Virus record (IMG/VR): IMGVR_UViG_3300044800_000405
Span: 1-50,456 of that record
Reading direction: 5' to 3' (one strand)
Source of the DNA: a virus
Taxonomy: Duplodnaviria > Caudoviricetes
Length of the DNA: 50,456 nucleotides
In this document: positions 1-50,456 of the stretch, piece by piece
Layout of the letters: each line of letters opens with the position of its first letter
Numbering within the stretch: position 1 is the stretch's first letter
The notes under the pieces: model-generated
What the model was told of the DNA's origin: nothing
Databases searched by the model: none
Seen by the model: only the letters and a program-made list of their open reading frames with translations
Program-made: the position numbers and the translations under genes

Positions 1-1
1 C

Positions 2-172
2 GACGATGTTTACGACGCCAACCTGGCATTTGTGCTTTCCAAGGCCCTGCCGCCCGCCTACTCGTGGCAGCCCATCTACACCAACGCCGCGCCCATAATG
101 GATTATCCCTACACGTTTACCGATACCAACGCCACCGACCCGGCGGCTCTTTACCAGGGCGGCTGGCAGTAA
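2..172 (+). CDS. 3' end of a gene (partial); C-terminus resembles the W-x-PI-x-TN...FTDTNA tail of Verrucomicrobia secreted proteins
   Basis: Frame 2 reads DDVYDAN...SWQPIYTNAAPIMDYPYTFTDTNATDPAALYQGGWQ* and is followed by a terminator. Confidence 0.6.
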   Translation, partial: DDVYDANLAFVLSKALPPAYSWQPIYTNAAPIMDYPYTFTDTNATDPAALYQGGWQ

Positions 173-200
173 TTTCCCGTAATCCCCCCGCATAAAACCC

Positions 201-234
201 GGCCCGGCGGGCCTTCCTGCCGGGCCTCTTTTTT
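201..234 (+). terminator. Rho-independent terminator
   Basis: GGCCCGGCGGG-CCTT-CCTGCCGGGCC stem-loop followed by TCTTTTTT. Confidence 0.85.
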
Positions 235-238
235 GGTG

Positions 239-267
239 TTGACACCACCACCAGCCAAACTTATTCT
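239..267 (+). promoter_or_regulatory. sigma70-type promoter with CCACCAGC in spacer
   Basis: TTGACA (239-244), 17 nt, TATTCT (262-267); CCACCAGC at 248-255. Confidence 0.75.
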
Positions 268-356
268 GGTTTCCATGAAAAAGCTGTCCACAATTTTTCC
301 CAAAACGGGCAGAATTGCGCGTGCCTTTTTCACCAACCCCTACCCCATAAAAAAAC

Positions 357-701
357 ATGAGAAATAGAATAGACCTCACCCCCGAAGAAAAAAAACTACT
401 GTTCACCGAAGCCAACCGTCTGCTCACCGACATTCCCAAACTTCCCAAGGGCCAACTGTGGCAGACCGCCCAAAAGGTTCTCCCGGCAGACCGCCAGCGC
501 GAAATCATCTATAACGGTGCGCAAACCAACCTCAACAGACAATTCAAAGCCTGGCTCAAGCCGGCTCGCACCATCAAGGGGCCCTACGTCCGCCGCGCCC
601 AACTGTCGGCCCTCGTGCCCTTCTCTTTGCCGGTCCCAGGACAACCGTTTAATTATTGTCCCGGTTGCGGTTTTGATCTGCGCAAAGTCAAAGTCAGTTA
701 A
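357..701 (+). CDS. Hypothetical protein with C-terminal CxxC (YCPGCG)
   Basis: 114-aa ORF after A-rich leader, downstream of promoter. Confidence 0.65.
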   Translation: MRNRIDLTPEEKKLLFTEANRLLTDIPKLPKGQLWQTAQKVLPADRQREIIYNGAQTNLNRQFKAWLKPARTIKGPYVRRAQLSALVPFSLPVPGQPFNYCPGCGFDLRKVKVS

Positions 702-874
702 CCATGGCCATTTTAGGAGCAATCAGCCCGCGTGAAGGTTCCTTCCCGGAGGCTCCCATTCCTAGAACGGGTCCTTTCCGCATCCCTTTGCCAGACAGGC
801 CCCATGACATACTCCTCCACCTTCAACCCTGATTGCTCCTTTTTTTCAAACTAAAACCACACACCACCACCTAT

Positions 875-1063
875 ATGGCAAAACGAGTCCACTGGGATGA
901 CGACCAGATCGAAAGCCTCGCCCAGGCCTTTGTCCGGGTCCGTCTCCAAGACCCCATCATCACCGTCCGTCCCATCTTAAGAAAAGTTCAGGAAGAAACC
1001 TTGGAGTTCCCTTACCAGAAATTCGGCAACTGCCTGTTCCGTTATCTCTCCCCACTCCCATGA
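875..1063 (+). CDS. Hypothetical protein
   Basis: ATG at 875 (MAKRVHW...); ATGA overlap with next ORF. Confidence 0.5.
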   Translation: MAKRVHWDDDQIESLAQAFVRVRLQDPIITVRPILRKVQEETLEFPYQKFGNCLFRYLSPLP

Positions 1064-1527
1064 CCGAAGCCCAAGCCAGAAAAATCAAGGACCCGCGCTT
1101 AATCCCGTGGAATGAACCGTGTTTCGTTTACGTCGCTGGCCGTTATTACCTGGGCATGTGGTTTGTCGGCATTCCCAAGAACAAGGAATGTCCGCAAGGC
1201 GGCAACCTCACCCTTCAATGCTGGCGGTTCAATTCGTCCCCGGAGGATTGGGTTCTCACCTTCCGCTTCCGCTACTACACCGGCCATGACCCCTGGGATG
1301 GCCAGGACCGCAAAAGCTGGTACGCCGCCAAGATGTCCGGCCCCGAAGACACCATCGTAAAAGGAATGGCGGATTTTGTGTCTTACGTTCCGGGTTTAGC
1401 GGGCTTGTATTGTCTCTGCCACCCACCCCTGGGCCACTCCTTGATTTTCAAAGGCAACAGCGAAAAAGCCCTCGCCATCATCGAGAAGGAAAAACCCTTT
1501 TGGATGCACCTGAAAATTTCACCATGA
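1060..1527 (+). CDS. Hypothetical protein
   Basis: 155-aa ORF with ATGA overlaps at both ends. Confidence 0.7.
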   Translation: MTEAQARKIKDPRLIPWNEPCFVYVAGRYYLGMWFVGIPKNKECPQGGNLTLQCWRFNSSPEDWVLTFRFRYYTGHDPWDGQDRKSWYAAKMSGPEDTIVKGMADFVSYVPGLAGLYCLCHPPLGHSLIFKGNSEKALAIIEKEKPFWMHLKISP

Positions 1528-2117
1528 ACTCCGTTTCCGCCCATCACGCCAAGGCCGATGCCTACGTCCAGCGTTGTTTCACCGCCCGGCCTGAGTTAAA
1601 ACCTTGTTGCGCCGCAGGCTGTCATGCCTGCTGTTCGGAGCCAGTCTATGCCAGTCAAGCCGAGGTTGAACACATCGTAGAGACCATGACCCCGGACCAG
1701 GTCGCCCAGGTAAAAACCCGCTTGCCCCGCTGGCTGGAACAAATTACCCAATCCATCCGGGACCAAAACATGCCGGACGCCCTTGCCTATCGCGCCCTAA
1801 ATGTTCCCTGCTTGTTGTTGGACACCGGCCTGGGGTTATGCACCGTTTATCCCCGGCGCCCTTTCAGTTGCCGCGTCTGGTTTGCGTTGCAGAATCCGGC
1901 GGACTGCGACCTGCCCGCGCGCGCCCATCAAAAGTTTGCCGATTTCCAGCCCGGCATTTTTTACGCCACCGGCATTCCCGTTGCCGTCCATGGCCAGGTC
2001 ATCCTGGATCACCTGGGCGTGTTGCTCGCTGAGAAACTATTGGGCCTGGATATTCCCAGCGCCTCCCGCAAAAGCCAGCCCTTGTTCAAACTCAAACTGC
2101 CCTATCGCGGTTTATGA
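1524..2117 (+). CDS. YkgJ/FliB-like cysteine-cluster protein (CxxCxxCC family)
   Basis: CAAGCHACC...CLLLD...CTVYPRRPFSCR motif; ATG at 1524 overlaps upstream stop. Confidence 0.8.
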   Translation: MNSVSAHHAKADAYVQRCFTARPELKPCCAAGCHACCSEPVYASQAEVEHIVETMTPDQVAQVKTRLPRWLEQITQSIRDQNMPDALAYRALNVPCLLLDTGLGLCTVYPRRPFSCRVWFALQNPADCDLPARAHQKFADFQPGIFYATGIPVAVHGQVILDHLGVLLAEKLLGLDIPSASRKSQPLFKLKLPYRGL

Positions 2118-2584
2118 ACTCAAAACTCACCTCTGCCGAAAATGAAATCCTGGGCAACGGACGCTGTCCCGATTGCGGCTCGCACATGCTCATAAAAGGC
2201 CCGTGCGGCGGGCAGTCCCGGAATGTTCTGTGTGGCGCCTGCCATGCCGAGTTTAACACGGGTCCCGTATCCCAGGAACGCCTGGCCTACTCCTGTGACC
2301 CCGCCCGCATGGAGGAAATCTACGGTATTACCGCCGCGCATTATCCCGTGACCGCCCTGCCCGCGCGCCGGCCCCAAAATCAAAAGTCACTGGATGCCGC
2401 CCTGGCCGCCGGTTGTCAGGTGCCCGGCTGCACTCATTCCCATCCCCCGCTTACTGAAATTTATCTCAAGAGCATTTGCCACCCCGCCGCCGGCCTCTCC
2501 GCCTGTTACTTGGCCGAGGGCGTCTTGGTGCTGGCCTGTCACGAGTGTAAAAGGGTGGTGGTTCACATCGCCGTCCAACCATGA
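2114..2584 (+). CDS. Cys-rich hypothetical protein (several CxxC pairs)
   Basis: CPDC, CGAC, CHEC; ATGA coupling. Confidence 0.7.
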   Translation: MNSKLTSAENEILGNGRCPDCGSHMLIKGPCGGQSRNVLCGACHAEFNTGPVSQERLAYSCDPARMEEIYGITAAHYPVTALPARRPQNQKSLDAALAAGCQVPGCTHSHPPLTEIYLKSICHPAAGLSACYLAEGVLVLACHECKRVVVHIAVQP

Positions 2585-2910
2585 TCCAACCCCTCACCGA
2601 AATTCTCGTGGGTATGCCCGTGGACGTTGGCTGCTTGCCGGGCCTCGTTTTGAAATATGTGCCGCCGGCTGGGGCCATTCAAATGCCCTGTGAGCGGTGT
2701 TCGCAACCCGCCTGGCAGGGACCCCACCAGCAAGCCTACTTGCGCACCCATCCGCCCACCGAATTCATTTGCGCCATTTGCCTGGCCGCGCAAATGAAAA
2801 ACCATGCCGCCGAAGTGGCCATTGGCAGTTGCGGTGGCGCCGCCGCCGGCGGCAGCATATTCCTGGCCGATGGCAGAGCCTTTTTGCCCTCACCGCCCAA
2901 AGAGAATTAA
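2581..2910 (+). CDS. Small zinc-finger hypothetical protein
   Basis: CERC...CAIC; ATGA coupling. Confidence 0.65.
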   Translation: MIQPLTEILVGMPVDVGCLPGLVLKYVPPAGAIQMPCERCSQPAWQGPHQQAYLRTHPPTEFICAICLAAQMKNHAAEVAIGSCGGAAAGGSIFLADGRAFLPSPPKEN

Positions 2911-2939
2911 AACCCCGGCCTTGAAAGTCCCCCTTACCC

Positions 2940-3662
2940 ATGCCAGTTTTGGGCATGTCTGTTCGCTTAAAATCTCGCACCGAATGTCCGCCCGGCGGGT
3001 TCATAGTCACCATTGCCGCACTAAACCTCACCCGCAACTTTTGGTCCCTGCGCGAGGCAGTCACTTGGTTTGGGGACATTGCCCGCGATAACCCCTTCTT
3101 AAAACTGCCCACCGACCCCGTTATCATTGCCAATTTCATAGACCAGCAAAACGCGCTGCGCTGCCTGGGCATTTCCGGCGCCGATTCCTACGTCATCCAG
3201 GAAGGAGGGCCGATCCAAAATCTGGAAACAAAAAAAGCGAGCCTCCTAAAGCCACTCGTTGCTGTGGCCGATAAACTCCGGCAGCTTGCCGCCGGCACCG
3301 TGCTCTTGGAGGAATGGGGCGCCGAAGGGTTTCCCACCGAACCGCCCGCAGCATCCGCCCGCCGCGCCGCCATCTGTGCCGGTGGCCCCGGCGGCTCCCC
3401 GTGTCCGCAAAACGGCCTGGGTGATCTCACCCGCTGGTTTACCGTCTTCGCCTCGGAGGGCATCCGCCGCCGCATTGAAGCCGCCCAAAAGTTGGACCTC
3501 AAAACACCGTCCGATTCCCAGCTTGGCATTTGCGAAGCCTGCCTGTGCCCCCTCCGGCTCAAGGTCCACGTCCCGCTGGCCAACATCCAAAAACATCTCA
3601 CCCCCGCCAGCCAGGCCGCGCTCGATCCCCGCTGCTGGATTTTAACCCAGCCCAAACCATAA
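2940..3662 (+). CDS. Hypothetical phage protein with Cys-rich C-terminus
   Basis: RRAAIC...CPQN...CEACLCPLRLKVH...CW. Confidence 0.65.
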   Translation: MPVLGMSVRLKSRTECPPGGFIVTIAALNLTRNFWSLREAVTWFGDIARDNPFLKLPTDPVIIANFIDQQNALRCLGISGADSYVIQEGGPIQNLETKKASLLKPLVAVADKLRQLAAGTVLLEEWGAEGFPTEPPAASARRAAICAGGPGGSPCPQNGLGDLTRWFTVFASEGIRRRIEAAQKLDLKTPSDSQLGICEACLCPLRLKVHVPLANIQKHLTPASQAALDPRCWILTQPKP

Positions 3663-3692
3663 TGTTTCAGCCTTTAGCCTTTAGCCTTTAGC
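3662..3692 (+). repeat. (TTTAGCC)n heptamer array; related copies near 8626, 9345, 12364, 15236, 15421, 15729, 17087, 22790, 26505
   Basis: Tandem TTTAGCC/TTCAGCC units read directly, all on + strand, mostly intergenic. Confidence 0.9.
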
Positions 3693-3695
3693 ATT

Positions 3696-5138
3696 ATGAC
3701 CTGTGTCCTTCCCGTCCATGCCGGCGATGGTTTTCTCCTGCTCAACCTCCTGCGCTGGCTCAAACAGCTAGGGCCATGTCCCGGCCATTCCGCGCTTATA
3801 GTGGCGGATTGTTCTTTGTCCTGGCCCGTCGCCCAAACCGCCGTCGGCCTGGCCAAAGATATTTTTGATGACACCGTCTTCATCACCAACCACCAGACCG
3901 TTTCCGGCTGGGTGCCCGGCAGCAATTCTCTCTGGCAAACCGCCGCCCAACATTGTTCCACACAGAACATTGATGGCTGGTTGTGGCTTGAACCAGACGC
4001 CGTCCCCCTCCGCCCCGGCTGGCTCGATGTCTTGGATGGGGCGTGGCAGAATACCGTCGCCGATTTTCTCTCCGCCCTTTACCACTGCACCCGTGCCGAT
4101 TGTCCTGCCATTATGATGACCGGCATTGCTGTTTATCCCGCCAACGCCATTGATTTTTTCAAGCCTGTGGCCGAAGCGTTCGACATTCAACTCTCCCGCT
4201 CCGCCATTGACTACGTTCAGGATACGCCACTCATCCATCAATTTTGGGGTCAGCCCGGTTTGGCGCCCACTTTTCGTAATACCCTAAACGGCGCACCCCG
4301 GCACGCCTTCACCCTGTTCCAGCTTGATCCCGCCGCCGTCATTTTCCACCGCAACAAAGACGGCTCCCTCATCGAACTTTTACGTTCCCAACTTCCTCAA
4401 CCCTCAACCCTCAACCCTCAACTATTGGTCGTCCTGCCCGTTTGTTCCAAAGACTCCGACCTCATGCTCAAGTGTTTGGGGTGGATTGCCCAACTCGATG
4501 GCCAGAACCCATTCGACTGTCTCATTGCGCACGATTCCACCCTGGGTCCCGTCCGCCTGGCGCCCCTGCGCGCGGCGGCCAGCCGCGCCTTCCGCACCGT
4601 GCAGGAATTCACCTATCCCCGCCCCGTGCGCGAGTCTCACCCGGATGCCGCCAACCATGCCTTCGCCTGCACCGCCCGGCACATCGCCCAAGTCCTGCAC
4701 CGCCCCTGGCTGTGGTTTGAGGCCGACTGTGTTCCGCTTAAACCCAACTGGCTGCCCACGCTTGATCTGGAGTACCGCAACTGTGGCCAGCCCGTCATGG
4801 GGCCGGGCGTGCCGGACCTGGGCCATTTCAACGGCACCTCCATTTACCCGGCGGACTTCCCCGCGCTTTCACCCCGCGCCATGAGCGTGCCCCTGGGCCA
4901 GGCCTTTGACACCTACATGACGCCCGACCTCGTCAACCGCTCGCACGATTGTTCCCGGCTGTGGTGTCACGCCTGGGGCCTGGTGGATGGCCGTCTTCAT
5001 CCGCACACCGGCCCGGCCCCTCACTTTTCCTCCACCCTTTGCGTGGACCAATGGCTCCCGCCGGACGCCGTCATTTTCCACCGCTGCAAAGATGGCTCGC
5101 TCATAGACCAGCTTCGTGCTAAAAAAACGCAGCCATGA
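3696..5138 (+). CDS. Putative glycosyltransferase-like protein with two tandem homologous domains
   Basis: Internal duplication: WLWLEPDAVPLRPGWL / WLWFEADCVPLKPNWL and AVIFHRNKDGSLI / AVIFHRCKDGSLI; ExD metal-binding-like motif. Confidence 0.6.
   Translation: MTCVLPVHAGDGFLLLNLLRWLKQLGPCPGHSALIVADCSLSWPVAQTAVGLAKDIFDDTVFITNHQTVSGWVPGSNSLWQTAAQHCSTQNIDGWLWLEPDAVPLRPGWLDVLDGAWQNTVADFLSALYHCTRADCPAIMMTGIAVYPANAIDFFKPVAEAFDIQLSRSAIDYVQDTPLIHQFWGQPGLAPTFRNTLNGAPRHAFTLFQLDPAAVIFHRNKDGSLIELLRSQLPQPSTLNPQLLVVLPVCSKDSDLMLKCLGWIAQLDGQNPFDCLIAHDSTLGPVRLAPLRAAASRAFRTVQEFTYPRPVRESHPDAANHAFACTARHIAQVLHRPWLWFEADCVPLKPNWLPTLDLEYRNCGQPVMGPGVPDLGHFNGTSIYPADFPALSPRAMSVPLGQAFDTYMTPDLVNRSHDCSRLWCHAWGLVDGRLHPHTGPAPHFSSTLCVDQWLPPDAVIFHRCKDGSLIDQLRAKKTQP
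4396..4422 (+). repeat. (CTCAACC)n heptamer array; related copies near 5484, 8921, 15931, 16010, 17331, 18144, 26213, 39399
   Basis: Tandem CTCAACC units, often inside ORFs (PSTLNPQ peptides). Confidence 0.9.
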
Positions 5139-5977
5139 ACACTGAAATTTTTCTTTGCACCCACGCCAAGGATTTCCCCTGGCTCAAATACTGTTTGCGC
5201 TCCATCGCCAAATTTGCCACCGGCTTTGCCGGGGTTACCATCGTCGTGCCCCTCGCTGACTTCCTCTTGCTGCAAACCCTCGTGGAGGAAACCGTGCCCG
5301 ATTTGGGCTTTCACGTTCAATGTTTCACGGGGGAGGAATGGCCCGGCCTGGGCATGCTCTGGCACATGAATGAAATTATGCACGCCGATTGTTATTGTCC
5401 CGGCGCCGATTTCATCGCCCATCTGGACCCAGACTGTGTTTTCACCGCTCCCGTCAGCCCGGCCACCTTCATGGTTTCTTCTCCCTCAACCCTCAACCAT
5501 CAACCCTCAACCCTCCAGCAGCAGCCCATCCTGCGTTTTGAAAAATTCTCTATCATCGGCCTGCGCCACCCCCCCGTCCTGCGCTGGCAGGAATGCACCG
5601 CCCGCTGCCTGCCCTTCCCCGTCGAGAACGAGACCATGCGTTGCCACCCATCGGTCTATCACCGCGCCCTCTACGCCGCCGCGCGCAATCAAATGGTGCT
5701 CAAGACCGGCCAGCCCGTGCCGGCTTACATCCGCTCCTGCCAGAACACTTTTCCCCAGGGCTTTTGTGAGTTCGTCACCCTGGGCAACGTGGCCCTCCAA
5801 CTGTTTCGCCACCTGTATTTCCCCATCGAACAATTGAACGACCACGTCATCCCGTCCAATCATCTGCAACAGTTTTGGTCCCATGGCGCGCTGGATCAGC
5901 CGCAACCAATTTTTGTGCTCGGCGAACAGAAAGTCGTCGTCCCCATCGAGATGATTAAACAACTCGGCCTCGCATGA
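5135..5977 (+). CDS. Putative GT-A-fold glycosyltransferase-like protein
   Basis: IFLCTHAKDFPWLKYCLRSI start; FIAHLDPDCVF DxD motif. Confidence 0.6.
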   Translation: MNTEIFLCTHAKDFPWLKYCLRSIAKFATGFAGVTIVVPLADFLLLQTLVEETVPDLGFHVQCFTGEEWPGLGMLWHMNEIMHADCYCPGADFIAHLDPDCVFTAPVSPATFMVSSPSTLNHQPSTLQQQPILRFEKFSIIGLRHPPVLRWQECTARCLPFPVENETMRCHPSVYHRALYAAARNQMVLKTGQPVPAYIRSCQNTFPQGFCEFVTLGNVALQLFRHLYFPIEQLNDHVIPSNHLQQFWSHGALDQPQPIFVLGEQKVVVPIEMIKQLGLA

Positions 5978-6579
5978 CTCTGGACAACATCGGCATCATG
6001 TACGGGTGTGATAAAGCCAGTCCCTGGCACAATTACTGTCGCACTTACTCCCACTTCTTTGACCCCTTGCGGGACAGGCCCGTTTTTTTGCTGGAACAAG
6101 GCGTGGCCCAAGGCGCGTCCATCCGCATGTGGTTGGATTATTTCGACCGTCCCCTCTCCCGGTTTTACGGCTTGGATACCAACCCCAACGCTTATCCTTC
6201 CGTTGGCCGTTACCAGTTCATCCAGCAAGACCAGCGCACCGTGGTCTCCCTCCCGCTGCCCGCCTTCGACATCATCATAGACGACGCCAGCCATCATGCC
6301 GAGGATATGCGTCCGGCCTTTGAGGCGCTCTGGCCCAACGTCCGGCCCGGCGGCTTCTACTGCATTGAGGATGTCGCTGTGTTTTGGGACCCGGATTTTG
6401 CCGCCACCGCTCCCGGCCAAAAATGGCTTCTGGACCTGCTGGGCGAGGTAAACCATCACGGCCTTGATTACGTCGGCAAGCCCAAGCCCGTCCCCCAGGT
6501 GCAACTCACGCCCTTGGCCGCCTCCATTGCTTTCATGCACTGCACGCGCGGCCTGGTCATCCTCAAAAAGAAAACATGA
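5974..6579 (+). CDS. Class I SAM-dependent (sugar O-)methyltransferase
   Basis: CDKA...HNY, LLEQGVAQGASIRMW, FDIIIDDASH, VRPGGFYCIEDV motifs. Confidence 0.85.
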   Translation: MTLDNIGIMYGCDKASPWHNYCRTYSHFFDPLRDRPVFLLEQGVAQGASIRMWLDYFDRPLSRFYGLDTNPNAYPSVGRYQFIQQDQRTVVSLPLPAFDIIIDDASHHAEDMRPAFEALWPNVRPGGFYCIEDVAVFWDPDFAATAPGQKWLLDLLGEVNHHGLDYVGKPKPVPQVQLTPLAASIAFMHCTRGLVILKKKT

Positions 6580-7235
6580 ACCCCCAAGCAACCCTGGTCT
6601 CCGCCGTGTTCGGCTGGGAAAAACATTCGGCACCCTGGCGCCAAAACATCCTGCGCGCCCTGCGTAGCTGGCTGGCCCAGGGCTTTGCTGTCGTTTACTG
6701 TTCCCAACCCATCCCAGACCTGCAACTCTCTGCGTCCGTTTCCTTCACCGGCGACAACGATTTTCCCGAAATAAAAAAACTGCTGGACCTCTGCGCCCTC
6801 CAACCCGGTTTGGTTGGTTTGCTGGATGCCGACCTCGCCCTTGGCCCCGGAATTTTCGACGCGCTAAAAATGATTGATGGCACCACCATTGCCCTCTTGG
6901 TTTCCAAGCGTTGGACCTATGACCCGGCCACCGGCATAGTGGCAAACGCCCAAGTGTTGCCAGACGACCATGCCTTCGATTTTTTCCTGGGCGATGCCTC
7001 GCTTTTTTCCGCCCCGGCCCGGCTGATTGGTCCCGGTACTCGTGTGGCTCATAATCTTTGGGACTCCTGGCTGATTGGCTATTTCAACCTCGCCCTTGGC
7101 TCCAAGGTCCGTTCCGCCACCAAATTCCGGTTCTTGTTTCACCCCCGGCATGCCGAGCGCAGCCAGCCCTTTGGCACCGCCGATTTTGTTCACGATAAAT
7201 TTGCCGCCGCCGCCGGCGATCCCGCCGAACTTTAA
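6576..7235 (+). CDS. Putative glycosyltransferase-like protein (paralog of 7608-8249)
   Basis: LLDADL, SKRW, DFF, WDSWL, FHPRH motifs. Confidence 0.55.
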   Translation: MNPQATLVSAVFGWEKHSAPWRQNILRALRSWLAQGFAVVYCSQPIPDLQLSASVSFTGDNDFPEIKKLLDLCALQPGLVGLLDADLALGPGIFDALKMIDGTTIALLVSKRWTYDPATGIVANAQVLPDDHAFDFFLGDASLFSAPARLIGPGTRVAHNLWDSWLIGYFNLALGSKVRSATKFRFLFHPRHAERSQPFGTADFVHDKFAAAAGDPAEL

Positions 7236-7236
7236 C

Positions 7237-7264
7237 TTGACACCACCAGCACTTTGGGAAAAAT
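7237..7264 (+). promoter_or_regulatory. Promoter with CCACCAGC motif; leaderless-like start at 7271
   Basis: TTGACA 7237-7242 directly followed by CCACCAGC; weak -10 AAAAAT 7259-7264. Confidence 0.6.
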
Positions 7265-7270
7265 GTTCAC

Positions 7271-7603
7271 ATGGCCGCAGTCAAAAAAATAACCAAGTCC
7301 CCCAAAGAAATCCTGCCCGGTCAAACCGCCTGGGGAATTTTTGACCGGCGGGATGGGAGTTGGATAGGGAATGATGACGGCCCGCAATTATACATAGATT
7401 GCCAACACAATGGCCTTCCCTTGTCCGGTCGGGAACTGGCGCAATTAGGCGCGGCTGTTATTGGTCAACGCATGCGGCTTCCCATGGGCCAGCTTATTGC
7501 CCGCCAATATAATGAAAATGCCAACCAGGAAAAAGAAACCATCTATCCGGCCATTTCCGCCGAGCAGGCATTGAGTGAAATTGAAGCCGGACGTTTTATT
7601 TAG
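7271..7603 (+). CDS. Hypothetical protein
   Basis: 110-aa ORF behind its own promoter. Confidence 0.65.
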   Translation: MAAVKKITKSPKEILPGQTAWGIFDRRDGSWIGNDDGPQLYIDCQHNGLPLSGRELAQLGAAVIGQRMRLPMGQLIARQYNENANQEKETIYPAISAEQALSEIEAGRFI

Positions 7604-7607
7604 CCTT

Positions 7608-8249
7608 ATGATAATTGTTTCCTCCTTCCGCCCCTTTGACGGCTGCCCGGAGCCAATCTGGCAGCAACAACTCGCCGCCAACCGTTCCTGGACCAACATT
7701 TTCGAGCGCATCTTTTATTTCAACCAGCGCGATCAGCGCCTGACCTCCGCCAAGACCGCTTTCCTGCCCACCAACGGCAAGCCCGCCATCCGCGCCCTGG
7801 CCGCTTTCTGTGGCGGCCTCAACGACTGGTCCGCCATTGTAAATGCAGACATCGTCATCCCCTCCAACTTCCGCCGGGTGGAGGAAGCCTTGCGCAAAGG
7901 GCCCGCCGGCTGTGCCGTCAGCCGCCGCTACACCCTCCCGCCGGATGGCGAGACCTCCGGCGCCCGGCTCACAGACCTGGGGCTGGACTTCTTTTGCGCC
8001 ACTCCAATTGTCTGGAAAACCGCCGCCGAAAAAATCCCGGATTCCTTCCGCCTGGGCCGCATCACCTGGGACAACTGGATGCTCAACTTTTTCATGGCGG
8101 AATTTGGCAACCATTGTTACGACCTCACCCCTTCACACGTTGTCTTCCACCCCATGCACGAGCACCGCATTGACCAGAATTGGTCTTTCCCCAAAGACGA
8201 CCCCTACCTGCTCAAAAACAACTGGCCCTTTCACTCCATTGAAATATGA
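7608..8249 (+). CDS. Putative glycosyltransferase-like protein (paralog of 6576-7235)
   Basis: IVNADI, SRRY, LDFF, WDNWM, FHPMH motifs; ATG at 7608. Confidence 0.55.
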   Translation: MIIVSSFRPFDGCPEPIWQQQLAANRSWTNIFERIFYFNQRDQRLTSAKTAFLPTNGKPAIRALAAFCGGLNDWSAIVNADIVIPSNFRRVEEALRKGPAGCAVSRRYTLPPDGETSGARLTDLGLDFFCATPIVWKTAAEKIPDSFRLGRITWDNWMLNFFMAEFGNHCYDLTPSHVVFHPMHEHRIDQNWSFPKDDPYLLKNNWPFHSIEI

Positions 8250-8629
8250 GGGACTGGTCTTTTCTAAACCGCCACCGCATCCGGCAGGGGCCATTGGCGT
8301 CCGCCGATGCCCAGGGTTTCAAGGGCGCATTTAGTTTTCCCCTGCCCGGCGAACCCCGCCGGGTTTATTGCATCATCAGCGACGGGCTGGGCTGGGAACA
8401 TGTCTCCGTTTCCTTTGGCCACAACCATGCAATCCCATCGTGGCTTGTCATGGAAAAAGTAAAGAACCTTTTTTGGAATGACGATCAGTGGGTAATTCAG
8501 TTTCATCCACCGGCCAAAGAATACGCCAACAATCACCCCGGCTGTCTGCATCTCTGGCGGCCCCTTGGTAAAGAATTTCCCACGCCGGATTCCATCCTGG
8601 TCGGGTTGAAAGGGGTCGCTCTTTTTTAG
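8246..8629 (+). CDS. Conserved phage hypothetical protein
   Basis: GWEHVSVS...PSW..M..VK.LFW...QFHPP..EY.NNHPGCLHLW, a motif widespread in phages. Confidence 0.75.
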   Translation: MRDWSFLNRHRIRQGPLASADAQGFKGAFSFPLPGEPRRVYCIISDGLGWEHVSVSFGHNHAIPSWLVMEKVKNLFWNDDQWVIQFHPPAKEYANNHPGCLHLWRPLGKEFPTPDSILVGLKGVALF

Positions 8630-8663
8630 CCTTCAGCATTCAGCCTTTAGCCTTCGTTTTTCC

Positions 8664-8693
8664 TTGACGCTCACCACCACCAGCGCCTATCGT
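8664..8693 (+). promoter_or_regulatory. Promoter of rpmI-rplT with CCACCAGC motif
   Basis: TTGACG 8664-8669, CCACCAGC 8677-8684, TATCGT 8688-8693. Confidence 0.65.
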
Positions 8694-8704
8694 TTGCGCT
8701 CTTT

Positions 8705-8914
8705 ATGCGACGACCCAAAGGCATCAAAACCAAAAAGTCCGTGTCCAAGCGGTTCAAAATCACCGCCACCGGCAAAGTCCTGCGCCGCCACGCCGGCAGG
8801 CGCCACCTGGCCCAGACCAAAAATCCCAAGCGCCGCCGCCATCTCCGCCGGGCGGTAATTGTTGACGCCACCGATGCCTGCCGCATCACCCAAAACCTGC
8901 CCTTCCACCACTGA
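8705..8914 (+). CDS. rpmI: 50S ribosomal protein bL35
   Basis: KTKKSVSKRFKITATGKVLRRHAGRRHL..K..KRRR.LR signature. Confidence 0.95.
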   Translation: MRRPKGIKTKKSVSKRFKITATGKVLRRHAGRRHLAQTKNPKRRRHLRRAVIVDATDACRITQNLPFHH

Positions 8915-8954
8915 TTATTCTCTCAACCCTCAACCCTCAACTCTCAACCATTTC

Positions 8955-9329
8955 ATGCGAGTCACCAACGCCGCCGCCTCCCGCAAACGCCGCAAACGCA
9001 TGGTCCGCTCCGCCCTCGGCTTTCGTGCGCGCCGTTCCAAGCTTTACCGCTACGCCTCTGACGCCCTGGATCATGCCCGCCAGTACGCCTACCGCGACCG
9101 CCGCGTAAAAAAACGCGTCTTCCGTTATCTCTGGCAGGTGCGCATCAATGCTGCCGCTCGTGCCGCCGGCCTCACTTACAGCCGGTTTATTGCGGGCCTC
9201 AAGGCCGCCCGGTGCGCGCTCAACCGCAAAATACTTGCTGACCTTGCCGCCACCGACTCCCCCGCCTTTGGTGAACTCGTGAACATCGCCCGAAACGCTG
9301 GGACAAACCCCAATAAACCCCCGGTATGA
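8955..9329 (+). CDS. rplT: 50S ribosomal protein bL20
   Basis: MRV...RKRRKR...GF...RSKLYR...YAYRDRRVKKRVFR.LW..RINAAAR..GLTYSRFI.GLK....LNRKILADLA; ATG at 8955. Confidence 0.96.
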   Translation: MRVTNAAASRKRRKRMVRSALGFRARRSKLYRYASDALDHARQYAYRDRRVKKRVFRYLWQVRINAAARAAGLTYSRFIAGLKAARCALNRKILADLAATDSPAFGELVNIARNAGTNPNKPPV

Positions 9330-9389
9330 TTACTCGTGTTTGACTTTAGCCTTCAGCCTTCAGCCTTCAGCCTTCGTTTTCCCGTCCCA

Positions 9390-9418
9390 TTGACAGACCG
9401 CCATTCCACCTTTAACGG
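9390..9418 (+). promoter_or_regulatory. Putative promoter of portal operon
   Basis: TTGACA 9390-9395, 17 nt, TAACGG; GTG start 6 nt later. Confidence 0.5.
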
Positions 9419-9424
9419 TAAAGT

Positions 9425-11809
9425 GTGGAATTTACCCATGCTCAATCCGTCGAGCAAGTTGTCTGGCAAATGCGTTTAGCCGACTGGCCCCGTGCTCAAA
9501 ACCGTGCTCGCATCAACAATCTGGCCAACGGCTGGCCGCCCTATTCAGATACCGAGGCTGCCGCCAACCAGATCGCCGTCAACTACAACGACCTTTCCCT
9601 CTCCAACATCGCCCACAACGCCCGCCGCCAGTTGTCCAACGCCCTTATCACGCCAGACCCGCTTTTTTCCGTAGAGCTGGACCACGGCCCCGTCTGGCGC
9701 CGGCAAGAATGGGCCGGCATCATTCAAAAGCATCTGAACCAAATCATCCGGGGTTCGCTGCCCTACCTGGAAACCCGGCGCAGCGTCTTCGCCCTTTTAT
9801 CCCTGCAAGGCATCGCCCCCTCGTCCTGGCCAGACGCCTGCTCGTGGTGCCCGGAGGCAGACGGCGTCGAAGATATTCTCGTCCCCTCCAACATGCTCCT
9901 GTCCCTCAAAAATCTTCCCTTTATCGCCCGCTACCGTCAGTACACCGGGCGCGAATTGTGGGAAATGACCCATCGGCCCCAGGTTGACCCCGGCTGGAAC
10001 GTGCCCGTGGCGGAAAAAGCTGTTCGGTGGGTGGACCAGCAGGCCAAGCAACTCATGTCCGCCTCCTGGCCGGAAGTCTGGTCCCCGGAAAAAATGGAGG
10101 AACGCCTCAAGCAGGATGGCGGCCTCTATTCGTCCGATGCCATCCCCACCGTGGACTGTTTTGAATTCCTGTACTGGAATGACGAAGGCAAGCAATCCGG
10201 CTGGCGCAAAAAAATCATTCTCGATGCCTGGGGCGAACCCGGCGTGGGCGGCGCCGGCGGCATGCTTATAGACTCGCGCCCCAGCAAGCAGCAAGGCAAG
10301 CACGGCGTCTGGAACTTTGACAAGGCCGAGTTCCTTTACGATTCCGAGGCCCGCGCCAACCCCGTCTTTTGTTCCCGGCTGGACCAGGCCATACATTTTC
10401 AATTTGCGGATTGTTCCTGTGTCGCCCCCTTCCGTTATCACAGCGTCCGCTCCCTGGGCTTTTTGCTCTACTCCATCTGCCACCTGCAAAACCGCCTCAA
10501 CTGCAAGTTTGACGAGTCCACCTTCGAGCAACTCATGCAGTACTTCCGCGTCTCCAATCCCAGCGATGCCGAACGCGCCTGGAAAGTGGACCTTACAGAT
10601 AAAAAGGCGCTCCCCGATGGCCTCCAATTTGTCAAGCGCGATGAGCGGTGGGAGGTGGATCACCAGCTCATTCAAATGGCCCTCGCCAAAAACCGGCAAA
10701 TCATGGCCGATAATTCCGCCAGTTTCACCCAGGATTTTGATATGGAGTCGGGCGAGAACGAGACCGCCACCCGCACCATGGCCAAGGTCAACACCAGCGC
10801 CGCGCTAGTCAGCGGCATGCTCAACCAGGCGTACAACTACCAGAAGTTTCAGTACGATGAAATCTGCCGCCGCTTTTGCCTGGCCAACTCGCGGGACCCG
10901 GACGTGCGCAAATTCCGCCTGGCCGTCCTGCGCGCCGGCGTGCCGGAAGAAGCCCTGAACATCGAGCGTTGGAACATCCAGCCCGTCCGCGTCATGGGTG
11001 GCGGCAACAAAATGCTCCAGACCGCCATCTTTGATAAAATCATGGTCCTCTACTACAACAAGCTGGACCCCTCCGCCCAGCGCCACTTTCTCCGCGCCGG
11101 CATCGCCGCCCTCACTGATGATTACGAACTGGCCCGGCAATCCGTGCCCGAAGAACCCGTTATCAGCGATTCCATTCACGATGCCCAGTTGGCCGCCGGC
11201 GTCATGCTCCAGGGCCTGCCCGTGGCGCTCAAGGAAGGAGTAAACCATGGAGAGTATGTCGAGGCCCTCTTGCTGGCCATGGCCGTCAAGGTCCGCCAAA
11301 TCGGCGGCGCCCAACGGCCCATCACGCCCGATGAACTCACCGGCCTGCAAAACCTGGCGGGTGAGACCATCCAGGGCCAGCCCGTCCAAGGCAACGGCGT
11401 CCGCAATCACCTGGCATTGATGGCCGAGGATGAAAAACCGCTGCACGTCAAAGGCGTGCCCCCGGATCACATCGTCAAGCAAAAGGTCAAACAGTACGAG
11501 GACGCCCTGGCCAAGCTTATGAACCAGGTCAAGGCCCTGGCCCAGCGCGCCGCCCAGGCCGCGCAGAAACAAAAGGGCCAGAACGGCGGCGGACTCGATC
11601 CTGAAACCGCCACCAAGCTGCAAGGCCAGATGATCCTCGCCCAGGCCAAGGCCCAGAACACCCGCGAGTCCCACGCCCAGCGCACCGCCCAGCGCCAGAT
11701 ACAATTCGAGCAACAAATGCAGCAGGACGCCCAGAAACATTTGCAGGAACTCCAGCACGACCGCCTCAAACAAATGTTTGAATATGGAAATGACGCCGCA
11801 ACCAACTAG
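9425..11809 (+). CDS. Putative portal protein (podovirus/P22-like size, Gln-rich coiled-coil tail)
   Basis: 794 aa; ETATRT motif region; Q/A-rich helical C-terminus; phage structural context. Confidence 0.65.
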   Translation: MEFTHAQSVEQVVWQMRLADWPRAQNRARINNLANGWPPYSDTEAAANQIAVNYNDLSLSNIAHNARRQLSNALITPDPLFSVELDHGPVWRRQEWAGIIQKHLNQIIRGSLPYLETRRSVFALLSLQGIAPSSWPDACSWCPEADGVEDILVPSNMLLSLKNLPFIARYRQYTGRELWEMTHRPQVDPGWNVPVAEKAVRWVDQQAKQLMSASWPEVWSPEKMEERLKQDGGLYSSDAIPTVDCFEFLYWNDEGKQSGWRKKIILDAWGEPGVGGAGGMLIDSRPSKQQGKHGVWNFDKAEFLYDSEARANPVFCSRLDQAIHFQFADCSCVAPFRYHSVRSLGFLLYSICHLQNRLNCKFDESTFEQLMQYFRVSNPSDAERAWKVDLTDKKALPDGLQFVKRDERWEVDHQLIQMALAKNRQIMADNSASFTQDFDMESGENETATRTMAKVNTSAALVSGMLNQAYNYQKFQYDEICRRFCLANSRDPDVRKFRLAVLRAGVPEEALNIERWNIQPVRVMGGGNKMLQTAIFDKIMVLYYNKLDPSAQRHFLRAGIAALTDDYELARQSVPEEPVISDSIHDAQLAAGVMLQGLPVALKEGVNHGEYVEALLLAMAVKVRQIGGAQRPITPDELTGLQNLAGETIQGQPVQGNGVRNHLALMAEDEKPLHVKGVPPDHIVKQKVKQYEDALAKLMNQVKALAQRAAQAAQKQKGQNGGGLDPETATKLQGQMILAQAKAQNTRESHAQRTAQRQIQFEQQMQQDAQKHLQELQHDRLKQMFEYGNDAATN

Positions 11810-12161
11810 CTCCCCACTCCCTCTCCCCGCTGGGCGGGGAGAGGGCCGGGGGGAGGGGCCAGCTTTTATAGAACGAACCCCGCAACAAATTGACGAGGCC
11901 CGCACCCAGGCCGAGATCGCCCGGCAGGTCAAGCGCGCCGCGCCGCCCATGAATTTCGCGGCGGTGGAGAAACGCGCCCTGCGCCAGCATCCGCCCCTGT
12001 TCCGGTCCACCCAGCCCGTCCCCGCCTCAGTCCGTCAGGCCGAGGCCGCCATGGTAAACGCCGCCGCGAAACCTTCCCCTTCTCCTGGGGGAGAAGGCCG
12101 GGATGAGGGCGGTTGTAAATGTGCGCGCACACCCAAACGCAAGCGCCACGTCCTGCCATGA
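11784..12161 (+). CDS. Hypothetical protein containing two in-frame REP-like palindromes
   Basis: ORF overlaps both neighbours; GRGEGRGEG and PSPGGEGRDEGG peptides. Confidence 0.45.
   Translation: MEMTPQPTSSPLPLPAGRGEGRGEGPAFIERTPQQIDEARTQAEIARQVKRAAPPMNFAAVEKRALRQHPPLFRSTQPVPASVRQAEAAMVNAAAKPSPSPGGEGRDEGGCKCARTPKRKRHVLP
11819..11858 (+). repeat. REP-like palindrome CCCTCTCC-Nx-GGAGAGGGCCGGGGTGAGGG; copies near 12078, 13872, 15879, 17281, 22739, 32369, 38451, 38561, 49690
   Basis: 10 copies read directly, all in the same orientation. Confidence 0.9.
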
Positions 12162-12526
12162 ACATCACCATCCAAACCGTCCCGCATTCCCAGCAACGCT
12201 ACGACACCGCCGGCGACTGGTTTTATATTGGCGATGACCTCTGCATTCGCGTTTCCAAACTGTCCGACTGGCGGCATGAAATGCTCCTGGCCGTCCACGA
12301 ACTTTACGAGGCCATTTTGTGCGAGCAAGACGGCGTCACCCAAAAGGCTGTGGATGATTTCGATTCAGCCTTTAGCCTTCAGCCTTCAGCCTTGGGTGAG
12401 CCGGGGGATTCCCCCAATGCCCCCTATCGGGTGCAACACTTCCGCTCCACCAACATTGAGCGCCAGCTTGCCGATCACCTGGGCGTCAACTGGCCCGAAT
12501 ACGAGGCCGAGATTAACGCCCTATGA
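12158..12526 (+). CDS. Hypothetical protein, possible metalloprotein (HExxE)
   Basis: QRYDTAGDW...AVHELYEAILC...GEPGDSPNAPY..QH. Confidence 0.6.
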   Translation: MNITIQTVPHSQQRYDTAGDWFYIGDDLCIRVSKLSDWRHEMLLAVHELYEAILCEQDGVTQKAVDDFDSAFSLQPSALGEPGDSPNAPYRVQHFRSTNIERQLADHLGVNWPEYEAEINAL

Positions 12527-12564
12527 GCAGCACCAACCGGCCTTTTTCGACTCTGGACTGATTC

Positions 12565-13869
12565 ATGGACTTTTCCAATAAAACCTGCCTCGTCGTGGAC
12601 CACGGCTTTTTCCTGCCCGTGGCCCGCCGGCTCGCGCAAGATTTTGGCCGCGTCCTCTACTACACCCCCTGGGAGCGCGCCTATCCCATCCTCAACGAGG
12701 GCATCATCGGCGCCGGCTTCGCTGACATCATCCGCTGTAACGATTTCTGGCCCTTGCTTAAACAAATAGACCTCGTCGTATGCCCGGATATTTACCACGC
12801 CGGCCTGCAAGCCTACCTCCGGTCCCAAGGCATCCGCGTGTGGGGCGCCGGTCCCGGCATGAAGCTGGAAATTGACCGCGAATTCTTTCTTAAAAAACTG
12901 GCCGAGCTTGGCCTGGATGTCGCCCCGCACCACCGGGTTGTCGGCCTCTCCGCACTCGCCGATTTTCTCCGGGATAAAACCGACCAATACATCAAGGTCT
13001 CCCAATGGCGCGGTTCATGGGAAACCAGGCACTGGCGGTCCTGGGAACAAGATGCGAACAACTTGGATGTCTGGGCCGTCCGTCTGGGCGGCCTCAAAGA
13101 GCATGTCCCCTTCCTCGTGTTTGAAGAAATTGACACCCGGCTTGAAATTGGGGCCGATACTTATTGCGTGCATGGCGCCTGGCCGGACACTATGTTGCAC
13201 GGAATAGAAAAAAAAGATGAAGCGTACTTCGCCGCCGTCACGCCCTACCGCGAAATGCCGGATGAACTTACCCATATCATGGCCGCCTTCTCCCCCTTTC
13301 TCCGTGCCTGTGGTTATGCGTGCCCCTGGTCCATGGAAGTCCGCGTCACCAAAGACCAGGCTTATTTTATTGATGCCACCACGCGCGGCGGCCTCCCCTC
13401 CACCGCCTCCTTCCTAGCCGCCAAAAATGTTTCTGAGATTTTCTATCACGGCGCGGCGGGTGACTTGATCCAGCCGGATTACGGCTTCAAATTCTCCGCC
13501 GAGTGCATGGTCAAATTAAAGGGCGAGCCGGATGCCTGGGCCTCCCTCATCCTCCCCCCAGAACTTCAAGACGCTCTTTGTGTGTATGATTGCTGCCTGT
13601 TGGATGGCAAACTCTGGTGGCCGTCCGATGGTTCCAAGCCCATAGATGAAATCGGCTGGCTCCGCGCCACGGGCGATACGCCCCTTGAGGCTGCGCGCCG
13701 CATGAACGAACTGGCCGATCTCCTGCCCGAGGGTGCCGATGCCTGTGTTGAGAGCCTGGCCGACATCCTCCGTGAAATCCCCGCCGAGCAAGCCGCCGGC
13801 ATCAAGTTTAGCGACCAGGAAATCCCCCCGCCCGAAATCGTCCTCGAACCATCCGCCGCCGCCGATTAA
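12565..13869 (+). CDS. ATP-grasp enzyme, distantly PurD (GAR synthetase)-like
   Basis: VWGAG...LEIDREF..K, YIK, FEEID..LEIG.D, YFIDATTRGGLP: ATP-grasp motif order. Confidence 0.6.
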   Translation: MDFSNKTCLVVDHGFFLPVARRLAQDFGRVLYYTPWERAYPILNEGIIGAGFADIIRCNDFWPLLKQIDLVVCPDIYHAGLQAYLRSQGIRVWGAGPGMKLEIDREFFLKKLAELGLDVAPHHRVVGLSALADFLRDKTDQYIKVSQWRGSWETRHWRSWEQDANNLDVWAVRLGGLKEHVPFLVFEEIDTRLEIGADTYCVHGAWPDTMLHGIEKKDEAYFAAVTPYREMPDELTHIMAAFSPFLRACGYACPWSMEVRVTKDQAYFIDATTRGGLPSTASFLAAKNVSEIFYHGAAGDLIQPDYGFKFSAECMVKLKGEPDAWASLILPPELQDALCVYDCCLLDGKLWWPSDGSKPIDEIGWLRATGDTPLEAARRMNELADLLPEGADACVESLADILREIPAEQAAGIKFSDQEIPPPEIVLEPSAAAD

Positions 13870-13962
13870 CTCCCTCTCCCCGCCAAACGGGGAGAGGGCC
13901 GGGGTGAGGGGTTTAAGTTTTTCCCGCTTCGGGAACAGGTTGCCGGGCGGGAATTTCACTCA

Positions 13963-14361
13963 TTAGCTGTCCTTCAAATCCCGTATCGCGGCATCCCCTT
14001 GTTCCGCGTAGTGTTCCATTTGAGTGGGCGTTTTGGCGGCCAGCATGCCCGCCGTGCTGTCTTTGAGCGCGCGCAAAAAATGTGCCTGCCGCCGCATTTT
14101 TCGCGCGCCCAAAAAACTTAACCCGGCCACGGGCAACGAGCACCCCGCCAGTCCCGCCCGCCATGGGGTGTCGGTTGCCCAGGCCCAAACAAATCCCTGC
14201 ACCGCCAGTCCCGCGTTGCCCAAGCCCAGGCACCAATAAATAAAACCATATCGGTGCAATCGGCGAATATCATGGTCCAGCCGGGTAATAAACGTGTACG
14301 CCCGCCGTTTGTTTCGCCGGGCCTCCCGTTCCGTGCTGTCCTGCCATTCACTCATGCTCAT
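13963..14361 (-). CDS. Putative membrane protein
   Basis: MSMSEWQD... with two hydrophobic segments; overlaps upstream ORF stop. Confidence 0.55.
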   Translation of the reverse strand: MSMSEWQDSTEREARRNKRRAYTFITRLDHDIRRLHRYGFIYWCLGLGNAGLAVQGFVWAWATDTPWRAGLAGCSLPVAGLSFLGARKMRRQAHFLRALKDSTAGMLAAKTPTQMEHYAEQGDAAIRDLKDS

Positions 14362-14576
14362 TCCTGGGTTATCTCCACAAATCCCAGCCCGGCCAAATTC
14401 TGGCCCGTGATCCCGTGCAGGGCTATAAAATGGCGCGGCACCAGCCAGGTCCGCGTGTCCACCGTCACCGGCACGGTCGGCCCCAGTTCTTTTATCATGG
14501 TATGGATCAACCGCTCCACCATCGGGTCCGTGTAATGCAGCGGTCGCCCGCACGCGCATAGTTCAATGGCCGGCAT
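14358..14576 (-). CDS. Small hypothetical protein
   Basis: 72 aa, CACG; coupled to neighbours. Confidence 0.6.
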   Translation of the reverse strand: MPAIELCACGRPLHYTDPMVERLIHTMIKELGPTVPVTVDTRTWLVPRHFIALHGITGQNLAGLGFVEITQE

Positions 14577-14875
14577 TACTCGTTTTCTCCTAAATTTTCA
14601 ATAACCGTCTGCACCATCAACACGGTGGGTTCGCTCTTGTCTCCCCACAGCCACAGTGCCTTTATCAATTCCAACCCGTCAAAGTTGGCTGACACAAACC
14701 CCTTTTTTAACGCCTGGCTGATCGTTGCAATCACCTCCACCTTGGGCGGGTAATTATATTGAATCAAAACTTTTGCCTGGGGATGTTCCGCCCGCCACCG
14801 CCGGCCATGCTTGCACATGGTCGTGAGTTGCTCGCCATATTGTCGTGCCAAATTTTCAGGAATCGGCTTGCCCAT
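14576..14875 (-). CDS. Hypothetical protein
   Basis: MGKPIPENLARQ...; start follows a minus-strand promoter. Confidence 0.6.
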   Translation of the reverse strand: MGKPIPENLARQYGEQLTTMCKHGRRWRAEHPQAKVLIQYNYPPKVEVIATISQALKKGFVSANFDGLELIKALWLWGDKSEPTVLMVQTVIENLGENE

Positions 14876-14889
14876 AAAATCAGATGCAC

Positions 14890-14965
14890 CTTTTACCAGT
14901 CTCACCACCACCATGTCAATCTTGTTTGCGCGATTTGACAAACCCACCACCCAATGCTTGTGTAT
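14890..14965. promoter_or_regulatory. Back-to-back divergent promoters, each with CCACCACC next to the -35
   Basis: TGTCAA 14914-14919 (minus TTGACA, -10 TAAAAG 14895-14890) and TTGACA 14935-14940. Confidence 0.65.
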
Positions 14966-14977
14966 TAACGATAAAGT

Positions 14978-15217
14978 ATGAGCGAACCGTCCACCGCCAG
15001 CATACCGGCTTTGCCTGCATTTTTGCCCAATCCGCGCGGCATTCCCGTGGCGCCCTTTGCCATGCAAAAAATTCTCACCAAGGCCATTCGCAGTCACAGC
15101 GCCAATCAAAACCTGCGTTCCACCGCCGTCAAGGGGCCGGATAAAATGGGCGGCAAACGCGGCAGCGGCAAATCCAGCCGGGCAGGCGCCCGCGCCGCCG
15201 GCGCCGCCAAAAAATAA
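14978..15217 (+). CDS. Small basic hypothetical protein
   Basis: 79 aa, K/R/G/A-rich tail, downstream of divergent promoter. Confidence 0.5.
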   Translation: MSEPSTASIPALPAFLPNPRGIPVAPFAMQKILTKAIRSHSANQNLRSTAVKGPDKMGGKRGSGKSSRAGARAAGAAKK

Positions 15218-15269
15218 ATCCCACACCATCATGTTTCAGCCCTTAGCCTTTAGCCTTTAGCCTTTTTTT

Positions 15270-15410
15270 ATGCCTCCCCTGCCTTCACCTGCCGGCGCCT
15301 GTGGCACCCCGCAAAAAACGGTCAACCAGCAGCCCGTCTTCGACCGCCGCCTGCGCGTCCACCGCCCGCGCAAAAAGAAAGGCCGTGGCTCCCAGCCCAA
15401 GTTTGTATGA
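15270..15410 (+). CDS. Small basic hypothetical protein (46 aa)
   Basis: MPPLPSPAG...RRLRVHRPRKKKGRGSQPKFV*; T-rich leader as in neighbouring genes. Confidence 0.45.
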   Translation: MPPLPSPAGACGTPQKTVNQQPVFDRRLRVHRPRKKKGRGSQPKFV

Positions 15411-15449
15411 TCCATCTAACTTTAGCATTCAGCCTTTAGCCTTTTTCCC

Positions 15450-15719
15450 ATGACCCCCCGCGAAAAATTCCGCCAGGACCGTTCTCTCACGCGCGGTTAC
15501 AACGACCTCATTGGCGGCACTCAAATGCAGGCCGCCCTTGACGCTGCCGAGTTGGAGCTGGACCGCCTGGTTGTCACCACCGGAGACGTTTCTGCCGCCG
15601 CCGCGCACCGCTGGCGTCGTGAAGGCGCCAACTGGTTCCGCCAGATTTTGGAAAACCTGAACGCCTCCATCATTCCCCTCACCACCAAAAACACCGGCGC
15701 GCTTGACCACAAAGCATAA
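15450..15719 (+). CDS. Small helical phage protein upstream of scaffold
   Basis: 89 aa with RREGA motif; position typical of podovirus head modules. Confidence 0.6.
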   Translation: MTPREKFRQDRSLTRGYNDLIGGTQMQAALDAAELELDRLVVTTGDVSAAAAHRWRREGANWFRQILENLNASIIPLTTKNTGALDHKA

Positions 15720-15761
15720 CTAATATGTTTCAGCCTTTAGCCTTTAGCCTTTAGTTTTTTT

Positions 15762-17072
15762 ATGGACGCCCCTACCACCACCGCACCCGCACCCAGCACC
15801 CAGCCCAACCCGCCCGGCCCCAACATGGCCGAATCCTTTGCCGGCTTCGATGCCCTCGTGGCCGCCCCCGAATCTTCTCCCTCGCCCCCCGCAGGGGGAG
15901 AGGGCCGGGGTGAGGGGCAGGCATCCGACGCTCAACCCTCAACCACCAACCCGCAACCACCAACCAAGCCCGCCCCTGACACCAAACCGACAGACGAAGG
16001 GAAGCCCCCCTCAACCCTCAACCCTCAACCCTCAACCAAGCCCGCCAAAGCCGCCACCCTGCGCGAAGAACTCGACCGCACCCGCACCGAAGCCGCCGAC
16101 TGGCGCGGCAAGTACGAGAAATTGCAGGCCGACCTTTCCAAGCCCAAACCAGACCCGGAAAAGGATCAGCTCCTCAAAGACCGCGAGACCTGGAACAAAT
16201 CCCGCGCCGATCTTGAAAATGAACTCAAGTTCGCCAACTACGAGCGCAGCCAGGAATACAAAGACAAGTACCAGCAGCCATTTTTGAAAGCCTACGAGTC
16301 CGCCCAAAAACTCGTCAGCGCCCTTACCGTCAAGGAACCGGATCAGAAAGACCAGTACGGCGAAGTCACCGAGCCGGGCAAAACCCGCAAGGGCACGGAG
16401 GCAGATTGGGACGCCCTCATGGCCATCACCGACGAGAACGCCGCCAGCGAATTCATTGCCGAACATTTTGGCCACTCCGCCGCCCGCGTCACCGTCCTGC
16501 GCGACAAGGTCCTGGACCTTCACGGCCAGATGCGCGCCGCGGTCGAGGACTTCCGCAAGCAGGCCGGCGAGCGCGAGACTCAAATGCGGGGCACCCTGGA
16601 AAAACAGCAGAAAGAAATCAGCACCCGCTGGCACGCGGCCAACGCCCATGCCGCCCAAAAGTATCCGCAGTATTTCGCGCCCGACCCTGCCGACCCCAAG
16701 GCCACCGCCCTGTGGGAGGCCGGCACGCGCCTCACGGACCTCGCCTTTGGCGTGCTGGACCCTGCCGATGTTTCCAAGCTCCCGCCCGCCATCCAGTCCA
16801 AGTTTGTCAACGGCCAGTTGCCGCTCGCTGACCGCACCTTGTTGCACAGCGCCATCCGCAACCGCGCCGCCGCCTACGACCGCCTCGTTTACAAGCTCGC
16901 CATGAGCGAGGCCGCCAAAAAGGAACTGGCGGACAAACTGGCCGGCTTTGAAAAGTCCGAGCCGGGCCGGGGCCAGGCCCGCAAGGTCGAAACTTCCGGC
17001 AAGCCAGGCACGCCCTCCACCCTGGACGAGGTGGATTCCGCCTTCGACCAACTCGCCGCTGCCAACGGCTAA
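15762..17072 (+). CDS. Putative capsid scaffolding protein
   Basis: Pro-rich disordered N-terminus, long coiled coil, 436 aa. Confidence 0.5.
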   Translation: MDAPTTTAPAPSTQPNPPGPNMAESFAGFDALVAAPESSPSPPAGGEGRGEGQASDAQPSTTNPQPPTKPAPDTKPTDEGKPPSTLNPQPSTKPAKAATLREELDRTRTEAADWRGKYEKLQADLSKPKPDPEKDQLLKDRETWNKSRADLENELKFANYERSQEYKDKYQQPFLKAYESAQKLVSALTVKEPDQKDQYGEVTEPGKTRKGTEADWDALMAITDENAASEFIAEHFGHSAARVTVLRDKVLDLHGQMRAAVEDFRKQAGERETQMRGTLEKQQKEISTRWHAANAHAAQKYPQYFAPDPADPKATALWEAGTRLTDLAFGVLDPADVSKLPPAIQSKFVNGQLPLADRTLLHSAIRNRAAAYDRLVYKLAMSEAAKKELADKLAGFEKSEPGRGQARKVETSGKPGTPSTLDEVDSAFDQLAAANG

Positions 17073-17121
17073 AACCAACCATTATGTTTCAGCCTTTAGC
17101 CTTTAGCCTTTAGCCCTTTTT

Positions 17122-17370
17122 ATGAACCACCAGGAACAATTCCAAAATCGCATCACCGATGCCGTCAACAAAGCCGCTGCCAACGCGGTCCATCCCGCCA
17201 TCATTTACATGGTCCTGGGCGGCATTCAACAGGACGTGCTTAATTCCGTCCGCGCCGCCAACCGCGCCGCCGCCGCCCCTCCCTCGCCCCCCGCAGGGGA
17301 AGATGGCCGGGGTGAGGGGCGGGAAAATTCTCAACCCTCAACTCTCGACTCTCCACCCCCAGCCAATTAA
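17122..17370 (+). CDS. Hypothetical protein (C-terminus built from REP and heptamer repeats)
   Basis: 82-aa ORF after T-rich leader. Confidence 0.55.
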   Translation: MNHQEQFQNRITDAVNKAAANAVHPAIIYMVLGGIQQDVLNSVRAANRAAAAPPSPPAGEDGRGEGRENSQPSTLDSPPPAN

Positions 17371-17371
17371 A

Positions 17372-17854
17372 ATGCGCCCCGCCACCGGCAGTTTTTGGTA
17401 TCGCCTGTTGTTCCCCAAACGATCCCGAATCATTTCCGCCTACATTCACTCCATGAATGTTGCTTTGGCAGACACCTATGATTACGTTGTGGGAGATAAA
17501 CCTTGGCCGAATGGGTTGCAAACATTGTTGAATGTCGGTGCGGCGGACCTGTCCGCCAAAGCGTTCAACGATGTTTGCATCCGCTTGGTTGACTTTTTTA
17601 AGAATCCACACACCGACAATGGGTTGTCAGGTTCTTGGCAGGAAAACTCGCCCTATAAAAAATCCACGACCTCCTTTTTTATTCCCTGGGAAACCGACCC
17701 CAATCCTCTGTATCCCATGCTGCCAGACAAGCAGGTGCTGCCCTTTCTGCGCTACTGCAAGAAATACCAGTTGAGCATCACCCCTCTTTACAACGCAGCC
17801 TTTGAAGCCAGCCGCTTTCTCTCAAACTTGCCAACTGTTTGTTATGAACGATAA
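17372..17854 (+). CDS. Hypothetical protein, lower GC
   Basis: ATG at 17372 directly after upstream stop. Confidence 0.55.
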   Translation: MRPATGSFWYRLLFPKRSRIISAYIHSMNVALADTYDYVVGDKPWPNGLQTLLNVGAADLSAKAFNDVCIRLVDFFKNPHTDNGLSGSWQENSPYKKSTTSFFIPWETDPNPLYPMLPDKQVLPFLRYCKKYQLSITPLYNAAFEASRFLSNLPTVCYER

Positions 17855-18179
17855 ATGCCCCCACCTGATCCCCCTGCTTGACCGTGTCATCATCGAGCCG
17901 ATTGCCGGCCCGGAAAAAATCGGCGCCATCTTCGTGCCCGACCAGGCGCGGGAGAAGCCGGATACCGGGCGTGTGCTCGCGCGCGGCCCTGGCCGCGTGT
18001 CCGAGCACGGCACCCGCATTCCCATGTCCGTTGAGGTGGGCGACCAGGTGGTTTTCAACCGCTACTCCGCCAGTCAAATCCGGGTGGCTGGGCGCGACCT
18101 CTGCCTGGTCCACGAGTCCGATATTAACTGCATCGTAAAAACCCCCTCCACCCTCAACCCTCAACCCTCAACCAAATAA
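17844..18179 (+). CDS. groES: Co-chaperonin GroES (Cpn10)
   Basis: LIPLLDRVIIEP...GAIFVPDQAREKPDTGRVLARGPGR....G.RIPMSVEVGDQVVFNRYS...LVHESDI. Confidence 0.92.
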   Translation: MNDKCPHLIPLLDRVIIEPIAGPEKIGAIFVPDQAREKPDTGRVLARGPGRVSEHGTRIPMSVEVGDQVVFNRYSASQIRVAGRDLCLVHESDINCIVKTPSTLNPQPSTK

Positions 18180-18180
18180 C

Positions 18181-18471
18181 ATGCACTACCGAAACGGCAA
18201 AGAAGCGCACGATGGCGACCCCGTCATTGGCCAGACCTACAAAAACTCCGGCGTCGTCATTGCCGGCAAAATTCACAGCATCAATCCCGGTCAAAACACC
18301 TGCAACTGCACCGTGGCCGTTCCCGTCATGGGCGGTGTCGAGCACCTGTCCTGCCGCAACGTGGATGAATTCTACTCCGCTGCCGATGCCTTCGCCGCCA
18401 TGGAGCAGGCCCTGCGCTGCCCGGCGGTGGAAGTCCCGCCTCCGCCCGCGCCAACTCCCAAATTCTTGTAG
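18181..18471 (+). CDS. Hypothetical protein
   Basis: MHYRNGKEAHDGD.V...G.....PG..TCN. Confidence 0.65.
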   Translation: MHYRNGKEAHDGDPVIGQTYKNSGVVIAGKIHSINPGQNTCNCTVAVPVMGGVEHLSCRNVDEFYSAADAFAAMEQALRCPAVEVPPPPAPTPKFL

Positions 18472-18481
18472 CCGCATGTGG

Positions 18482-18500
18482 CACAGACCTCTGGTCTGTG
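18482..18500. promoter_or_regulatory. Perfect palindrome (operator-like) within putative tRNA promoter
   Basis: CACAGACC-TCT-GGTCTGTG; TGGCAC-17 nt-TATCTT overlaps it. Confidence 0.55.
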
Positions 18501-18522
18501 TTATCTTTCGCAAATTCATCGG

Positions 18523-18597
18523 TGCGGGGTAGAACAGTGGTAGTTCGGCAGCCTCATAAACTGCTTGTCGGTGGTTCGATTCCACCCTCCGCAACCA
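18523..18597 (+). tRNA. tRNA with CAT anticodon (Met, initiator-like body), CCA encoded
   Basis: Cloverleaf: TGCGGGG/CTCCGCA acceptor, GAAC/GTTC D-stem, CTCATAA loop, GGTGG-TTCGATT-CCACC T-arm, ACCA end. Confidence 0.92.
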
Positions 18598-18610
18598 CTT
18601 TATTTCCGAC

Positions 18611-18638
18611 TTGACCCTGTCTGCTGGTGGTGTAAATT
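18611..18638 (+). promoter_or_regulatory. Promoter of the Cas12f-like gene with GCTGGTGG in spacer
   Basis: TTGACC 18611-18616, GCTGGTGG 18623-18630, TAAATT 18633-18638. Confidence 0.6.
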
Positions 18639-18647
18639 CCCGCCACC

Positions 18648-20141
18648 ATGAGAATGTCCCTAAGAAAGCATCGCCGTGTGCGGGCCAGCGCCGCCAAAAC
18701 TCAACGCCGCTACATGCGGCTGGCGGCGAAGGTGGTTAAAAATGTTTTTGTCCCGGCCCAAAAAGGAACCCCCCTGGGACCACCCGCCCCACTGGTCCAG
18801 AAACTTCCCCTGCCCTCGTCCGTCGCGCCTTCCGTCCCTGCCGTCCCTTCGGCCACCCCCGCGCCCGGAAAAAGTTTGGTTTGCAGCCAGTGCGGCACCG
18901 CCCCCAAAACCCCCCTTATCGGCCGTCTCCCGCGCGGGTGGAAAAGGATGGAGGCCGAGGTCGTCTGCCCCAAATGCTGGCATGACAAGTTTTTCCTCCG
19001 CGCCATCACCTTTGCCGTGTCCGGCCCCATCGTAAAAGAGGACTGGCCGGCCTTGCGTGAAGCCTTGCAGGCAGGCTGGGCGCAATCCACCCGGCTCTGC
19101 AACTGGGCCGTTACCGAACTCGCCAAGGCCGATGTCACCCGCCAGCCAGACATGGCCAAACTGCCCAAGTTCGCCCTGCCGTATTTATACCCGCCCGCGC
19201 GCAAGTTGTTCCCCGGCCTGGCCAGCCAAACGGTCGTGGCCCTGCTCAACACCGTCCAGCGCAAGTATGCCCAGACCCGCTTTGAACGCATCTGGCTTGG
19301 GAATGTCTCCCTGCAAAGCTACAAGTACCCCGTGCCCGTGCCCGTGCCCGCTGCCGGCTATTCCTGCGAACTGATGAAGCGCGGGCCGGACCGCGTGCCC
19401 GTTGTCCATCTGCGCATCGGCGACCAGCGTTTTTCCTTGTTATTGCGTGGCGGCGTTGAATGGGCGCGCCAGTTACATGACTTCACCCAAGTGGTGCATG
19501 GCCACGGTTTGCAGTGCGAGGCCGCCATTGGCCGGCGGCGCGTGACGGACTCCGATACCTGGAACGGCGTGGCCGAGCGTCAGGCCGGCGGCGGCCAGCG
19601 CCAGCATTACCGCATCATGCTCAAGTTGGTTGCGTGGCTGCCCCGCAAACCTGTTGGCAAAAAACAGAAACCCAAAAACCTCACCTTGAATACCGGCCAA
19701 GACTTTTTCTGGCAGGCTGTTCTGGATGGCGGCCAGCCTTGGATTTTACATGCCGATCATGTCCGGGGCTGGGTGTTAAGCCATGCCCACCGGCTGCAAC
19801 ATTGGAGTGACGACCAGAAGTTTGAGCACCGGCGCAACGCGCGGGCGCGGCAGCCCCTTAACGAACACCGCGCAGCGGCGGCGCGCAAGCAAAACGACCG
19901 GCTCGATACTTGGTGTCATACTGCCGCTGCGCTTTTCACCCAATGGTGCTCCCGCCAGCGTGTAACACGGGTGCAATATGATGAAACCGGCGGCCATTTT
20001 CTTGAAAGTTTTCCTTGGCACCGGCTTAAAACCCTGTTACAAGAGAAACTGAACGTGGCCGGAATTGACTTTGCCGAAGTTGCGAGCGCCACAGTGCCGG
20101 AGGAATCCAGCACCAGCGCTCGCCAAAAGACAAAGTCCTGA
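18648..20141 (+). CDS. Cas12f-like type V effector, predicted nuclease-dead, with N-terminal zinc finger
   Basis: By-eye alignment to AsCas12f1 motifs (GNVSLQSYKYPVP ~ GDMSIPSYKRDIP; KNLTLNTG ~ KIMGIDLG; RVQYDET ~ TIQMEDL; FPWHRLKTLLQEKLNVAGI ~ WTYYDLQQKIIYKAEEAGI); adjacent CRISPR array. Confidence 0.8.
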   Translation: MRMSLRKHRRVRASAAKTQRRYMRLAAKVVKNVFVPAQKGTPLGPPAPLVQKLPLPSSVAPSVPAVPSATPAPGKSLVCSQCGTAPKTPLIGRLPRGWKRMEAEVVCPKCWHDKFFLRAITFAVSGPIVKEDWPALREALQAGWAQSTRLCNWAVTELAKADVTRQPDMAKLPKFALPYLYPPARKLFPGLASQTVVALLNTVQRKYAQTRFERIWLGNVSLQSYKYPVPVPVPAAGYSCELMKRGPDRVPVVHLRIGDQRFSLLLRGGVEWARQLHDFTQVVHGHGLQCEAAIGRRRVTDSDTWNGVAERQAGGGQRQHYRIMLKLVAWLPRKPVGKKQKPKNLTLNTGQDFFWQAVLDGGQPWILHADHVRGWVLSHAHRLQHWSDDQKFEHRRNARARQPLNEHRAAAARKQNDRLDTWCHTAAALFTQWCSRQRVTRVQYDETGGHFLESFPWHRLKTLLQEKLNVAGIDFAEVASATVPEESSTSARQKTKS

Positions 20142-20260
20142 ACGGCAGTATTTTGAGTGACCGATACACTCAGCGCGGTTGCGCCTTGGTACGCTTGCCG
20201 GCCCTGGCTCTCGCGGAACACCGTTTAAGTAGCGGGGATTACGCTGTTTACAGCCCGGCC
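20082..20260 (+). promoter_or_regulatory. Putative CRISPR leader / scaffold RNA region
   Basis: Lies between effector core and repeat 1; inverted repeat GCGAGCGC (20082-20089)/GCGCTCGC (20116-20123); degenerate repeats are at the opposite end of the array. Confidence 0.5.
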
Positions 20261-20869
20261 CCCGCAGCGACTAAAATTAAAGCTGTCGGCTTCGGGGGTT
20301 CCGTGTCAAACCGTTGCTTCTTTTGCCAGAAAGCCCGCAGCGACTAAAATTAAAGCTGTCGGCTTCGGGCGATGTCTTGTAGCGAAAGAGTTTAACACCC
20401 GACTCCCGCAGCGACTAAAATTAAAGCTGTCGGCTTCGGGAGTGTCCTGAAATAATTCCACGAGGTCGAAAGCCCCCCGCAGCGACTAAAATTAAAGCTG
20501 TCGGCTTCGGCTTCGCACCGCGAAATCAAGAAGCTGGACAAGCCCCCCGCAGCGACTAAAATTAAAGCTGTCGGCTTCGGGCGCACGCCGTTTGTGGAGA
20601 GCCGAACTGAATTCCTGCCCGCAGCGACTAAAATTAAAGCTGTCGGCTTCGGGGTGAAACGCGATGTTGACACCGGCAACAAACTTATTCCCGCAGCGAC
20701 TAAAATTAAAGCGGTCAGCTTCGGGTCGCCACCAGTAGAGAGTTTTGGAGAGGAAGAAATCCCGCAGCGACTAAAATTAAAGCGGTCGCCTTCGGGTTGC
20801 CTGTTGGGTTGACAGGATGACCACAACCCGCCACCCGCAGCGACTAAAATTAAAGCGGTCAGCTTCGGG
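20261..20869 (+). CRISPR. CRISPR array: 9 x 36-bp repeats (CCCGCAGCGACTAAAATTAAAGCTGTCGGCTTCGGG), 8 unique spacers of 34-37 bp
   Basis: Repeats start at 20261, 20334, 20405, 20476, 20546, 20618, 20690, 20761, 20834; repeat 4 ends in C; repeats 7-9 carry substitutions; orientation inferred. Confidence 0.97.
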
Positions 20870-20886
20870 CTTACAATCACAGATTC

Positions 20887-22728
20887 CTAAAACGTCAGCG
20901 CATGTTGCTTCCGTTGCTCCCGCAACTTGTCCTGCCGTTTCATAAACCAGTCCCAGGTGGAATTCTCCGCCGGCACATCCGCGCCCAGGCGTTTGATCTT
21001 GAACCCGCGTTGCCGCGCCCCTTCCAGCGCAATCGCCAGCCAGTCAAACAGGTCCGGGCTTTTGCCCATCCGCTCCTTGAGTTCATCCTTCGGCTCCACT
21101 TCAATCTTGTCGCCCGCCACCGTCTTGTACTCGCGCCAGCAGCCCTCGGCCATCACGTCCTCCGGCAACTCTCGCATCTGGCCGCTCTCTATCGTCTCCC
21201 GCACGCTAAACCACATCTCCGTTATGAACTTGCTGTAATGTTCCTCGCACCGTTTCAGCCGGCGCCGCCCGTCCTTTTCAGCTACCCATAAATCCCAACG
21301 CACGGGCCGCGTCGTCGTCCGCGCCCCGGCGTCCACCGGCACCGGCGGGTTAAAGCCAAACTTCCGCGCAAAGGCAAACCCCACCGTCCCCTTGCCGAAT
21401 GAATCGTAAAAACAATTGTCCGGCGCTATCCCGTTGGCTTCCAAATCCTCCTTCACCAGGTCCGCTATCTGGTCTTCCGGCGGCAGGGCCGGGTTCACAA
21501 TTATTTTCAATATGCGCGGCGGGTTCACCCGCAAAATCTGCGTGCCCTCGGCACTCTCCCCAAACTCTATCCATCCGCCCACGCAGCGGTCCCCGCCGCC
21601 ATAGGCCGGGTCCACGCTGTAAATGCGCGGGCGCGGTTTGCCCGCCCACACCGCGCGCTCGTGCGCCCCGTGCAGCCGGCACAATTGCCGGGTTATCACG
21701 CGCGAATGTTCCAGCCCTATCCGCATCCGGCCCATGATTTGCGTCTCATACTCCGGCGAGTTTTTCCCGTAATCATGCGCGATAATCCGCTCATAATCGT
21801 GCCCAATCAGTCCCTTGTATTGGTCTTGTGGCTGGTCAAAGTTCGGACTGTCCAGCCCAATCAAATTCACGCACACCCCGCCCAGCAGTTTGATGGGCCA
21901 CACCTGCGTCTTTTCCAGCCCGTCCACCGCCGGCCAGCCCTCCAGCGGCTCGCCCACAATGCCCAGTTGATCGTTCGGGTCGTGGCGCGGATTCCCGCTC
22001 CCAATCACCTTCAACCCGCCCGCGCCCGTGTTGCTCCGCATGTTTGGCAGGCAGCCCAGGAACGTCGGCGCCATGAACTGCAATTCGTCGCACTGAAACC
22101 GGAACCGTTTTTGTTTTATCCCCGCAAAGTTCCCCAGCCCCACCCATTGCTTGCCCACATAGCACGCCTTGCAGAAAATTCCCTTGCGCAGGTCCCGCGC
22201 GTCCTCGCTGTCGGCGGCGCGGTCGTCCGTCGCAATGCGCTGTTTGTATTCAATCAAGTGTCCCGCCAGCCAGGAATAATTTTCCCGGCCCGCCTTCCAT
22301 AAACTTTTCATCTCGCCCCACACGGCGTCTTCCAGTTTGTCCTTGGTCGTGCTGCTCACCAGCACCGCCGTTTCATCCGGGTAACACCAGTAATCAATCA
22401 GGCTGAACTCGCTCGCGTGGCTCGTCTTCTGGCTCGAAGCCGCCCCCATCAAAATCGTGATGCTGTTCTTGATTATCTCCCGGTAAATCAACTCGCTCCA
22501 ACGGTGGCAGTAACGGTCCGGCCAGATCAATTTGCGCGCGTTCAAATAATGCCGGAGCAACTCGCCTTCCCCCTCAGACTGTGGACTGTGGACTGTGGCC
22601 TCTGGACTGTGGACTGTGGACTGTGGACTCAAGACTTTTTTCCACGTCCTCCGTATCATGTTAAACTCCACGGCCAGCGCATCCGGTTTGCGCTGCCATT
22701 TCTGCCCGTATTGGTCCTCGTAAATCAT
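20887..22728 (-). CDS. Terminase large subunit
   Basis: Walker A-like MGAASSQKT, Walker B FQCDE, GSGNP, RNase H-like SVDPAYGGGDRCV and KSPDLFD. Confidence 0.85.
   Translation of the reverse strand: MIYEDQYGQKWQRKPDALAVEFNMIRRTWKKVLSPQSTVHSPEATVHSPQSEGEGELLRHYLNARKLIWPDRYCHRWSELIYREIIKNSITILMGAASSQKTSHASEFSLIDYWCYPDETAVLVSSTTKDKLEDAVWGEMKSLWKAGRENYSWLAGHLIEYKQRIATDDRAADSEDARDLRKGIFCKACYVGKQWVGLGNFAGIKQKRFRFQCDELQFMAPTFLGCLPNMRSNTGAGGLKVIGSGNPRHDPNDQLGIVGEPLEGWPAVDGLEKTQVWPIKLLGGVCVNLIGLDSPNFDQPQDQYKGLIGHDYERIIAHDYGKNSPEYETQIMGRMRIGLEHSRVITRQLCRLHGAHERAVWAGKPRPRIYSVDPAYGGGDRCVGGWIEFGESAEGTQILRVNPPRILKIIVNPALPPEDQIADLVKEDLEANGIAPDNCFYDSFGKGTVGFAFARKFGFNPPVPVDAGARTTTRPVRWDLWVAEKDGRRRLKRCEEHYSKFITEMWFSVRETIESGQMRELPEDVMAEGCWREYKTVAGDKIEVEPKDELKERMGKSPDLFDWLAIALEGARQRGFKIKRLGADVPAENSTWDWFMKRQDKLREQRKQHALTF
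22576..22629 (-). repeat. (CCACAGT)n heptamer array in frame within terL
   Basis: GGACTGT units on +; encodes SPQSTVHSPEATVHSPQS. Confidence 0.85.
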
Positions 22729-22876
22729 GGCTGGCTTCCCCCTCTCCTGGGGGAGAGGGCCGGGGTGAGGGCGGTCGTAAACATTTTTTTCAGCCTTTAG
22801 CCTTTAGCCTTTAGCCTTCTCCTACCCTGCCCCTTGCGCATTACATTTTCAACGGTAACGTTAAAAATAAAGCATT

Positions 22877-23902
22877 ATGAGTATTCCAAGCGATTGTTGC
22901 TCTCCCTGTCCTTCTGTCACCGCCGTCAACGTCCCCGGAGTCCCCGGCGCCAACGGCAATAACGGCATCAACGCCTTCACCACCACTTTGGGCGTCATTA
23001 CCCTGCCCATTCCCCTGGCCAATGTCGGTCCCATTGCTGTTGCCAATTCCAGTTGGCTGACCCCCGGCCAGAGCGTCGTCGCCAGCAGCGATGCCTCCCA
23101 TGTCGGCACCTTCCGGGTCGTATCCGTCTCCACCGGCTTTGTCACCCTGCAATGGCTGGCTGCCACCGGAGATTCCGCGCAGGCCACGCCCATTCCCATT
23201 GGTGCCACCCTTTCCCCGTCCGGCGCTCCTGGCCTTTCCAGTTTTGGGGTTCTAGCCGTCACCTGTTTTGCCACTGCCGGCGCCTTTGCCTTCACGCCCA
23301 ACCCCAATGCCACTGCCCTTTATGTCGAGTGCATCGGGGCCGGCGGCTCCGGCGGCGGCGGCGGCTCCACCGCTGGTGATGCTTCCCTCGGCTCCGGCGG
23401 CGGCGGCGGCGCTTATTCCGCCGTGTTCCTCACCCCCATTTTGGCCACTTACTCCGGCATCGTGGGCGCGGGCGGTGCGGCCCCTGCCCCCGGCAACAAT
23501 CCCGGCATCCTTGGCGGCTTTACCAGTTTCATCGGCAACGCCTCCAATCTTTGTCTGGCCAACGGCGGCGCAGCGGGCGCGGGCGGCGGCGCCCCAGGCA
23601 CCACAGCCCTGTTAATTCTCGGCGGCACGGGCGCCTCCGTGGCCGGCGCTGTCGGTGATCTCGTGATGGATGGCGACGACGGCGGCATTAGCAATCGCGT
23701 CTCCGGCACGGTGGGCAGTTCGGGCCGGGGCGGCAGCGGGCCTTTTTCCGGCGGTTCCTCCAGCCTCATCGCCCAGGGCAACGGCAATACGGGCGGCCAG
23801 TACGGCGGCGGCGGGTCCGGCGGCAATACCCTGAATGGCGGCGCGGCCACCTCCGGCGGCGCCGGCGCCGATGGCCTGGTCCGCATCTGGCAGCTTGGTT
23901 GA
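22877..23902 (+). CDS. Glycine-rich tail fibre-like virion protein
   Basis: VECIGAGGSGGGG...GGGGGAYS...YGGGGSGG...GADGLVRIW Gly-rich domain. Confidence 0.75.
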   Translation: MSIPSDCCSPCPSVTAVNVPGVPGANGNNGINAFTTTLGVITLPIPLANVGPIAVANSSWLTPGQSVVASSDASHVGTFRVVSVSTGFVTLQWLAATGDSAQATPIPIGATLSPSGAPGLSSFGVLAVTCFATAGAFAFTPNPNATALYVECIGAGGSGGGGGSTAGDASLGSGGGGGAYSAVFLTPILATYSGIVGAGGAAPAPGNNPGILGGFTSFIGNASNLCLANGGAAGAGGGAPGTTALLILGGTGASVAGAVGDLVMDGDDGGISNRVSGTVGSSGRGGSGPFSGGSSSLIAQGNGNTGGQYGGGGSGGNTLNGGAATSGGAGADGLVRIWQLG

Positions 23903-23916
23903 TTCAAGAGCCTCCC

Positions 23917-26445
23917 ATGCCCAACCCCGTTTACGACTTCATTGGCAGTTTCAAGGATGGCATGAATTCGGGCATTGACCCCCTGCTCCTGCCCAAGACC
24001 CAACTCGCGTTTGCCTCCAACGGCACCCTGCGCGGCGACTTTTTCCAAACCCGGCCCGCCACGCAACAACTTGACCTGGCGTATGTCGCGCCATCTGTTC
24101 AAACCGATTTCCAAACCGGCCTGTTTCAGGGCGCCGCTTATTACAAGCCAGATGCCGGCCCGGAGGCCCTCGCCTTGCAAATCGGTGGCTGCCAATTCCT
24201 GGCCACCCCGGATTCCAGCGGCAATGCCCTGGTGCAGGAAATCACCATCCCCGGAGACCCTGATTCCGCCGCCCAGCCCCAAGCCTGGATTTGCCAGGCG
24301 GAAAACTTTCTCATCTTCAACGATGGTCTGGACCTCCCGGTGTTTTACGATGGCGCCACCAGCCGGCGGTCCCTGGGCGCCAGCCAGCCCCTGGGCACAG
24401 TCAACGCCGCCGCTTCCGCGCCGGCCATCGGCAGCACGACGGCCTTGCAACTTTTAGCCGACTACACCGGGCCGCTCAATCAGCCCATCTTCATTGGCAC
24501 GGCCATTTATGTTGTCACTGCGGTCGGCGGCTCAGGGGTCGCCTACTCTGTCGAACTGCAAACCCTGTATGACCCGGACACCAGTCACCCCGCCGGGACC
24601 CCCTTGTATCGGAAGGCCGCCCAAATTGGCGAGGCACAGGCGGTGTTCAATCCCATCATTCCCAATCAGCCGGTGGGCGTCGTCACCTTTGAACTCGTCG
24701 GCACCACCATTCCCACCAATGTCGGTGTGGGAGATTCCATTACCCTGTCCAACCCCACCGTTCCCCCCTCAGACCCCAGCTTGCAAACCATCAAAACCAA
24801 TGTGTTTGCCATCAACAAGCCGTCCCGCACCCGCATGGCCCTGGTCTTTTTCAGTTCCGCCGCGCGCACTGCCGCCACCACCGGCCTCTGGCTGGCCTCC
24901 CTTACCGGCGGCGGCGCCGTCACACAACAGGGAACCGTGGCCGTGGGTTTTTCTGTGCAAACCAGCGGCACAGACATCACCGTGGACCTTGCCTCCAATT
25001 TCAAAGGCTATGTGGGACAGATTATTTGGATCGGCAACGGCCAGTACCAAATCGTTTCCATCACCAACCTTGCCCCCATTCCCGACCTCAACATCACCGT
25101 CGAAAATATAACCGATACCCTCGGCACCAAGCTGCTCAACCTGCCCTTGACCACCCTGCCCGAATTGCCCGCCGGGCGTTCCCTGTGTTACGGCCAGGGC
25201 CGGGTGTGGGAGTCCATGATTGATGGCTTGAGTTTTCTGGGTGGAGACATCGTCAATGGCACCTCCGGCTCGCCGGGCTACAATTACCGCGATGCCGTCC
25301 TGCGCGTTACAGAAAATGACTCCATTGCCGGCGGCGGTTTGTTCCGCGTGCCCGGCAGCGCGGGCGACATCAAGGCCATGCAGTTTTGCGCCCTGCTGGA
25401 TGCCTCCCTGGGCCAGGGTCCGCTCCAGATTTTCACCCCCAACTGTGTATTCAGTTGCCAGGCCCCGGTGGACCGTTCCACCTGGGCCGCGCTCACCAAT
25501 CCCATCCTCACCCAATCGCTCATCGGCGCCGGCGGCGTGGCGCAAAATTCCGTGTCCCTCGCCAATGGCGACATTCTCTTTCGCTCCTCGGATAGCCAGA
25601 TTCGGTCCCTGCTCATGGCGCGGCTGGATTTCAACCGCTGGTCCAACACCCCCGTCAGCCGCGAAATGGCCCGCGTTTTGGACCAGGAAGATTCCACCCT
25701 GCTGGCTTACTCCACCTCTGCGGTTTTCGACAACCGCTTTTTGATGGGCGCCGGGTTGACTTCTTCCAACCGGGGCGTTTTTTCCCCATCCCTCATCGCC
25801 CTGAACTTTGACCCCGTCAGTTCCCTGCGCGGGGCCGATACCACCATTTATGACGGCCAATGGTCCGGCCTGAACGTGTTGCAACTCGTCAGTGGTTTTT
25901 TCAGCGGCGTGTCCCGTTGCTTTGCCGTTTGTCTCTCCACCGATCTCACCCAGATTGAAATTCACGAAATTTTGCCCTCGTCCGGCCCGGCGTCTTTGAC
26001 CCTCGATGATGGCGTCACAGCCATCACCGCTGCCTTTGAATCGCCCGTGCTGGATTTTGGCGACCGCCGCTCCGGCGCCCGCACCTACAAGCGCCTCCAG
26101 TACGGTGAAATCTTTGTGGATAACATCACCGGCCCCGTCACGTTCCAGGCTTTTTACAAACCCGACCAATGGCCCAATTGGGTCCCGTGGTATTCGTGGA
26201 CCCAGTCCTACTCTCAACCCTCAACTCTCAACCCTCAACTGCCTTCTGATCCGGGCTTTCGTCCCCGCGTCGGTCTGCCCATGCCGGACGGCACCGTGTT
26301 TGACACCGTGAACAACCGTCCCTTGCGCGAAGGGTTCACTTTCCAATTCCAACTCGTCGCCACCGGCTCCTTCCGTTTTCTGGGCGCGCGTTTTTCCGCC
26401 GACCTCATCCCTCAGCCCGAATTCGCCGTCCCCGTTTCTCCCTGA
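23917..26445 (+). CDS. Putative tail tubular B / DNA stabilisation protein (T7 gp12 / P22 gp10-like)
   Basis: About 840 aa, beta-rich; F.DGMNS..DP start; precedes adaptor and ejection genes. Confidence 0.6.
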   Translation: MPNPVYDFIGSFKDGMNSGIDPLLLPKTQLAFASNGTLRGDFFQTRPATQQLDLAYVAPSVQTDFQTGLFQGAAYYKPDAGPEALALQIGGCQFLATPDSSGNALVQEITIPGDPDSAAQPQAWICQAENFLIFNDGLDLPVFYDGATSRRSLGASQPLGTVNAAASAPAIGSTTALQLLADYTGPLNQPIFIGTAIYVVTAVGGSGVAYSVELQTLYDPDTSHPAGTPLYRKAAQIGEAQAVFNPIIPNQPVGVVTFELVGTTIPTNVGVGDSITLSNPTVPPSDPSLQTIKTNVFAINKPSRTRMALVFFSSAARTAATTGLWLASLTGGGAVTQQGTVAVGFSVQTSGTDITVDLASNFKGYVGQIIWIGNGQYQIVSITNLAPIPDLNITVENITDTLGTKLLNLPLTTLPELPAGRSLCYGQGRVWESMIDGLSFLGGDIVNGTSGSPGYNYRDAVLRVTENDSIAGGGLFRVPGSAGDIKAMQFCALLDASLGQGPLQIFTPNCVFSCQAPVDRSTWAALTNPILTQSLIGAGGVAQNSVSLANGDILFRSSDSQIRSLLMARLDFNRWSNTPVSREMARVLDQEDSTLLAYSTSAVFDNRFLMGAGLTSSNRGVFSPSLIALNFDPVSSLRGADTTIYDGQWSGLNVLQLVSGFFSGVSRCFAVCLSTDLTQIEIHEILPSSGPASLTLDDGVTAITAAFESPVLDFGDRRSGARTYKRLQYGEIFVDNITGPVTFQAFYKPDQWPNWVPWYSWTQSYSQPSTLNPQLPSDPGFRPRVGLPMPDGTVFDTVNNRPLREGFTFQFQLVATGSFRFLGARFSADLIPQPEFAVPVSP

Positions 26446-26540
26446 CCACTCTGCCCCTTGCCAAACCGTATTTTTACCACGACAAGATATTATGACCATT
26501 TTGTTTCAGCCTTTAGCCTTTAGCCTTTAGCCTTTTTTTT

Positions 26541-27566
26541 ATGTTGCTCACTTACGGCGCTCTCAAATCCTCGCGCGTTTTGCAAATCGCGTCCGCGCCG
26601 CCCTCCAGTCCAGAATTCGCCTCGCTGGTCAACGCCGCCATCCGCCAGTTGATGACTCGTGGCAACTGGTTTGGCACCGTCCAGCCCCTGGAGGGTTGCG
26701 TGACCGATTCCTGTATTGTCTGGCCCCGTTACGTCGCCACTCCCCTGGCCATCAATATCTGTGGCCGGCCCACGGAACTGGCTAACCGCTGGTATCGTTT
26801 CCTCCCCTGGGACCCGTCCCACGTCGCCGCTGCCTGTAATTATTTCCAGCACGGCCAGGGGGGCGCCCTCACGGCAGAAATGGACGGCTCCCTGCCCGTG
26901 TTCAACCCCATCGCCTGTCTCGCCGGCATGTACCTGCAATTTTATATTGATAACATCGCCGATGTCGGCAGCACCATTACCATTTTTGGCATAGATTCCA
27001 ACGGCCAGGTTATTCGCACCACACATGCCGATGGCACCTTTCAGGAAGGCGTCGAACTCGCTTTGGCCGTCCCCTACGTTCAAACCCCCATGCTCATCCG
27101 CAAAGTTACCCGCGTGCTTAAAGATGTCACGCTGGGCATGGTGCGCGGCTATCAGTGGGATGGCACTTCCATGAACGGCGCCCTGCCGCTCCTGTTGGAC
27201 CTCTGCGCTTATTCGCCCGCTGAGACTTCCCCGGATTACCTGCACAGCCGGCTTCACGGCTACCGGCCCCACTCCGCGGGTTGCGCCTTCACCCGCGTCA
27301 CCGCCCTGGTCAAGCTCGGCTTCGTCCCCGTGGTGAATGATGACGACCTCGTGTTGATCGAGAATACGGATGCCATTCGGGACATGGTCCAGGCCATCAA
27401 GAAAAAAGAGGCGGGCGATGTCTCCGGCGCCGCCGCCGCCGAACTGTCCGCCTTTCGTGAACTCAACTATCAAATGCGCGACCGTTTCCCCATCGAGCAA
27501 CTCACCACCACCTTCCGCCCCTTCGGCGCCGCCAGCCTGGGCCGTGTCACCGCCGGCTTTATGTAG
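26541..27566 (+). CDS. Putative head-tail adaptor / tail tubular A-like protein
   Basis: VNAAIRQL N-terminal helix, helical C-terminus, position in tail module. Confidence 0.5.
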   Translation: MLLTYGALKSSRVLQIASAPPSSPEFASLVNAAIRQLMTRGNWFGTVQPLEGCVTDSCIVWPRYVATPLAINICGRPTELANRWYRFLPWDPSHVAAACNYFQHGQGGALTAEMDGSLPVFNPIACLAGMYLQFYIDNIADVGSTITIFGIDSNGQVIRTTHADGTFQEGVELALAVPYVQTPMLIRKVTRVLKDVTLGMVRGYQWDGTSMNGALPLLLDLCAYSPAETSPDYLHSRLHGYRPHSAGCAFTRVTALVKLGFVPVVNDDDLVLIENTDAIRDMVQAIKKKEAGDVSGAAAAELSAFRELNYQMRDRFPIEQLTTTFRPFGAASLGRVTAGFM

Positions 27567-27577
27567 CCCTATCTCTC

Positions 27578-28177
27578 ATGGCTCCCATTACCCCCATCAA
27601 AACTACGCCGCCGGGTGTCGAGCCTTCCCGTGAGGAAGCCCGCGCTCAGTTCGACCATTGGACCCGCGCCCTTGGCCTCAAACACACTTTCTCCTTTGAC
27701 GAAATGTATAGCATCGGCCTGGAACTCCGCCGCCGTAAAGATTACCGGGCCAAGGTCACTGACTTTGAGGACCGCATCCGGCAGATAGATGGCGCGCTGG
27801 TGGGCAACTGTTTTCCCCTCGTCCACAAATTTGCAGATGGCCTCTACATCCGCCAGATCACCGTCCCGGCCCAGACGCTCACCGTCACCAAAATTCACGC
27901 CCAAACCCATCCCTTTTTCATTCTCCGGGGCACCGTTTCCATTCTCACCGAGGCCGGCGTGGCCCGGCACACTGCGCCCTATTCGGGCATCACCCAGGCC
28001 GGCACCAAGCGGGTCATCTGGCACCATGACGAAGTCGTGTTAACCACCGTCCACCGCACCGACAACACCGACATCGCCAAAATCGAGGCCGAGGTAACTG
28101 CCGCCGATTTCAACGCCCTGCCTGATTCTTTGGACCAGGCCAGAATTCTTGAATTTGTAAACTCCATCCAAGGTTAA
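27578..28177 (+). CDS. Cupin-like conserved phage protein
   Basis: HKFADGLYIRQI.VPA......KIH...H......G...GTKR.......TTVH motif, common next to podovirus ejection genes. Confidence 0.7.
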   Translation: MAPITPIKTTPPGVEPSREEARAQFDHWTRALGLKHTFSFDEMYSIGLELRRRKDYRAKVTDFEDRIRQIDGALVGNCFPLVHKFADGLYIRQITVPAQTLTVTKIHAQTHPFFILRGTVSILTEAGVARHTAPYSGITQAGTKRVIWHHDEVVLTTVHRTDNTDIAKIEAEVTAADFNALPDSLDQARILEFVNSIQG

Positions 28178-28179
28178 TT

Positions 28180-28953
28180 ATGTCTTTTATCGCTACTGCA
28201 CTTATTGGCGGCATCGGTTTGGCTGGTGTGGGAGCCGGCGGCTACTTCGGTTCTCAAGGCGCCGGCAGCAAGCCCAATTACAGCAATGTCCGGGACCCCT
28301 ACCAGCAGATGAAGCACCTGGTCCCCGGCCTGCCCACCATGACCAGCACCGCCGCTTCCAACATCCAGAACGAATTGTCCGGCAATCTGCCGTCCGATGT
28401 TACGGCTGATATTCGCAATGCCGGCGCCGCCTGGGGTGTGTCCAGCGGCATGCCCGGCAGCGGGGCGTCAATGGATGTCACCCTGCAAAGCCTCGGCCTC
28501 AGTTCCTTGTCGGAAGAACAGCAAGGCATGGGCAACTACCTGAACTTCCTCACCGGCGTTGGCTCTCAGCTAATGCCCATTAGCGAGCAAATGGGCGTGG
28601 CCAATGCCGCCGCCGCGCCCAACCCCCAAGACCAGTATCTTTCCAGTTTGTTCGGCAGTCTTGGGGGGCTTGCGCTTGGCGGTGTTGGTGGCGGGGGCGG
28701 GCTGGGCGGGGGTTTATCTAGTTTATTGGGTGGCGGCACGGGGGCCAGTTCCACGGGCGCCCAGGTGGATTCCGGCTCCTACGAAAATTGGAGCAACCCC
28801 AGCTCCATCTCCGTCCCGGCTGATGCTGGCACTTCCTCTGCCTTTGGCACCCCGGATCAGGACAGCGCCCTCATGGATTTTCTTTACGGTGGCGAAGGCG
28901 GTTCGGGTGGCGCTCTCACCGGCAGTCTGTTTGCTGATTCCTCCAACCAATAA
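28180..28953 (+). CDS. Putative DNA ejection / pilot protein
   Basis: Hydrophobic Gly/Ala-rich N-terminus, G/S/A-rich body. Confidence 0.6.
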   Translation: MSFIATALIGGIGLAGVGAGGYFGSQGAGSKPNYSNVRDPYQQMKHLVPGLPTMTSTAASNIQNELSGNLPSDVTADIRNAGAAWGVSSGMPGSGASMDVTLQSLGLSSLSEEQQGMGNYLNFLTGVGSQLMPISEQMGVANAAAAPNPQDQYLSSLFGSLGGLALGGVGGGGGLGGGLSSLLGGGTGASSTGAQVDSGSYENWSNPSSISVPADAGTSSAFGTPDQDSALMDFLYGGEGGSGGALTGSLFADSSNQ

Positions 28954-28957
28954 TTTT

Positions 28958-29734
28958 ATGGCTGAACTCCCTCCCTGGCTCGATATTAAACCAAACGAAT
29001 CGGTCAATTCCATGCTGGCCGGGTACAAGCTGGGCCTGGAAGAGCGCGAAGGCAACCAGCGTATGGCCCTGGCCAAACAAAAACTGGGCGCCTACGAGCG
29101 GAAATCCTCGTTGGATGCCCAGGTCAAACGCGAGCAAATCCTGTCCAATTTCCAGCGCGAGCAAACCCAGGCCGCCGTCGCCGACGCCTATCACAAGTCC
29201 ATGACCGGCCTGGCCAAACAGCGCCTCGATTTCGAGTATCAAAACAAACAGCGTGAGTTTCAAGCCAAGGCCGCGGAAATTTCCGATACCGTGGGTTACG
29301 CCAACGCCGTCGCCAACGGCACGCCCCCCATGCAAGCCCGCGCGCAATTTCCCCTGGCCAAAGTCCCCGGCACCGAAGACAAGCCGGCCACCTCTCCCAC
29401 AGAAACCGTCACTGAACGTTTTCCTGCCGTTGAAGGCAAACCGGCGGATGTAACCCCGGCTTACACCCGTGGCTGGTATAATCCGGCCCGGTGGGTGGAA
29501 GGTAAAAATGCCCCTGCCGTGACCAACGCCCCGGCCATTGAAGGCCATCCAGCTTATTCCGTCTCTCAAAAAATTCCTGCGAATGTTTCCCCAGCACAAG
29601 CATTCCGCGCGGTGGGTCCCGGAACCAATGCCGTTCCCGGCACAGGAGCCTCCGCGCCCAAAATCATCCGGGACAAAAACGGCAAATTCATTCTGGCCAA
29701 TCAGGCTGCCGAAGATGAAGCCGTTGAACCTTAG
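28958..29734 (+). CDS. Putative internal virion / ejection protein
   Basis: ATG at 28958; Q/A-rich helical N-half; lies between pilot and giant ORF. Confidence 0.5.
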   Translation: MAELPPWLDIKPNESVNSMLAGYKLGLEEREGNQRMALAKQKLGAYERKSSLDAQVKREQILSNFQREQTQAAVADAYHKSMTGLAKQRLDFEYQNKQREFQAKAAEISDTVGYANAVANGTPPMQARAQFPLAKVPGTEDKPATSPTETVTERFPAVEGKPADVTPAYTRGWYNPARWVEGKNAPAVTNAPAIEGHPAYSVSQKIPANVSPAQAFRAVGPGTNAVPGTGASAPKIIRDKNGKFILANQAAEDEAVEP

Positions 29735-29740
29735 AAAGCC

Positions 29741-32700
29741 ATGCTGGTACAAGTTCCAGAAGTCGGCCAGTTGGATTTCCCGGATGATGCCAAACCGGAC
29801 GAAATCCTCTCCTTCCTCAACGAGAAGTATCCCAAATCTGCCGCCCCCGCCCCGCCCGCCGAAACTCTTAGCGAGTGGAAACCTGGCGTTGCCGACCGCC
29901 TGAAAATGGGTCTGGGCGAATTGGCGCAAACCACCCCCTACCGCACCGCCGCCCAAATTCCCGGACTCATCAAAAAAGAAACCGGCGAGCTGGGAGAATT
30001 TACCAAAGCCCTTTTCGGTAGAAACGAACAACGCCCCCTGCCTCCCTCACCGCTGGCCGGCACCCGCTTTGCGCCGGAAAATGTCCCTTCGGGCGCGGAA
30101 CTTTCGCGCGATACCGGCCTGCCGTCCGCCGTCACCGAGACCGCCAGCGCCGTGGATAAAATCGTGGCCGGTCTGGCCCAGTTTATCACCTCGCCGCAAG
30201 GCGCGGTGCAAATGGCCACTTATGGCGTCCCCGTGCTCAAGCTGCCCATGGCCGCCAAATGGATTTCAGACATGGTCAAAGGCGGCTACCTGAACATCAA
30301 AGACGCCGTTGATGCCTTCCAGAAGGGCGACACCCAGCGTTTGCGCGACAACATCATTGGGGCCACCGCCAATTTTGTCGGCGCCCTTGGCGTTGGTGGT
30401 GGAGAAATTAAAAGCCTGAAAGATTATTTCAACCGCCTCGACTCGCCACAAACCGTCACCCCGCCCGCGTCCCGCGAAGCGCCCGCGCCCATGACCGCGC
30501 GAGACGCCACTGTTCCGCCCGTCAATTTGTCTCCCGTGCTGGCCGGCGCCGGTTTGCCGCCGGTTCAAGGCCCGCCCGCGCGTGGTGATGTTTTACCCAT
30601 GCCGCAAGGCGCTCAACCACCCCTTTTGAATCCAGAACAGCGCGCACGAGTAGCGGCTAAATTAAAAGCCGCTTGGGCAGAACGGGAAACTCCCGCGCCC
30701 AAAATTCCACTCTCACCAGAAGCCGCCGCAAAAGGTGAAACCTCCATTGAATCACCCTTGCCCTCTCAGGTATCTCCCGAATTATCTGCCGCTCTTTTGG
30801 CTGACGGGTTCAAACCAGAAGTGGCGAATTGGACAGATGAAGATTTTGCAAAAGCCGGCTGGCCTGCTGCCTTTAAATTAAGAGTCAAAAAAATCATAGC
30901 TCAACATCAAGGAGAACCAAATGCCCAAACAATACGAGGAAATACGGGACAGCTACCTCCGCCGGGGCAAGTCCCCCCAGCAAGCCAAGAAACTGGCGGC
31001 CATGACGTGGAACGCCCGGCACCCGTCCAACCCCAACCCCTGGACCCACGAGAAACAAAAGCCGGTCAAGTACCACTGACGCCGCTCGACCAGATTAAAA
31101 AAATCTCGGCCATGTCCGGCCCGGATTTTGTCCAGCACATCCGCGACCAGAATAACCCGCAAGCCCTCACCCAAAACGCCTACGATTTGGGATTGAGCCT
31201 CACCACCCCCGAAGAATTGGCCGCCCTCAAAAAAGCCCAAGCCGACAATCAAGCCGCCCTTAACGCAGCGGATAAAGCCGGCGATAAAGAGTTGGCAAAC
31301 AATCTGGCATGGAAGGGCCACCTGTTTGGCGAAGCCATCGGGGCCGCCACTGGCACCGGCAGCGCCGGGCGTTATCTCCAACAAGCTGATCCGAATTACA
31401 AGGCGCGCTTCCCGGATGAACCCACCGTTCCGGCCATGTTGACCGGAGAACCTATCCAACAGACGGCGGAAGGCGCCTGGTATCAAGACAAGGCAACCGG
31501 CATTAAATTTCTTGAGACCGATCTGGACCCCAAAACCCTCTCGCTCTCGCCGGACGTGCCCAATTTCAAACGCGGGGCCAGCACCGAGACTGGGGAGGTC
31601 CCCGGCCAGGAATTGCAGGGGGCCTACACCCGCATCAACACCGGGCGCGCGATGGTCTATGAACGGCTAAACGGAACCAGGGAGGTCATCACCGGGCGCC
31701 ATCGCTGGCAGCTTGCCTTGCGTACCAATGCGGACCTTCCCGTGCAACTCGTGCGCGAGGCGGACGGCTTTACCAAGGAACAAGCTTTGGTGATGGACGC
31801 CGAGGCCAACATCAAGGATAATCAAGGAGACGTATTTGACTATGCCCACTACTTCCGTGAAACCAAAGAAGCTTACACCGAAGAAACGGCGAGACGACGC
31901 GGCCTACTCCGCCTTGCTCCGGGGCGTCACGGCTGGGCACTTGGCAAAAACGCCGGTCCTGATCTCTATGCCCTCTGGCGAGACAATAAAATCGCCACCG
32001 AAAAAGCCGTTGCCATAGCCCGTGCCGCTCCTGGCAATGCCGACCTGCAAGCCTTGGGCATCAAGCAGGCGTTCAAGGGCGGCTCCCCGTCCGAGATTGA
32101 GAACTTCATCAAGGCCGTCCAATCGCAGACCGGCGGTGGCGCGTCTGAGCAGGTTGACCTTTTTGGCAGCCTCGAAGCTGGCGAGAAATTTCAGTCCAGC
32201 CCAACGGGTTCCAGTGAAGTGCTGGGCAACTTTTCCAAACTCAAAGACGCCCGCGCCCTCGCGCAAAAAACCGGCGGCAGCGTCAAGGGGTATTTGAATG
32301 GCAAATACAAACGCGGCTGGGTCGTCAGCAAATTCGTTGAACCACCAGAAGTCGCCGCGCCGGCTTCCCCCTCTCCTGGGGGAGAGGGCCGGGGTGAGGG
32401 CGGTCAACCCCCCGCCGCCCCCGGCGAACTTCTCCCCGCCGCCGAGCAACCCTTCAACCTGGTCGGTGAGAAAACGAAATTCGTTGAACCAAAGACCGAG
32501 CAAACCGCCTTCGGTGGCGAGACCCTTACTCAAAACGAACTGTTCGCCATTCAAGACGTGGTTCAGAGCAAGGACCCGCAAAAATCCGCCGATGTCATGC
32601 AAAAACGATTCGGCGCAGCCCAAGCGGTTAAGATTTTGGAGAACCAGCTCGCCGTCATGGCCAAGGACCCCAAATCGTACAAGGGTTACACCAAACCCCA

Positions 32701-35700
32701 GCGCGCCATGCTCCAAAACGTCATGGCCCTGCTCCGCCAGCGGGCGGAGAACGAAATGCCCCCCGGCCCCGGCGCGCTCACCGCCAAACCTTCCAGCCGG
32801 CCTGACGTGCCCGAAGCCTTCGAGGGCACCGCCCTTAAAAATGCCGTGGGCGAACTCGAACGCGCCGGCCTGGGCCTGCCAGACGCCACCCCCACACAGC
32901 AGCGCAAAATGGCCACTGCCTGGATCAATTCCGGCGAGACTCTTTCCCAAAATCCAGAAGCCGCCCGCCAGTTGGCCGACCTCTTGAAATGGAACCCGGA
33001 CATGGGCCTTACTGATGACCAGTCCGCTCTTGTGTTGCGCCACAAGGTTGCCCTCGGCAATTCCCTAAACGACGCCGCCGAGCGCACCAACCGCGCCGCT
33101 TCGCCCGAAGACCGCGCCGTGGCCCAGGCCGAGTACGCCCAACTCAGCAATGAATTTACCGAATTGTTGGACGCCATCAAACAGCGCGGCAGCGAGTGGG
33201 GCCGTGAAGGCCGCTGGCGCCAGGCCATCGCGTTTGAAGATTACTCCTTCGCCACTCAGGAACGCCTCTTGCGCGCCGCCAAAGGCGGTCAGCCTCTCAC
33301 CGATGCCGAACGCACCGACCTGCTTTCAAAAGTCGAGCAGTACAAAAAACTCGCTGCCGATGCCCAGGCTGAACTCACCCGGCTCAAGGAACAAAAAACC
33401 GCCACCGGCATAGATGAGATCATTACGGATGCCCGCAAGGAAGTCGCCGGGTCCAAACGCGCGGGCGTCAAGCGTGATATTGGCGCGGAACGCAACCGCC
33501 TCGTCAAGGGCATCAAAGAACGGCTGGACGAAGGCGAGGATATTGCCGACCTTGGCTCCTGGATTCAAAAGCTCGCCCGCAATTTTGTCGCCCAAGGCAT
33601 TGTCACCCGCGACCCCTTGCTGGATGCCGTCCATGAAGTTGTCTCAGAATTGGTCCCGGACTTTTCCCGGCGAGACACCATGGATGCCATTTCCGGCTAT
33701 GGCGATTTCAAGCAGCTTTCCAAGGATGAAATCAGCGTCAAACTCCGCGACCTCAATGGCCAGATGCAGCAGGTGGCCAAGCTTGATGACATCATGGCCA
33801 AACAGCCGCCCCTCAAAACCGGCCTGGAACGCCGCGCCCCCAGTGATGAAGAACGCCGTCTCATCAAACTTGTCAACGAGGCCAAGCGCCGCTTCGGCAT
33901 TGTCATTACAGACCCTGCTACGCAGTTGCGTTCCGCCCTTGATGCCCGCAAGACCTATTACCGCAACCAGATTGCCGACCTCGAAGCGCAGATCGCCCGG
34001 CGTGAGAAATTCATCAAAACGCGCACGCCTTCCCCCACTGATGCCGAATTGGAAAAATTGAAGGCCCGGCGCGATGAAGTTAAAAAGGAATTCGACACCA
34101 TCTTTCAAAAGCCCGGCCTTACAGATGCCGAGCGTTTGGGTTTGATGGAAAAATCCGTTGACCGCCAGATTGCCGAGCTTGAGCGCCAATTTAAGACTGG
34201 CGAGATTTTCCCCGCCGGCAAAAAACCCTCCACTCTTACCAGTCCCGCGTTGCGGTCCAAGCGCGCCGCGTTGGACGCGCTCAAGGAGCAACGCAAATAT
34301 CTGCGCGAGTCCTTGCAGCCCGGCCCAGAATTTGACCCCTTGGCCACCCTCAAAAAACGCCTCGATTCCCGCATCAAAGAATACGAGCGCCGGATGGCTG
34401 ATGGCGATTTCTCCCGCCGCGCCGCCAAACCCGTGCCCGCGTTGGATGAGGCCGCCACGCAAAAATCCGCCCGGCTCGCGCGCCTTAAAAAATCCTTTGC
34501 GGATGCCCGCCGCATTGCGGAGGCCAGTCAGCGCAACTTTGGCGAGCGTGTCCGGGATTGGGTTTCGCGCCTTCGCCGCGAGTTTCTTTTGTCCTCGCTC
34601 ACGTCCATTGCCAAGCTCAGTGCGGCAGCCATGGAAGGCATTGTGTTTGAGTCCGTCAAGGAACTGCCCGCCCGCGCCGTCGCCGCCATTTTTCCCAAGT
34701 TCGCTGAACGGCTGGAAACACAGATGCCTGCCAGTTTCCGCATGGTTGGCAAATCCCTGGCCGCCGCCTTTATGAAGTCCGCGCGCGACTCCGCGCAGAC
34801 CTTCAAGACCGGCTCGCCAGATTTTGAAATGGCCTATGGCGACCGCAAATCTGTGCCGCCCGAAATGCAGGTCTTCATGGGCCGCATTCACGCCATGCTC
34901 AAAACGCCGCTCAAGCGGTTTGGGTTTGAGAAGACCTACGCCAAAATCGCCGCCCGCTATCACGCCCAGGGCTTGGATGTCACCGACCCCCTCGTGCAAA
35001 CCCGCATCGGCACCCTTGCGCTCAAGGAGGCCAATCGCTACCTCTTTTTGGAAGACAACCGGGTGACGGACGCCTATCAGCGGTTCATGTCCCGCTTTTA
35101 CCAGGCGGATAAACTTACCGGCAAACCCACCCCGGCAGACATTGCCGCCGGCACCGCCATGCGGGTGGCCCTGCCCATTGTTAAAATTCCCACCAACCTG
35201 GTCGCCCGCACCTTTCAAGCCGCGTTCGGTCTGGAAGTTGGCGGTCTTCGTCTCGCCCGTGCTTACGCCAAAGGCATCGAATCGCTGCCGGGGGAACAGG
35301 CAGATGCCATCATGCGCCAAATCAAGCAGGGTTCCTTGGGCACCGCCCTTTTGCTGGTCGGTTATTTTAACCCAGATGTCGTTGGCGGTTACTATCAGCC
35401 GCGCGAGAAACGCCGCCCCGGCGAACCCGGCCCTGGCGAGATTCTGGTCTATGGCCACGCCATTCCCACCTACTGGTTGCATCATCCCTTGCTAGAAGTG
35501 GTACAGTTGGGTGCCACCATCCGGCGCGTGTCCGATTCCAAACTTCGCAAGCGTGATTTGCAAACCCAGGGCATCACCAACGGCATGAAAGCTGGGTTGT
35601 TCGGTTTACTGGATGAAACCCCGATGGCCCGTGAAATTTTCGATCTCGACAAACTGCATGAACCTGGCGGTCCCGGCCAATACATCAATGCTTACGCCGC

Positions 35701-35869
35701 CAGCCTCACCACCCCGCAACTCGTTTCCTGGCTCGCCCAGCGTTTTGATATTGACCCGCGCACCGGCAAACCCGTCAAACGCGCCCCGCAAAATTTGACC
35801 CAGGCGGTGGAAATGGGCATCCCCGGCCTTCGCCAGAATGTCCCGCTCAAGAAGAAGACGGCCCCCTGA
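29741..35869 (+). CDS. Large (2042 aa) ejection / polyvalent protein with ParB-like domain
   Basis: MLVQVPEVGQLDFPDD..PDEI start, EVITGRHRWQLA ParB-like motif, long coiled coils. Confidence 0.65.
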   Translation: MLVQVPEVGQLDFPDDAKPDEILSFLNEKYPKSAAPAPPAETLSEWKPGVADRLKMGLGELAQTTPYRTAAQIPGLIKKETGELGEFTKALFGRNEQRPLPPSPLAGTRFAPENVPSGAELSRDTGLPSAVTETASAVDKIVAGLAQFITSPQGAVQMATYGVPVLKLPMAAKWISDMVKGGYLNIKDAVDAFQKGDTQRLRDNIIGATANFVGALGVGGGEIKSLKDYFNRLDSPQTVTPPASREAPAPMTARDATVPPVNLSPVLAGAGLPPVQGPPARGDVLPMPQGAQPPLLNPEQRARVAAKLKAAWAERETPAPKIPLSPEAAAKGETSIESPLPSQVSPELSAALLADGFKPEVANWTDEDFAKAGWPAAFKLRVKKIIAQHQGEPNAQTIRGNTGQLPPPGQVPPASQETGGHDVERPAPVQPQPLDPRETKAGQVPLTPLDQIKKISAMSGPDFVQHIRDQNNPQALTQNAYDLGLSLTTPEELAALKKAQADNQAALNAADKAGDKELANNLAWKGHLFGEAIGAATGTGSAGRYLQQADPNYKARFPDEPTVPAMLTGEPIQQTAEGAWYQDKATGIKFLETDLDPKTLSLSPDVPNFKRGASTETGEVPGQELQGAYTRINTGRAMVYERLNGTREVITGRHRWQLALRTNADLPVQLVREADGFTKEQALVMDAEANIKDNQGDVFDYAHYFRETKEAYTEETARRRGLLRLAPGRHGWALGKNAGPDLYALWRDNKIATEKAVAIARAAPGNADLQALGIKQAFKGGSPSEIENFIKAVQSQTGGGASEQVDLFGSLEAGEKFQSSPTGSSEVLGNFSKLKDARALAQKTGGSVKGYLNGKYKRGWVVSKFVEPPEVAAPASPSPGGEGRGEGGQPPAAPGELLPAAEQPFNLVGEKTKFVEPKTEQTAFGGETLTQNELFAIQDVVQSKDPQKSADVMQKRFGAAQAVKILENQLAVMAKDPKSYKGYTKPQRAMLQNVMALLRQRAENEMPPGPGALTAKPSSRPDVPEAFEGTALKNAVGELERAGLGLPDATPTQQRKMATAWINSGETLSQNPEAARQLADLLKWNPDMGLTDDQSALVLRHKVALGNSLNDAAERTNRAASPEDRAVAQAEYAQLSNEFTELLDAIKQRGSEWGREGRWRQAIAFEDYSFATQERLLRAAKGGQPLTDAERTDLLSKVEQYKKLAADAQAELTRLKEQKTATGIDEIITDARKEVAGSKRAGVKRDIGAERNRLVKGIKERLDEGEDIADLGSWIQKLARNFVAQGIVTRDPLLDAVHEVVSELVPDFSRRDTMDAISGYGDFKQLSKDEISVKLRDLNGQMQQVAKLDDIMAKQPPLKTGLERRAPSDEERRLIKLVNEAKRRFGIVITDPATQLRSALDARKTYYRNQIADLEAQIARREKFIKTRTPSPTDAELEKLKARRDEVKKEFDTIFQKPGLTDAERLGLMEKSVDRQIAELERQFKTGEIFPAGKKPSTLTSPALRSKRAALDALKEQRKYLRESLQPGPEFDPLATLKKRLDSRIKEYERRMADGDFSRRAAKPVPALDEAATQKSARLARLKKSFADARRIAEASQRNFGERVRDWVSRLRREFLLSSLTSIAKLSAAAMEGIVFESVKELPARAVAAIFPKFAERLETQMPASFRMVGKSLAAAFMKSARDSAQTFKTGSPDFEMAYGDRKSVPPEMQVFMGRIHAMLKTPLKRFGFEKTYAKIAARYHAQGLDVTDPLVQTRIGTLALKEANRYLFLEDNRVTDAYQRFMSRFYQADKLTGKPTPADIAAGTAMRVALPIVKIPTNLVARTFQAAFGLEVGGLRLARAYAKGIESLPGEQADAIMRQIKQGSLGTALLLVGYFNPDVVGGYYQPREKRRPGEPGPGEILVYGHAIPTYWLHHPLLEVVQLGATIRRVSDSKLRKRDLQTQGITNGMKAGLFGLLDETPMAREIFDLDKLHEPGGPGQYINAYAASLTTPQLVSWLAQRFDIDPRTGKPVKRAPQNLTQAVEMGIPGLRQNVPLKKKTAP

Positions 35870-36065
35870 GTAATCCGGCCCGGTCCATCAACCACGCGGT
35901 TAACAGGGGACAGCCAAACCAGCGCGCTATACCACAGCCTTCACTGTTCAAGAGCAGGTAATAATCATGCCCGCCCTGCGTCAACAACCAGAGCACCAGC
36001 TTGAACAATTCGTCCCATCCGAACATCAACACCAGCACCAGCAAAAACCAATAGCGTTGTTTCAT
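35847..36065 (-). CDS. Small membrane protein (moron-like)
   Basis: MKQRYWFLLVLVLMFGW...; coupled to upstream minus ORF. Confidence 0.5.
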   Translation of the reverse strand: MKQRYWFLLVLVLMFGWDELFKLVLWLLTQGGHDYYLLLNSEGCGIARWFGCPLLTAWLMDRAGLLRGPSSS

Positions 36066-36421
36066 GGTGCTTCCTCCTTGGATTGTCCCGGTGCCAATGT
36101 TTTGTCCGCGATGTTCCTGAGCGATTTCCATAACAAAAAAACGACCATAGGAACTACACGATTAAATGTTTCTTGTGTCTCGCACAATGTTTCCAGTTTC
36201 TTGCGATTGATGGCCGTAAAATACGGGCGCCGCACAATGAAAATGCCTTTTGGAGATGAGAACCAGCCGGCGGACATGCCCGGCGCAAATCGGTTGAGCC
36301 ATTCTTCGTCTTTGTAAGTTGAGGAAAAATCTTTGGAGAGGACTTCTTGGAGTCCTATTTTTTCCACCATCAATTTCCAGTCTGCAACAGAGCAAGACTC
36401 GGGAATAATCGGCATTTGCAT
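36062..36421 (-). CDS. Hypothetical protein, lower GC (moron-like)
   Basis: 119 aa with its own promoter immediately upstream. Confidence 0.6.
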   Translation of the reverse strand: MQMPIIPESCSVADWKLMVEKIGLQEVLSKDFSSTYKDEEWLNRFAPGMSAGWFSSPKGIFIVRRPYFTAINRKKLETLCETQETFNRVVPMVVFLLWKSLRNIADKTLAPGQSKEEAP

Positions 36422-36427
36422 AATTCA

Positions 36428-36456
36428 ATTGTGCCTTCTCTTGCTGGTGGTGTCAC
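36428..36456 (-). promoter_or_regulatory. Promoter with CCACCAGC motif, leaderless start at 36421
   Basis: Minus strand GTGACA-CCACCAGCAAGAGAAGG (17 nt)-CACAAT. Confidence 0.65.
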
Positions 36457-36751
36457 CCCAAAAGTTTTCCCCGTTTTACCCTCTTGACAGTTCTATAATC
36501 CAACGGGACGTTGCCTTGTCCGCAATTTGGTCCTTGGGCAAGACCCGCCAGCAGTCGCGGCACTGCTAGTCCTTCGGTCGCAGCTAGGACGGCTGCTTTA
36601 GCGCCCGTCAACGCGGGCAAGACTCCGCAGGTTCCTGCCAGTCATGGGTTGGCTTCCATAAAGTCGTAAGTCTCGGTGTCGTTTTGTGCGGCGCACGAGC
36701 AATTGTCGGCGGTTGTAATACCGCCGGGAAAAATTTGTCCGTTACGATTTT

Positions 36752-38413
36752 ATGCCAACTTTTGCGCCCTGTCCCACGCCCGGCACCGTTACCGGCTGTC
36801 AGTTCACCCAGCAACTCGTCTCCCAGGAGCCGGTCTATGACAAGCTCATCCTCGAAGACATCCGGCCAGAGGACGGCTGGATTCTCCACGTCGAGACCGG
36901 CGAGTTCCCGGCCTATTCTGGCGTCCAGCACACGCTTGACCGCTTCAATCATGTCTGGCCCAACGTCACCAAGACCTGGAAACCCACCCAGGCCGGCAAC
37001 TGTCTGGGCACGCCCTGCGACAAGACCGAGAATTACATCACCTGGGGCGCCACCCGGCTGACTTACTTCCTGGAGGAACAATCCTGGGCCACGCCCCTCC
37101 TCTGTTACGACCAGGATATGCACGTCACCCACGCCAAGGAACATTTCCGCCAGATCATCACCGATATCCTCAAGCCCGCCACCAGCGCCATCAACTCCAA
37201 CTTCCTCCGCAAGCGCGCCGCGCAGTTCGCCAACTACCAGTGGGTGGCCAACGCCAATTTTGGCAACACCTCCACCGGCACCTTTCAATTCCAATGGGTC
37301 CTGGCCGGCACCAACGCGGACGAGGAATGGTACATAGATACCAACATTCCCGCCGCCAACATCTACAAGCTCACGCCCCAGATGTTGCAGCGCCGGTTCC
37401 AACCCCTGTGCCGCGTCGGTTACTTCGGCAAGCAGCCTTTCAAGGACATGCCCCCCAACATCGAGTTGGTCACGGACATGGACACCACCTGGGAACTGGA
37501 TCACCTCGGCGGCCAGCAGGGCGTCGGCGGCATCCCCTCCATTCAAGGCAACTGGCGTTTCGATCAGTGGGACAGTTCCACCAAGTACTGGAAGTACGGT
37601 TTTTCCGGCTCCATCGGCAACTACGTTGTTCGCGCGGACCCGTTCAACCTCCGGTTCAACTACCTCGGCGCCGTTGGCACCACGCCCGGCCTGCCCTATC
37701 GCTACCAGGTCGTTTTACCGTTCAAGAACATGGCGTCCAGCGGCGCGGGCGGCGCTCCCGGCACCAAGGACATCCCCAATCCTGACTTCGACAACGCGCA
37801 ATACCGTTGGTCCTACATCTGGCACCGCAAGTCCATTCAGTGTCTCGTGGCCGATGCCACCCCGGTTAATCCTGAAATGCCCTTTAGCTCCCGCAACTTC
37901 GGCGGACGCTGGCAGTTCGTCATGGACAACCTGGGCGCAGACCAAAACGGCCTGCCCATCGAGAACAAACGCCGCAACAAGGGCATGTTCATTGCGGACT
38001 TCAAGATGGCCATTCGCCCGCAATACACGGAATTCCTGGAACTGATTTTCCACCGCGCCGAGCCGCAGTGCATCATCCAGATTGCCCCCTGCAATCCTGA
38101 TCCCGGCTATCCCACCCAGAATTACGAGTCGGATACCAACATCTCGTGTACCAACACCAGTTCGTCCTACACGCTCCCCTTCACCCCGTCGCTGGATGTC
38201 ACCACGGCCACTTACGAGGTCGAGGCCAACACCATCATGTGCAATGGCGTGGCGGTCGAGCATGGCCGCATCACGGGCACCGCGACCCTCGCCGCGCTCG
38301 TCACCCAACTCAACCAGTTGGTTGGGGTCTTGGGCGTCTGGGCCGTCAGCGGCGTCACCATCACCCTCAAAGGCCCGTGTTCCACCGCAACCGTGCCGTG
38401 GATTTTGTCGTAG
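36752..38413 (+). CDS. Putative major capsid protein with C-terminal extension
   Basis: 553 aa, strong C-ending codon bias, long dedicated leader with TTGACA and TATAAT upstream, REP hairpin after stop; no better MCP candidate. Confidence 0.65.
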   Translation: MPTFAPCPTPGTVTGCQFTQQLVSQEPVYDKLILEDIRPEDGWILHVETGEFPAYSGVQHTLDRFNHVWPNVTKTWKPTQAGNCLGTPCDKTENYITWGATRLTYFLEEQSWATPLLCYDQDMHVTHAKEHFRQIITDILKPATSAINSNFLRKRAAQFANYQWVANANFGNTSTGTFQFQWVLAGTNADEEWYIDTNIPAANIYKLTPQMLQRRFQPLCRVGYFGKQPFKDMPPNIELVTDMDTTWELDHLGGQQGVGGIPSIQGNWRFDQWDSSTKYWKYGFSGSIGNYVVRADPFNLRFNYLGAVGTTPGLPYRYQVVLPFKNMASSGAGGAPGTKDIPNPDFDNAQYRWSYIWHRKSIQCLVADATPVNPEMPFSSRNFGGRWQFVMDNLGADQNGLPIENKRRNKGMFIADFKMAIRPQYTEFLELIFHRAEPQCIIQIAPCNPDPGYPTQNYESDTNISCTNTSSSYTLPFTPSLDVTTATYEVEANTIMCNGVAVEHGRITGTATLAALVTQLNQLVGVLGVWAVSGVTITLKGPCSTATVPWILS

Positions 38414-38507
38414 GCGACTGCGACAACTACGGTGGACCGCCCCGCCTTCTCCCTCTCCTGGGGGAGAGGGCCGGGGTGAGGGCGGTTAAAAAAGAAAGGA
38501 AAAATTT

Positions 38508-38858
38508 ATGCCCGATGAATCCGATGGTTTCTATGGTGGCGACACTGCCGCCGCTGCTTCTCCCTCTCCTGGGGGAGAGGGCCGGGGTGAGGGCGGTTCC
38601 TCCTCCCCAAACAAATCCGATCAGGACCACGAATCGGAGTCCGAGACCGCGCTTTTGCCCAAATCCCTTTTCCCAGGCGAGCCTCCGGCCATTGGCGAGG
38701 TCTGCCAGTTCCGGGTCGAGCACATCTGGGAAGATGAAATCGAGGTCTCCCACGTCAAGGAAGGCGAAGACCAGGAAAAATCCGGCGCCCAGCCTGGCCG
38801 CTCCCAAATGGACACCGCCACCGACTCCTTTGACCAAATGGCCGGCCCGGCAGCTTAA
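38508..38858 (+). CDS. Small acidic hypothetical protein
   Basis: 116 aa after A-rich leader; in-frame REP. Confidence 0.6.
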   Translation: MPDESDGFYGGDTAAAASPSPGGEGRGEGGSSSPNKSDQDHESESETALLPKSLFPGEPPAIGEVCQFRVEHIWEDEIEVSHVKEGEDQEKSGAQPGRSQMDTATDSFDQMAGPAA

Positions 38859-38887
38859 TCACACCTCGCCTGCCTCCCATTATTCCC

Positions 38888-39391
38888 ATGCCCACATCCT
38901 CAGATGCCGCGACTCTGGCAGGCGATGCCGTTTGCATTCAATCGTGCGTCCCGGATGGCCTCCGCGTCCCCGCGCTCATCTCCCTGTTTGCGGATATTGC
39001 CGGTGTCAGCAAGGACCCCTCGGACCTCATTAAAAACTCCGTCATCATCAATTGCTGCATCCCCTTGGGCCTGCAAATGGCCGTGCTGGTAAGTCTGTTC
39101 GCTCAAATTACCGGCGGCTCTCCTGTGCCATCGCCCTGTATCAACCTCATTCCTTCCAACTCAGTATATGACCAAGGCGGCACGTTCCAACTTAACGGAC
39201 TCACTCCCGGAACGTCCTACTATGTTTATTTTGGTGCCAATGATGCGGCCATGACCAATCCATTTGCCGGCACAATTAACAATCCCGGAAACTCCCATCC
39301 TATTCTATTCGTGGCCACTTCCACTTTCGTCGTATTCGATTCTGTCGGTCTGGCCGGTTCTTCCGTCACCGCCACCCTTTGCGCCATTTGA
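38888..39391 (+). CDS. Putative virion decoration/fibre protein with two Cys-containing repeats
   Basis: CIQSCVPDGLRVPALISLFADI / IINCCIPLGLQMAVLVSLFAQI. Confidence 0.55.
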   Translation: MPTSSDAATLAGDAVCIQSCVPDGLRVPALISLFADIAGVSKDPSDLIKNSVIINCCIPLGLQMAVLVSLFAQITGGSPVPSPCINLIPSNSVYDQGGTFQLNGLTPGTSYYVYFGANDAAMTNPFAGTINNPGNSHPILFVATSTFVVFDSVGLAGSSVTATLCAI

Positions 39392-39424
39392 CCACGCTCT
39401 CAACCCTCAACCCTCAACCACCCG

Positions 39425-39682
39425 ATGACCACCGAACAAATTGAAACCCTCGTTGCGGATGCCGCCTGCATCAACTCCTGCATCCCCCAAGGAATGCAAC
39501 TGGCCGTGCTCATCTATCTGGCCGACCAGATCGTTACGAATGGGGTTGGCGGCAGTGGCGAAATCCAGGCCGGCAACTACGGCGGGGCCAAGCCCACCTG
39601 GGTTCCTGCCAGTGGCGCGGGCATCGCCTTCGACACATCAACGGGAGTCCAATGGAACTATTATGGCGGAGACTGGAATTGA
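39425..39682 (+). CDS. Small virion-like protein sharing the same repeat
   Basis: CINSCIPQGMQLAVLIYLADQI; P...GIAFDTSTG.QW.Y.G..W fibre-like motif. Confidence 0.55.
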   Translation: MTTEQIETLVADAACINSCIPQGMQLAVLIYLADQIVTNGVGGSGEIQAGNYGGAKPTWVPASGAGIAFDTSTGVQWNYYGGDWN

Positions 39683-39684
39683 TT

Positions 39685-42471
39685 ATGAAAAAACTACTAT
39701 TGACCATTTTGACATTGATTCCGGCGGTTTGTTTGGCCGCGTGGTATCCGAATGCCTATGACCAGACCAACACGGCGGCGGTTGACGCCCATGTGCTGTC
39801 CCTCATAACCAACACGGTCCCCACCAACATTGAGGTGAATTTCCAGATGGGGCAAAGCTACACCAATCATTACGCCCCGGTCATCACGATTGAAAACCTG
39901 GCGGTGTCCTTTGCTATGGGATCGTCCAACAATTTCGCGGTCACTTATGGTGTGGTGGGAGATTTCACCAACCTGATGACCTACGGAGTTCCCATCTATG
40001 TCACCCCTTTTGCCACGGCAATATGGCCATTCATACCAACCTTTGATGTAAAAACCAACCAGGTCTATTTCTTTGTTGATTCCAGCGGGGTTGGTGTTAC
40101 CGCAGGCTTCCCATACGCCGCCCAAATCCACTACCTGATTCCTGGCGCGGGCGGTGGCGGCGGTGGCGGGGGCAGCGGAACCAATGGCCTGAATGGCGTC
40201 AATGGCACGAACGGTTTGCCGGGAACGAACGCAATCAACTGGCATTTCTCTACCAACTTTTCAGTTACGAGTGTAACAAATGTTGACGTGACCAACTCGC
40301 CTTACGCCACCGCCGCCGGTTCCGCCACCACGGCGACGAATCTGGCGGGCGTGTCAACGGTGAGCATTTCAACGAACCGACCCAACTCAGTTACGCCTGA
40401 AATGTATGGCGCATACGGTGATTGTATTGAGTTGATGGATGCACGAATTGCGACTGGTAGCTCTAATCTTTTTTCTCCATCCAGTCCTTTTGTTTTAACG
40501 GATACCAACAAGAATGCTGAAATAGTTCTGGCGGGGGGCAGTGGCGGTACAAACCTTTCCGTCAAAATCGTTGCCTTTGTAAATCCGTCAAATGTTTTAG
40601 TGTCGGCGGTGGCAGTGAGTGGTGTTACCAATGCCCAATGTTATTATGGTCACGATGACAGTGCTGCCTTCATCACGGAAGTAAATCTTGCAACAAATTT
40701 CTCCAACGGTAACGTGCTTATCAAGTTGTCAAGCGGGAAGAAATACTTTATAGACGGCCCTTGGGTTAATACCACTGGGGGATGGAGCTTGTTGCCGTTA
40801 CCCATCAGCAGCAATCTTTTTAGCAACATTCAGCAGATGACTATTACCATCGAGGGCGACACTGAGCCTTCGGTTATAACGGCAGGGTATCAGTCAGGCG
40901 CCCCGGTTTTGATATTTGCCCGCTCTCCTACTTTCAGCACTAATTTGGATAATGGTGTAACAAATTGCACAGCCATTGGACAAGCCCAGGGTGTTCCGGG
41001 TTATTACTATGGTTTTAACTACATCAAGCTGGTGTTGAAGAATCTGACCGTTAGAACATTTGACAACCCAACCATCAGCGCAATAGACGGGTATCGTCTC
41101 GGTCAAATGCGATTACGCGAGAAAGTGACTGTTGACACTGGAATTGACAACTTTTTACGAGGGTCAACTCAACCAACATTTAACACCTACGCAATCCGGT
41201 TTGGTGCCCAGTCTGACAACATTGACCACGGGGGGGACTCACTGGTGACAATGGGATATAACACCGGCGTTTCGCTTGGTGAATGCACTCACATTGGAGA
41301 CTTGTGCGCTGTTTCTTGCAACTCAGCCTTAAAACTGTTCTCTGGCCACGGCAACGAGATTGATTACATGTATTCGTTTTTGTGCCCTACCGGCGTTTGC
41401 CCTACACCCGATATTAGCGGTGGTGCTTCCATTCATATCGGCATGTACGATTCTGAGTCCAACAACGTTGCCAGCCAGCCTTGGCAGGCATTGGTTTGGG
41501 ATGTGGCAGACAAAGGGGCTGGTTACATTTACGGAACCATAAACTTCGGGGTGGGTCAGTTCACCTATCACCCTAAACTGCTCAATGCAAATAATCTTTA
41601 TTACCATTCATTCATTGATAACAAAATGACCATGCCCAATCTGGTTGTCACCAAGAACTTTTCTGTTACCGGAACATTCCCCGCCAATGGCGCAATTCAG
41701 ATACCCGGTTCTGATGTGATAAATGGACTGGTGCGCTGGTGGCGTTTTGATGAACCAACCAACGCTACTATTGATGTTGACTTCACCGACACTGGCACCT
41801 CTCAAAGCATGACCAATACTGGATTTCTAAAATCCGGCGCAATAAACAGCGGATTGATTGGCAGTTGCTTGACCTTCATTCCCGGCACCATGTATTCATA
41901 CGGCAATGGTTACGCTTTTGGGACGGGAGATTTTACCCTGTCTCTTTGGGTGAATCCGGTTTACATAATAGACGGAACAATGTTTGACTCAACTCCTTAT
42001 TCTGGAAGTTTTGCCAATTCATTCTTCATCTACTTTCATGGCACCATTCTGGCCCCCTATTTGTTCCAAAACGGGAATTCATTGTCTGCCGATATTCCCT
42101 GTATTACGAATGTGTGGAACCATGTAGTGTTGACGCGGTCTTCCGGCCTTTGTCGTTTCTGGATAAATGGCGTAAAGGGAACCAATACAGTCTCAAACAC
42201 TTGGAATGACGCTGGGGCATCTGCCGTAGTTGGGGCTGCTGGACTACCGGGCGCATCGCACAACTTATGGGGAAGCGAAGATGAAGTCCGAATGTACAGT
42301 CGCGCATTAACAGATGCGGAGATTGGCCAGTTATATAATCTTGGGCACGGAACGGTTGCGTTGCTCGCCCAAGCCCCATCAATAAACACGTCGAGCCTAA
42401 CACTTACAAACTGGCCAATCTATCCACACATCGGAGTTGCTGGCGCGGTAACATGGACGACAAATCAATGA
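39685..42471 (+). CDS. Tailspike/depolymerase-like protein: signal-peptide-like N-terminus, short collagen-like run, pectate-lyase-like beta-helix, C-terminal LamG lectin domain
   Basis: MKKLLLTILTLIPAVCLA; GTNGLNGVNGTNG; VTPEMYGAYGD...DDSAAF; WWRFDE...DFTLSLWV...WNHVVLTR...DEVRMYSRALTDAEI; lower GC. Confidence 0.7.
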   Translation: MKKLLLTILTLIPAVCLAAWYPNAYDQTNTAAVDAHVLSLITNTVPTNIEVNFQMGQSYTNHYAPVITIENLAVSFAMGSSNNFAVTYGVVGDFTNLMTYGVPIYVTPFATAIWPFIPTFDVKTNQVYFFVDSSGVGVTAGFPYAAQIHYLIPGAGGGGGGGGSGTNGLNGVNGTNGLPGTNAINWHFSTNFSVTSVTNVDVTNSPYATAAGSATTATNLAGVSTVSISTNRPNSVTPEMYGAYGDCIELMDARIATGSSNLFSPSSPFVLTDTNKNAEIVLAGGSGGTNLSVKIVAFVNPSNVLVSAVAVSGVTNAQCYYGHDDSAAFITEVNLATNFSNGNVLIKLSSGKKYFIDGPWVNTTGGWSLLPLPISSNLFSNIQQMTITIEGDTEPSVITAGYQSGAPVLIFARSPTFSTNLDNGVTNCTAIGQAQGVPGYYYGFNYIKLVLKNLTVRTFDNPTISAIDGYRLGQMRLREKVTVDTGIDNFLRGSTQPTFNTYAIRFGAQSDNIDHGGDSLVTMGYNTGVSLGECTHIGDLCAVSCNSALKLFSGHGNEIDYMYSFLCPTGVCPTPDISGGASIHIGMYDSESNNVASQPWQALVWDVADKGAGYIYGTINFGVGQFTYHPKLLNANNLYYHSFIDNKMTMPNLVVTKNFSVTGTFPANGAIQIPGSDVINGLVRWWRFDEPTNATIDVDFTDTGTSQSMTNTGFLKSGAINSGLIGSCLTFIPGTMYSYGNGYAFGTGDFTLSLWVNPVYIIDGTMFDSTPYSGSFANSFFIYFHGTILAPYLFQNGNSLSADIPCITNVWNHVVLTRSSGLCRFWINGVKGTNTVSNTWNDAGASAVVGAAGLPGASHNLWGSEDEVRMYSRALTDAEIGQLYNLGHGTVALLAQAPSINTSSLTLTNWPIYPHIGVAGAVTWTTNQ

Positions 42472-43370
42472 CCCGCTGCCTCCAACTGTTCATCGCCATC
42501 AGCCTCACCATCGGCTGCTTCTACTGGTTCCGAGGCGGCGCTGTGCCGTGGATGTCCGACATCCAATCCGTAAACGGCAACACGATAAACGCCTGCGTGT
42601 TCCTGCATGGCTTTGAAAATAAAACCACGCTCCCCCATTGTTGGGACAGCCGCGTGATCCCCCTCCAGATGTCGCACCAATGGGCGCGGCTTTGGGACGG
42701 CAAACCGTTCGCAAACGCCTTCGCCAGCTACAACGCGCTTTGCCTGTTCGGCACGTTCCTGCTCCTGATATTCGCCGTCGAGCGACCGCTCATCCCAATG
42801 CTCGGCACCGTTGCCGGCCTCATCTATTCCGCCGCGCCCCAGTTCCAGCCCTACTGTTTCCCGTTCGACATGCCCGTCATGTTCTGTTTCACAGCCGCCT
42901 TCATCTGTTACGACAAAAAACTCTGGTGGCCCCTGCTCGCCGTCGTCTTTGCCGGCGGTATGCTCAAGGAATCCGTCCTCGTCACCGCCCTGTTCCTACT
43001 CGGCGCGTCGTGGACCTGGTTTCGGCGGCTCGGAGTGATTGGAATTATCAGCCTGCTCGTTCTCTTTTGCAACGGCCTGATAATGCCGCCTGGAGGACAC
43101 GAGAGCTTTCTAGTTTCGCTCGTCGGCCCGCATGACAACCTCAAGACCCTGCTCGACCCGCGCCTGGCGCATCCGCTATTCGTCAACGCGGGTGGCCTGG
43201 TCCTGCTCGTCGTCTGCTTGTTCAAGACCGTGGATTGGCCATTGCGCGCCGTGGTCGCTGCGTTTCTGGCTGGTGAATTCTTTTGCGGCTGGTGGGCTGA
43301 GTTCAGAATCTTTTTTGAAGTCCTACCGCTCGGCTGGATTCTCGCCCAGCGCACTTTCCCGAAGTTATGA
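42468..43370 (+). CDS. Polytopic membrane protein, possible GT-C glycosyltransferase (serotype-conversion-like)
   Basis: About 8-9 hydrophobic segments; FDMP and KES motifs. Confidence 0.5.
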   Translation: MTRCLQLFIAISLTIGCFYWFRGGAVPWMSDIQSVNGNTINACVFLHGFENKTTLPHCWDSRVIPLQMSHQWARLWDGKPFANAFASYNALCLFGTFLLLIFAVERPLIPMLGTVAGLIYSAAPQFQPYCFPFDMPVMFCFTAAFICYDKKLWWPLLAVVFAGGMLKESVLVTALFLLGASWTWFRRLGVIGIISLLVLFCNGLIMPPGGHESFLVSLVGPHDNLKTLLDPRLAHPLFVNAGGLVLLVVCLFKTVDWPLRAVVAAFLAGEFFCGWWAEFRIFFEVLPLGWILAQRTFPKL

Positions 43371-43816
43371 CTCAAGCCACTAAAGACTATGTGCGAGTGA
43401 CAGTCTTAGTGACGCTGTTCATCTTGGCGCTGGTGTTGCTGGCTACACAGGCCATTGGTGCAGGCATGACGCCAAAGGCGGCAAAGAAGTCCGTGCCAGT
43501 CAACGCAAAACAGTCCTGGCAGTTGACGCAGATAACAAGGAAGCCCGGCCCTTCTTACAACATCACCACGCTTTCGGTTGTGTGGGACTTTTTGAATGAT
43601 GGTCACACTTCGTTTTGGGTGTATTCCAGCCAAGATATTAGCAAGCCAAAACAAATCTGGCCGTTGAAAGCCATCGTGGCAACGAATGGCCTGCCTGTGA
43701 AACTGGCCGTTGGTGGGCATGAGTTCTACGCTGTTCGTGCAAGCAATTCGGTGTACAAAACACTGTCAGATTACGCCGTCACCAAACCGATGAAGCCGAG
43801 GCTTTACCAGCCATGA
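43367..43816 (+). CDS. Putative exported/membrane-anchored protein
   Basis: N-terminal hydrophobic helix; beta-rich domain ending FYAVRASN. Confidence 0.55.
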   Translation: MTQATKDYVRVTVLVTLFILALVLLATQAIGAGMTPKAAKKSVPVNAKQSWQLTQITRKPGPSYNITTLSVVWDFLNDGHTSFWVYSSQDISKPKQIWPLKAIVATNGLPVKLAVGGHEFYAVRASNSVYKTLSDYAVTKPMKPRLYQP

Positions 43817-44046
43817 ACGCCGACCTCAAAAACACTTTGAACGAACGTCAGGCCGAAGTTGTTCGGCTCCTGTCGCTCGGCATGAACATCAAAGGTATCG
43901 CGGCCCTGCTCGGCCTCAGCCCAAAGACCGTCGAATATCACAAACACAATGCCGGAAAGATAATCGGCACGCAAAATCCCGTCATTATGACCCGGTTCGC
44001 TTTGCTGACCGGAATGACGACCTTAACCGAGAGGGTGAATGGATAG
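43813..44046 (+). CDS. Stand-alone LuxR-family HTH regulator
   Basis: LNERQAEVVRLLSLGMNIKGIAALLGLSPKTVEYHKHN. Confidence 0.88.
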   Translation: MNADLKNTLNERQAEVVRLLSLGMNIKGIAALLGLSPKTVEYHKHNAGKIIGTQNPVIMTRFALLTGMTTLTERVNG

Positions 44047-44449
44047 CATGACAGGCATAAAAATAGCAGCACTGATTGCAGGGGTAACGGGCATGGGCGC
44101 GAGCGTTGTGCCGGGACTTCCCGAAACAAGCACTCTTGATGCTCTTGGCCGCTGGCCATTAACGGTCATTTTGGGGGCGGTCTGCGTAACCTGCGTCTAT
44201 TTCATGTACAAGCAGAGCAAGGACAACGCTGACCGCAACGTGGTTTCATCAACCGAAAATGGAAAGATGTTTCTGGCGATGATTGAAGGCGAACGGCTGG
44301 CAACAGAAAAACGTATTACCAGCAATGCGCTGGTCACAAAAGAATTGGCGGAGAACAATGCCAAAATGGTCCGGGAGCTTGCCGAGAGTCACGCGAAGGA
44401 GATACGAACCTTGCTTGATGAACTCAGTAAACAGACAAAACCAAACTAA
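44039..44449 (+). CDS. Putative holin-like membrane protein
   Basis: TM segment followed by coiled coil. Confidence 0.45.
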   Translation: MDSMTGIKIAALIAGVTGMGASVVPGLPETSTLDALGRWPLTVILGAVCVTCVYFMYKQSKDNADRNVVSSTENGKMFLAMIEGERLATEKRITSNALVTKELAENNAKMVRELAESHAKEIRTLLDELSKQTKPN

Positions 44450-44453
44450 AATT

Positions 44454-44756
44454 ATGTCAAACTGGAAAACAAATCTTGGTGGAGCAATCGGCATGATCGG
44501 CACCGGACTGATTGGCATTGGCGTGCTGGGTGGCGCCAATCCCAAATATCAGGCCGTGTGCTGGTGGATTGCGCTTATCGGGTTTGTCATCAGCGCCTTT
44601 GGCAAGGGCCTCACCGCTCTTTTTGCCGCTGACGCCGCAACGGTCCAAAACGTTGCCTCCGCTGTTGACCATATCAACCAACTGGGTGCCAGCCCGCTGG
44701 CTGCGCCTTTGGCAACCAAACCGCCGGATGTTCCGGCCTCACCAACCAAAATATGA
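44454..44756 (+). CDS. Putative holin
   Basis: MSNWKTNLGG..., two TM helices, LFAADA motif. Confidence 0.55.
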   Translation: MSNWKTNLGGAIGMIGTGLIGIGVLGGANPKYQAVCWWIALIGFVISAFGKGLTALFAADAATVQNVASAVDHINQLGASPLAAPLATKPPDVPASPTKI

Positions 44757-45115
44757 AATTCATAAAATCCATCGCCCTGGCCTGCTGCGTCTTCTACACG
44801 GCTTGTTTTGGCCTGTCCCTGCTCGTCTCCGGCTGTCGCACTTCCCAGCAACAAGCCGCCTTTAATACGCTCTACTCCGTTGAGCACGTCACCGTCTCCG
44901 CCTATGACGGCTATCTCGACCTCGTAGTAACCGGCAAAGTATCCACCAACGATGTCCCCCGCGTGTCCAAATCGTTCAACACGTTCCAGGCATCCTTCCT
45001 TATTGCGCTGGATGCCGCGCAATACAACACCAACGCCCTCGCTCCCGCGAGCCTCCTGGTTGAATCCCAGGATGTCATCAACCTTATCACCGTCATCAAA
45101 AAGGACCTCAAATGA
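44753..45115 (+). CDS. Putative lipoprotein
   Basis: Signal peptide with lipobox LVSGC. Confidence 0.65.
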   Translation: MKFIKSIALACCVFYTACFGLSLLVSGCRTSQQQAAFNTLYSVEHVTVSAYDGYLDLVVTGKVSTNDVPRVSKSFNTFQASFLIALDAAQYNTNALAPASLLVESQDVINLITVIKKDLK

Positions 45116-45339
45116 ATTGGGCCATTCTCATCCCCATCATCGCACAGTACGGCTTGCCCCTGGCTGAAAGCCTGTTTCAAAAATGGTCGGCGGGCGCTGT
45201 CCCCACCCAGGCGGACTTCGACCAGCTACGCGCCTTGGCCGCTCAAACGGCTTCCGACCGCATGAAGCTCGCGCTCGCCCGCGCCGGCATTCCCTTGGAT
45301 GATCCCAAGGCGCTCGCCCTGCTTGCGCTCACCGCGTAG
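45112..45339 (+). CDS. Small hypothetical protein
   Basis: 75 aa, ATGA-coupled. Confidence 0.6.
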   Translation: MNWAILIPIIAQYGLPLAESLFQKWSAGAVPTQADFDQLRALAAQTASDRMKLALARAGIPLDDPKALALLALTA

Positions 45340-45481
45340 TCGTGCCAGATTGTTTTCGCCAGCGTTTTCATGGACCGCAACGGACGCGGGGGAATGCTGG
45401 GTGCTGGCACACGGGTCTTACTCATACCGGGCATTCCAGGTTTAGGCCGGGCCGGGGCCTGTCCGCACGGCCAACCTTCCT

Positions 45482-45784
45482 ATGACACAAGATGAATGGT
45501 ACCTGGCCAATATTCCCCGCCGGCTGGCTTACGAACAATCCTTTTTCACCAGCCCCACTCCCGGTATTGCCCATGAACACCGCGTCAAACACGCCGACCT
45601 GCTCGCCCGGCAGGCCGCGCTAAAAAAATCCATCCGGCGCATGAAAGCTGGCGACCGCTGGTGGCGTTGGAAAGAACGGCAAGAAAATTCTCGGAGGGGC
45701 GAGTTACACGAGACCCCATCTTGCCTTTCTCCCATGCTCATAGATGAAGTCATCGAGCACGGCAGAATTGTGGACCAGGGCTGA
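45482..45784 (+). CDS. Hypothetical protein
   Basis: 100-aa ORF between structured intergenic regions. Confidence 0.45.
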   Translation: MTQDEWYLANIPRRLAYEQSFFTSPTPGIAHEHRVKHADLLARQAALKKSIRRMKAGDRWWRWKERQENSRRGELHETPSCLSPMLIDEVIEHGRIVDQG

Positions 45785-45886
45785 ACCCTCACAGGCAATC
45801 AAAACAAACCCAGGCCCGGTGCTGGTAAGACCATCGCACCCGCCGCCGCCGCCGGCATAACTCACATTCCTCCCCTGACTCCCATT

Positions 45887-46339
45887 TCAAAAAGGGACAT
45901 CGTCTCCTTCAATCGGCGCCTCCGCTTCCTCTGCCGTTGCTGGCACTGGCCGGGCCGGGGCTGCCTTCGCCGTGGCCGGGCGGGGCGCGGGCGGCACCGG
46001 GGTTGGTGTCGGCGCAATCTTTGGTGCGCGCACGGCAATACCACCCACCACGCGGCCTGCCATCGAAACATTCGGGTCGTGATACGCCACTATCCGGTAT
46101 CCCACCCACCCGTCAAAATCCTCGGCGCCGCAAATCTTGGCTATGATGTGCCCCTTCGTGCTGTTCAGCACCAGCGGCTTGTCCGTCTCCTCAAAGTCCA
46201 GGCAGTATTTATTTGCCTCCGCCTCGCCGCTCATCGCCACGTTTTCCTCGTGCCAGCCTTTGATCGTCAGCAACATCCCCCGGCCAACGTCCCCCTTGGT
46301 TAAAAACCGGCTCTGTTTCAAATCATTGATGGTGGGCAT
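45887..46339 (-). CDS. Putative phage single-stranded DNA-binding protein
   Basis: SRFLTKGD...KPLVLNST...W.G..I...GGI.VR core; Pro/Ala linker; acidic DDVPF tail. Confidence 0.7.
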   Translation of the reverse strand: MPTINDLKQSRFLTKGDVGRGMLLTIKGWHEENVAMSGEAEANKYCLDFEETDKPLVLNSTKGHIIAKICGAEDFDGWVGYRIVAYHDPNVSMAGRVVGGIAVRAPKIAPTPTPVPPAPRPATAKAAPARPVPATAEEAEAPIEGDDVPF

Positions 46340-46341
46340 AA

Positions 46342-46587
46342 TTATTTCACTCCTTGGGGCAAAATGGTTTGGTTCGCCCGGTTTTTGTTCCACGCCGGCG
46401 AGAAACAGCGCGGGCACCGCGCCGGCAATTCTCCTGTTTTGCGCGCCTTCCATTCCGCGTTACAGCGCACACAATGGTAATCCTTGGCCGGGTCCGACGG
46501 GGTTGCCAGCCGGATCGTGCCGGTCGGCAGTTTTAAATCCAGGCGGGGTTGATTGTTTGGCTTCAATTTCTTTTTTATGATGCTCAT
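46342..46587 (-). CDS. Zinc-ribbon protein
   Basis: CVRCNAEW...P.RCPRCFSPAW. Confidence 0.65.
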   Translation of the reverse strand: MSIIKKKLKPNNQPRLDLKLPTGTIRLATPSDPAKDYHCVRCNAEWKARKTGELPARCPRCFSPAWNKNRANQTILPQGVK

Positions 46588-46598
46588 GGTGGTGTGCC

Positions 46599-46628
46599 AC
46601 TGTCCTCCAACCACCAGCAACTTGTCAA
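46599..46628 (-). promoter_or_regulatory. Promoter with GCTGGTGG in spacer
   Basis: Minus strand TTGACA (46628-46623), GCTGGTGG (46618-46611), GACAGT. Confidence 0.55.
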
Positions 46629-46832
46629 CGTAAAAACTTTTCCCGGCCCGGCGGCCCGGCCCCCAAATTCGCGGCCCGGCCTGTGAATAAGTGGGCCTCC
46701 CGCGCCATAACTGTCCATAATCAACGCTTAAACACCTTTGTTTCTGTAATCTGGCATCTTGGGGCAAAACCTGCTCGCAAGTTTTTGTTGTCTTCTTCTG
46801 TCACCCCGCCAGAATAAGGACGCTAGAACAGT

Positions 46833-47084
46833 ATGAATAAAAAATCAAAAACCGGCCATTCACCCACCACCACCAGCAGCGCCCCGCCGGGTCCCATTGG
46901 GGTCAACCTGTTCCTCAACATGCAGGATTATGGCGCCCGTTACGGGGTGTCCAAGCGCACCGTCTATCGCTGGATCGTCCATGGCCTGCCCCACCTGCGC
47001 ATCAACTCTCGCAACCTGCGCATTCCCACAGTGGAAAGCGACCGCTGGATGAAAGAAAACTATTTCCGTCAACGCGAAGTGTAA
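46833..47084 (+). CDS. Excisionase-like HTH DNA-binding protein
   Basis: YGARYGVSKRTVYRWI..GLP..RI....LRI.....DRW. Confidence 0.75.
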   Translation: MNKKSKTGHSPTTTSSAPPGPIGVNLFLNMQDYGARYGVSKRTVYRWIVHGLPHLRINSRNLRIPTVESDRWMKENYFRQREV

Positions 47085-47089
47085 TCGCC

Positions 47090-48112
47090 ATGCCCAATCG
47101 CATCCTCAAAGCCAGGCTGCGCCAATCCGAACGCTGGAACAAATGTTCCGAGCCGGCGCAAAACCTCTACGTCCGCCTGCTCATGTTGGTGGACGATTTT
47201 GGCCGGTATGAGGCCCATCCCACCCTTCTCGCCAGCGAGGGCTATCCCTATGGCGACCCCGAAGGCCACCCCATGCCCGTCGAGACCGTTACCAACCGAC
47301 TCCAAGAATTGACCGCGCACGACCTGCTTTTCCTTTACCAGGTTGAAGGAAAACCCTACTTGGAATTAACCCGCTGGCAGGAACGCACCCGCCGGGCCAA
47401 CAGCTTTTTCCCTGCCCCCAACCCAACAGACACCAGGCAGACACCAGGTGAACACCAGGCAGACACCAGGCAGACACCAGGTGAACACCAGGCAGACACC
47501 AGGCAGACACCAGGCAGACACCAGGCAGACACCAGGCAGACACCAGGCAGCCGCGCGGCCCTTACGCCTTCGCCTTCGCCTTCGCCTACGCCTACGCCTA
47601 CGCCTTCGCCTTCGCCTACGCCTACGCCTACGCCTACGCCTACGCCTTCGCCCGCGCCCGCGCCCGCGCCCGCGACGGTCGCCGAGTTGGTTTCTTCGGT
47701 TGTTAAAAGAATTGCAGAAAAGACCAAAGACACGCACGCAGATATAAAAAACCTTTTGTGCATCGCCTACAACCGCCCGGAGGACCAGTCTTGGTCTTAC
47801 GTCGAGGAAGCCACCCTGGCTGAAATTGCCCGGCGCCCCAAAGCCTTGGCCGAGGTTAAATTGCTTTTGGACTTCCGGCGCAAGCTGTCCCAGCCCGACC
47901 GCAAGTATTTTCCCCAATCCATTTTGTCCCTGCTCCAAAAATGGGATGAAAAATTGGATGCCTCACGGGGCCTCCAACCCCGCCCCATCAAATCTTCCCG
48001 TCCCTTTGCCCCGCCTCCCAACTCCAGGAAATTTATCCCTTCGGAGAATTTGGGCCGGCAATTCCGCAATCAGATTCAAACCATCATGGCAGAACCAGGA
48101 AAGGCCAAATAA
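47090..48112 (+). CDS. Phage replication initiator (replisome-organiser-like)
   Basis: MPNRILK...SE......S..A...Y.RL...VDDFGR N-terminus; internal iterons. Confidence 0.8.
   Translation: MPNRILKARLRQSERWNKCSEPAQNLYVRLLMLVDDFGRYEAHPTLLASEGYPYGDPEGHPMPVETVTNRLQELTAHDLLFLYQVEGKPYLELTRWQERTRRANSFFPAPNPTDTRQTPGEHQADTRQTPGEHQADTRQTPGRHQADTRQTPGSRAALTPSPSPSPTPTPTPSPSPTPTPTPTPTPSPAPAPAPATVAELVSSVVKRIAEKTKDTHADIKNLLCIAYNRPEDQSWSYVEEATLAEIARRPKALAEVKLLLDFRRKLSQPDRKYFPQSILSLLQKWDEKLDASRGLQPRPIKSSRPFAPPPNSRKFIPSENLGRQFRNQIQTIMAEPGKAK
47427..47550 (+). repeat. 11 tandem 11-bp iterons (CAGACACCAGG / TGAACACCAGG): putative replication origin
   Basis: Read directly; located inside the initiator gene, as in lambdoid origins. 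Confidence 0.8.
47563..47673 (+). repeat. Hexamer tandem repeat (TACGCC/TTCGCC/CGCGCC) encoding a PT/PS/PA linker
   Basis: Read directly. Confidence 0.85.
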
Positions 48113-48363
48113 TGCGAACCATCCTAATCTGTTCCAAATGTTCCAAGCCCGTCCGTCTCAACCGCCGGGCAGTCCGCGTGTGGAACAACAAGGCCGGGTT
48201 CCCCTTCATTTGTGAAACCTGCCAGCAATCGGAGATTTCCCGCGCGGTCGAGGCCAGCCAGATCGCCAAGGCGGAGGCTGTCACCCGCGCTTTCCAAACC
48301 ATCCACCTAAACCCCACCACCCATGAAAATCCAAAAACTCGAACTCACCCCGCGCGGCTATGA
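48112..48363 (+). CDS. Small zinc-finger protein
   Basis: CSKC...CETC; TAATG coupling. Confidence 0.55.
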   Translation: MRTILICSKCSKPVRLNRRAVRVWNNKAGFPFICETCQQSEISRAVEASQIAKAEAVTRAFQTIHLNPTTHENPKTRTHPARL

Positions 48364-48553
48364 AAGGTTCACCTTCACCATCTACCGCGATGAAATGGGA
48401 ATCCTGGCCGCCCTGCTCGGTCACGTCAGGCGTTACACCCCGGACCATCCCTCAACCCATCAATTCCTGGAACATTGCCGCGCCCTGCACACAACCATAA
48501 ACAAGGCCCTCAAACTGTCCGTTTCCAACCCTCAACCACCCCCAAACCCATGA
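48323..48553 (+). CDS. Hypothetical protein
   Basis: 76 aa, ATGA overlap with next ORF. Confidence 0.55.
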   Translation: MKIQKLELTPRGYERFTFTIYRDEMGILAALLGHVRRYTPDHPSTHQFLEHCRALHTTINKALKLSVSNPQPPPNP

Positions 48554-49359
48554 ATGCCACCATCTCAAAAATCAACGTCACTCCCACCTGGGCCGAAAAG
48601 TTCCTAACCAATCTGTTTGAGAACCAGCGCCCCGTTTCGGAAGGTTACATCGCCCGCCTGTCCAATGAAATGGCCAACGACGATTGGCGGCTGTCCCCCG
48701 ATTGTCTGGTCAAAATCAAGGGCAAGGGCGCCAATGGCCAGCACCGGATGCACGCCCTGATCCGGGCGAAAAAAAACCTGCCCTTCCTCCTGCTGGAAAC
48801 TGATGACGATGAACTCTACAAGGTCATTGACGCTGGCAACAAGCGGACGGTCGCCGATTGTATCTCCGGCGAATATCGCAAGGAAATTGCCACCTCCGCC
48901 CGGTGGGTGGTGTTGTACGACATGGACGGAATTTGCACCAGCGGTTTCAAAAACAACGAGGAAGCCCAATGCACCCGCAGCCTGTGCATTGACTTTGCCG
49001 AAACCCAGCACCACCTATTGCAACCGCTGGTATCCACCTGCTACCACTTGAACACCAAGTATCACATCGTCCCACCCAGCATGGCTGCTGCTGTGGCCTA
49101 CATCGCCAAGCGTGACTGCCCCAAAGCCGAAGCCGGCTTGGTGGACAAGTTTATCCAGAACATCTACGACGGCGAATCCCAAGCCGACGCGGCAAAGGAC
49201 TTCCGGGAACGTATCATCCGCAGCAAGGTCGGCAGCGCCCGCATTCACCGCTGTCATGTCATGGCCCTGCTAATCAAATCGCTCCGTTCCTACTTAAACG
49301 GGTCCCGCATGGCCGTGGTTCGGCTCCACGAGGGCGAAGCCTTTCCCCGCCTGAAATGA
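48550..49359 (+). CDS. ParB/Srx-like N-terminal domain protein
   Basis: VTP..AE.FL....NQR.VS...I......M....W...NGQHRMHAL. Confidence 0.75.
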   Translation: MNATISKINVTPTWAEKFLTNLFENQRPVSEGYIARLSNEMANDDWRLSPDCLVKIKGKGANGQHRMHALIRAKKNLPFLLLETDDDELYKVIDAGNKRTVADCISGEYRKEIATSARWVVLYDMDGICTSGFKNNEEAQCTRSLCIDFAETQHHLLQPLVSTCYHLNTKYHIVPPSMAAAVAYIAKRDCPKAEAGLVDKFIQNIYDGESQADAAKDFRERIIRSKVGSARIHRCHVMALLIKSLRSYLNGSRMAVVRLHEGEAFPRLK

Positions 49360-49628
49360 AATATCCTGGCAAAATCCCGATCCCGGAAAATGACGCGCAA
49401 CTCAAATGGTTTGAAGTCGCCGCGCGGGACCTGCCCGCCAATCCCTGTGTCCGGGTTTACGGCCCCGGCCCGGAAGATAAACGCTGCAAAGATTGCCGCT
49501 TGTTCCTGCGCAAAGGAGGATACGAAAAAATCTATTTCAAATGCCTTTTGCGGGGCTGCACCAACGGTCCCGGCACCGATCACCGGGCCAACTGGCAGTC
49601 CTGCAAACGCTTTGTGCAAGACACATGA
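49356..49628 (+). CDS. Cys-rich hypothetical protein
   Basis: YGPGPEDKRCKDC...YFKC...TDHR..W.SC. Confidence 0.6.
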   Translation: MKYPGKIPIPENDAQLKWFEVAARDLPANPCVRVYGPGPEDKRCKDCRLFLRKGGYEKIYFKCLLRGCTNGPGTDHRANWQSCKRFVQDT

Positions 49629-50056
49629 GCAACATCACCCGTTTTCAATTTGAGCAAATGCAAGCCCGCCTCGCCCGGCCCGCTTCTCCCCCTCTCCCCC
49701 CTAATGGGGGAGAGGGCCGGGGTGAGGGGACAACTTCCACTTCCCCCTTGGAAAAAGAATTACATCGCCAAATCATGGATTATTGCGATGCCCAATGGCC
49801 CCGCTGGAAGTACGTTCACTCCCGCATGGATAAATCCACCCGCAACGAACCCGGCGTGCCGGATTTCGCCATCTTCCTGCCCGAAAATAAAAAACTCGTC
49901 ATCGAAGCCAAACGTCCCGGTGAGAAATTGTCCCCCGCGCAACGGGACTGGCACGCGGAAATGGACCGGCTCGGCCACACCGTTCACCTCGTTTATTCTT
50001 TCGATGATTTTTTGTCCATCCTGCGCGACCTGGGACAGCAAGGTTCCAAACCATGA
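49625..50056 (+). CDS. VRR-NUC domain nuclease (PD-(D/E)xK)
   Basis: LEKELH..I, GVPDF, IEAKRPGEKLSPAQRDW. Confidence 0.85.
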   Translation: MSNITRFQFEQMQARLARPASPPLPPNGGEGRGEGTTSTSPLEKELHRQIMDYCDAQWPRWKYVHSRMDKSTRNEPGVPDFAIFLPENKKLVIEAKRPGEKLSPAQRDWHAEMDRLGHTVHLVYSFDDFLSILRDLGQQGSKP

Positions 50057-50280
50057 AAGGAAGAATTTTAATTGCCTGTGAGTTCAGTGGCCGGGTCCGG
50101 TCGGCTTTCGCCGCGTGCGGCTGGGATGCTTGGTCGTGTGATTTATTGCCGTCGGAAATTCCCGGCCAGCATCTTACGGGTGACGTGCGCGATTTGCTCG
50201 GTCAAAAATGGGATGTCCTGGTGGCCTTTCCTCCCTGTCGGCCCGCACAATGCCGAGGAACTCGGCTACACCGTTATTGA
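50053..50280 (+). pseudogene. Truncated C5-cytosine DNA methyltransferase
   Basis: ILIACEFSGRVRSAF...SCDLLP...GDV...WDVLVAFPPC, then a stop 13 codons later; TRD and later motifs absent. Confidence 0.7.
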
Positions 50281-50328
50281 AGAAAATGGAAAGCTTTTCG
50301 GCATCCCAAATTTAACACCAACACCCTT

Positions 50329-50456
50329 ATGAAAAAAAACACCACCAAAAAATCCACCACTCAACCCGCCAACAAACCCACCCTCGTAGCCTTCCTGCTG
50401 GACCGTTCCGGGTCCATGGACCAGTGCCTGGCCGAAACCATCCGGGGCTTTAACGG
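50329..50456 (+). CDS. vWA-domain protein (partial, runs off window)
   Basis: VAFLLDRSGSM MIDAS motif, then ETIRGFN. Confidence 0.8.
   Translation, partial: MKKNTTKKSTTQPANKPTLVAFLLDRSGSMDQCLAETIRGFN

Follow-up and report, generated by a model that had tools for sequence, protein, structure and literature searches.

An intact pair of ribosomal protein genes, rpmI and rplT, is carried in the genome of a tailed phage of peat Verrucomicrobiae with a size of roughly 50–55 kb. The pair was captured from peat Verrucomicrobiae in one piece of about 640 nt, which reaches from the −10 region of the host promoter to near the 3′ end of rplT, and it forms an accessory cassette within a hypervariable cargo slot at 8246–9400. 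This descriptive account, taken jointly as a one-piece capture from a host, a variable slot, intact reading frames, purifying though relaxed selection and a phage population present in several peat samples, is considered practically certain.

The window, meaning the whole stretch of DNA analysed here, comprises the 50456 bases of the source record, which is linear and by estimate about 93% complete. The features in and around the slot are the following:

7575–8249, plus strand: conserved phage gene of 224 aa, left border of the slot, with 68–80% identity in five of seven related viral loci (tblastn)

8246–8629, plus strand: DUF7694 / phrog_7839 gene, accessory cargo (PF24746 at 5.8e-24, phrog_7839 at 9.7e-21)

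8628–8655, plus strand: (AGCCTTY)4 array, then GTTTTTCC, an element dispersed in phage and host

8664–8693, plus strand: sigma-70-like promoter site TTGACG-18-TATCGT (consensus scan, 9 of 12 matches)

8705–8914, plus strand: rpmI, ribosomal protein bL35, 69 aa (Pfam PF01632)

8922–8949, plus strand: (CTCAACC)4 array in the rpmI-rplT spacer, with the same heptamers in the spacer of the hosts L041, L030, L042 and L023

8955–9329, plus strand: rplT, ribosomal protein bL20, 124 aa (Pfam PF00453)

9344–9375, plus strand: (AGCCTTC)4.6 array, then GTTTTCCC, at the position of the hairpin-plus-T-run terminator of the hosts

9390–9418, plus strand: promoter-like TTGACA-17-TAACGG before the 794-aa gene, read from the sequence and below the pass mark of the consensus scan

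9425–11809, plus strand: conserved phage gene of 794 aa, right border of the slot, with homologues in seven related viral loci

Both genes encode recognizable ribosomal proteins. The bL35 protein matches Ribosomal_L35p (PF01632) with an E-value of 3.7e-20 and 72.5 bits (cut-off 28.9), and bL20 matches Ribosomal_L20 (PF00453) with an E-value of 1.2e-36 and 125.5 bits (cut-off 30.8), covering model positions 1–107 of 107. Both also align lengthwise with the bL35 and bL20 chains of solved ribosomes, the best bL20 chain reaching an E-value of 1.7e-29. In PHROGs one family exists for each of the two proteins, both labelled as of unknown function. The start codon of rplT lies at 8955, not 8956, and neither a frameshift nor an internal stop is present in the 585 coding nt. 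With full-length Pfam matches above cut-off and intact frames, the phage-borne rpmI-rplT pair reported in the first-pass annotation is confirmed.

The pair sits inside a viral genome, away from any contig or prophage edge. Pfam and PHROG searches of the window identified phage genes such as a large terminase (20887–22728, minus strand), tail-fibre genes, a replication initiator and a VRR-NUC nuclease. Phage genes are found on both sides of the pair, the conserved ones at a distance of about 0.5 kb on the left and about 0.1 kb on the right. By blastn, positions 1051 to 49983 of the window are collinear with the complete relative G002, which has terminal repeats, and between the matching flanks 7608–8245 and 9401–12043 the region 8246–9400 is the sole unmatched part.

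This slot differs in each relative. The two conserved border genes are 124, 392, 413, 815 and 1005 nt apart in relatives compared to 1176 nt in the window, and the small ORFs between them change from relative to relative. In the window the DUF7694 gene, whose start overlaps the stop of the preceding gene, shares the slot with the pair; tblastn detected neither this gene nor bL35 or bL20 in any of the seven related viral loci. A profile search for PF00453 in the five related records that were searched whole, three of them complete with terminal repeats, was negative as well. Retention of rpmI-rplT was thus not observed across the sampled related viruses.

On the right side, the neighbor of the pair had been called the portal gene, with a phage hypothetical gene on the left. 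Phage genes do stand on both sides, but the portal call for the 794-aa gene has no match in Pfam, PHROGs or PDB behind it. Its product is 82–87% identical in five related viral loci and 48% in two; it hits nothing in Pfam up to an E-value of 10 and nothing in a PDB profile search, and against PHROGs up to an E-value of 1 there is one match at 0.028, to a family of unknown function. The sole functional hint comes from an ESM-Atlas cluster in which 11% of the members carry SU10_portal, and the protein may putatively be portal-like.

The stretch is present in eight peat-metagenome runs, of which X1, but not X3, is flagged as a possible source of the record. In X3, one contig of 4377 nt spans 7900–8774 and further contigs cover 8756–8948, 8969–9148, 9163–9373 and 9346–9900, all with 0 mismatches. 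The depths of these five contigs are, in order, 23.4, 19.6, 27.2, 17.7 and 23.2, so that the cassette resembles its flanks, and the left junction as well as the end of host homology are crossed at equal depth. In addition, X4 spans 8616–8949, and X1 spans 7900–8949 and 9119–9892, bridging both junctions. The exact bL20 sequence is found on three contigs. Breaks between contigs occur only at heptamer arrays and at stretches common to cellular copies. X5 is uncovered over 8704–8904 and 9240–9306 and X4 beyond 9440, where depths are just 2–5. The mismatch-free X3 contigs at flank depth show that the stretch is not a chimera, and the cassette belongs to a phage population that recurs in several peat samples. 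Contig joints from 8655 to 8920, 8757 to 9081, 8847 to 8951 and 9101 to 9177 were considered as cassette-free forms; having sides of 21–30 nt that lie in heptamer arrays or host-like stretches, they were set aside as other organisms or repeats.

The origin of the cassette is seen from its cellular relatives. The best bL20 relatives from cells are 80–85% identical, and the named ones are MAGs of Verrucomicrobiota, Verrucomicrobiae or Limisphaerales. A scan of species genomes yielded 80 loci, nearly all from Verrucomicrobiota, with bL35 directly upstream of bL20 in 79 of them; the exception ends 131 nt before rplT (L069, whose locus begins there and which is without a bL35 in the comparison). 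On DNA level, blastn aligns the window from 8702 to 9298 with 85.4% identity over 597 nt to L041 and with 84.8% to L030, unbroken and including the spacer. In a tree of 74 concatenated codon rows, built by a quick IQ-TREE run with SH-aLRT support only, the phage copy joins L030 and L026 (SH-aLRT 98) and L041 (100) in a clade of 14 rows (99), which includes a bog Limisphaerales MAG. The phylogeny thereby places the phage copy inside a clade of Verrucomicrobiota hosts at about 85% DNA identity.

The end branch of the phage copy is long, 0.16 compared to 0.015–0.026 for its neighbors in the tree. In a metagenome scan, none among the best 80 of 289 relatives exceeded 84% identity and none had phage neighbors. 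At several sites where the phage bL35 differs from the three nearest hosts, it shows the state that is commoner among hosts, which suggests that the true donor is unsampled and that part of the phage branch is cellular. Polarizing bL35 against these three sisters was dropped, since apparent phage changes were often the commoner host state, and a count of unique residues was used instead. The GC skew of the cassette is −0.259, compared to −0.144 to −0.211 in 13 hosts of the clade; this shift is toward the strand bias of the phage and points, weakly, to time spent in the phage.

Neither infC nor pheS was found in the window. The first-pass annotation had remarked on these missing neighbors, and their absence stands, but it is not a feature of the phage: by tblastn with the host IF3, infC was found in none of the 80 host loci within the fetched flanks. 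In L030, the pair adjoins a GH2 glycosidase gene on one side and a hybrid histidine kinase gene, on the other strand, at the opposite side, and in both host genomes in which the IF3 gene was found, L030 included, it lies on a different contig from the pair. Therefore, the pair was already stand-alone in the donor lineage, and the absence of infC and pheS was inherited rather than made by the phage. In the hosts, a promoter CTTGCC-17-TATAGT is conserved in 17 of the 18 leaders that were aligned, and rplT is followed by a hairpin-plus-T-run terminator. Such a compact and self-contained unit could be lifted by a single recombination event.

An L20 leader (Rfam family RF00558) was not detected at the Rfam gathering threshold in the window or in three host loci, a tRNA being the only match, and the 18 host leaders yield a weak consensus fold (−7.8 kcal/mol, two-sided change in one of 25 pairs); an operator of a so far undescribed type is conceivable. 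According to the available text of PMC10931766, bL20 is required for the first step of 50S assembly, cells regulate its synthesis by feedback, and infC in E. coli is outside bL20 control. Since infC is not linked to the pair in the donor lineage and the searches revealed no bL20 operator, the earlier idea that the phage manipulates the expression of IF3 is without basis.

Upstream of rpmI, TTGACG-18-TATCGT is the sole promoter-like site in 8200–9500, where 0.2 would be expected. Its spacer contains CCACCAGC, which occurs 15 times in the window compared to 2.9 expected, and which also follows a TTGACA hexamer at 239–267 and 7237–7264, the two best promoter-like sites of the first 20 kb. In contrast, window positions 8688–8704, which hold the −10 box and the bases that follow, are invariant between the phage and four host copies. 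Relative to the hosts, the leader of the phage copy is shorter by about 22 nt and its promoter spacer is longer by six bases. The predicted promoter is a hybrid, combining a phage-like −35 and spacer with a host-derived −10. The phage-type promoter of the first reading is thus correct as to the presence of a promoter-like site and as to its TTGACR and CCACCAGC part, but not as to the −10 box, which is shared with the hosts. Since the −10 box ends 11 nt before the ATG of rpmI, the leader would be very short.

The left junction was probably formed at CCTTGACGC. This sequence resembles the −35 region before the 794-aa gene in relatives and differs from the corresponding host spacer at only one or two of nine bases. 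At the right junction, host similarity fades near 9298 and the AGCCTTC array stands in place of the host terminator. No terminator-like site was found on the plus strand in 8200–9500, so that transcription would continue into the 794-aa gene. Before this gene the relatives keep CCTTGACG-N17-TAACGT, and the blastn match to G002 restarts at 9401.

The cassette had also been described as flanked by heptamer repeats. Arrays are indeed found at 8628–8655 and 9344–9375, and the stretch 9344–9384, which includes the array and GTTTTCC, nearly repeats the module at 8628–8664. However, these are genome-wide elements. Within the phage, 25 matches to heptamer arrays occur compared to 0.41 expected, with AGCCTTY arrays at ten places and CTCAACC arrays at nine, all on the plus strand and mostly just before start codons. 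Among the genomes of the host clade, AGCCTTY arrays are present in five of five and CTCAACC arrays in four of five. Because the arrays are spread over phage and host genomes and the spacer array was inherited from the host, they are not the borders of the cassette.

For the selection on the pair, pairwise Nei-Gojobori dN/dS values of the phage against the ten hosts closest to it are 0.22–0.31, compared to a median of 0.19 for 459 host pairs at similar dS. A triplet split assigns to the phage branch a dN of about 0.11 and a dS of 0.33–0.39, resulting in a dN/dS of 0.28–0.35; for the bL20 core without its tail, the value is 0.23–0.25. Between the cellular sisters the value is 0.10–0.13. In the bootstrap analysis, dN/dS is 0.31–0.35 for the phage branch and 0.09–0.12 for the sisters, a difference of about threefold. 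The bootstrap 95% ranges are 0.19–0.57 for the phage branch and 0.04–0.25 for the sisters, and none of 2000 resamples reached 1. Selection on the phage branch, which may include an unsampled cellular stretch, is purifying but relaxed. With regard to a decaying capture, raised earlier as a possibility, the relaxation is real, but the pair is not a decaying pseudogene. Since part of the branch possibly belongs to a host, the pair may have evolved neutrally for a short time in the phage; the intact frames and the shift in GC skew speak against it.

The two proteins have changed to a different extent. The bL35 protein, which is up to 85.5% identical to copies from Verrucomicrobiota, shows no change at columns conserved to at least 95% and has two unique residues, which is inside the range of the hosts. 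In bL20, residues 1–115 are 85% identical to host copies and the last approximately ten residues resemble no host tail. It carries five changes at columns conserved to at least 95% (K21L, G41A, E80A, L116G and K119P), compared to at most two in each of the other 78 rows, and ten unique residues, five of them in the tail, which is the most of the 79 rows (others at most seven). Four bL35 rows with an extracted non-ATG start and one bL20 of 209 aa (L048) were left out of the conserved-column counts. The position of K21 is occupied by S in one solved bL20 chain and that of G41 by A in gammaproteobacterial copies, so none of the five altered positions is a universal invariant.

A function of the cassette can be proposed on this basis. 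The rebuilt promoter, with its phage-like −35 and spacer and its host −10, would drive a two-gene message with almost no leader, and translation of rplT would start from the CTCAACC spacer that came with the operon, as it does in the host. Both proteins, bL35 and bL20, would be ribosome-competent and would supply host 50S assembly while a slow-growing cell undergoes a prolonged infection. Lacking about 22 nt of the host leader, the phage copy may be free of any feedback that acts on this leader. According to the available texts, bL20 acts early in assembly (PMC10931766) and is not among the loosely bound, exchangeable proteins that are enriched in viruses (PMC6375957). Ribosome remodelling, as suggested in the first reading, is possible. 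This functional part of the explanation, an expressed pair that feeds host 50S assembly outside feedback, is proposed tentatively and falls somewhat short of being probable. The pair is a singleton, its dN/dS is about three times that of the sisters, its bL20 is the most altered of 79 rows, and bL20 as an early-assembly protein can join newly built subunits only, all of which counts against a functional reading.

The main rival is a neutral passenger in a slot of fast turnover. Here, illegitimate recombination would have brought the pair into the slot, where it confers no benefit and will be lost, while its constraint would be inherited from an unsampled host stretch. This would fit the different cargo in the slot of each relative and the lack of the pair in all seven related loci, and it would also fit the threefold raised dN/dS and the many unique residues of bL20, whose replaced tail is possibly due to a 3′ frameshift or to the junction. 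Moreover, identity to the closest donor sampled is no more than 85%, and much of the branch could therefore be cellular. Against a passenger speak the two intact frames over 585 coding nt, the lack of changes at conserved columns of bL35, the lack of any resample at a dN/dS of 1 or above, a base composition shifted toward the phage and a cassette depth equal to that of the flanks in an independent sample. Overall, a neutral passenger is seen as a serious possibility, although on the improbable side.

Another explanation would take bL20, with or without bL35, as an extraribosomal RNA-binding repressor of host rpmI-rplT, of IF3 where linked, or of phage messages. The phage copy could escape such control because about 22 nt of the host leader are missing, and lineage-unique changes in bL20 would agree with a new role. 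However, infC is unlinked in the donor lineage and is not under bL20 control in E. coli according to the available text of PMC10931766; no L20 leader reaches the Rfam gathering score in the window and three host loci, the folds of the host leaders are weak (−7.8 kcal/mol, two-sided change in one of 25 pairs), and bL35 is left unexplained. A role as a regulator is therefore regarded as distinctly unlikely. An artefact, either a chimeric assembly or cellular DNA from a prophage edge mislabelled as viral, would have a precedent, since the other examined L20 matches in viral collections look exactly so (five of five in GenBank phage records and three of three in IMG/VR). For the present locus, it is already largely refuted and hardly conceivable: the next conserved phage genes are no further away than about 0.5 kb to the left and 0.1 kb to the right, the region is collinear with the complete relative G002, in an independent sample contigs run at equal depth across the left junction and across the point where host homology ends, and the cassette, flanked by phage-type sequence, is 15% diverged from every sampled cellular copy.

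The search of viral databases for rpmI-rplT underlines how rare this cargo is. A match to bL20 was found in 15 of 50,697 GenBank phage records, all below 60% identity. In each of the five examined among these 15, IF3 is directly upstream, and where annotation exists, thrS, pheS or integrases are adjacent as well. In IMG/VR, two conserved bL20 peptide patterns led to three further confirmed loci, all cellular-looking; two have IF3 and lie at a contig end, and one, on a contig of 279 kb, has a histidine kinase and a response regulator as neighbors. A bL35 pattern matched only this same contig of 279 kb. As these IMG/VR scans used one or two degenerate peptide patterns, divergent copies can be missed by them. 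A scan of IMG/VR with the single bL20 protein had returned only a fragment of 17 residues (L009) and was replaced by alignment-based scans. All eight other L20 matches examined thus lie in flanking DNA of cellular origin, which calls for caution in surveys of viral collections.

In the full-text literature, no report of a phage-borne L20 or L35 was found. The virus-encoded ribosomal proteins described by Mizuno et al. (PMC6375957) in the available text comprise bS21, bL12, bL9, bL31, bL33, bS6, uS9, uS15, HPF and others; apart from its full table of 13 proteins, the main text of that paper names neither bL20 nor bL35, and in its available supplements both appear only as rows of E. coli mass-spectrometry data. 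More than 99% of the contigs reported there carry one ribosomal protein gene and eight carry two, and the virus-enriched ribosomal proteins are loosely bound and exchangeable (PMC6375957, available text). That the present phage is the first known virus with a non-exchangeable, early-assembly bL20 together with bL35 as a feedback-free operon is regarded as unlikely. If true, new 50S subunits would be built during the infection of slow-growing soil Verrucomicrobiae, with the phage driving or re-tuning assembly, possibly resulting in subunits marked by the phage bL20 with its K21L exchange and new C-terminal tail.

The phage-borne rpmI-rplT pair is genuine, and cargo of this kind has apparently not been reported before in a phage. 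Phage ribosomal proteins reported so far are mostly single, surface-exposed and exchangeable, and the present pair adds to this catalogue a buried assembly protein and an entire host operon captured in a single event, which makes the case notable. If the pair is functional, some phages of slow-growing soil bacteria would invest in ribosome biogenesis and not only tune existing ribosomes. The case is weakened by its being a singleton under relaxed constraint with a merely predicted function. The capture further links an uncultured phage lineage to a clade of peat Verrucomicrobiae, and the heptamer arrays common to both support this link.

Among the closest known systems is the cellular infC-rpmI-rplT cluster, in which bL20 exerts autoregulation via a translational operator in E. 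coli and via the L20 leader in B. subtilis. The phage pair agrees with it in both genes, in their order and in the short spacer between them. In contrast to the cluster, it is without infC and without a matching leader RNA, its leader is truncated, and the donors are without infC linkage as well.

With respect to its position, the cassette resembles the morons of phages, accessory genes with an own promoter located between conserved genes as known from lambdoid phages. Like these, it is of foreign origin, is absent from close relatives and lies, together with a promoter-like site of its own, in a variable slot whose borders are conserved genes. Unlike in morons, no terminator-like site was found after the pair on the plus strand, and the cargo is a core translation operon and not a gene for lysogenic conversion.

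Compared to other viruses with ribosomal protein genes, the jumbo cyanophage PhiMa05 encodes, in the available text of its report, bS1, bL21, bL27, bL33, uL11 and uL1 (10.1101/2025.09.23.678156). It likewise carries several ribosomal protein genes, of which some are neighbors (bS1-bL21-bL27 and uL11-uL1), but according to the same text it is a jumbo phage without bL20 or bL35 (10.1101/2025.09.23.678156), whereas the phage described here has about 50–55 kb. Unlike the cases of Mizuno et al. (PMC6375957), as far as they are given in the available text, the cassette is a whole two-gene operon, contains the early-assembly protein bL20 and is not recurrent in related phages. In common with these cases, it consists of host-derived ribosomal protein genes that lie among phage genes under purifying selection and that were presumably sampled from a host and then kept (PMC6375957).

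The window carries a phage tRNA and several promoter-like sites, of which one lies close to it:

18523-18597, phage tRNA, anticodon CAT
18611-18638, promoter-like site, immediately 5' of the gene that follows this tRNA

At the latter site, the end of the -10 box is separated from the ATG by 9 nt, and at all four promoter-like sites considered here (239-267, 7237-7264, 8664-8693 and 18611-18638) this distance amounts to only 6-11 nt. Such short spacing suggests that transcription in the phage would yield leaderless or nearly leaderless messages.

The related viral loci L002, L003 and L005 carry other cargo in the slot that is occupied by rpmI-rplT in this phage, and one small slot ORF is common to three relatives. 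Here, L005 also contains a different short tandem repeat (5930-5965), located immediately 5' of the conserved promoter.

Repeated elements are found in several further regions of the window:

47427-47652, 11-mer (11 copies) and hexamer (15 copies) repeats inside a replication-initiator-like ORF (47090-48112)
20405-20725, two overlapping tandem arrays with a period of 70-72 nt and 2.5 copies each, adjoining the terminase gene
11836, 12088, 13889, 15895, 17297, 22750, 32379, 38461, 38572, 49707, + strand, G-rich 22-nt motif GGGGAGAGGGCCGGGGTGAGGG
4395, 5483, 8922, 15931, 16008, 17330, 18144, 26210, 39399, + strand, (CTCAACC)3-5 arrays
3669, 8628, 9344, 12364, 15238, 15420, 15732, 17091, 22792, 26508 (starts), + strand (10 of 10), (AGCCTTY)3-5 arrays

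The repeats within the replication-initiator-like ORF may be origin iterons. For GGGGAGAGGGCCGGGGTGAGGG, 10 copies were observed in the window against 0.01 expected, allowing up to 3 mismatches. Every copy lies on the + strand, which is otherwise C-rich. Throughout the window this strand has a strong, uniformly negative GC skew, with all 2-kb bins falling between -0.02 and -0.24.

Both heptamer arrays are shared with the host clade, the peat Verrucomicrobiae. The CTCAACC arrays, some of which lie within long ORFs of the window and some immediately 5' of start codons, were found in four of five host-clade genomes, and the reversed pattern, used as a control, gave 0 hits.

Of the 10 AGCCTTY arrays, six are preceded by (A/T)TGTTTC; four of these six can be read as a mini-ORF of nine codons ending in TAG, and in five of the six a gene ATG follows within about 10 nt downstream. 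The arrays may represent a translation-initiation or insulator element common to phage and host. They are also present in all five host-clade genomes. Their density is, however, far higher in the phage, with 10 arrays in 50 kb compared to 10-30 pattern hits in host-clade genomes of 2.7-5.2 Mb.

Follow-up and report, generated by a model that had tools for sequence, protein, structure and literature searches.

The locus studied here raises a question: what would a phage do with a miniature Cas12f-like protein that has lost its nuclease site and lies next to a CRISPR array of its own? The reading that we favor, with a probability of roughly 0.68, is RNA-guided DNA binding without cleavage, probably leading to silencing. 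All positions refer to the window, which is the whole stretch of phage DNA that was analysed (50,456 bp).

The system occupies a discrete cassette of 2.29 kb in the genome of a soil phage, and its surroundings are as follows:

18523..18597, + strand: tRNA-Met (CAT), left border of the cassette (ARAGORN; Rfam RF00005, 59.3 bits)

18598..20887, no strand assigned: accessory cassette with its gene, scaffold RNA and array; insertion site between tRNA-Met on the left and the 3' end of terL on the right

18611..18638, + strand: promoter-like site TTGACC-16-TAAATT at the left end of the cassette (consensus scan 9/12, a pattern match only)

20887..22728, - strand: terminase large subunit gene (terL; phrog_2, E 3.4e-12), right border of the cassette and a neighbour outside the system

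The borders were drawn by blastn of window positions 15000-24000 against the 7 closest TerL-related viral loci. In loci L136 and L137, window 18378-18597 joins directly onto window 20888 onward, and 7 of 7 of the closest TerL-related phage loci gave no match of 80 nt or more to 18598-20887. Similarly, R2, the model of the scaffold RNA introduced below, matched 0 of 13 TerL-related loci. The cassette ends display neither a flanking direct repeat longer than 7 nt nor terminal repeats, and between them lie one protein gene and RNA genes only. An earlier note on this DNA had claimed that cas1, cas2, cas4, tnpA, tns and sigma-factor genes were absent, and this was borne out. Indeed, six-frame searches of the whole 50,456-bp record returned no Cas1 (PF01867) or Cas2 (PF09827), the adaptation genes of autonomous CRISPR-Cas systems, while the controls matched, and no Sigma70_r2 (PF04542). 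Among the window's 35 ORFs of at least 150 aa, no Pfam match to Cas4, TnpA, Tns or a sigma factor was found.

The first element of the cassette is the protein gene, for which three features have to be distinguished:

18648..20141, + strand: ORF as first listed, 497 aa plus stop, its first 76 residues probably untranslated or unconserved

18876..20141, + strand: probable true coding sequence of a nuclease-dead, C-terminally truncated Cas12f-like protein, 421 aa with a TTG start (alignments A1 and A2, profile, model, Foldseek/VIA)

18882..18977, + strand: CxxC...CxxC zinc-finger-like motif (C79, C82, C107 and C110 in ORF numbering), ahead of the Cas12f-like core

The alignments of the relatives start at query residues 77-79, and the 76 residues upstream are unconserved even in comparison with the 82%-identical homologue P0003, so that the true start is probably the TTG at 18876. 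The 497-aa frame reported at first exists, but the conserved protein is probably the 421-aa product. The four cysteine columns of the N-terminal motif are nearly invariant, each being Cys in at least 90% of the 140 sequences of alignment A2 (C107 in 131/140, C110 in 130/140). Structural matches begin at model residue 31-40, downstream of this motif.

The order of a Cas12f-like core, which had been proposed from a comparison by eye, passed a fold check. The AlphaFold model (pLDDT 93.8, pTM 0.87) has the WED-REC-RuvC core fold of the Cas12f/TnpB superfamily, as judged by VIA, Foldseek and a profile search against the PDB. VIA aligned 335 residues with AsCas12f at Z 25.3, and aligned dCas12f 9n9m end to end (chain residues 1-365) at Z 23.9. 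The top 15 Foldseek rows were all Cas12f or dCas12f (best E 1.7e-16; TM 0.60-0.66), and the profile search found Cas12f 9nzq at E 3.9e-15 and dCas12f 9n9c at E 1.5e-8. PADLOC gave weak Cas12f/Cas12u3 matches in 6 of 7 members of the family.

Two codons mark the former catalytic site:

19689..19691, + strand: N348, at the position of the RuvC-I catalytic Asp (HMM alignment to 9nzq, GVDMG, and 9i8y, GVDLG)

19980..19982, + strand: D445, at the position of the RuvC-II catalytic Glu (alignment to 9nzq, IQMED)

The motifs first described, LTLNTG with N348, QYDE with D445/E446 and an end 19 residues past GIDFAEV, can all be read in the sequence. N348 falls at the end of model strand 268-272 and D445 at the end of strand 365-369. 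Among 140 relatives, the eight commonest residues of the RuvC-I column are R (66), K (19), T (14), S (12), A (4), H (4), Q (4) and N (3), neither Asp nor Glu being one of these eight; the RuvC-II column has D in 102, N in 11 and E in 5. The tail that follows the last RuvC strand has a median length of 21 aa and a maximum of 50 in these relatives, and the RuvC-III-bearing strand is missing in all 140. As for the TNB zinc ribbon (PF07282), its first 23-24 positions are the only ones that match, under the cut-off, and a Pfam scan of 40 members found the ribbon in none and no match reaching any cut-off. This agrees with the earlier statement that the zinc ribbon and RuvC-III are missing. Judged from its sequence, the protein is one without two of the three catalytic residues and without the whole C-terminal zinc-ribbon/RuvC-III part. 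The check for conservation proposed at the outset gave a clear outcome, as the whole family shares the RuvC-I substitution, the truncation and the association with a guide RNA.

The family is large and mostly found on mobile elements. The search recovered 859 cluster representatives at E <=1e-3 and 374 at E <=1e-30, and the best 150 relatives are 267-580 aa long. A recent pseudogene of an active gene was considered and rejected, because substitution and truncation are shared by the 140 relatives and the family counts these 859 cluster representatives.

The second part of the cassette consists of RNA features:

20152..20260, + strand: conserved structured scaffold RNA (tracr- or omega-RNA-like), abutting the first repeat (model R2, 87.3 bits, E 2e-21)

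20261..20869, + strand: array of nine 36-nt hairpin repeats, start-to-start distance 70-73 nt, the last three repeats substituted

20297..20833, + strand: eight spacers (S1-S8) of 34-37 nt, between the repeats

20870..20905, + strand: possible ninth guide after the last repeat, proposed from its position only; it overlaps the 3' end of terL

The 119-nt gap formerly placed between gene and array has the right length (20141 is the last nucleotide of the stop codon, 20261 the first of the array), but it is filled by the scaffold RNA. Model R2 matches 57 of 58 related sources at E <=1e-7, always on the gene strand and including loci without an array. Its four helices reach 89% pairing, where slid controls give 27-41%, and compensatory changes affect 15 of 16 pairs. 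No Rfam family matches the scaffold or the array. The first reading of the locus had overlooked the scaffold RNA as well as the true start of the protein, and had not recognized the repeats as hairpins.

The nine-repeat array was found as described. Each repeat folds into a hairpin (MFE -11.8 kcal/mol), and across 26 loci pairing in this hairpin amounts to 82.6%, compared with 30-45% in slid controls, 12 of its 13 pairs having compensatory changes. The repeat pairs with itself, and a search of the window for an anti-repeat yielded nothing beyond 10 nt. Transcription from the gene strand is favored, since G-U pairs outnumber A-C mismatches by 39 to 14 in the repeat hairpins. The leader end is the scaffold side, since it is the last three repeats that carry substitutions. 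Among 60 non-redundant relatives, 28 have at least 2 repeats, and in the single-hairpin relatives the sole guide sits where the sequence after the last repeat (20870..20905) sits here.

What do the guides recognize? For this phage, the spacers have no target in their own window, where the longest exact match is 11 nt. Spacers S1-S8 also had no target among the INPHARED phages, the PLSDB plasmids or the related loci that were fetched, and a search of IMG/VR with one 26-nt stretch of S1 found none. In 5 relative-bearing MAGs, the best spacer match reached 84% over a length of 43 nt (E 0.0018) and was judged to be chance. There was no spacer target in 401 Planctomycetota genomes and none in 401 Acidobacteriota genomes, where the sole 28-nt match is made of repeat plus 10 nt of spacer.

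Two relatives are more informative. In MAG G001, spacers 3 and 4 of locus L085 match, over 36 of 36 nt, two other integrase-bearing elements of the same genome, and spacer 1 of phage contig L086 has a perfect counterpart (37 of 37 nt) on that contig itself, in a divergent intergenic region. Two of these three perfect targets thus lie inside ORFs of rival elements and one is intergenic; a promoter scan found no sigma-70-like site at the L086 self-target. On their 5' side, the three protospacers are flanked by TTT, TTC and TGC, which suggests that the 5' PAM is probably T-rich (n=3 protospacers). That perfect matches are kept in the same genome or contig fits a protein that does not cut. Such a self-match was present in 1 of the 5 phage records tested (the window, L015, L014, L004 and L086): it is that of L086, the spacers of L015, L014 and L004 having none.

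We propose that the cassette would be a self-contained, non-cutting RNA-guided DNA-binding module, accessory to the phage. A gene-strand transcript would contain the scaffold of ~110 nt, then the nine 36-nt hairpins with a guide after each (eight or nine guides), and its first unit, made of scaffold, hairpin and guide, could serve as a natural single-guide RNA. The later hairpin-plus-guide units would be excised by some RNase and loaded together with the scaffold, and the complex would probably have the asymmetric dimeric form known from Cas12f. It would bind double-stranded DNA at sites where a guide match lies beside a probably T-rich 5' motif, and by remaining there it may block transcription or replication of the target, which would amount to a natural multiplex CRISPRi. 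Judging from the relatives, the guides would be aimed at further mobile elements that share the cell, or at promoters of the carrier element itself. Among the points counted against this best reading are that the searches returned no target for the spacers of this phage, that self-matches are not general among the phage records, that the array would have to be processed without a RuvC site and that spacers would have to be gained without Cas1-Cas2.

Plain repression may not be the sole option, as in the sigma-E system the truncated RuvC face is, from the available part of its description, the docking site of a partner (10.1101/2025.06.10.658880). As dCas12f does with sigma-E, the protein could act as a recruiter and not as a roadblock. 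With the exposed face of its truncated RuvC domain it would hold a factor of host or phage origin (for instance a sigma factor, RNA polymerase, a recombinase or a nuclease) at the site chosen by the guide, where transcription or some other reaction would then begin. The strongly conserved D389-x-K391-x-E393-x-R395 motif (126-137 of 140 relatives) and the N-terminal zinc finger would suit this role, as would the Sigma70_r2 protein encoded after the array in L006 and the Sigma70_r4/HTH_17 protein near L005. However, no partner gene is conserved across the loci examined, Sigma70_r2 is absent from the window in six frames, and the cassette that moved comprises a protein gene and RNA genes only. 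The targets of the relatives, two in ORFs of rival elements and one intergenic, suit blocking at least equally. We consider recruitment unlikely.

Destruction of the target is the second alternative. It could proceed through a rearranged site formed by D445 and D352, through cutting of RNA or single-stranded DNA, or by handing the R-loop over to a host nuclease. The acidic residues that relatives keep near the old site (D445 in 102/140, D352 in 86/140) would be compatible with this and were counted against a plain non-cutting reading, and, in the part of their paper available, Altae-Tran et al. (PMC10691335) indicate that rearranged RuvC sites may stay active. Nevertheless, Arg or Lys usually occupies the RuvC-I position, and all 140 relatives lack the RuvC-III strand. 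Reports on dCas12f, which among solved truncated forms is the closest, call it nuclease-dead in their accessible portions (PMC13472631; 10.1101/2025.06.10.658880). Moreover, a cutter would not tolerate the perfect 36-37-nt matches of L085 and L086 to their own genome and contig. Destruction is highly improbable.

The guides might instead serve the spread or maintenance of the cassette, by RNA-guided homing or by the choice of an insertion site, as known for TnpB and Cas12k. In its favor, the cassette forms a separate insertion next to a tRNA gene, missing from 7 of 7 close phages, and integrases are frequent neighbours of the relatives. The array and single-guide states are also scattered over the protein tree, with 20 changes where shuffled labels average 20.1, on a quick tree in which many 'single' labels come from short contigs. 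Yet there is no transposase, Tns gene or integrase in the cassette or in the window (Pfam, 35 ORFs of at least 150 aa), no terminal repeat, and no guide match in the flanks of the cassette's own insertion site. In addition, TnpB homing needs cutting, which this protein is predicted to be incapable of, and we give this reading hardly any credence. Finally, it is scarcely believable that the array is a decoy which soaks up host Cas proteins by repeat mimicry, or a decaying functionless relic: phage-borne solitary repeats that inhibit host CRISPR are known (PMC11656645, from the part of the text available) and the last three repeats are degenerate, but 57 of 58 sources retain protein, scaffold and hairpin as a set, with compensatory changes; contigs from three sequencing runs carry the same gene and scaffold without any difference; and the predicted loop and bulge of the hairpin are where repeats 7 and 9 have their substitutions.

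How novel would a silencing module of this kind be? In the accessible text of Hoffmann et al. 2026 (PMC13472631), a putative dCas12f cluster is reported beside CRISPR arrays, some of them aimed at RND efflux promoters. It shares with our locus a C-terminally truncated, predicted-dead Cas12f and an array with a covarying guide-RNA region upstream. That cluster is mentioned briefly in the available text, with a Chitinophagaceae example and no experiments, and it may or may not be the same family as ours (PMC13472631). The description of the cluster, as available, does not mention phage carriage, insertion as a cassette, a scaffold continuous with hairpin repeats, an N-terminal zinc finger or spacers that match other mobile elements, all of which are seen in our locus or its relatives (PMC13472631). 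Our literature search retrieved no description of a phage-borne, array-linked dCas12f beyond PMC13472631. The earlier claim of a distinct natural CRISPRi-like system thus fared unevenly: fold, dead site and guide-RNA link are supported, but distinctness is weaker, as this cluster (PMC13472631, available text) and TldR are published.

The best end-to-end structural match (Z 23.9, rmsd 3.6-3.7 Å) is the dCas12f of the sigma-E systems of Bacteroidota (Fta dCas12f, 9n9c, 9n9m), which shares the truncation past the RuvC-II region and a guide RNA encoded just downstream. It differs by its rpoE/HTH partner and its one fixed guide, whereas our locus has a multi-spacer array and no such partner, is phage-borne and carries the extra N-terminal CxxC...CxxC; sequence identity is 11-12%. 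Active Cas12f proteins of type V-F (AsCas12f 8dzj/7wju, OsCas12f 9nzq, Un1Cas12f1 7l48) share the fold, with Z from 25.3 to 16.6, the miniature size, an adjoining CRISPR array and probably a T-rich 5' PAM (n=3). In contrast with them, the RuvC-I Asp is replaced here, the RuvC-II Glu is changed to Asp, the TNB zinc ribbon and RuvC-III are absent, and the repeats are self-complementary hairpins, the longest anti-repeat match being 10 nt.

TldR proteins are reported to be RNA-guided repressors, some of which are carried by temperate phages, and they include fliC-associated ones from prophages (Wiegand et al. 2024; Walker et al. 2026, the latter as cited in PMC13622181). Like our protein, they are short, have an inactive RuvC and are followed immediately 3' of their gene by a guide RNA, a layout that resembles that of the single-guide members of our family. 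However, TldRs descend directly from TnpB and have one fixed guide, whereas the present family often has arrays, and VIA places our protein closer to Cas12f than to TnpB (Z 25.3 versus 17.5 and 16.8). Neither fliC nor oppF was found among the neighbours examined. Cas12m, a compact type V effector, works with crRNA alone and is not known to use a scaffold RNA. It is also a larger, full-length protein of ~600 aa with a non-canonical RuvC triad; VIA scores against it (Z 12.4-13.4) are well under the Cas12f rows, and the profile search against the PDB returned no Cas12m chain. According to the accessible text of PMC11656645, Cas12m (type V-M) blocks transcription without cutting double-stranded DNA, is found on plasmids and some prophages, and takes part in competition between elements.

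Nuclease-dead Cas12f, TldR and Cas12m repressors are already known, and an array-linked dCas12f cluster is in print (PMC13472631, available text), which makes the locus less important than the first reading supposed. If our reading is true, the cassette would add a compact natural DNA binder (421 aa plus ~150 nt of RNA) with many guides, carried by phages. Programmable silencing, not cutting, would then be a routine weapon or control device of soil mobile elements, and the perfect spacer matches to co-resident integrated elements would directly show that elements are in conflict without damaging DNA. CRISPRi tools could also take over the protein, as it stands, as a small dCas. How omega-RNAs, tracrRNAs and CRISPR repeats turn into one another is a further question on which the scaffold-plus-hairpin layout has a bearing.

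A wider picture can be drawn tentatively, at rather less than even odds. In it, soil mobile elements would trade a 2.3-kb multiplex-CRISPRi plug-in, in which hairpin repeats would replace the repeat:anti-repeat duplex, so that hairpin-plus-guide units could multiply downstream of a single scaffold without Cas1-Cas2; the effector would silence rival prophages and integrative elements as well as promoters of its carrier; and single-guide copies would have been domesticated as regulators of efflux operons. The last point concerns a chromosomal single-guide clade (L036, L088 and L089), which sits directly behind AcrB-type genes of RND efflux operons. The guides of this clade have a conserved stretch of ~14 nt in common, which fits a fixed regulatory target, as Hoffmann et al. 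suggested for their array-linked dCas12f cluster (PMC13472631, as far as their text is available), and which we also counted in favor of the main reading.

Single guides were also searched for targets. A 17-nt match of the L088 guide inside a TIM-barrel ORF was judged to be chance, and the L089 guide gave no convincing match, the sequence searched stopping short of the efflux-operon promoter in both cases. The guide of L092 matches 23 of 25 nt in a divergent intergenic region (E 0.0155), which we regard as a lead only.

The window is a single contig of 50,456 bp (58% G+C), the whole viral record, with a listed CheckV completeness of 93, and it encodes a large terminase, tail-fibre genes, GroES, a replication initiator and a VRR-NUC nuclease. 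An earlier note had described here a 497-aa ORF, read as a nuclease-dead Cas12f-like effector, with its own nine-repeat CRISPR array. Both are present as described, beside the terminase gene, which lies on the opposite strand with its 3′ end 18 nt beyond the last repeat:

18523-18597, tRNA-Met, just upstream of the effector ORF
18648-20141, + strand, effector ORF, 497 aa
20152-20260, gene strand, scaffold RNA
20261-20869, CRISPR array, nine 36-nt repeats, period 70-73 nt, spacers 34-37 nt

The note had also seen no cas1, cas2, cas4, tnpA, tns or sigma-factor gene. Indeed, six-frame searches of the window for Cas1, Cas2 and Sigma70_r2 were negative, and none of the 35 window ORFs of at least 150 aa had a Pfam match to Cas4, TnpA, Tns or integrase.

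Searched as a single sequence, the effector gives only hints of its origin (PF07282 at E 0.096, Cas12f1 9i8y at E 0.65). It is matched by 27 clusters at 90% identity, and its family comprises 859 representatives (50% identity) at E 1e-3 or better, of which 374 reach 1e-30 and the best 150 measure 267-580 aa. The first 76 residues of the 497-aa ORF show no conservation, even against an 82%-identical homologue, and alignments of relatives start at query residues 77-79, so that TTG 18876 is likely the start codon, giving 421 aa. PADLOC returned weak Cas12f/Cas12u3 matches in six of seven family members, and no Pfam family reached its cut-off in any of 40. A 140-member profile, compared with solved chains, found OsCas12f 9nzq (E 3.9e-15), Cas12f1 9i8y (E 7.6e-11), AsCas12f (about E 1e-9) and dCas12f 9n9c (E 1.5e-8). 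AlphaFold, run on the 140-sequence alignment, gave a confident model (mean pLDDT 93.8, pTM 0.87), and all top 15 Foldseek rows are Cas12f or dCas12f (best E 1.7e-16, TM 0.60-0.66). The structural likeness to Cas12f proposed in the note also emerges from VIA-align:

VIA-align comparison of the effector model with solved chains
AsCas12f 8dzj, Z 25.3, 335 residues aligned, rmsd 4.6 A
Fta dCas12f 9n9m, Z 23.9, match covers the entire 365-residue chain
TnpB chains, Z 16.0-17.5
Cas12k, Z about 15
Cas12m2, Z 12.4-13.4

A near-invariant CxxC...CxxC motif lies within model residues 1-35, N-terminal to the matched Cas12f-like core.

HMM alignments place the Cas12f RuvC-I Asp on N348, as the note had read it, and the RuvC-II Glu on D445. 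In these enzymes RuvC residues usually sit at strand ends, and both positions end a strand in the model. Among the 140 relatives the RuvC-I column holds R 66, K 19, T 14, S 12, A 4, H 4, Q 4 and N 3, with neither Asp nor Glu among these eight commonest residues, while the RuvC-II column holds D 102, N 11 and E 5. The tail beyond the last strand is so short (median 21, maximum 50 residues) that the zinc ribbon and RuvC-III, which the note had found missing here, are absent across the whole family. The dead site and the truncation are family-wide, which excludes recent decay of an active gene into a pseudogene. A D-x-K-x-E-x-R motif from D389 to R395 is present in 126-137 of the 140 relatives.

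The main addition to the earlier account is the scaffold RNA. In 20 of the 33 loci listed, 111-129 nt separate the stop codon from the first repeat, and this stretch is conserved (63% mean column identity). Its covariance model scores 87.3 bits in the window, and 57 of 58 related sources have a hit on the gene strand immediately 3′ of the gene (E 1e-7 or better). The four helices reach 89% pairing (27-41% in slid controls), with compensatory change in 15 of 16 pairs, values matched by none of 500 shuffles; no Rfam family matches the scaffold. Its 3′ end (…GCC) directly adjoins the first repeat, and no anti-repeat longer than 10 nt was found in the window. In array-less loci the scaffold is followed by one hairpin of the same type and then by unique sequence, forming a natural single-guide RNA. 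The whole scaffold is repeated in L081 (595-958), L083 (3061-4367), L072 (837-2050) and L064 (4152-4863). In these relatives and in L011, L054 and L087, two or three full copies lie in tandem, replacing hairpin arrays or accompanying them, and each copy presumably has a guide of its own.

The relatives' repeats are divergent in sequence, yet every one is a hairpin of about 36 nt. Pairing in the stem reaches 82.6% over 26 repeats (slid controls, 30-45%), with compensatory change at 12 of its 13 pairs. G-U pairs exceed A-C mismatches by 39 to 14, an excess in favour of transcription from the gene strand. The repeat-loop TAAAAT creates three sigma-70-like promoter matches within the array (20323-20562, + strand), probably by chance since relatives do not keep the loop sequence. 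In half-repeat arrays (L005 5273-5579, L016 6359-6490, L061 about 4000-4110) the sole recurring part is the hairpin 3′ arm, e.g. GGAAGCTGCGGG, at short and irregular spacing.

The cassette (18598-20887, 2,290 bp) is an accessory insertion, because related phages run directly from GroES or the tRNA into the end of terL. The seven closest terminase relatives, 75-83% identical to the window in terL nucleotide sequence, show this arrangement whether the tRNA is present or not, and in loci L136 and L137 window position 18597 adjoins 20888. None of the 13 viral loci encoding a related terminase holds the scaffold. A promoter-like site lies at the left end (18611-18638), and no terminal direct repeats of the cassette were found. 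Contigs of three runs labelled peat metagenome carry gene and scaffold identical to the window, and array fragments with the same spacers; in one run (X2; window 20261), a contig has a repeat preceded by 30 letters absent from the window's array, possibly an additional spacer within the population. Of the nearest ESM-Atlas clusters, 64-78% is viral, and cellular genomes seldom carry the family (1 of 301 sampled Acidobacteriota, 2 of 301 Planctomycetota, query genomes included).

No target of the window's spacers was found in its own contig, INPHARED, PLSDB, the fetched loci, five MAGs, or 401 Planctomycetota and 401 Acidobacteriota genomes. In relatives, spacers 3 and 4 of L085 match 36 of 36 nt elsewhere in their own Acidobacteriota MAG (G001), one within a 214-aa ORF of an element that also encodes integrase, HTH_17 and DnaB, the other within an Xre-type HTH gene of a second integrase-rich element, 63-98 nt upstream of a PD-(D/E)XK nuclease gene. 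L086 lies on a phage contig whose major head gene adjoins the effector gene; its spacer 1 is identical over 37 of 37 nt to part of a divergent intergenic region 7.6 kb away on that contig. The 5′ flanks of these three protospacers are TTT, TTC and TGC. Such perfect same-genome matches fit a non-cutting binder; three other phage records (L015, L014, L004) have no self-matching spacers. In a well-supported clade on chromosomal or unclassified contigs (L036, L046, L088, L089), the hairpin is directly followed by a shared guide of about 14 nt, ATCGnAATCArrG, and AcrB-type RND genes lie immediately ahead of three of the four loci (L036, L088, L089); searches with the L088 and L089 guides found no target. 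L055 1736-1762, downstream of an array, has a 27-nt, 96% match to L085 6296-6322, near an integrase gene beside that locus, a possible attachment site or target. G001 also holds a second array, 92% identical over 513 nt, at the start of another contig (C11:1-658, L094/L095), possibly a second copy, possibly a variant from another strain.

We favour, with a probability of about 0.68, RNA-guided, non-cutting DNA binding. The cassette would yield a Cas12f-like protein competent to bind and not to cut, and one transcript in which nine hairpin-guide units accompany the scaffold. Assembled into a ribonucleoprotein, these would settle on double-stranded DNA that matches a guide and has a short 5′ motif next to it, and would obstruct transcription or replication at that site. 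We infer binding, processing, dimer formation and the PAM from Cas12f/dCas12f homology and the tolerated self-matches. Of the CRISPRi-like system first proposed, the fold, dead site and guide-RNA link were borne out, and silencing is the probable outcome. The main rival, in which the truncated RuvC face serves to recruit a partner, as it does with sigma-E in Bacteroidota, seems unlikely; sigma-type neighbours occur in two relatives (Sigma70_r2 after the array in L006, 5994-6857; HTH_17/Sigma70_r4 near L005, 6024-6560) and are not conserved across loci. Residual nuclease activity is considerably less probable, homing of this accessory insertion slightly less so again, and a decoy or relic, in a family with covarying RNA helices, the most improbable.

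The closest published items are an array-linked dCas12f cluster mentioned by Hoffmann et al. (PMC13472631), the dCas12f-sigmaE system of Bacteroidota, TldR, phage-borne forms included (PMC13622181), Cas12m (PMC11656645) and the inactivated Cas12f and V-U branches listed by Altae-Tran et al. (PMC10691335). Our literature searches found no published description of such a phage-borne cassette. The cassette is real and coherent, yet not categorically new, and the earlier word "distinct" is weakened by the published array-linked dCas12f cluster and the phage-borne TldR repressors.

Elsewhere in the window we noticed a 2,042-aa ORF (29741-35869, + strand) without PHROG or Pfam match and a ribosomal protein L20 homologue (8859-9329, + strand; PF00453, E 2.5e-36). 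The GroES gene just upstream of the cassette (17802-18179, + strand; PF00166, E 4.1e-22; phrog_3188) is kept in related phages. It contains 4.3 copies of the 7-nt tandem repeat CCCTCAA (18144-18173), and Pro/Ser/Thr-rich peptides (e.g. PSTLNPQPSTK) recur in this ORF and in the neighbouring ORFs 15762-17072 and 17122-17370.

Follow-up and report, generated by a model that had tools for sequence, protein, structure and literature searches.

A phage record of about 50 kb, analysed here over its full stretch of 50,456 nucleotides (the window), encodes a nuclease-dead Cas12f-like effector with the WED-REC-RuvC bilobed fold of the TnpB/Cas12f kind. Ahead of this core lies a four-cysteine finger of about 38 residues with an almost invariant R-L-P-x-G-W-K-R loop, fused straight to the first WED strand and predicted to bind zinc through its cysteines. 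The gene is followed on its 3' side by a scaffold RNA and a CRISPR array.

The open reading frame (18648-20141, plus strand, as are all features given here) encodes 497 residues. A tRNA-Met (CAT) gene lies directly 5' of it as genomic context (18523..18597; ARAGORN; Rfam tRNA, 59.3 bits, E 1.1e-11), as does a sigma-70-like promoter match at 18611..18638, TTGACC-16-TAAATT, which is a consensus match only (9 of 12 positions in a consensus scan). Within the translation, residues 1-76 (18648..18875), a basic helix (1-31) followed by a Pro-rich stretch, are strain-specific and of doubtful translation. The TTG at codon 77 (18876..18878), two codons before C79, is a candidate for the true start and would yield M-V-C-S-Q-C. 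The treble-clef-like finger takes up residues 77-113 (18876..18986) and the Cas12f-like WED-REC-RuvC core, delimited by Foldseek, VIA, profile alignment and column counts, takes up residues 114-497 plus the stop codon (18987..20141). A structured RNA scaffold identified from alignments and RNAalifold starts within the 3' end of the coding sequence and extends right up to the first repeat (20118..20260), and the array (20261..20869) comprises nine repeats of 36 nt and eight spacers of 34-37 nt. An existing automated gene call for this locus runs for 397 residues from M101 and thereby splits the finger in half.

Structural and profile comparisons agree on the fold, the best matches in both being Cas12f nucleases of type V-F (OsCas12f 9nzq, AsCas12f 8j12/8j1j and SpCas12f1 9i8y). 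In Foldseek, the AF2 model matched AsCas12f with an E value of 7e-16 and dCas12f (9n9c) with an E value of 1e-13. In VIA, the AsCas12f chain 8j1j_B aligned over 312 residues (Z 19.7, rmsd 7.9) and the dCas12f chain 9n9c_A over 326 (Z 17.2, rmsd 14.5), with chain residues 1-365 lying on model residues 109-478. The family profile, searched against the PDB, matched OsCas12f with an E value of 1.6e-8; in this alignment the Asp of the OsCas12f GVDMG motif falls in the column of N348 (19689-19691) and the RuvC-II Glu falls on D445 (19980-19982). Among the homologs, the column of N348, the RuvC-I position, is occupied by Arg in 83 proteins, Lys in 21, Ser in 19 and Thr in 16, with no acid among the eight commonest residues.

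RuvC-III is absent, because the protein ends approximately 50 residues past the RuvC-II position. The tail after residue 478 has a median length of 17 residues and contains a CxxC motif in 0 of 174 homologs, and searches with the whole protein gave no match in NCBIfam or PHROGs and, in Pfam, nothing beyond a partial TNB match below threshold (E 0.096, profile positions 1-23). With the RuvC-I Asp replaced and both RuvC-III and the TNB zinc ribbon missing, the protein is therefore nuclease-dead, as a preliminary description of this DNA had stated; its accompanying claim that the C-terminal Zn-ribbon is lost and an N-terminal one is present is also borne out. The effector shares small size and an adjacent CRISPR array with the Cas12f nucleases but differs from them in having no intact D-E-D triad, no RuvC-III, no TNB ribbon and an additional N-terminal finger. 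Prediction of a two-copy homodimer from residues 75-497 gave scores of 0.09 and 0.12 against a mark of 0.42, which speaks neither for nor against a dimer.

In the translation of 18648-20138, the finger consists of C79xxC82, RLPRGWKR at 93-100, and C107xxC110 with W111 directly after it. Its conservation goes well beyond chance: in a MAFFT alignment of 174 homologous proteins, 141 retain all four cysteines and nine have degenerated in concert (C-[T/S]-S-[G/A] in eight, CSLN in one). Other states are rare, with CACC and CCCI found once each and gaps at some or all four positions in seven, and in 15 homologs the called protein begins past the column of the first cysteine. W98 is retained in 154 and P95 in 146 of the 174. 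The nine homologs that miss three ligands together still keep the LPRGW(K/R) loop, which points to the loop as the working part. Several homologs appear to have no finger at all, such as P0094, P0024, P0152 and P0171, so the finger may be dispensable.

Alignments of the model with solved Cas12f, dCas12f and TnpB chains start between model residues 109 and 119, which pair with residues 0-13 of the chains. The finger therefore precedes residue 1 of every aligned solved chain and is a true extra module, which, together with its retention in most homologs, confirms the four-cysteine finger that had been described before the Cas12f-like core. In the models, residues 99-101 and 104-106 are strands and a helix starts at 108, with the second CxxC opening the helix after the beta hairpin, and the models thus display the treble-clef architecture of a CxxC zinc knuckle, a beta hairpin and a second CxxC at a helix start; the finger domain modelled in isolation also forms a hairpin plus helix (pLDDT 79.5). 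Comparison of the isolated finger with 48,161 chains in VIA returned generic fingers only, including the ClpX zinc-binding domain (2ds5, Z 3.2, the best score), the sigma-G inhibitor CsfB (5n7y, Z 3.1), and LIM and RING domains. As no chain reached Z 5, these neighbours carry no specific signal. Pfam zf_Tbcl_2 was faintly detected in 5 of 15 finger segments, none at the cut-off, and an ESM Atlas search with residues 75-128 returned no usable match.

Two known zinc-binding elements were considered as sources of the finger. Derivation from a relocated TNB ribbon is unsupported: the architecture differs, and PF07282 was not among the weak families listed (25 of 26) for the 15 finger segments. The N-terminal lobe of Un1Cas12f1 contains an internal zinc finger, and equivalence with this element is ruled out by the alignment, in which residue 3 of the Un1Cas12f1 chain already lies on model residue 113. 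No nuclease-active relative with the finger was found among the homologs, and a second homolog search with a profile added only two fragments. A dead Cas12f with an N-terminal finger is not described in the literature searched, although it may be covered in supplements such as Extended Data Fig. 1 of PMC13472631 or, in PMC10691335, the V-U* list.

The start codon is most likely TTG 18876, with the upstream frame merely open in GC-rich DNA, and the 497-residue gene call probably over-extends the protein. Among the 152 homologs having the first cysteine, 149 place at most 25 residues before it (median 7). The closest relatives have an ATG start 5-21 residues before this cysteine, and the nearest lineages begin MKTEVTKLVC, MKTPITPIEILC and MAEKKLIC. 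An ATG lies 2-13 codons before the first cysteine in 15 of 17 related loci, six of which also have an in-frame stop at most six codons upstream of that ATG; at locus L012, only TTG or GTG is usable as a start. In five distinct related loci (L001 and L002 are one sequence and were counted once) the frame continues open for 27-81 codons ahead of the finger-proximal ATG, which makes such open frames common in the family. The phage gene has no ATG between codon 23 and codon 101, leaving only TTG 18876 as a start close before the finger. The start must in any case lie upstream of the finger and homologs carry the finger, and with this the two objections foreseen in the preliminary description, a start downstream of the finger and its absence from homologs, fall away.

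A longer protein, in which this lineage lost the ancestral finger-side ATG and starts at ATG 18648 (or 18654 or 18714), is a credible though lesser prospect. It would add a basic helix, specific to this lineage and carried on a flexible Pro-rich tether, and with it perhaps extra non-specific affinity for RNA or DNA. The basic stretch spans residues 1-31 and the Pro-rich PSSVAPSVPAVP residues 56-67, and AF2 models residues 2-32 as a helix with pLDDT 60-81, followed by pLDDT below 50 over residues 32-73. In favour of this form, the open frame has its first ATG at 18648, four codons past a stop, whereas TTG is a weak start, the position of the relatives' Met is a non-start codon here (codon 68 or 70, depending on the relative aligned), and one gene caller gave the identical 497-residue form on a second contig. 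The promoter-like site ends 10 nt before ATG 18648, directly upstream, and would suit a leaderless long form: a transcript from a few bases past the match would leave ATG 18648 nearly leaderless, or provide a leader of approximately 230 nt to TTG 18876. Of the six frames, frame 0 also scores highest as coding sequence over 18648-18875, although its 3.5 bits are ambiguous, since they fall where the two distributions overlap: 12% of true coding windows lie below this value and 11.5% of off-frame windows above it.

Against translation of this stretch, none of the 174 homologs shares residues 1-76; the sole other protein to have them is P0176, an identical copy on another contig, and the 106-residue N-terminal extension of P0002 bears no likeness to them. 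GC3 is 0.645 in 18648-18875 compared with 0.724 in the core, a 72-codon open stretch has a likelihood of approximately 13% at this G+C by a base-composition estimate, and relatives show such stretches. The Arg/Pro/Ala/Ser-rich make-up is typical of off-frame GC-rich DNA and is similar in other spurious open reading frames of the record. Shine-Dalgarno-like motifs occur at only 8 of 38 putative starts of the phage, so ribosome-site evidence cannot decide the start. Contigs X2, X4 and X5 from public runs are identical to the phage record wherever they cover 18450-20184, and the alignment of the one diverged relative in these runs starts only at 18930, and these runs therefore offer no natural variants for assessing 18648-18875. 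A search for the DNA upstream of the finger in 82%-identical relatives recovered only the C-terminal fragment L016 in the metagenome scan and nothing in the viral scan with P0003. On balance, the evidence tips modestly against translation of residues 1-76. The N-terminal module initially proposed consequently stands in its finger, and its basic arm and Pro-rich linker, being strain-specific and possibly untranslated, do not.

On the 3' side of the gene, RNAalifold predicts 31 pairs in the scaffold RNA, 23 of them with compensatory changes across eight loci; no Rfam family was matched. This conserved, covarying structure between the gene and the first repeat makes it unlikely that the finger replaces a tracrRNA, as had been suggested. 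No anti-repeat was found in 17001-24000 and no tracrRNA was detected there, and leader-repeat duplex z-scores are near 0 in seven of eight loci. The repeat itself forms a hairpin over its full length (-11.8 kcal/mol, z -2.3). Because the last three repeats are degenerate, the leader is placed on the gene side, and arrays lie downstream of the effector gene in 10 of 11 related loci.

Spacers of the phage record did not match the record itself (best local scores of 10-14 for spacers of 34-37 nt), the array region had no match in GenBank phages, and 24-mers of spacers 1 and 2 had 0 matches in IMG/VR. Perfect self-targeting spacers are present in 2 of 10 related phage genomes, with none seen in the other eight. 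In one of the two (L003), 40 nt match at 100% within codons 14-26 of an N6/N4 DNA methylase gene that the phage itself carries, and in the other (L006), 39 nt match at 100% near the end of a 166-residue open reading frame, approximately 95 nt before the next gene. These perfect self-targets fit binding without cutting, and they suggest that phages tune their own genes with the effector, one of these genes being a DNA methylase.

The explanation that we favour overall, with a probability somewhat above even, is a dead Cas12f-like effector made in the short form from TTG 18876, with the finger as a clamp and with repression as the outcome. The scaffold RNA plus the hairpin-repeat array would serve as the guide, and the effector would most likely bind DNA without cutting and act as a transcription roadblock, presumably repressing its targets. 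The finger may be a small nucleic-acid clamp on the PAM-proximal side of WED, where it would grip either the guide handle or the DNA duplex, thereby steadying an effector that lacks the TNB/RuvC-III part. The clamp has to be set against the purely generic structural matches of the finger, which include the protein-binding ClpX domain and CsfB, and against the seemingly fingerless homologs; repression has to be set against the eight genomes with no self-target and the spacers of the record that match nothing searchable.

These protein-binding neighbours, together with the LIM and RING domains, could instead point to a docking finger that recruits a host factor (RNA polymerase, sigma or a protease adaptor) to a guide-set site, with activation or rewiring as possible outcomes. 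We regard this as unlikely. An ECF sigma gene lies about 1.3 kb from the effector in L019, a Gemmataceae MAG contig, but this is the only one of 13 related loci with such a gene within 3 kb, and neither the phage record nor the other 12 loci have a conserved partner gene beside the effector. None of the 59 open reading frames of the record is a sigma gene adjoining the effector, the sole sigma-like match being a 77-residue GerE/Sigma70_r4 protein 24 kb away. The contact with RNA polymerase or sigma initially envisaged for the finger thus finds no pointer here. Precedent exists in dCas12f with sigma-E, although in that system, according to the available text of PMC13472631, the extra docking domain is on sigma-E and not on dCas12f. 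Both self-targets, moreover, lie inside genes and not at promoter-less gene fronts, and no result favours activation over repression. A stronger version, in which the finger docks host transcription machinery or another host factor and the array provides programmable on/off switches for phage and perhaps host genes, appears very improbable; if true, it would be a virus-borne, sigma-gene-free counterpart of dCas12f-sigmaE.

Dimerisation or a purely structural role, in which the finger pairs two protomers or braces WED after the C-terminal truncation, also seems rather improbable. The ClpX zinc-binding domain, the top neighbour of the finger, is a dimerisation domain. Cas12f and dCas12f work as dimers on one guide in the available text of PMC13472631, but in the solved structures both form dimers although they have no such finger. 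A brace would agree with the subclade in which three zinc ligands changed together while the fold-defining Trp residues stayed, yet the near-invariant, surface-type basic loop RLPxGWKR exceeds what a brace needs.

Nuclease-dead relatives of TnpB and Cas12f were recently shown to act in nature as RNA-guided transcription factors. To these, the present clade adds carriage by phages, a multi-spacer CRISPR array joined to a scaffold RNA and a family-defining finger absent from solved relatives. The dCas12f of Bacteroidota (PDB 9n9c/9n9m) likewise has a Cas12f-like fold and a C-terminal truncation that removes RuvC-III and TNB, but it has no N-terminal finger, its residue 1 aligning after the phage finger, and its sequence likeness to the phage family is weak (profile E 0.0026). 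As far as the accessible text of Hoffmann et al. (Nature 2026, PMC13472631) describes them, the studied dCas12f systems sit on chromosomes, rely on single chimeric guides and form operons with rpoE, whereas the present locus has a phage carrier, a nine-repeat array with scaffold and no adjacent ECF sigma (rpoE); the same text mentions 'a distinct cluster' of dCas12f adjoining CRISPR arrays, for which a repressor role is proposed.

TldR proteins, which repress through RNA-guided DNA binding (Wiegand et al., 10.1101/2023.11.30.569447), resemble the phage effector in being TnpB-family scaffolds without the C-terminal ZnF/RuvC part, in being often phage-borne and in having a guide scaffold that overlaps the 3' end of the gene. 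In the portion of that report available, they have a single fixed guide and no CRISPR array, unlike the multi-spacer phage locus, and an N-terminal finger is not mentioned. Structural matches to TnpB (Z 12.7-13.1) are weaker than those to Cas12f. Cas12m (type V-M) and other non-cutting type V effectors, as presented in the available text of PMC11656645 and PMC12669027, are borne on mobile elements and block transcription by crRNA-guided binding, but Cas12m is larger, retains its C-terminal part, is plasmid-enriched and is structurally further away (Z 12.3-12.7). A self-contained DNA binder of approximately 420 residues that carries a small extra domain could offer a compact CRISPRi scaffold.

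The family is absent from GenBank phages, and neither it nor the phage clade is named in the literature that could be searched. It nevertheless comprises 859 representatives at E 1e-3 or better, and all 15 IMG/VR loci encoding a relative are viral contigs. Nine public runs are listed for the phage record, none of them as RNA, and most are labelled peat metagenome.

The effector of the phage is encoded by an ORF at 18648-20141 (+; 497 residues counted from the first ATG, to which residue numbers refer), directly downstream of a tRNA-Met (18523-18597) and upstream of a CRISPR array (20261-20869) of nine 36-nt repeats and eight spacers of 34-37 nt, toward which a terminase-like ORF on the opposite strand runs convergently. 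The window spans an entire IMG/VR virus record, which is linear, 50,456 bp long and estimated by CheckV to be 93% complete. Single-sequence searches with the effector alone gave next to no signal, with a Pfam TNB fragment at E 0.096 and a Cas12f1 in the PDB at E 0.65; the family profile matched OsCas12f (E 1.6e-8), SpCas12f1 (3.8e-6) and dCas12f (0.0026). An AF2 model built with 21 homologues (mean pLDDT 81, core mostly >90) found AsCas12f (E 7e-16) and the nuclease-dead dCas12f 9n9c (E 1e-13) in Foldseek. In VIA-align, AsCas12f 8j1j_B (Z 19.7, rmsd 7.9, 312 aligned) and dCas12f 9n9c_A (Z 17.2, rmsd 14.5, 326 aligned) were followed by Un1Cas12f1 (Z 14.4), ISDra2 TnpB (Z 13.1) and Cas12m2 (Z 12.7).

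The preliminary description of a dead Cas12f that has lost its C-terminal zinc ribbon is borne out by the catalytic columns, the early end of the protein and the tails of its homologues. In profile alignments, N348 stands opposite the Asp of the RuvC-I motif GVDMG. Across 174 aligned homologues this column has R in 83, K in 21, S in 19 and T in 16, and its eight commonest residues include no acid. The counterpart of the RuvC-II Glu is D445, a column with D in 122. The C-terminus lies about 50 residues past D445; tails beyond residue 478 have a median of 17 residues, and none of the 174 contains a CxxC. dCas12f shares this truncation point (chain 1-365 on model 109-478).

Ahead of this core, the translation contains every element that had been listed, namely a basic stretch at residues 1-31, PSSVAPSVPAVP at 56-67, C79xxC82, RLPRGWKR at 93-100 and C107xxC110. 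The four-Cys finger (residues 77-113; 18876-18986) is a real, conserved and additional module. A library-wide phmmer search gathered 859 representative clusters at E <=1e-3 (374 at <=1e-30), and in the MAFFT alignment 141 of 174 homologues retain all four Cys, with the loop residues W98 in 154, P95 in 146 and G97 in 136. Nine homologues have three of the four ligands swapped together (Cxx[T/S] ... Sxx[G/A]) and keep the LPRGW(K/R) loop; such concerted ligand loss is expected of a true metal site and points to the basic-aromatic loop as what selection maintains. The called start lies past the first-Cys column in 15 homologous proteins, several of which begin within the finger and are evidently mis-called. 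The window's own automated call (P0001; 397 residues from M101, 18948) starts between the Cys pairs and cuts the finger in two, as does that of a sister lineage (P0004). Since a few homologues, for example P0094, P0024, P0152 and P0171, seem to lack the finger wholly, it may not be essential in every lineage.

Structural alignments to all solved relatives start at model residues 109-119, facing chain residues 0-13, which places the finger before the canonical first WED strand. Un1Cas12f1 has an internal zinc finger; an equivalence with it is ruled out by this starting point. Modelled in isolation (15 sequences, pLDDT 79.5), the finger has a predicted treble-clef layout, in which a knuckle is followed by a beta hairpin and then by a helix that starts with the second CxxC. 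Against 48,161 chains, no match reached Z 5, the best being the ClpX zinc-binding domain (Z 3.2), then CsfB, LIM and GATA, and Pfam gave only sub-threshold ribbon and treble-clef matches for finger segments. The fold class is ordinary and uninformative on the ligand.

The basic arm and Pro-rich linker, described at first as parts of the same module, fared differently from the finger: they occur in none of the 174 aligned homologues and probably do not belong to the protein. At most 25 residues precede the first Cys in 149 of the 152 homologues that have it (median 7), and 15 of 17 related loci have an ATG 2-13 codons 5' of that Cys, with an in-frame stop within 6 codons 5' of this ATG in six of the 15. 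The nearest lineages (66-82% identity) begin MKTEVTKLVC, MKNEVVKLIC, MKTPITPIEILC, MAEKKLIC and MSKSKPKENLEQTKPTAQKLIC, and P0002, with 82% core identity, carries an upstream extension unlike the window's and an internal Met where its sister proteins begin. In the window this Met position is a non-start codon, and no ATG occurs between codons 23 and 101. A TTG at 18876, two codons 5' of C79, would yield M-V-C-S-Q-C, resembling the M-K-C, M-L-C and M-I-C starts of relatives; at one related locus (L012) TTG or GTG are the only possible starts, which shows that the family does use starts other than ATG.

We therefore consider translation from TTG 18876 the somewhat more probable arrangement. Translation from ATG 18648 is the less probable one, although this is the earliest start in the open frame and a TTGACC-16-TAAATT match ending at 18638 would suit a near-leaderless long form. 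The in-frame codon score over the upstream region, 3.5 bits, is the highest of the six frames and falls where coding and off-frame scores overlap: 12% of true coding windows lie below it and 11.5% of off-frame windows above it. Against the long form, residues 32-73 have pLDDT below 50 in the AF2 model, and GC3 upstream of the finger is 0.645 versus 0.724 in the core. A Shine-Dalgarno motif precedes 8 of the phage's 38 putative starts, too few for such motifs to settle the start codon, and public metagenome contigs covering the upstream region are identical to the window, hence offer no variation for a start test.

Arrays with 36-37-nt repeats lie downstream of the effector gene in 10 of 11 related loci, and the repeats form end-to-end hairpins with stem sequences that vary by locus. 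No anti-repeat was found by sequence search around the effector gene or by a leader-repeat duplex test in related loci. A structured region at 20118-20260 (+), beginning within the 3' end of the effector gene and abutting the first repeat, is alignable across eight loci (120-165 nt) and folds into covarying hairpins, with compensatory changes at 23 of 31 predicted pairs; it matches no Rfam family. Such covariation next to the array indicates a tracr-like or omega-RNA-like scaffold, and argues against the suggestion that the finger replaces the tracrRNA.

Perfect spacer matches to the phage's own genome were found in two of ten genomes tested, one spacer each, and none in the other eight. A spacer of L003 (~2472-2509) is identical over 40 nt (100%) to L021 1501-1540 (G001:C1:5244-5283, - strand); the matched stretch lies within codons 14-26 of a gene for an N6/N4 DNA methylase (PF01555, E 1.2e-24). 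A spacer of L006 (4375-4411) is identical over 39 nt (100%) to L037 1501-1539 (G008:C1:29941-29979, + strand), near where a 166-residue ORF ends; the next gene follows about 95 nt downstream, and the surroundings resemble a structural module. The window's spacers match nothing within the window or in GenBank phages, and 24-mers of two of them nothing in IMG/VR. Self-matching spacers are incompatible with a cutting enzyme and fit guide-directed binding that would tune phage genes.

The effector would thus work in the manner of dCas12f, TldR or Cas12m. It falls outside active Cas12f and TldR, and differs from the sigma-E-linked dCas12f system in having no sigma partner gene beside it. The available text of Hoffmann et al. 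(PMC13472631) gives one sentence to a distinct CRISPR-associated dCas12f cluster; there the words 'zinc', 'N-terminal' and 'viral' are absent and 'phage' appears once, in the reference list. The main-text literature searched on dead Cas12f/TnpB-type effectors names no such clade, which supplementary lists may include; within those texts the clade is not yet named, and it is related to known dead Cas12f-type binders.

The finger runs straight into the first WED strand, and basic and aromatic residues make up its conserved face. In published Cas12 structures, the guide handle and the duplex on the PAM side are both held by the WED domain. Given the WED fusion, the basic-aromatic face and the loss of the TNB, we favour a role in which the finger would act as a nucleic-acid clamp beside this domain. 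On balance, we lean toward the combined account of a dead guide-directed DNA binder, translated in its short form, with the finger as such a clamp. Docking of a partner protein by the finger seems unlikely: no sigma factor gene adjoins the effector in the window, the sole sigma-like match being a 77-residue GerE/Sigma70_r4 protein 24 kb off, and of 13 related loci just one has an ECF sigma gene within 3 kb of the effector homologue. Slightly less likely again is a finger that dimerises or braces the effector. These readings, the long form included, are not all mutually exclusive.

The single sigma association is that of L019, from a contig of a MAG with the label Gemmataceae, where about 1.3 kb separates the ECF sigma gene (34-870, -) from the effector homologue. 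Neighbourhoods otherwise differ among related loci (integrase, ParB, helicase, terminase). In L005, a provirus record, the effector and array lie between a RecD2 N-terminal OB/HHH-domain ORF and a RecD-like helicase-core ORF (1873-2901 and 5082-6461), as though the cassette had split a helicase gene or landed between its two halves. The window also encodes a Cpn10/GroES homologue near the effector (17802-18176, +; PF00166, E 4e-22) and a ribosomal protein L20 homologue (8859-9326, +; PF00453, E 2.5e-36). Tandem CCTCAAC heptamers occupy about eight window sites, all + (e.g. 4395-4423, 16009-16037, 18145-18173, 39398-39419; 19 matches to a 15-mer versus 0.01 expected), some within ORFs, where they translate into PSTLNPQ repeats, and others right before gene starts. 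Another set, TTAGCCT, occupies about ten sites, all + (e.g. 3667-3693, 15243-15262, 17089-17115, 22790-22816, 26506-26532; 21 matches to a 13-mer versus 0.05 expected), mostly just 5' of gene starts; it may serve the phage as a promoter or regulatory element.

Follow-up and report, generated by a model that had tools for sequence, protein, structure and literature searches.

A peat phage carries a CRISPR array beside a Cas12f-like effector that appears to have lost its nuclease site and that may act against rival mobile elements

The genome of a phage from peat (an IMG/VR record with an estimated completeness of 93%; the whole analyzed stretch of 50,456 nt is referred to below as the window) was found to contain a CRISPR array of nine repeats and eight spacers (20261–20869, + strand), preceded by the gene of a Cas12f-like effector predicted to be nuclease-dead (18648–20141, + strand). 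We hold, with moderate confidence, that the locus is best explained as a Cas12f system which travels on the phage, does not cut DNA and is directed against competing mobile elements. The initial annotation had proposed that the spacers are enriched for sigma70 −35 boxes and that the array is aimed at promoters; the enrichment is present as a count, but the checks presented below do not support an aim at promoters.

The repeats (36 nt each) begin at positions 20261, 20334, 20405, 20476, 20546, 20618, 20690, 20761 and 20834, and the eight spacers that separate them are all unique, 34–37 nt long and amount to 285 nt in total. The phage locus is thus a CRISPR array in the accepted sense, i.e. at least three near-identical direct repeats (approx. 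23–47 nt) with unique spacers of similar length between them. Repeats 7–9 are variants, which identifies the right end of the array as the trailer. These degenerate distal repeats, the scaffold-like region located upstream and the T-rich 5′ flanks of protospacers of a homologous array (see below) suggest that the array is transcribed on the + strand; the repeat RNA folds mildly better than shuffled sequences (z from −1.7 to −2.7), a result that does not decide the strand. The content of the array varies among samples, since a contig from one peat sequencing run (X2) carries a different spacer before a repeat. No Cas1 or other adaptation gene was found in the phage. A search of the ESM Atlas for look-alikes of the terminase retrieved viral clusters only, with no pointer to the host.

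Directly upstream of the effector gene lies a tRNA-Met gene (anticodon CAT, 18523–18597, + strand; identified with ARAGORN). A consensus scan revealed a promoter-like sequence (TTGACC-16 nt-TAAATT, 18611–18638, + strand) situated 9 nt before the ATG codon at 18648; the phage motif CCACCAGC stands in reverse complement between its two hexamers, and the site may function as a promoter.

The effector ORF encodes 497 aa when counted from the first ATG, and the region conserved in its homologues begins near residue 75 (approx. position 18870), opening with a CxxC...CxxC zinc ribbon. The AlphaFold model of the protein (pLDDT 86) matched Cas12f structures in Foldseek searches with E values from 2.3e-16 to 1e-11: the top 15 matches were all Cas12f or dCas12f chains (E from 2.3e-16 to 1.7e-12), and the dCas12f-gRNA complex 9n9c was matched at E 1.3e-14. 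In addition, the profile of the effector family matched a Cas12f chain at E 2e-9. As judged from the model, the effector is a protein with a Cas12f/TnpB-like fold (WED, REC and RuvC core).

The profile alignment revealed that the catalytic residues of Cas12f, which we take to be the RuvC Asp-Glu-Asp triad, are not retained as an intact set in the effector family. The Asp of the GVDMG motif of OsCas12f is aligned with N, K, A, S, R or H, so that the RuvC-I position is non-acidic in 19/19 aligned family members, and the RuvC-II Glu (MEDL motif of OsCas12f) is aligned with D, N or Q. The family stops where the OsCas12f chain goes on with TSQ before its zinc finger, and its proteins terminate approx. 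15–30 aa past the last RuvC strand. The RuvC-III segment is missing, as is the C-terminal TNB zinc finger (13.3 bits with the Pfam TNB model, compared with a cut-off of 26.3). The missing RuvC-I aspartate, together with the termination before the TNB and RuvC-III segments, supports the premise of the initial annotation that the effector is a binding-only protein; by these alignments, it looks to have lost the RuvC active site.

The stretch that follows the stop codon of the effector gene and leads up to repeat 1 (20142–20260, + strand) has the character of a conserved structured RNA, resembling a tracr- or scaffold-like leader. The equivalent region (100–170 nt) is conserved across nine loci, and its RNAalifold consensus shows at least one compensatory change in 17 out of 26 pairs. 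No convincing complement of the repeat (anti-repeat) was detected near the arrays, where the best local score was 10–16. The effector belongs to a large family: hmmsearch with its profile retrieved 706 clusters (50% identity) at E≤1e-30 and 1297 at E≤1e-3. Nearly all of the best 150 clusters cover almost the whole profile, and they are mostly of approx. 380–450 aa (range 330–580). Arrays of 3–10 repeats are placed downstream of the effector gene in nine distinct loci in addition to that of the phage, and there is no conserved partner gene, since the largest cluster of neighboring genes spans 3 out of 20 loci. When 401 Acidobacteriota genomes were searched with the effector profile, only one (G001) was matched. 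None of the titles and abstract openings retrieved in literature searches describes a phage-borne dead Cas12f accompanied by an array; the supplements of PMC13472631 and PMC10691335 may list the family, e.g. among the inactivated Cas12f or V-U branches.

Scanning of the spacers confirmed three perfect TTGACA boxes, located in spacer 1 (20304–20309, − strand, reading TGTCAA on the + strand), spacer 6 (20667–20672, + strand; the spacer ends 17 nt later, before a −10 hexamer could be read) and spacer 8 (20809–20814, + strand), i.e. in 3/8 spacers when both strands are considered, at offsets of 8, 14 and 13 from the spacer start, respectively. Also present are the one-mismatch hexamers TTAACA (spacer 2) and TGGACA (spacer 4) and the CCACCAG sequence (spacer 7, 20729) to which the annotation had drawn attention, and its estimate of approx. 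0.12 expected perfect hits was reproduced (0.117 from the window frequency and 0.114 from the spacer composition). TTGACA occurs at 24 sites in the 50,456 nt of the window; with a Poisson model, three or more boxes in 285 nt have a probability of 2.4e-4, and this number was reached in 0.025% of 20,000 spacer shuffles. The claimed enrichment holds as a count (3 versus 0.12 expected), but the hexamer was chosen post hoc, and some hexamer at three copies was found in 41% of the same shuffles. The ≤1-mismatch excess of TTGACA on both strands ranks only 69th among 2080 hexamers in the phage spacers. On the sense strand, ≤1-mismatch boxes number 5, compared with 1.16 expected (P 0.0046, uncorrected, with several statistics tried), while on the antisense strand they are at expectation. 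On the explanation that we favor, the three perfect boxes would be mostly a coincidence aided by post hoc choice, reflecting at most a mild tendency. The value of 2.4e-4 stays low even when approx. ten motifs that a reader might try are allowed for, which counts against the explanation that we favor.

A striking motif count in eight spacers needs replication, and we looked for it in 39 spacers of nine homologous arrays (42 unique spacers when an extra copy of the G001 array is included). Perfect boxes were not replicated, and degenerate ones were replicated only faintly. None of the 39 homologue spacers contains an exact TTGACA in either orientation (0.30 expected), which runs counter to a −35 enrichment shared by homologous arrays, and neither does any of the 42 unique spacers (sense strand by listing, antisense by eye). 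The ≤1-mismatch excess on both strands ranks 146th of 2080 hexamers. Sense-strand ≤1-mismatch boxes number 10, compared with 3.96 expected in the 42 spacers (P 0.008, uncorrected; rank 38 of 4096), or 9 versus 4.22 under a first-order Markov null with three variant duplicates removed (P 0.029, uncorrected). A weak, approximately 2-fold excess of one-mismatch sense-strand boxes is thus seen in both the phage and its homologues; the offsets of these boxes within the homologue spacers are scattered from 5 to 29.

The initial annotation had also described CCACCAG as the core of a promoter motif of this phage. This is plausible, given that TTGAC(A/G) is followed within 0–10 nt by CCACCAGC at three sites (239, 7237 and 8664); their position relative to genes was judged by eye from the ORF list. 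Spacer 6 resembles the first of these sites (226–268) with a local alignment score of 26, compared with a shuffle mean of 22.3, and 1 out of 40 shuffles reached 26.

Three protospacers could be placed in all, of which two belong to an array whose effector is 36% identical to that of the phage. The spacer 8 sequence (20797–20833, + strand) was found in contigs from 2/4 peat runs compared (X2 and X4). In these contigs 255 or more unlike letters give way to an exact match precisely at 20797; in X4 the match ends exactly at 20833, beyond which 51 letters are unlike, so that we read it as a protospacer outside the phage; its 5′ flank is CTC. At 16, 17 and 18 nt after TTGACA, the target reads CCAGCA, CAGCAG and AGCAGC, respectively, which precludes a −10 hexamer of the TAnnnT type at this spacing. 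Read over the 30 nt on either side, the target has 3/6 reading frames open (by eye), so that it could lie inside or outside a gene, a point that weakens its use for the explanation that we favor. A contig of run X2 matches the window through 20617 and then diverges, and may represent a partial target of spacer 5; array segments not covered by any contig of the peat runs were given no weight.

The two other protospacers are those of the homologous locus L033 (five spacers), which is carried by the Acidobacteriota MAG G001, i.e. by another host. Two of its five spacers match G001 itself perfectly, over 36 and 35 nt. One match lies inside an XRE HTH gene (Pfam HTH_31, 1.3e-12), which precedes a PD-(D/E)XK gene and has integrase fragments next to it, and the other is inside a 214-aa ORF (also present in public records as a called 207-aa protein) that adjoins a phage integrase gene (5.8e-31). 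Both of the mapped homologue protospacers are thus located inside predicted regulator genes and none upstream, contrary to what aim at promoters predicts. The suggestion that competing elements are targeted is borne out at this one homologous locus, where the targets are other integrated mobile elements. The 5′ flanks of the two protospacers are TTT and TTC; together with CTC of spacer 8 they make three sites, belonging to two different effectors. The target of spacer 4 of L033 contains TTGCCA, directed antisense to its gene, and, as at the spacer 8 target, no TAnnnT hexamer is present 16–18 nt after the box.

The other seven phage spacers had no match in the collections searched. With the whole array as a query, blastn gave nothing below E 2 in GenBank phages and no match in PLSDB plasmids, while in IMG/VR neither the first 24 nt of each of spacers 8, 6 and 1 nor the repeat core had any exact match (0 in each case, in searches that miss mismatched targets and copies). 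No hit spanning a whole spacer was obtained in the 401 Acidobacteriota genomes, 16 of which gave weak partial hits (best E per genome 3.6e-4; 20–43 nt, 79–100% identity). Recurrent hits of spacer 4 among them share an approx. 19-nt identical core (by eye) in a large conserved ORF, and were read as chance matches. Self-targeting was considered and rejected, as blastn-short searches of the window, 25 other loci and five complete related phage records with all spacers yielded, outside the arrays, only chance matches of 13–16 nt. The L033 array, compared with 137 genomes of the order of G001, produced its two known protospacers and one 27-nt partial hit only.

These observations bear directly on the view that the spacers of this array, and perhaps those of the entire family, are preferentially kept when they cover the −35 region of a promoter, be it of a rival phage or of a host gene, where a non-cutting effector would silence best. 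The three perfect boxes, the sense-strand one-mismatch excess that appears independently in the phage and its homologues, the use of TTGACA followed by CCACCAGC in the phage's own promoter-like sites, and the resemblance of spacer 6 to one of them all speak in its favor, as do the published promoter targets of TldR and, in some cases, of CRISPR-associated dCas12f (PMC13472631). However, perfect boxes are absent from the homologue spacers, whose degenerate boxes occupy scattered positions, both mapped homologue protospacers fall inside genes, and neither of the two sense-strand boxes with known downstream DNA (spacer 8 and spacer 4 of L033) is followed by a −10 hexamer. Moreover, the likeness of spacer 6 to the site at 226–268 is not significant after eight tests and implies a spacing of 13 nt. 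We consider selection for promoters unlikely. The accompanying argument, that a binding-only effector is useful mainly at promoters, is too narrow, since Cas12m is described as silencing invading elements by binding (PMC10442227).

A different origin of the degenerate boxes would be the expression of the array itself. Positions 12–17 of the repeat form a −10-like TAAAAT, and a consensus scan revealed three sites, all on the + strand and each with 10/12 matches, in which a −35-like hexamer at a spacer end is combined with this sequence: (i) TTGCCA at the 3′ end of spacer 1, 16 nt from TAAAAT of repeat 2 (20323–20350), (ii) TTAACA of spacer 2, 18 nt from that of repeat 3 (20392–20421), and (iii) TGGACA of spacer 4, 16 nt from that of repeat 5 (20535–20562). 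If crRNA units were initiated at these sites from within the array, the one-mismatch boxes in spacers 1, 2 and 4 would serve array expression and not targeting. With fixed repeats and shuffled spacers the mean number of such sites was 0.115, and at least three were found in 0.01% of 20,000 trials; the leader contains TTTACA 19 nt before TAAAAT of repeat 1, and some type II-C arrays have promoters embedded in their repeats. On the other hand, the pattern was noticed post hoc, a 9/12 criterion leaves only a weak excess (3 versus 0.95, P 0.06), and it was not seen in the homologous arrays, in whose repeats no good −10 hexamer is present. Internal promoters would also leave the three perfect boxes unexplained, as these either stand 28–30 nt ahead of the following TAAAAT or occupy the opposite strand. 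On balance we regard this explanation as quite improbable.

It is very improbable that the array and the dead effector do not silence targets by themselves but, for example, supply a host Cas12f nuclease with crRNAs or, as a decoy, divert the type V immunity of the host: the lack of a nuclease site and of an adaptation gene and the different array content of the X2 contig would suit such a role, but a large family whose members remain full-length and retain, beside their own arrays, a scaffold RNA with co-variation argues for a working ribonucleoprotein, and the perfect self-matches tolerated in G001 are hard to reconcile with an active nuclease using the L033 guides.

According to the preferred reading, a non-cutting system directed at rival mobile elements, the locus would be a minimal type V-F-derived system composed of an approx. 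420-aa Cas12f-like protein, a conserved scaffold RNA and an array. The crRNAs, each consisting of a repeat handle followed by a spacer, would guide the protein to matching DNA, which it would bind, without cutting, beside a short pyrimidine-rich 5′ flank; the bound protein would then obstruct transcription, or other processes acting on the DNA, of competing mobile elements in the same host. Spacers would be acquired wherever a match and flank permit, genes included, with no choice for promoters.

A more far-reaching possibility, to which we attach little probability, is that the large family of dead Cas12f proteins from peat and soil phages, with its evolving arrays, comprises programmable repressors used in mobile-element conflicts, the guides of the phage favoring the −35 portion of promoters of its rivals (PAM upstream, sense strand corresponding to the promoter strand) and those of its relatives hitting repressor genes of resident integrated elements. 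If true, this would be a natural multiplexed CRISPRi weapon which turns rivals off, or wakes them, without DNA cutting.

The recognition of nuclease-dead relatives of Cas12f and TnpB as natural RNA-guided transcription factors is a recent discovery, and to our knowledge those studied so far use a single fixed guide directed at a host gene. Here such a protein is carried by phages together with arrays of several spacers, the content of which varies from sample to sample, and in G001 the guides perfectly match regulator genes of other integrated elements, matches that are evidently tolerated. Should silencing occur by binding alone, mobile elements would be competing in a programmable and non-destructive manner, and the family would be a source of very small (approx. 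420 aa) natural CRISPRi proteins.

Among known systems, a cluster of CRISPR-associated dCas12f proteins (Hoffmann et al., Nature 2026, PMC13472631) is similar in several respects. As described there, its members combine a Cas12f fold with the loss, by C-terminal truncation, of part of the RuvC site, adjoin CRISPR arrays with a co-varying putative guide scaffold upstream, are presented without a sigma-factor partner and are predicted to repress; their guides sometimes match promoter regions of efflux genes, and the example given is chromosomal and comes from a Chitinophagaceae MAG, where the guide matches a site that precedes an RND efflux operon. In contrast, and comparing by description only, the family analyzed here occurs in peat and soil phages and proviruses and has an N-terminal zinc ribbon, and its mapped targets (those of the homologue) are inside regulator genes of integrated elements.

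The dCas12f-sigmaE systems (PMC13472631; PDB 9n9c and 9n9m) share the nuclease-dead Cas12f scaffold (E 1.3e-14, TM-score 0.55–0.66), although the identity with the phage effector is only approx. 12%. They are characterized by an operon with an ECF sigma factor bearing a C-terminal extension and by a single fused guide, whereas the phage locus has a multi-spacer array. The ORFs flanking the phage effector gave no sigma-factor Pfam hit and include no rpoE or HTH neighbor; this, and the lack of a conserved neighbor in 20 loci, sets the phage locus apart from such operons, and with no sigma partner, activation is not expected.

TldR proteins, TnpB-like nuclease-dead repressors of prophages (10.1101/2023.11.30.569447; PMC13472631), are also reported to be encoded by mobile elements, RuvC-dead by C-terminal loss and capable of RNA-guided DNA binding. 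They differ in descending directly from TnpB and in using one omega-RNA guide, which sits at a flagellin promoter, while the phage system is of Cas12f descent and has a true CRISPR array of eight different spacers; arrays, and not a single omega-RNA guide, accompany the effector in the nine loci and the phage. Cas12m (type V-M) is likewise a small type V effector, reported to silence transcription without cutting double-stranded DNA, but it is host-encoded, of approx. 600 aa and has a full-length, altered RuvC domain (PMC10442227); the Foldseek match of our model to Cas12m reached an E value of only 5e-7.

Finally, the Cas12r-CRISPR system of Thermus Lalka phages (10.64898/2026.04.20.719267) differs in the size of its effector (564 aa), in the requirement of a RuvC Asp for interference, in its ARG PAM and in functioning, as reported, with no tracrRNA. 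It resembles the system analyzed here in being a phage-borne type V effector with an array, in whose biology tRNA genes figure; most of its spacers are reported to match integrative mobile elements, and its proposed role is in mobile-element conflict.

The complete IMG/VR record (50,456 nt, linear class, about 93% complete by estimate) carries on its + strand a tRNA-Met gene (18523-18597), the effector ORF 50 nt downstream of it (18648-20141), and an array of nine 36-nt repeats (20261-20869) with the regular repeats and unique spacers of a CRISPR array (eight spacers of 34-37 nt, 285 nt in total). The large terminase gene (PHROG 2, E 3e-12) follows on the - strand (20887-22728). Substitutions in the last three repeats mark the right end as the old end of the array. 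The final 15 nt of spacer 2 (20390-20404) resemble those of the leader (20246-20260), a likeness scored at 89% over an extended 54-nt copy in a repeat search, and spacers 3 and 4 share a terminal AAGCCC. The composition of the + strand is strongly asymmetric (16,827 C versus 12,450 G). A contig of the peat-metagenome run X2 has a different 30-nt spacer, containing CCACCAG, immediately before a repeat (window position 20261); array content therefore varies between samples, despite the lack of a Cas1 gene in the phage.

Matches of the effector to Pfam and PADLOC models were sub-threshold only (Cas12f TNB model, 13 bits; Cas12u3 and Cas12f models, E 8e-4 and 2e-3). By a word-based search, 27 related proteins of 314-525 aa were identified, and with a profile 1297 clusters were matched at E<=1e-3 (706 at E<=1e-30); the 150 best of these are mostly of about 380-450 aa (range 330-580), nearly all matching over almost the full length. 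For the conserved 423 residues, the AlphaFold model (pLDDT 86) is closest to Cas12f structures (OsCas12f, E 2.3e-16; AsCas12f, 3e-16; a dCas12f-gRNA complex, 1.3e-14), with TnpB and other Cas12 types ranking far below. In most homologues the first 75 residues of the ORF have no conserved counterpart, which leaves the real start codon uncertain. Beside the effector there is no conserved neighbour gene, the largest cluster being found at 3 of 20 loci.

In a profile alignment to a Cas12f chain, the Asp of GVDMG falls on a position that is never acidic in this family, the Glu of MEDL is replaced by D, N or Q, and the family ends where Cas12f continues into the zinc finger and RuvC-III. We take this Asp, this Glu and RuvC-III to be catalytic parts of Cas12f. 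Since the catalytic positions are altered and the C-terminal end is missing, the effector very probably cannot cut DNA, in agreement with the initial annotation, which had regarded it as binding-only. The stretch between its stop codon and repeat 1 (20142-20260, +, 119 nt) is conserved across nine loci, and its consensus fold shows compensatory change in 17 of 26 pairs. The same RNA-like stretch immediately precedes repeat 1 in the homologue loci L015, L016, L017, L019, L024, L025, L033 and L039, a scaffold-like region being present at every array-bearing locus examined; it probably serves the family as guide scaffold or tracrRNA.

The initial annotation had further proposed that the spacers are aimed at promoters, because they are rich in the sigma70 -35 box TTGACA. 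Every hexamer that it named was found in place, and its count of three perfect boxes versus about 0.12 expected was reproduced (0.117 from the window's own frequency, 0.114 from spacer composition; Poisson P 2.4e-4; at least three in 0.025% of 20,000 shuffles). This count is weakened because the hexamer was chosen after the spacers had been read: in 41% of these shuffles some hexamer occurs three times.

Scans with the effector protein and alignment gave 31 loci, several of them duplicates. Arrays of approximately 36-nt repeats were legible downstream of the gene in nine distinct loci, and in many others the sequence extends no more than 700 nt beyond it. A seed search of at least 3.7 kb downstream revealed no array at L012, L013, L023, L026, L032 or L038, with the same outcome in a repeat search on three of these six. 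The perfect box was absent, on either strand, from all 39 homologue spacers (1400 nt; 0.30 expected), and also from the 42 unique spacers obtained when an alternative array copy in the Acidobacteriota MAG G001 was added (sense strand listed, antisense read by eye). The strong signal of the phage array was thus not replicated.

A weaker signal was observed with relaxed boxes. In the homologue spacers TTGAC occurs 4 times versus 1.77 expected (P 0.098), and boxes with up to one mismatch on both strands 13 times versus 7.3 (P 0.045), an excess that ranks TTGACA 146th of 2080 hexamers. On the crRNA-sense strand such boxes number 5 in the phage spacers (null 1.16, P 0.0046) and 10 in the 42 homologue spacers (null 3.96, P 0.008; rank 38 of 4096), and on the antisense strand 1 and 4, at expectation. 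With a Markov-1 null and three variant spacers removed, the homologue sense count was 9 versus 4.22 (P 0.029). A faint sense-strand excess persists across the effector family, which we regard as a lead and not a result because about five statistics were tried. The homologue boxes lie at scattered spacer offsets (5 to 29), with no -10 partner within the spacer or the next repeat.

Two protospacers could be placed, both for the homologue locus L033, at one end of a G001 contig of 509 kb (MAG size 8.1 Mb). Two of its five spacers match this genome perfectly (the alternative array copy gives the same two sites), with 5' flanks TTT and TTC; such self-matches are tolerated, as expected of a non-cutting effector. 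The target of spacer 4, adjoining an integrase fragment, is the 3' part of a gene for a 127-aa XRE-type HTH protein (HTH_31, 1.3e-12; PHROG transcriptional regulators), to which the spacer is antisense; a downstream PD-(D/E)XK gene starts about 65-100 nt beyond the site. Spacer 3 falls in a 214-aa ORF, within its 3' half, and a phage integrase (5.8e-31) adjoins this ORF. The ORF has no family match, is called as a 207-aa protein in public records, and is HTH-like at its N-terminus by eye only. Both sites thus lie inside predicted genes of integrated elements, contrary to the proposed location at promoters.

The alternative copy (L042, G001:C11:1-540) is a second assembly of the array L033:2888-3280 with a duplicated three-spacer cassette, and contains variants of spacer 4 and of one other spacer; at L017, two near-identical spacers are variants of one (32 nt, 2 differences). 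Judging from these sequences, the variants suggest that the same target sites were selected repeatedly in diverging elements. Arrays of this family seem to gather variants of the same target. G001 also contains a second effector homologue (L075/L076, G001:C25:238186-238969), whose match to the profile comes in two adjoining pieces (positions 124-186 and 193-421); the 3.6 kb examined there contain no array.

The spacers of the phage itself had no match in its own genome, five related phage records, GenBank phages or PLSDB plasmids, and only chance-level partial matches in 401 Acidobacteriota genomes; spacers 1, 6 and 8 had no exact 24-mer match in IMG/VR. The phage is present in five peat-metagenome runs, and contigs of four were aligned to the array. 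In runs X2 and X4 the match of a contig sets in exactly where spacer 8 begins, preceded by at least 255 unlike letters; in X4 a match stops exactly at its last base, followed by 51 unlike letters, and extra depth is limited to the spacer 8 bin. We read this stretch as the spacer 8 protospacer, the one target of the phage array recovered, seen in part. The last three bases of its 5' flank are CTC; over the 30 nt seen per side, three of the six frames read open by eye, and no TAnnnT stands 16, 17 or 18 nt after TTGACA (CCAGCA, CAGCAG, AGCAGC).

Of the original proposal, the hexamers stand and the effector is very probably binding-only, but an array aimed at promoters was not borne out by the tests run. 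Ordinary targeting between elements, with incidental boxes, is the reading that we consider likely. A real promoter bias would account for the three perfect boxes and the faint sense-strand excess, but is unlikely given the lack of perfect boxes in the homologue spacers, the two intragenic protospacers and the spacer 8 target lacking a -10 hexamer.

The phage has promoter-like sites of its own. A recurring motif consists of TTGAC(A/G), then CCACCAGC within 0-10 nt and, at promoter distance, a hexamer resembling TAnnnT (239-266, 7237-7260, 8664-8693; also 18611-18638 and 46611-46633, motif reversed), and looks like a promoter whose hexamers flank an operator. Unlike the spacer 8 target, the phage's own sites do show TAnnnT 16-18 nt after the box, namely TATTCT (239), TATCGT (8664) and TAAATT (18611), the last belonging to TTGACC-16-TAAATT (18611-18638, +), found by consensus scan upstream of the effector ORF. 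Counts of CCACCAG are 12 on the + and 11 on the - strand, versus 6.8 and 2.7 expected from composition. Within the array, a scan of 18400-21000 found three promoter-like sites, each pairing a five-of-six -35 box at a spacer 3' end (TTGCCA, TTAACA, TGGACA) with the TAAAAT that occupies positions 12-17 of the following repeat, at a spacing of 16 or 18 nt; shuffling the spacers while keeping the repeats constant produced three such sites in 0.01% of 20,000 trials. Two of these boxes are the one-mismatch versions of the initial annotation, which may thus concern array transcription and not targets. That array-internal promoters explain part of the pattern is nonetheless quite improbable, and the homologue repeats have no comparable -10 with which the arrangement could recur.

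Targeting between elements by a very probably dead effector has partial counterparts in known systems. Hoffmann et al. (PMC13472631) describe C-terminally truncated dCas12f proteins, most of them paired with a sigma factor, and a separate dCas12f cluster that adjoins CRISPR arrays, has a co-varying scaffold upstream and uses guides that sometimes match an efflux-gene promoter region. Inactivated branches in Cas12f and several V-U groups are listed by Altae-Tran et al., and the family described here may already be in the supplementary lists of published work. Cas12r, according to a 2026 preprint (10.64898/2026.04.20.719267), occurs in Thermus phages with spacers mostly hitting integrative elements. 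The present system resembles the dCas12f of Hoffmann et al. in its dead Cas12f effector, and Cas12r, itself an active nuclease, in phage carriage and inter-element targets; it thus joins traits of the two.
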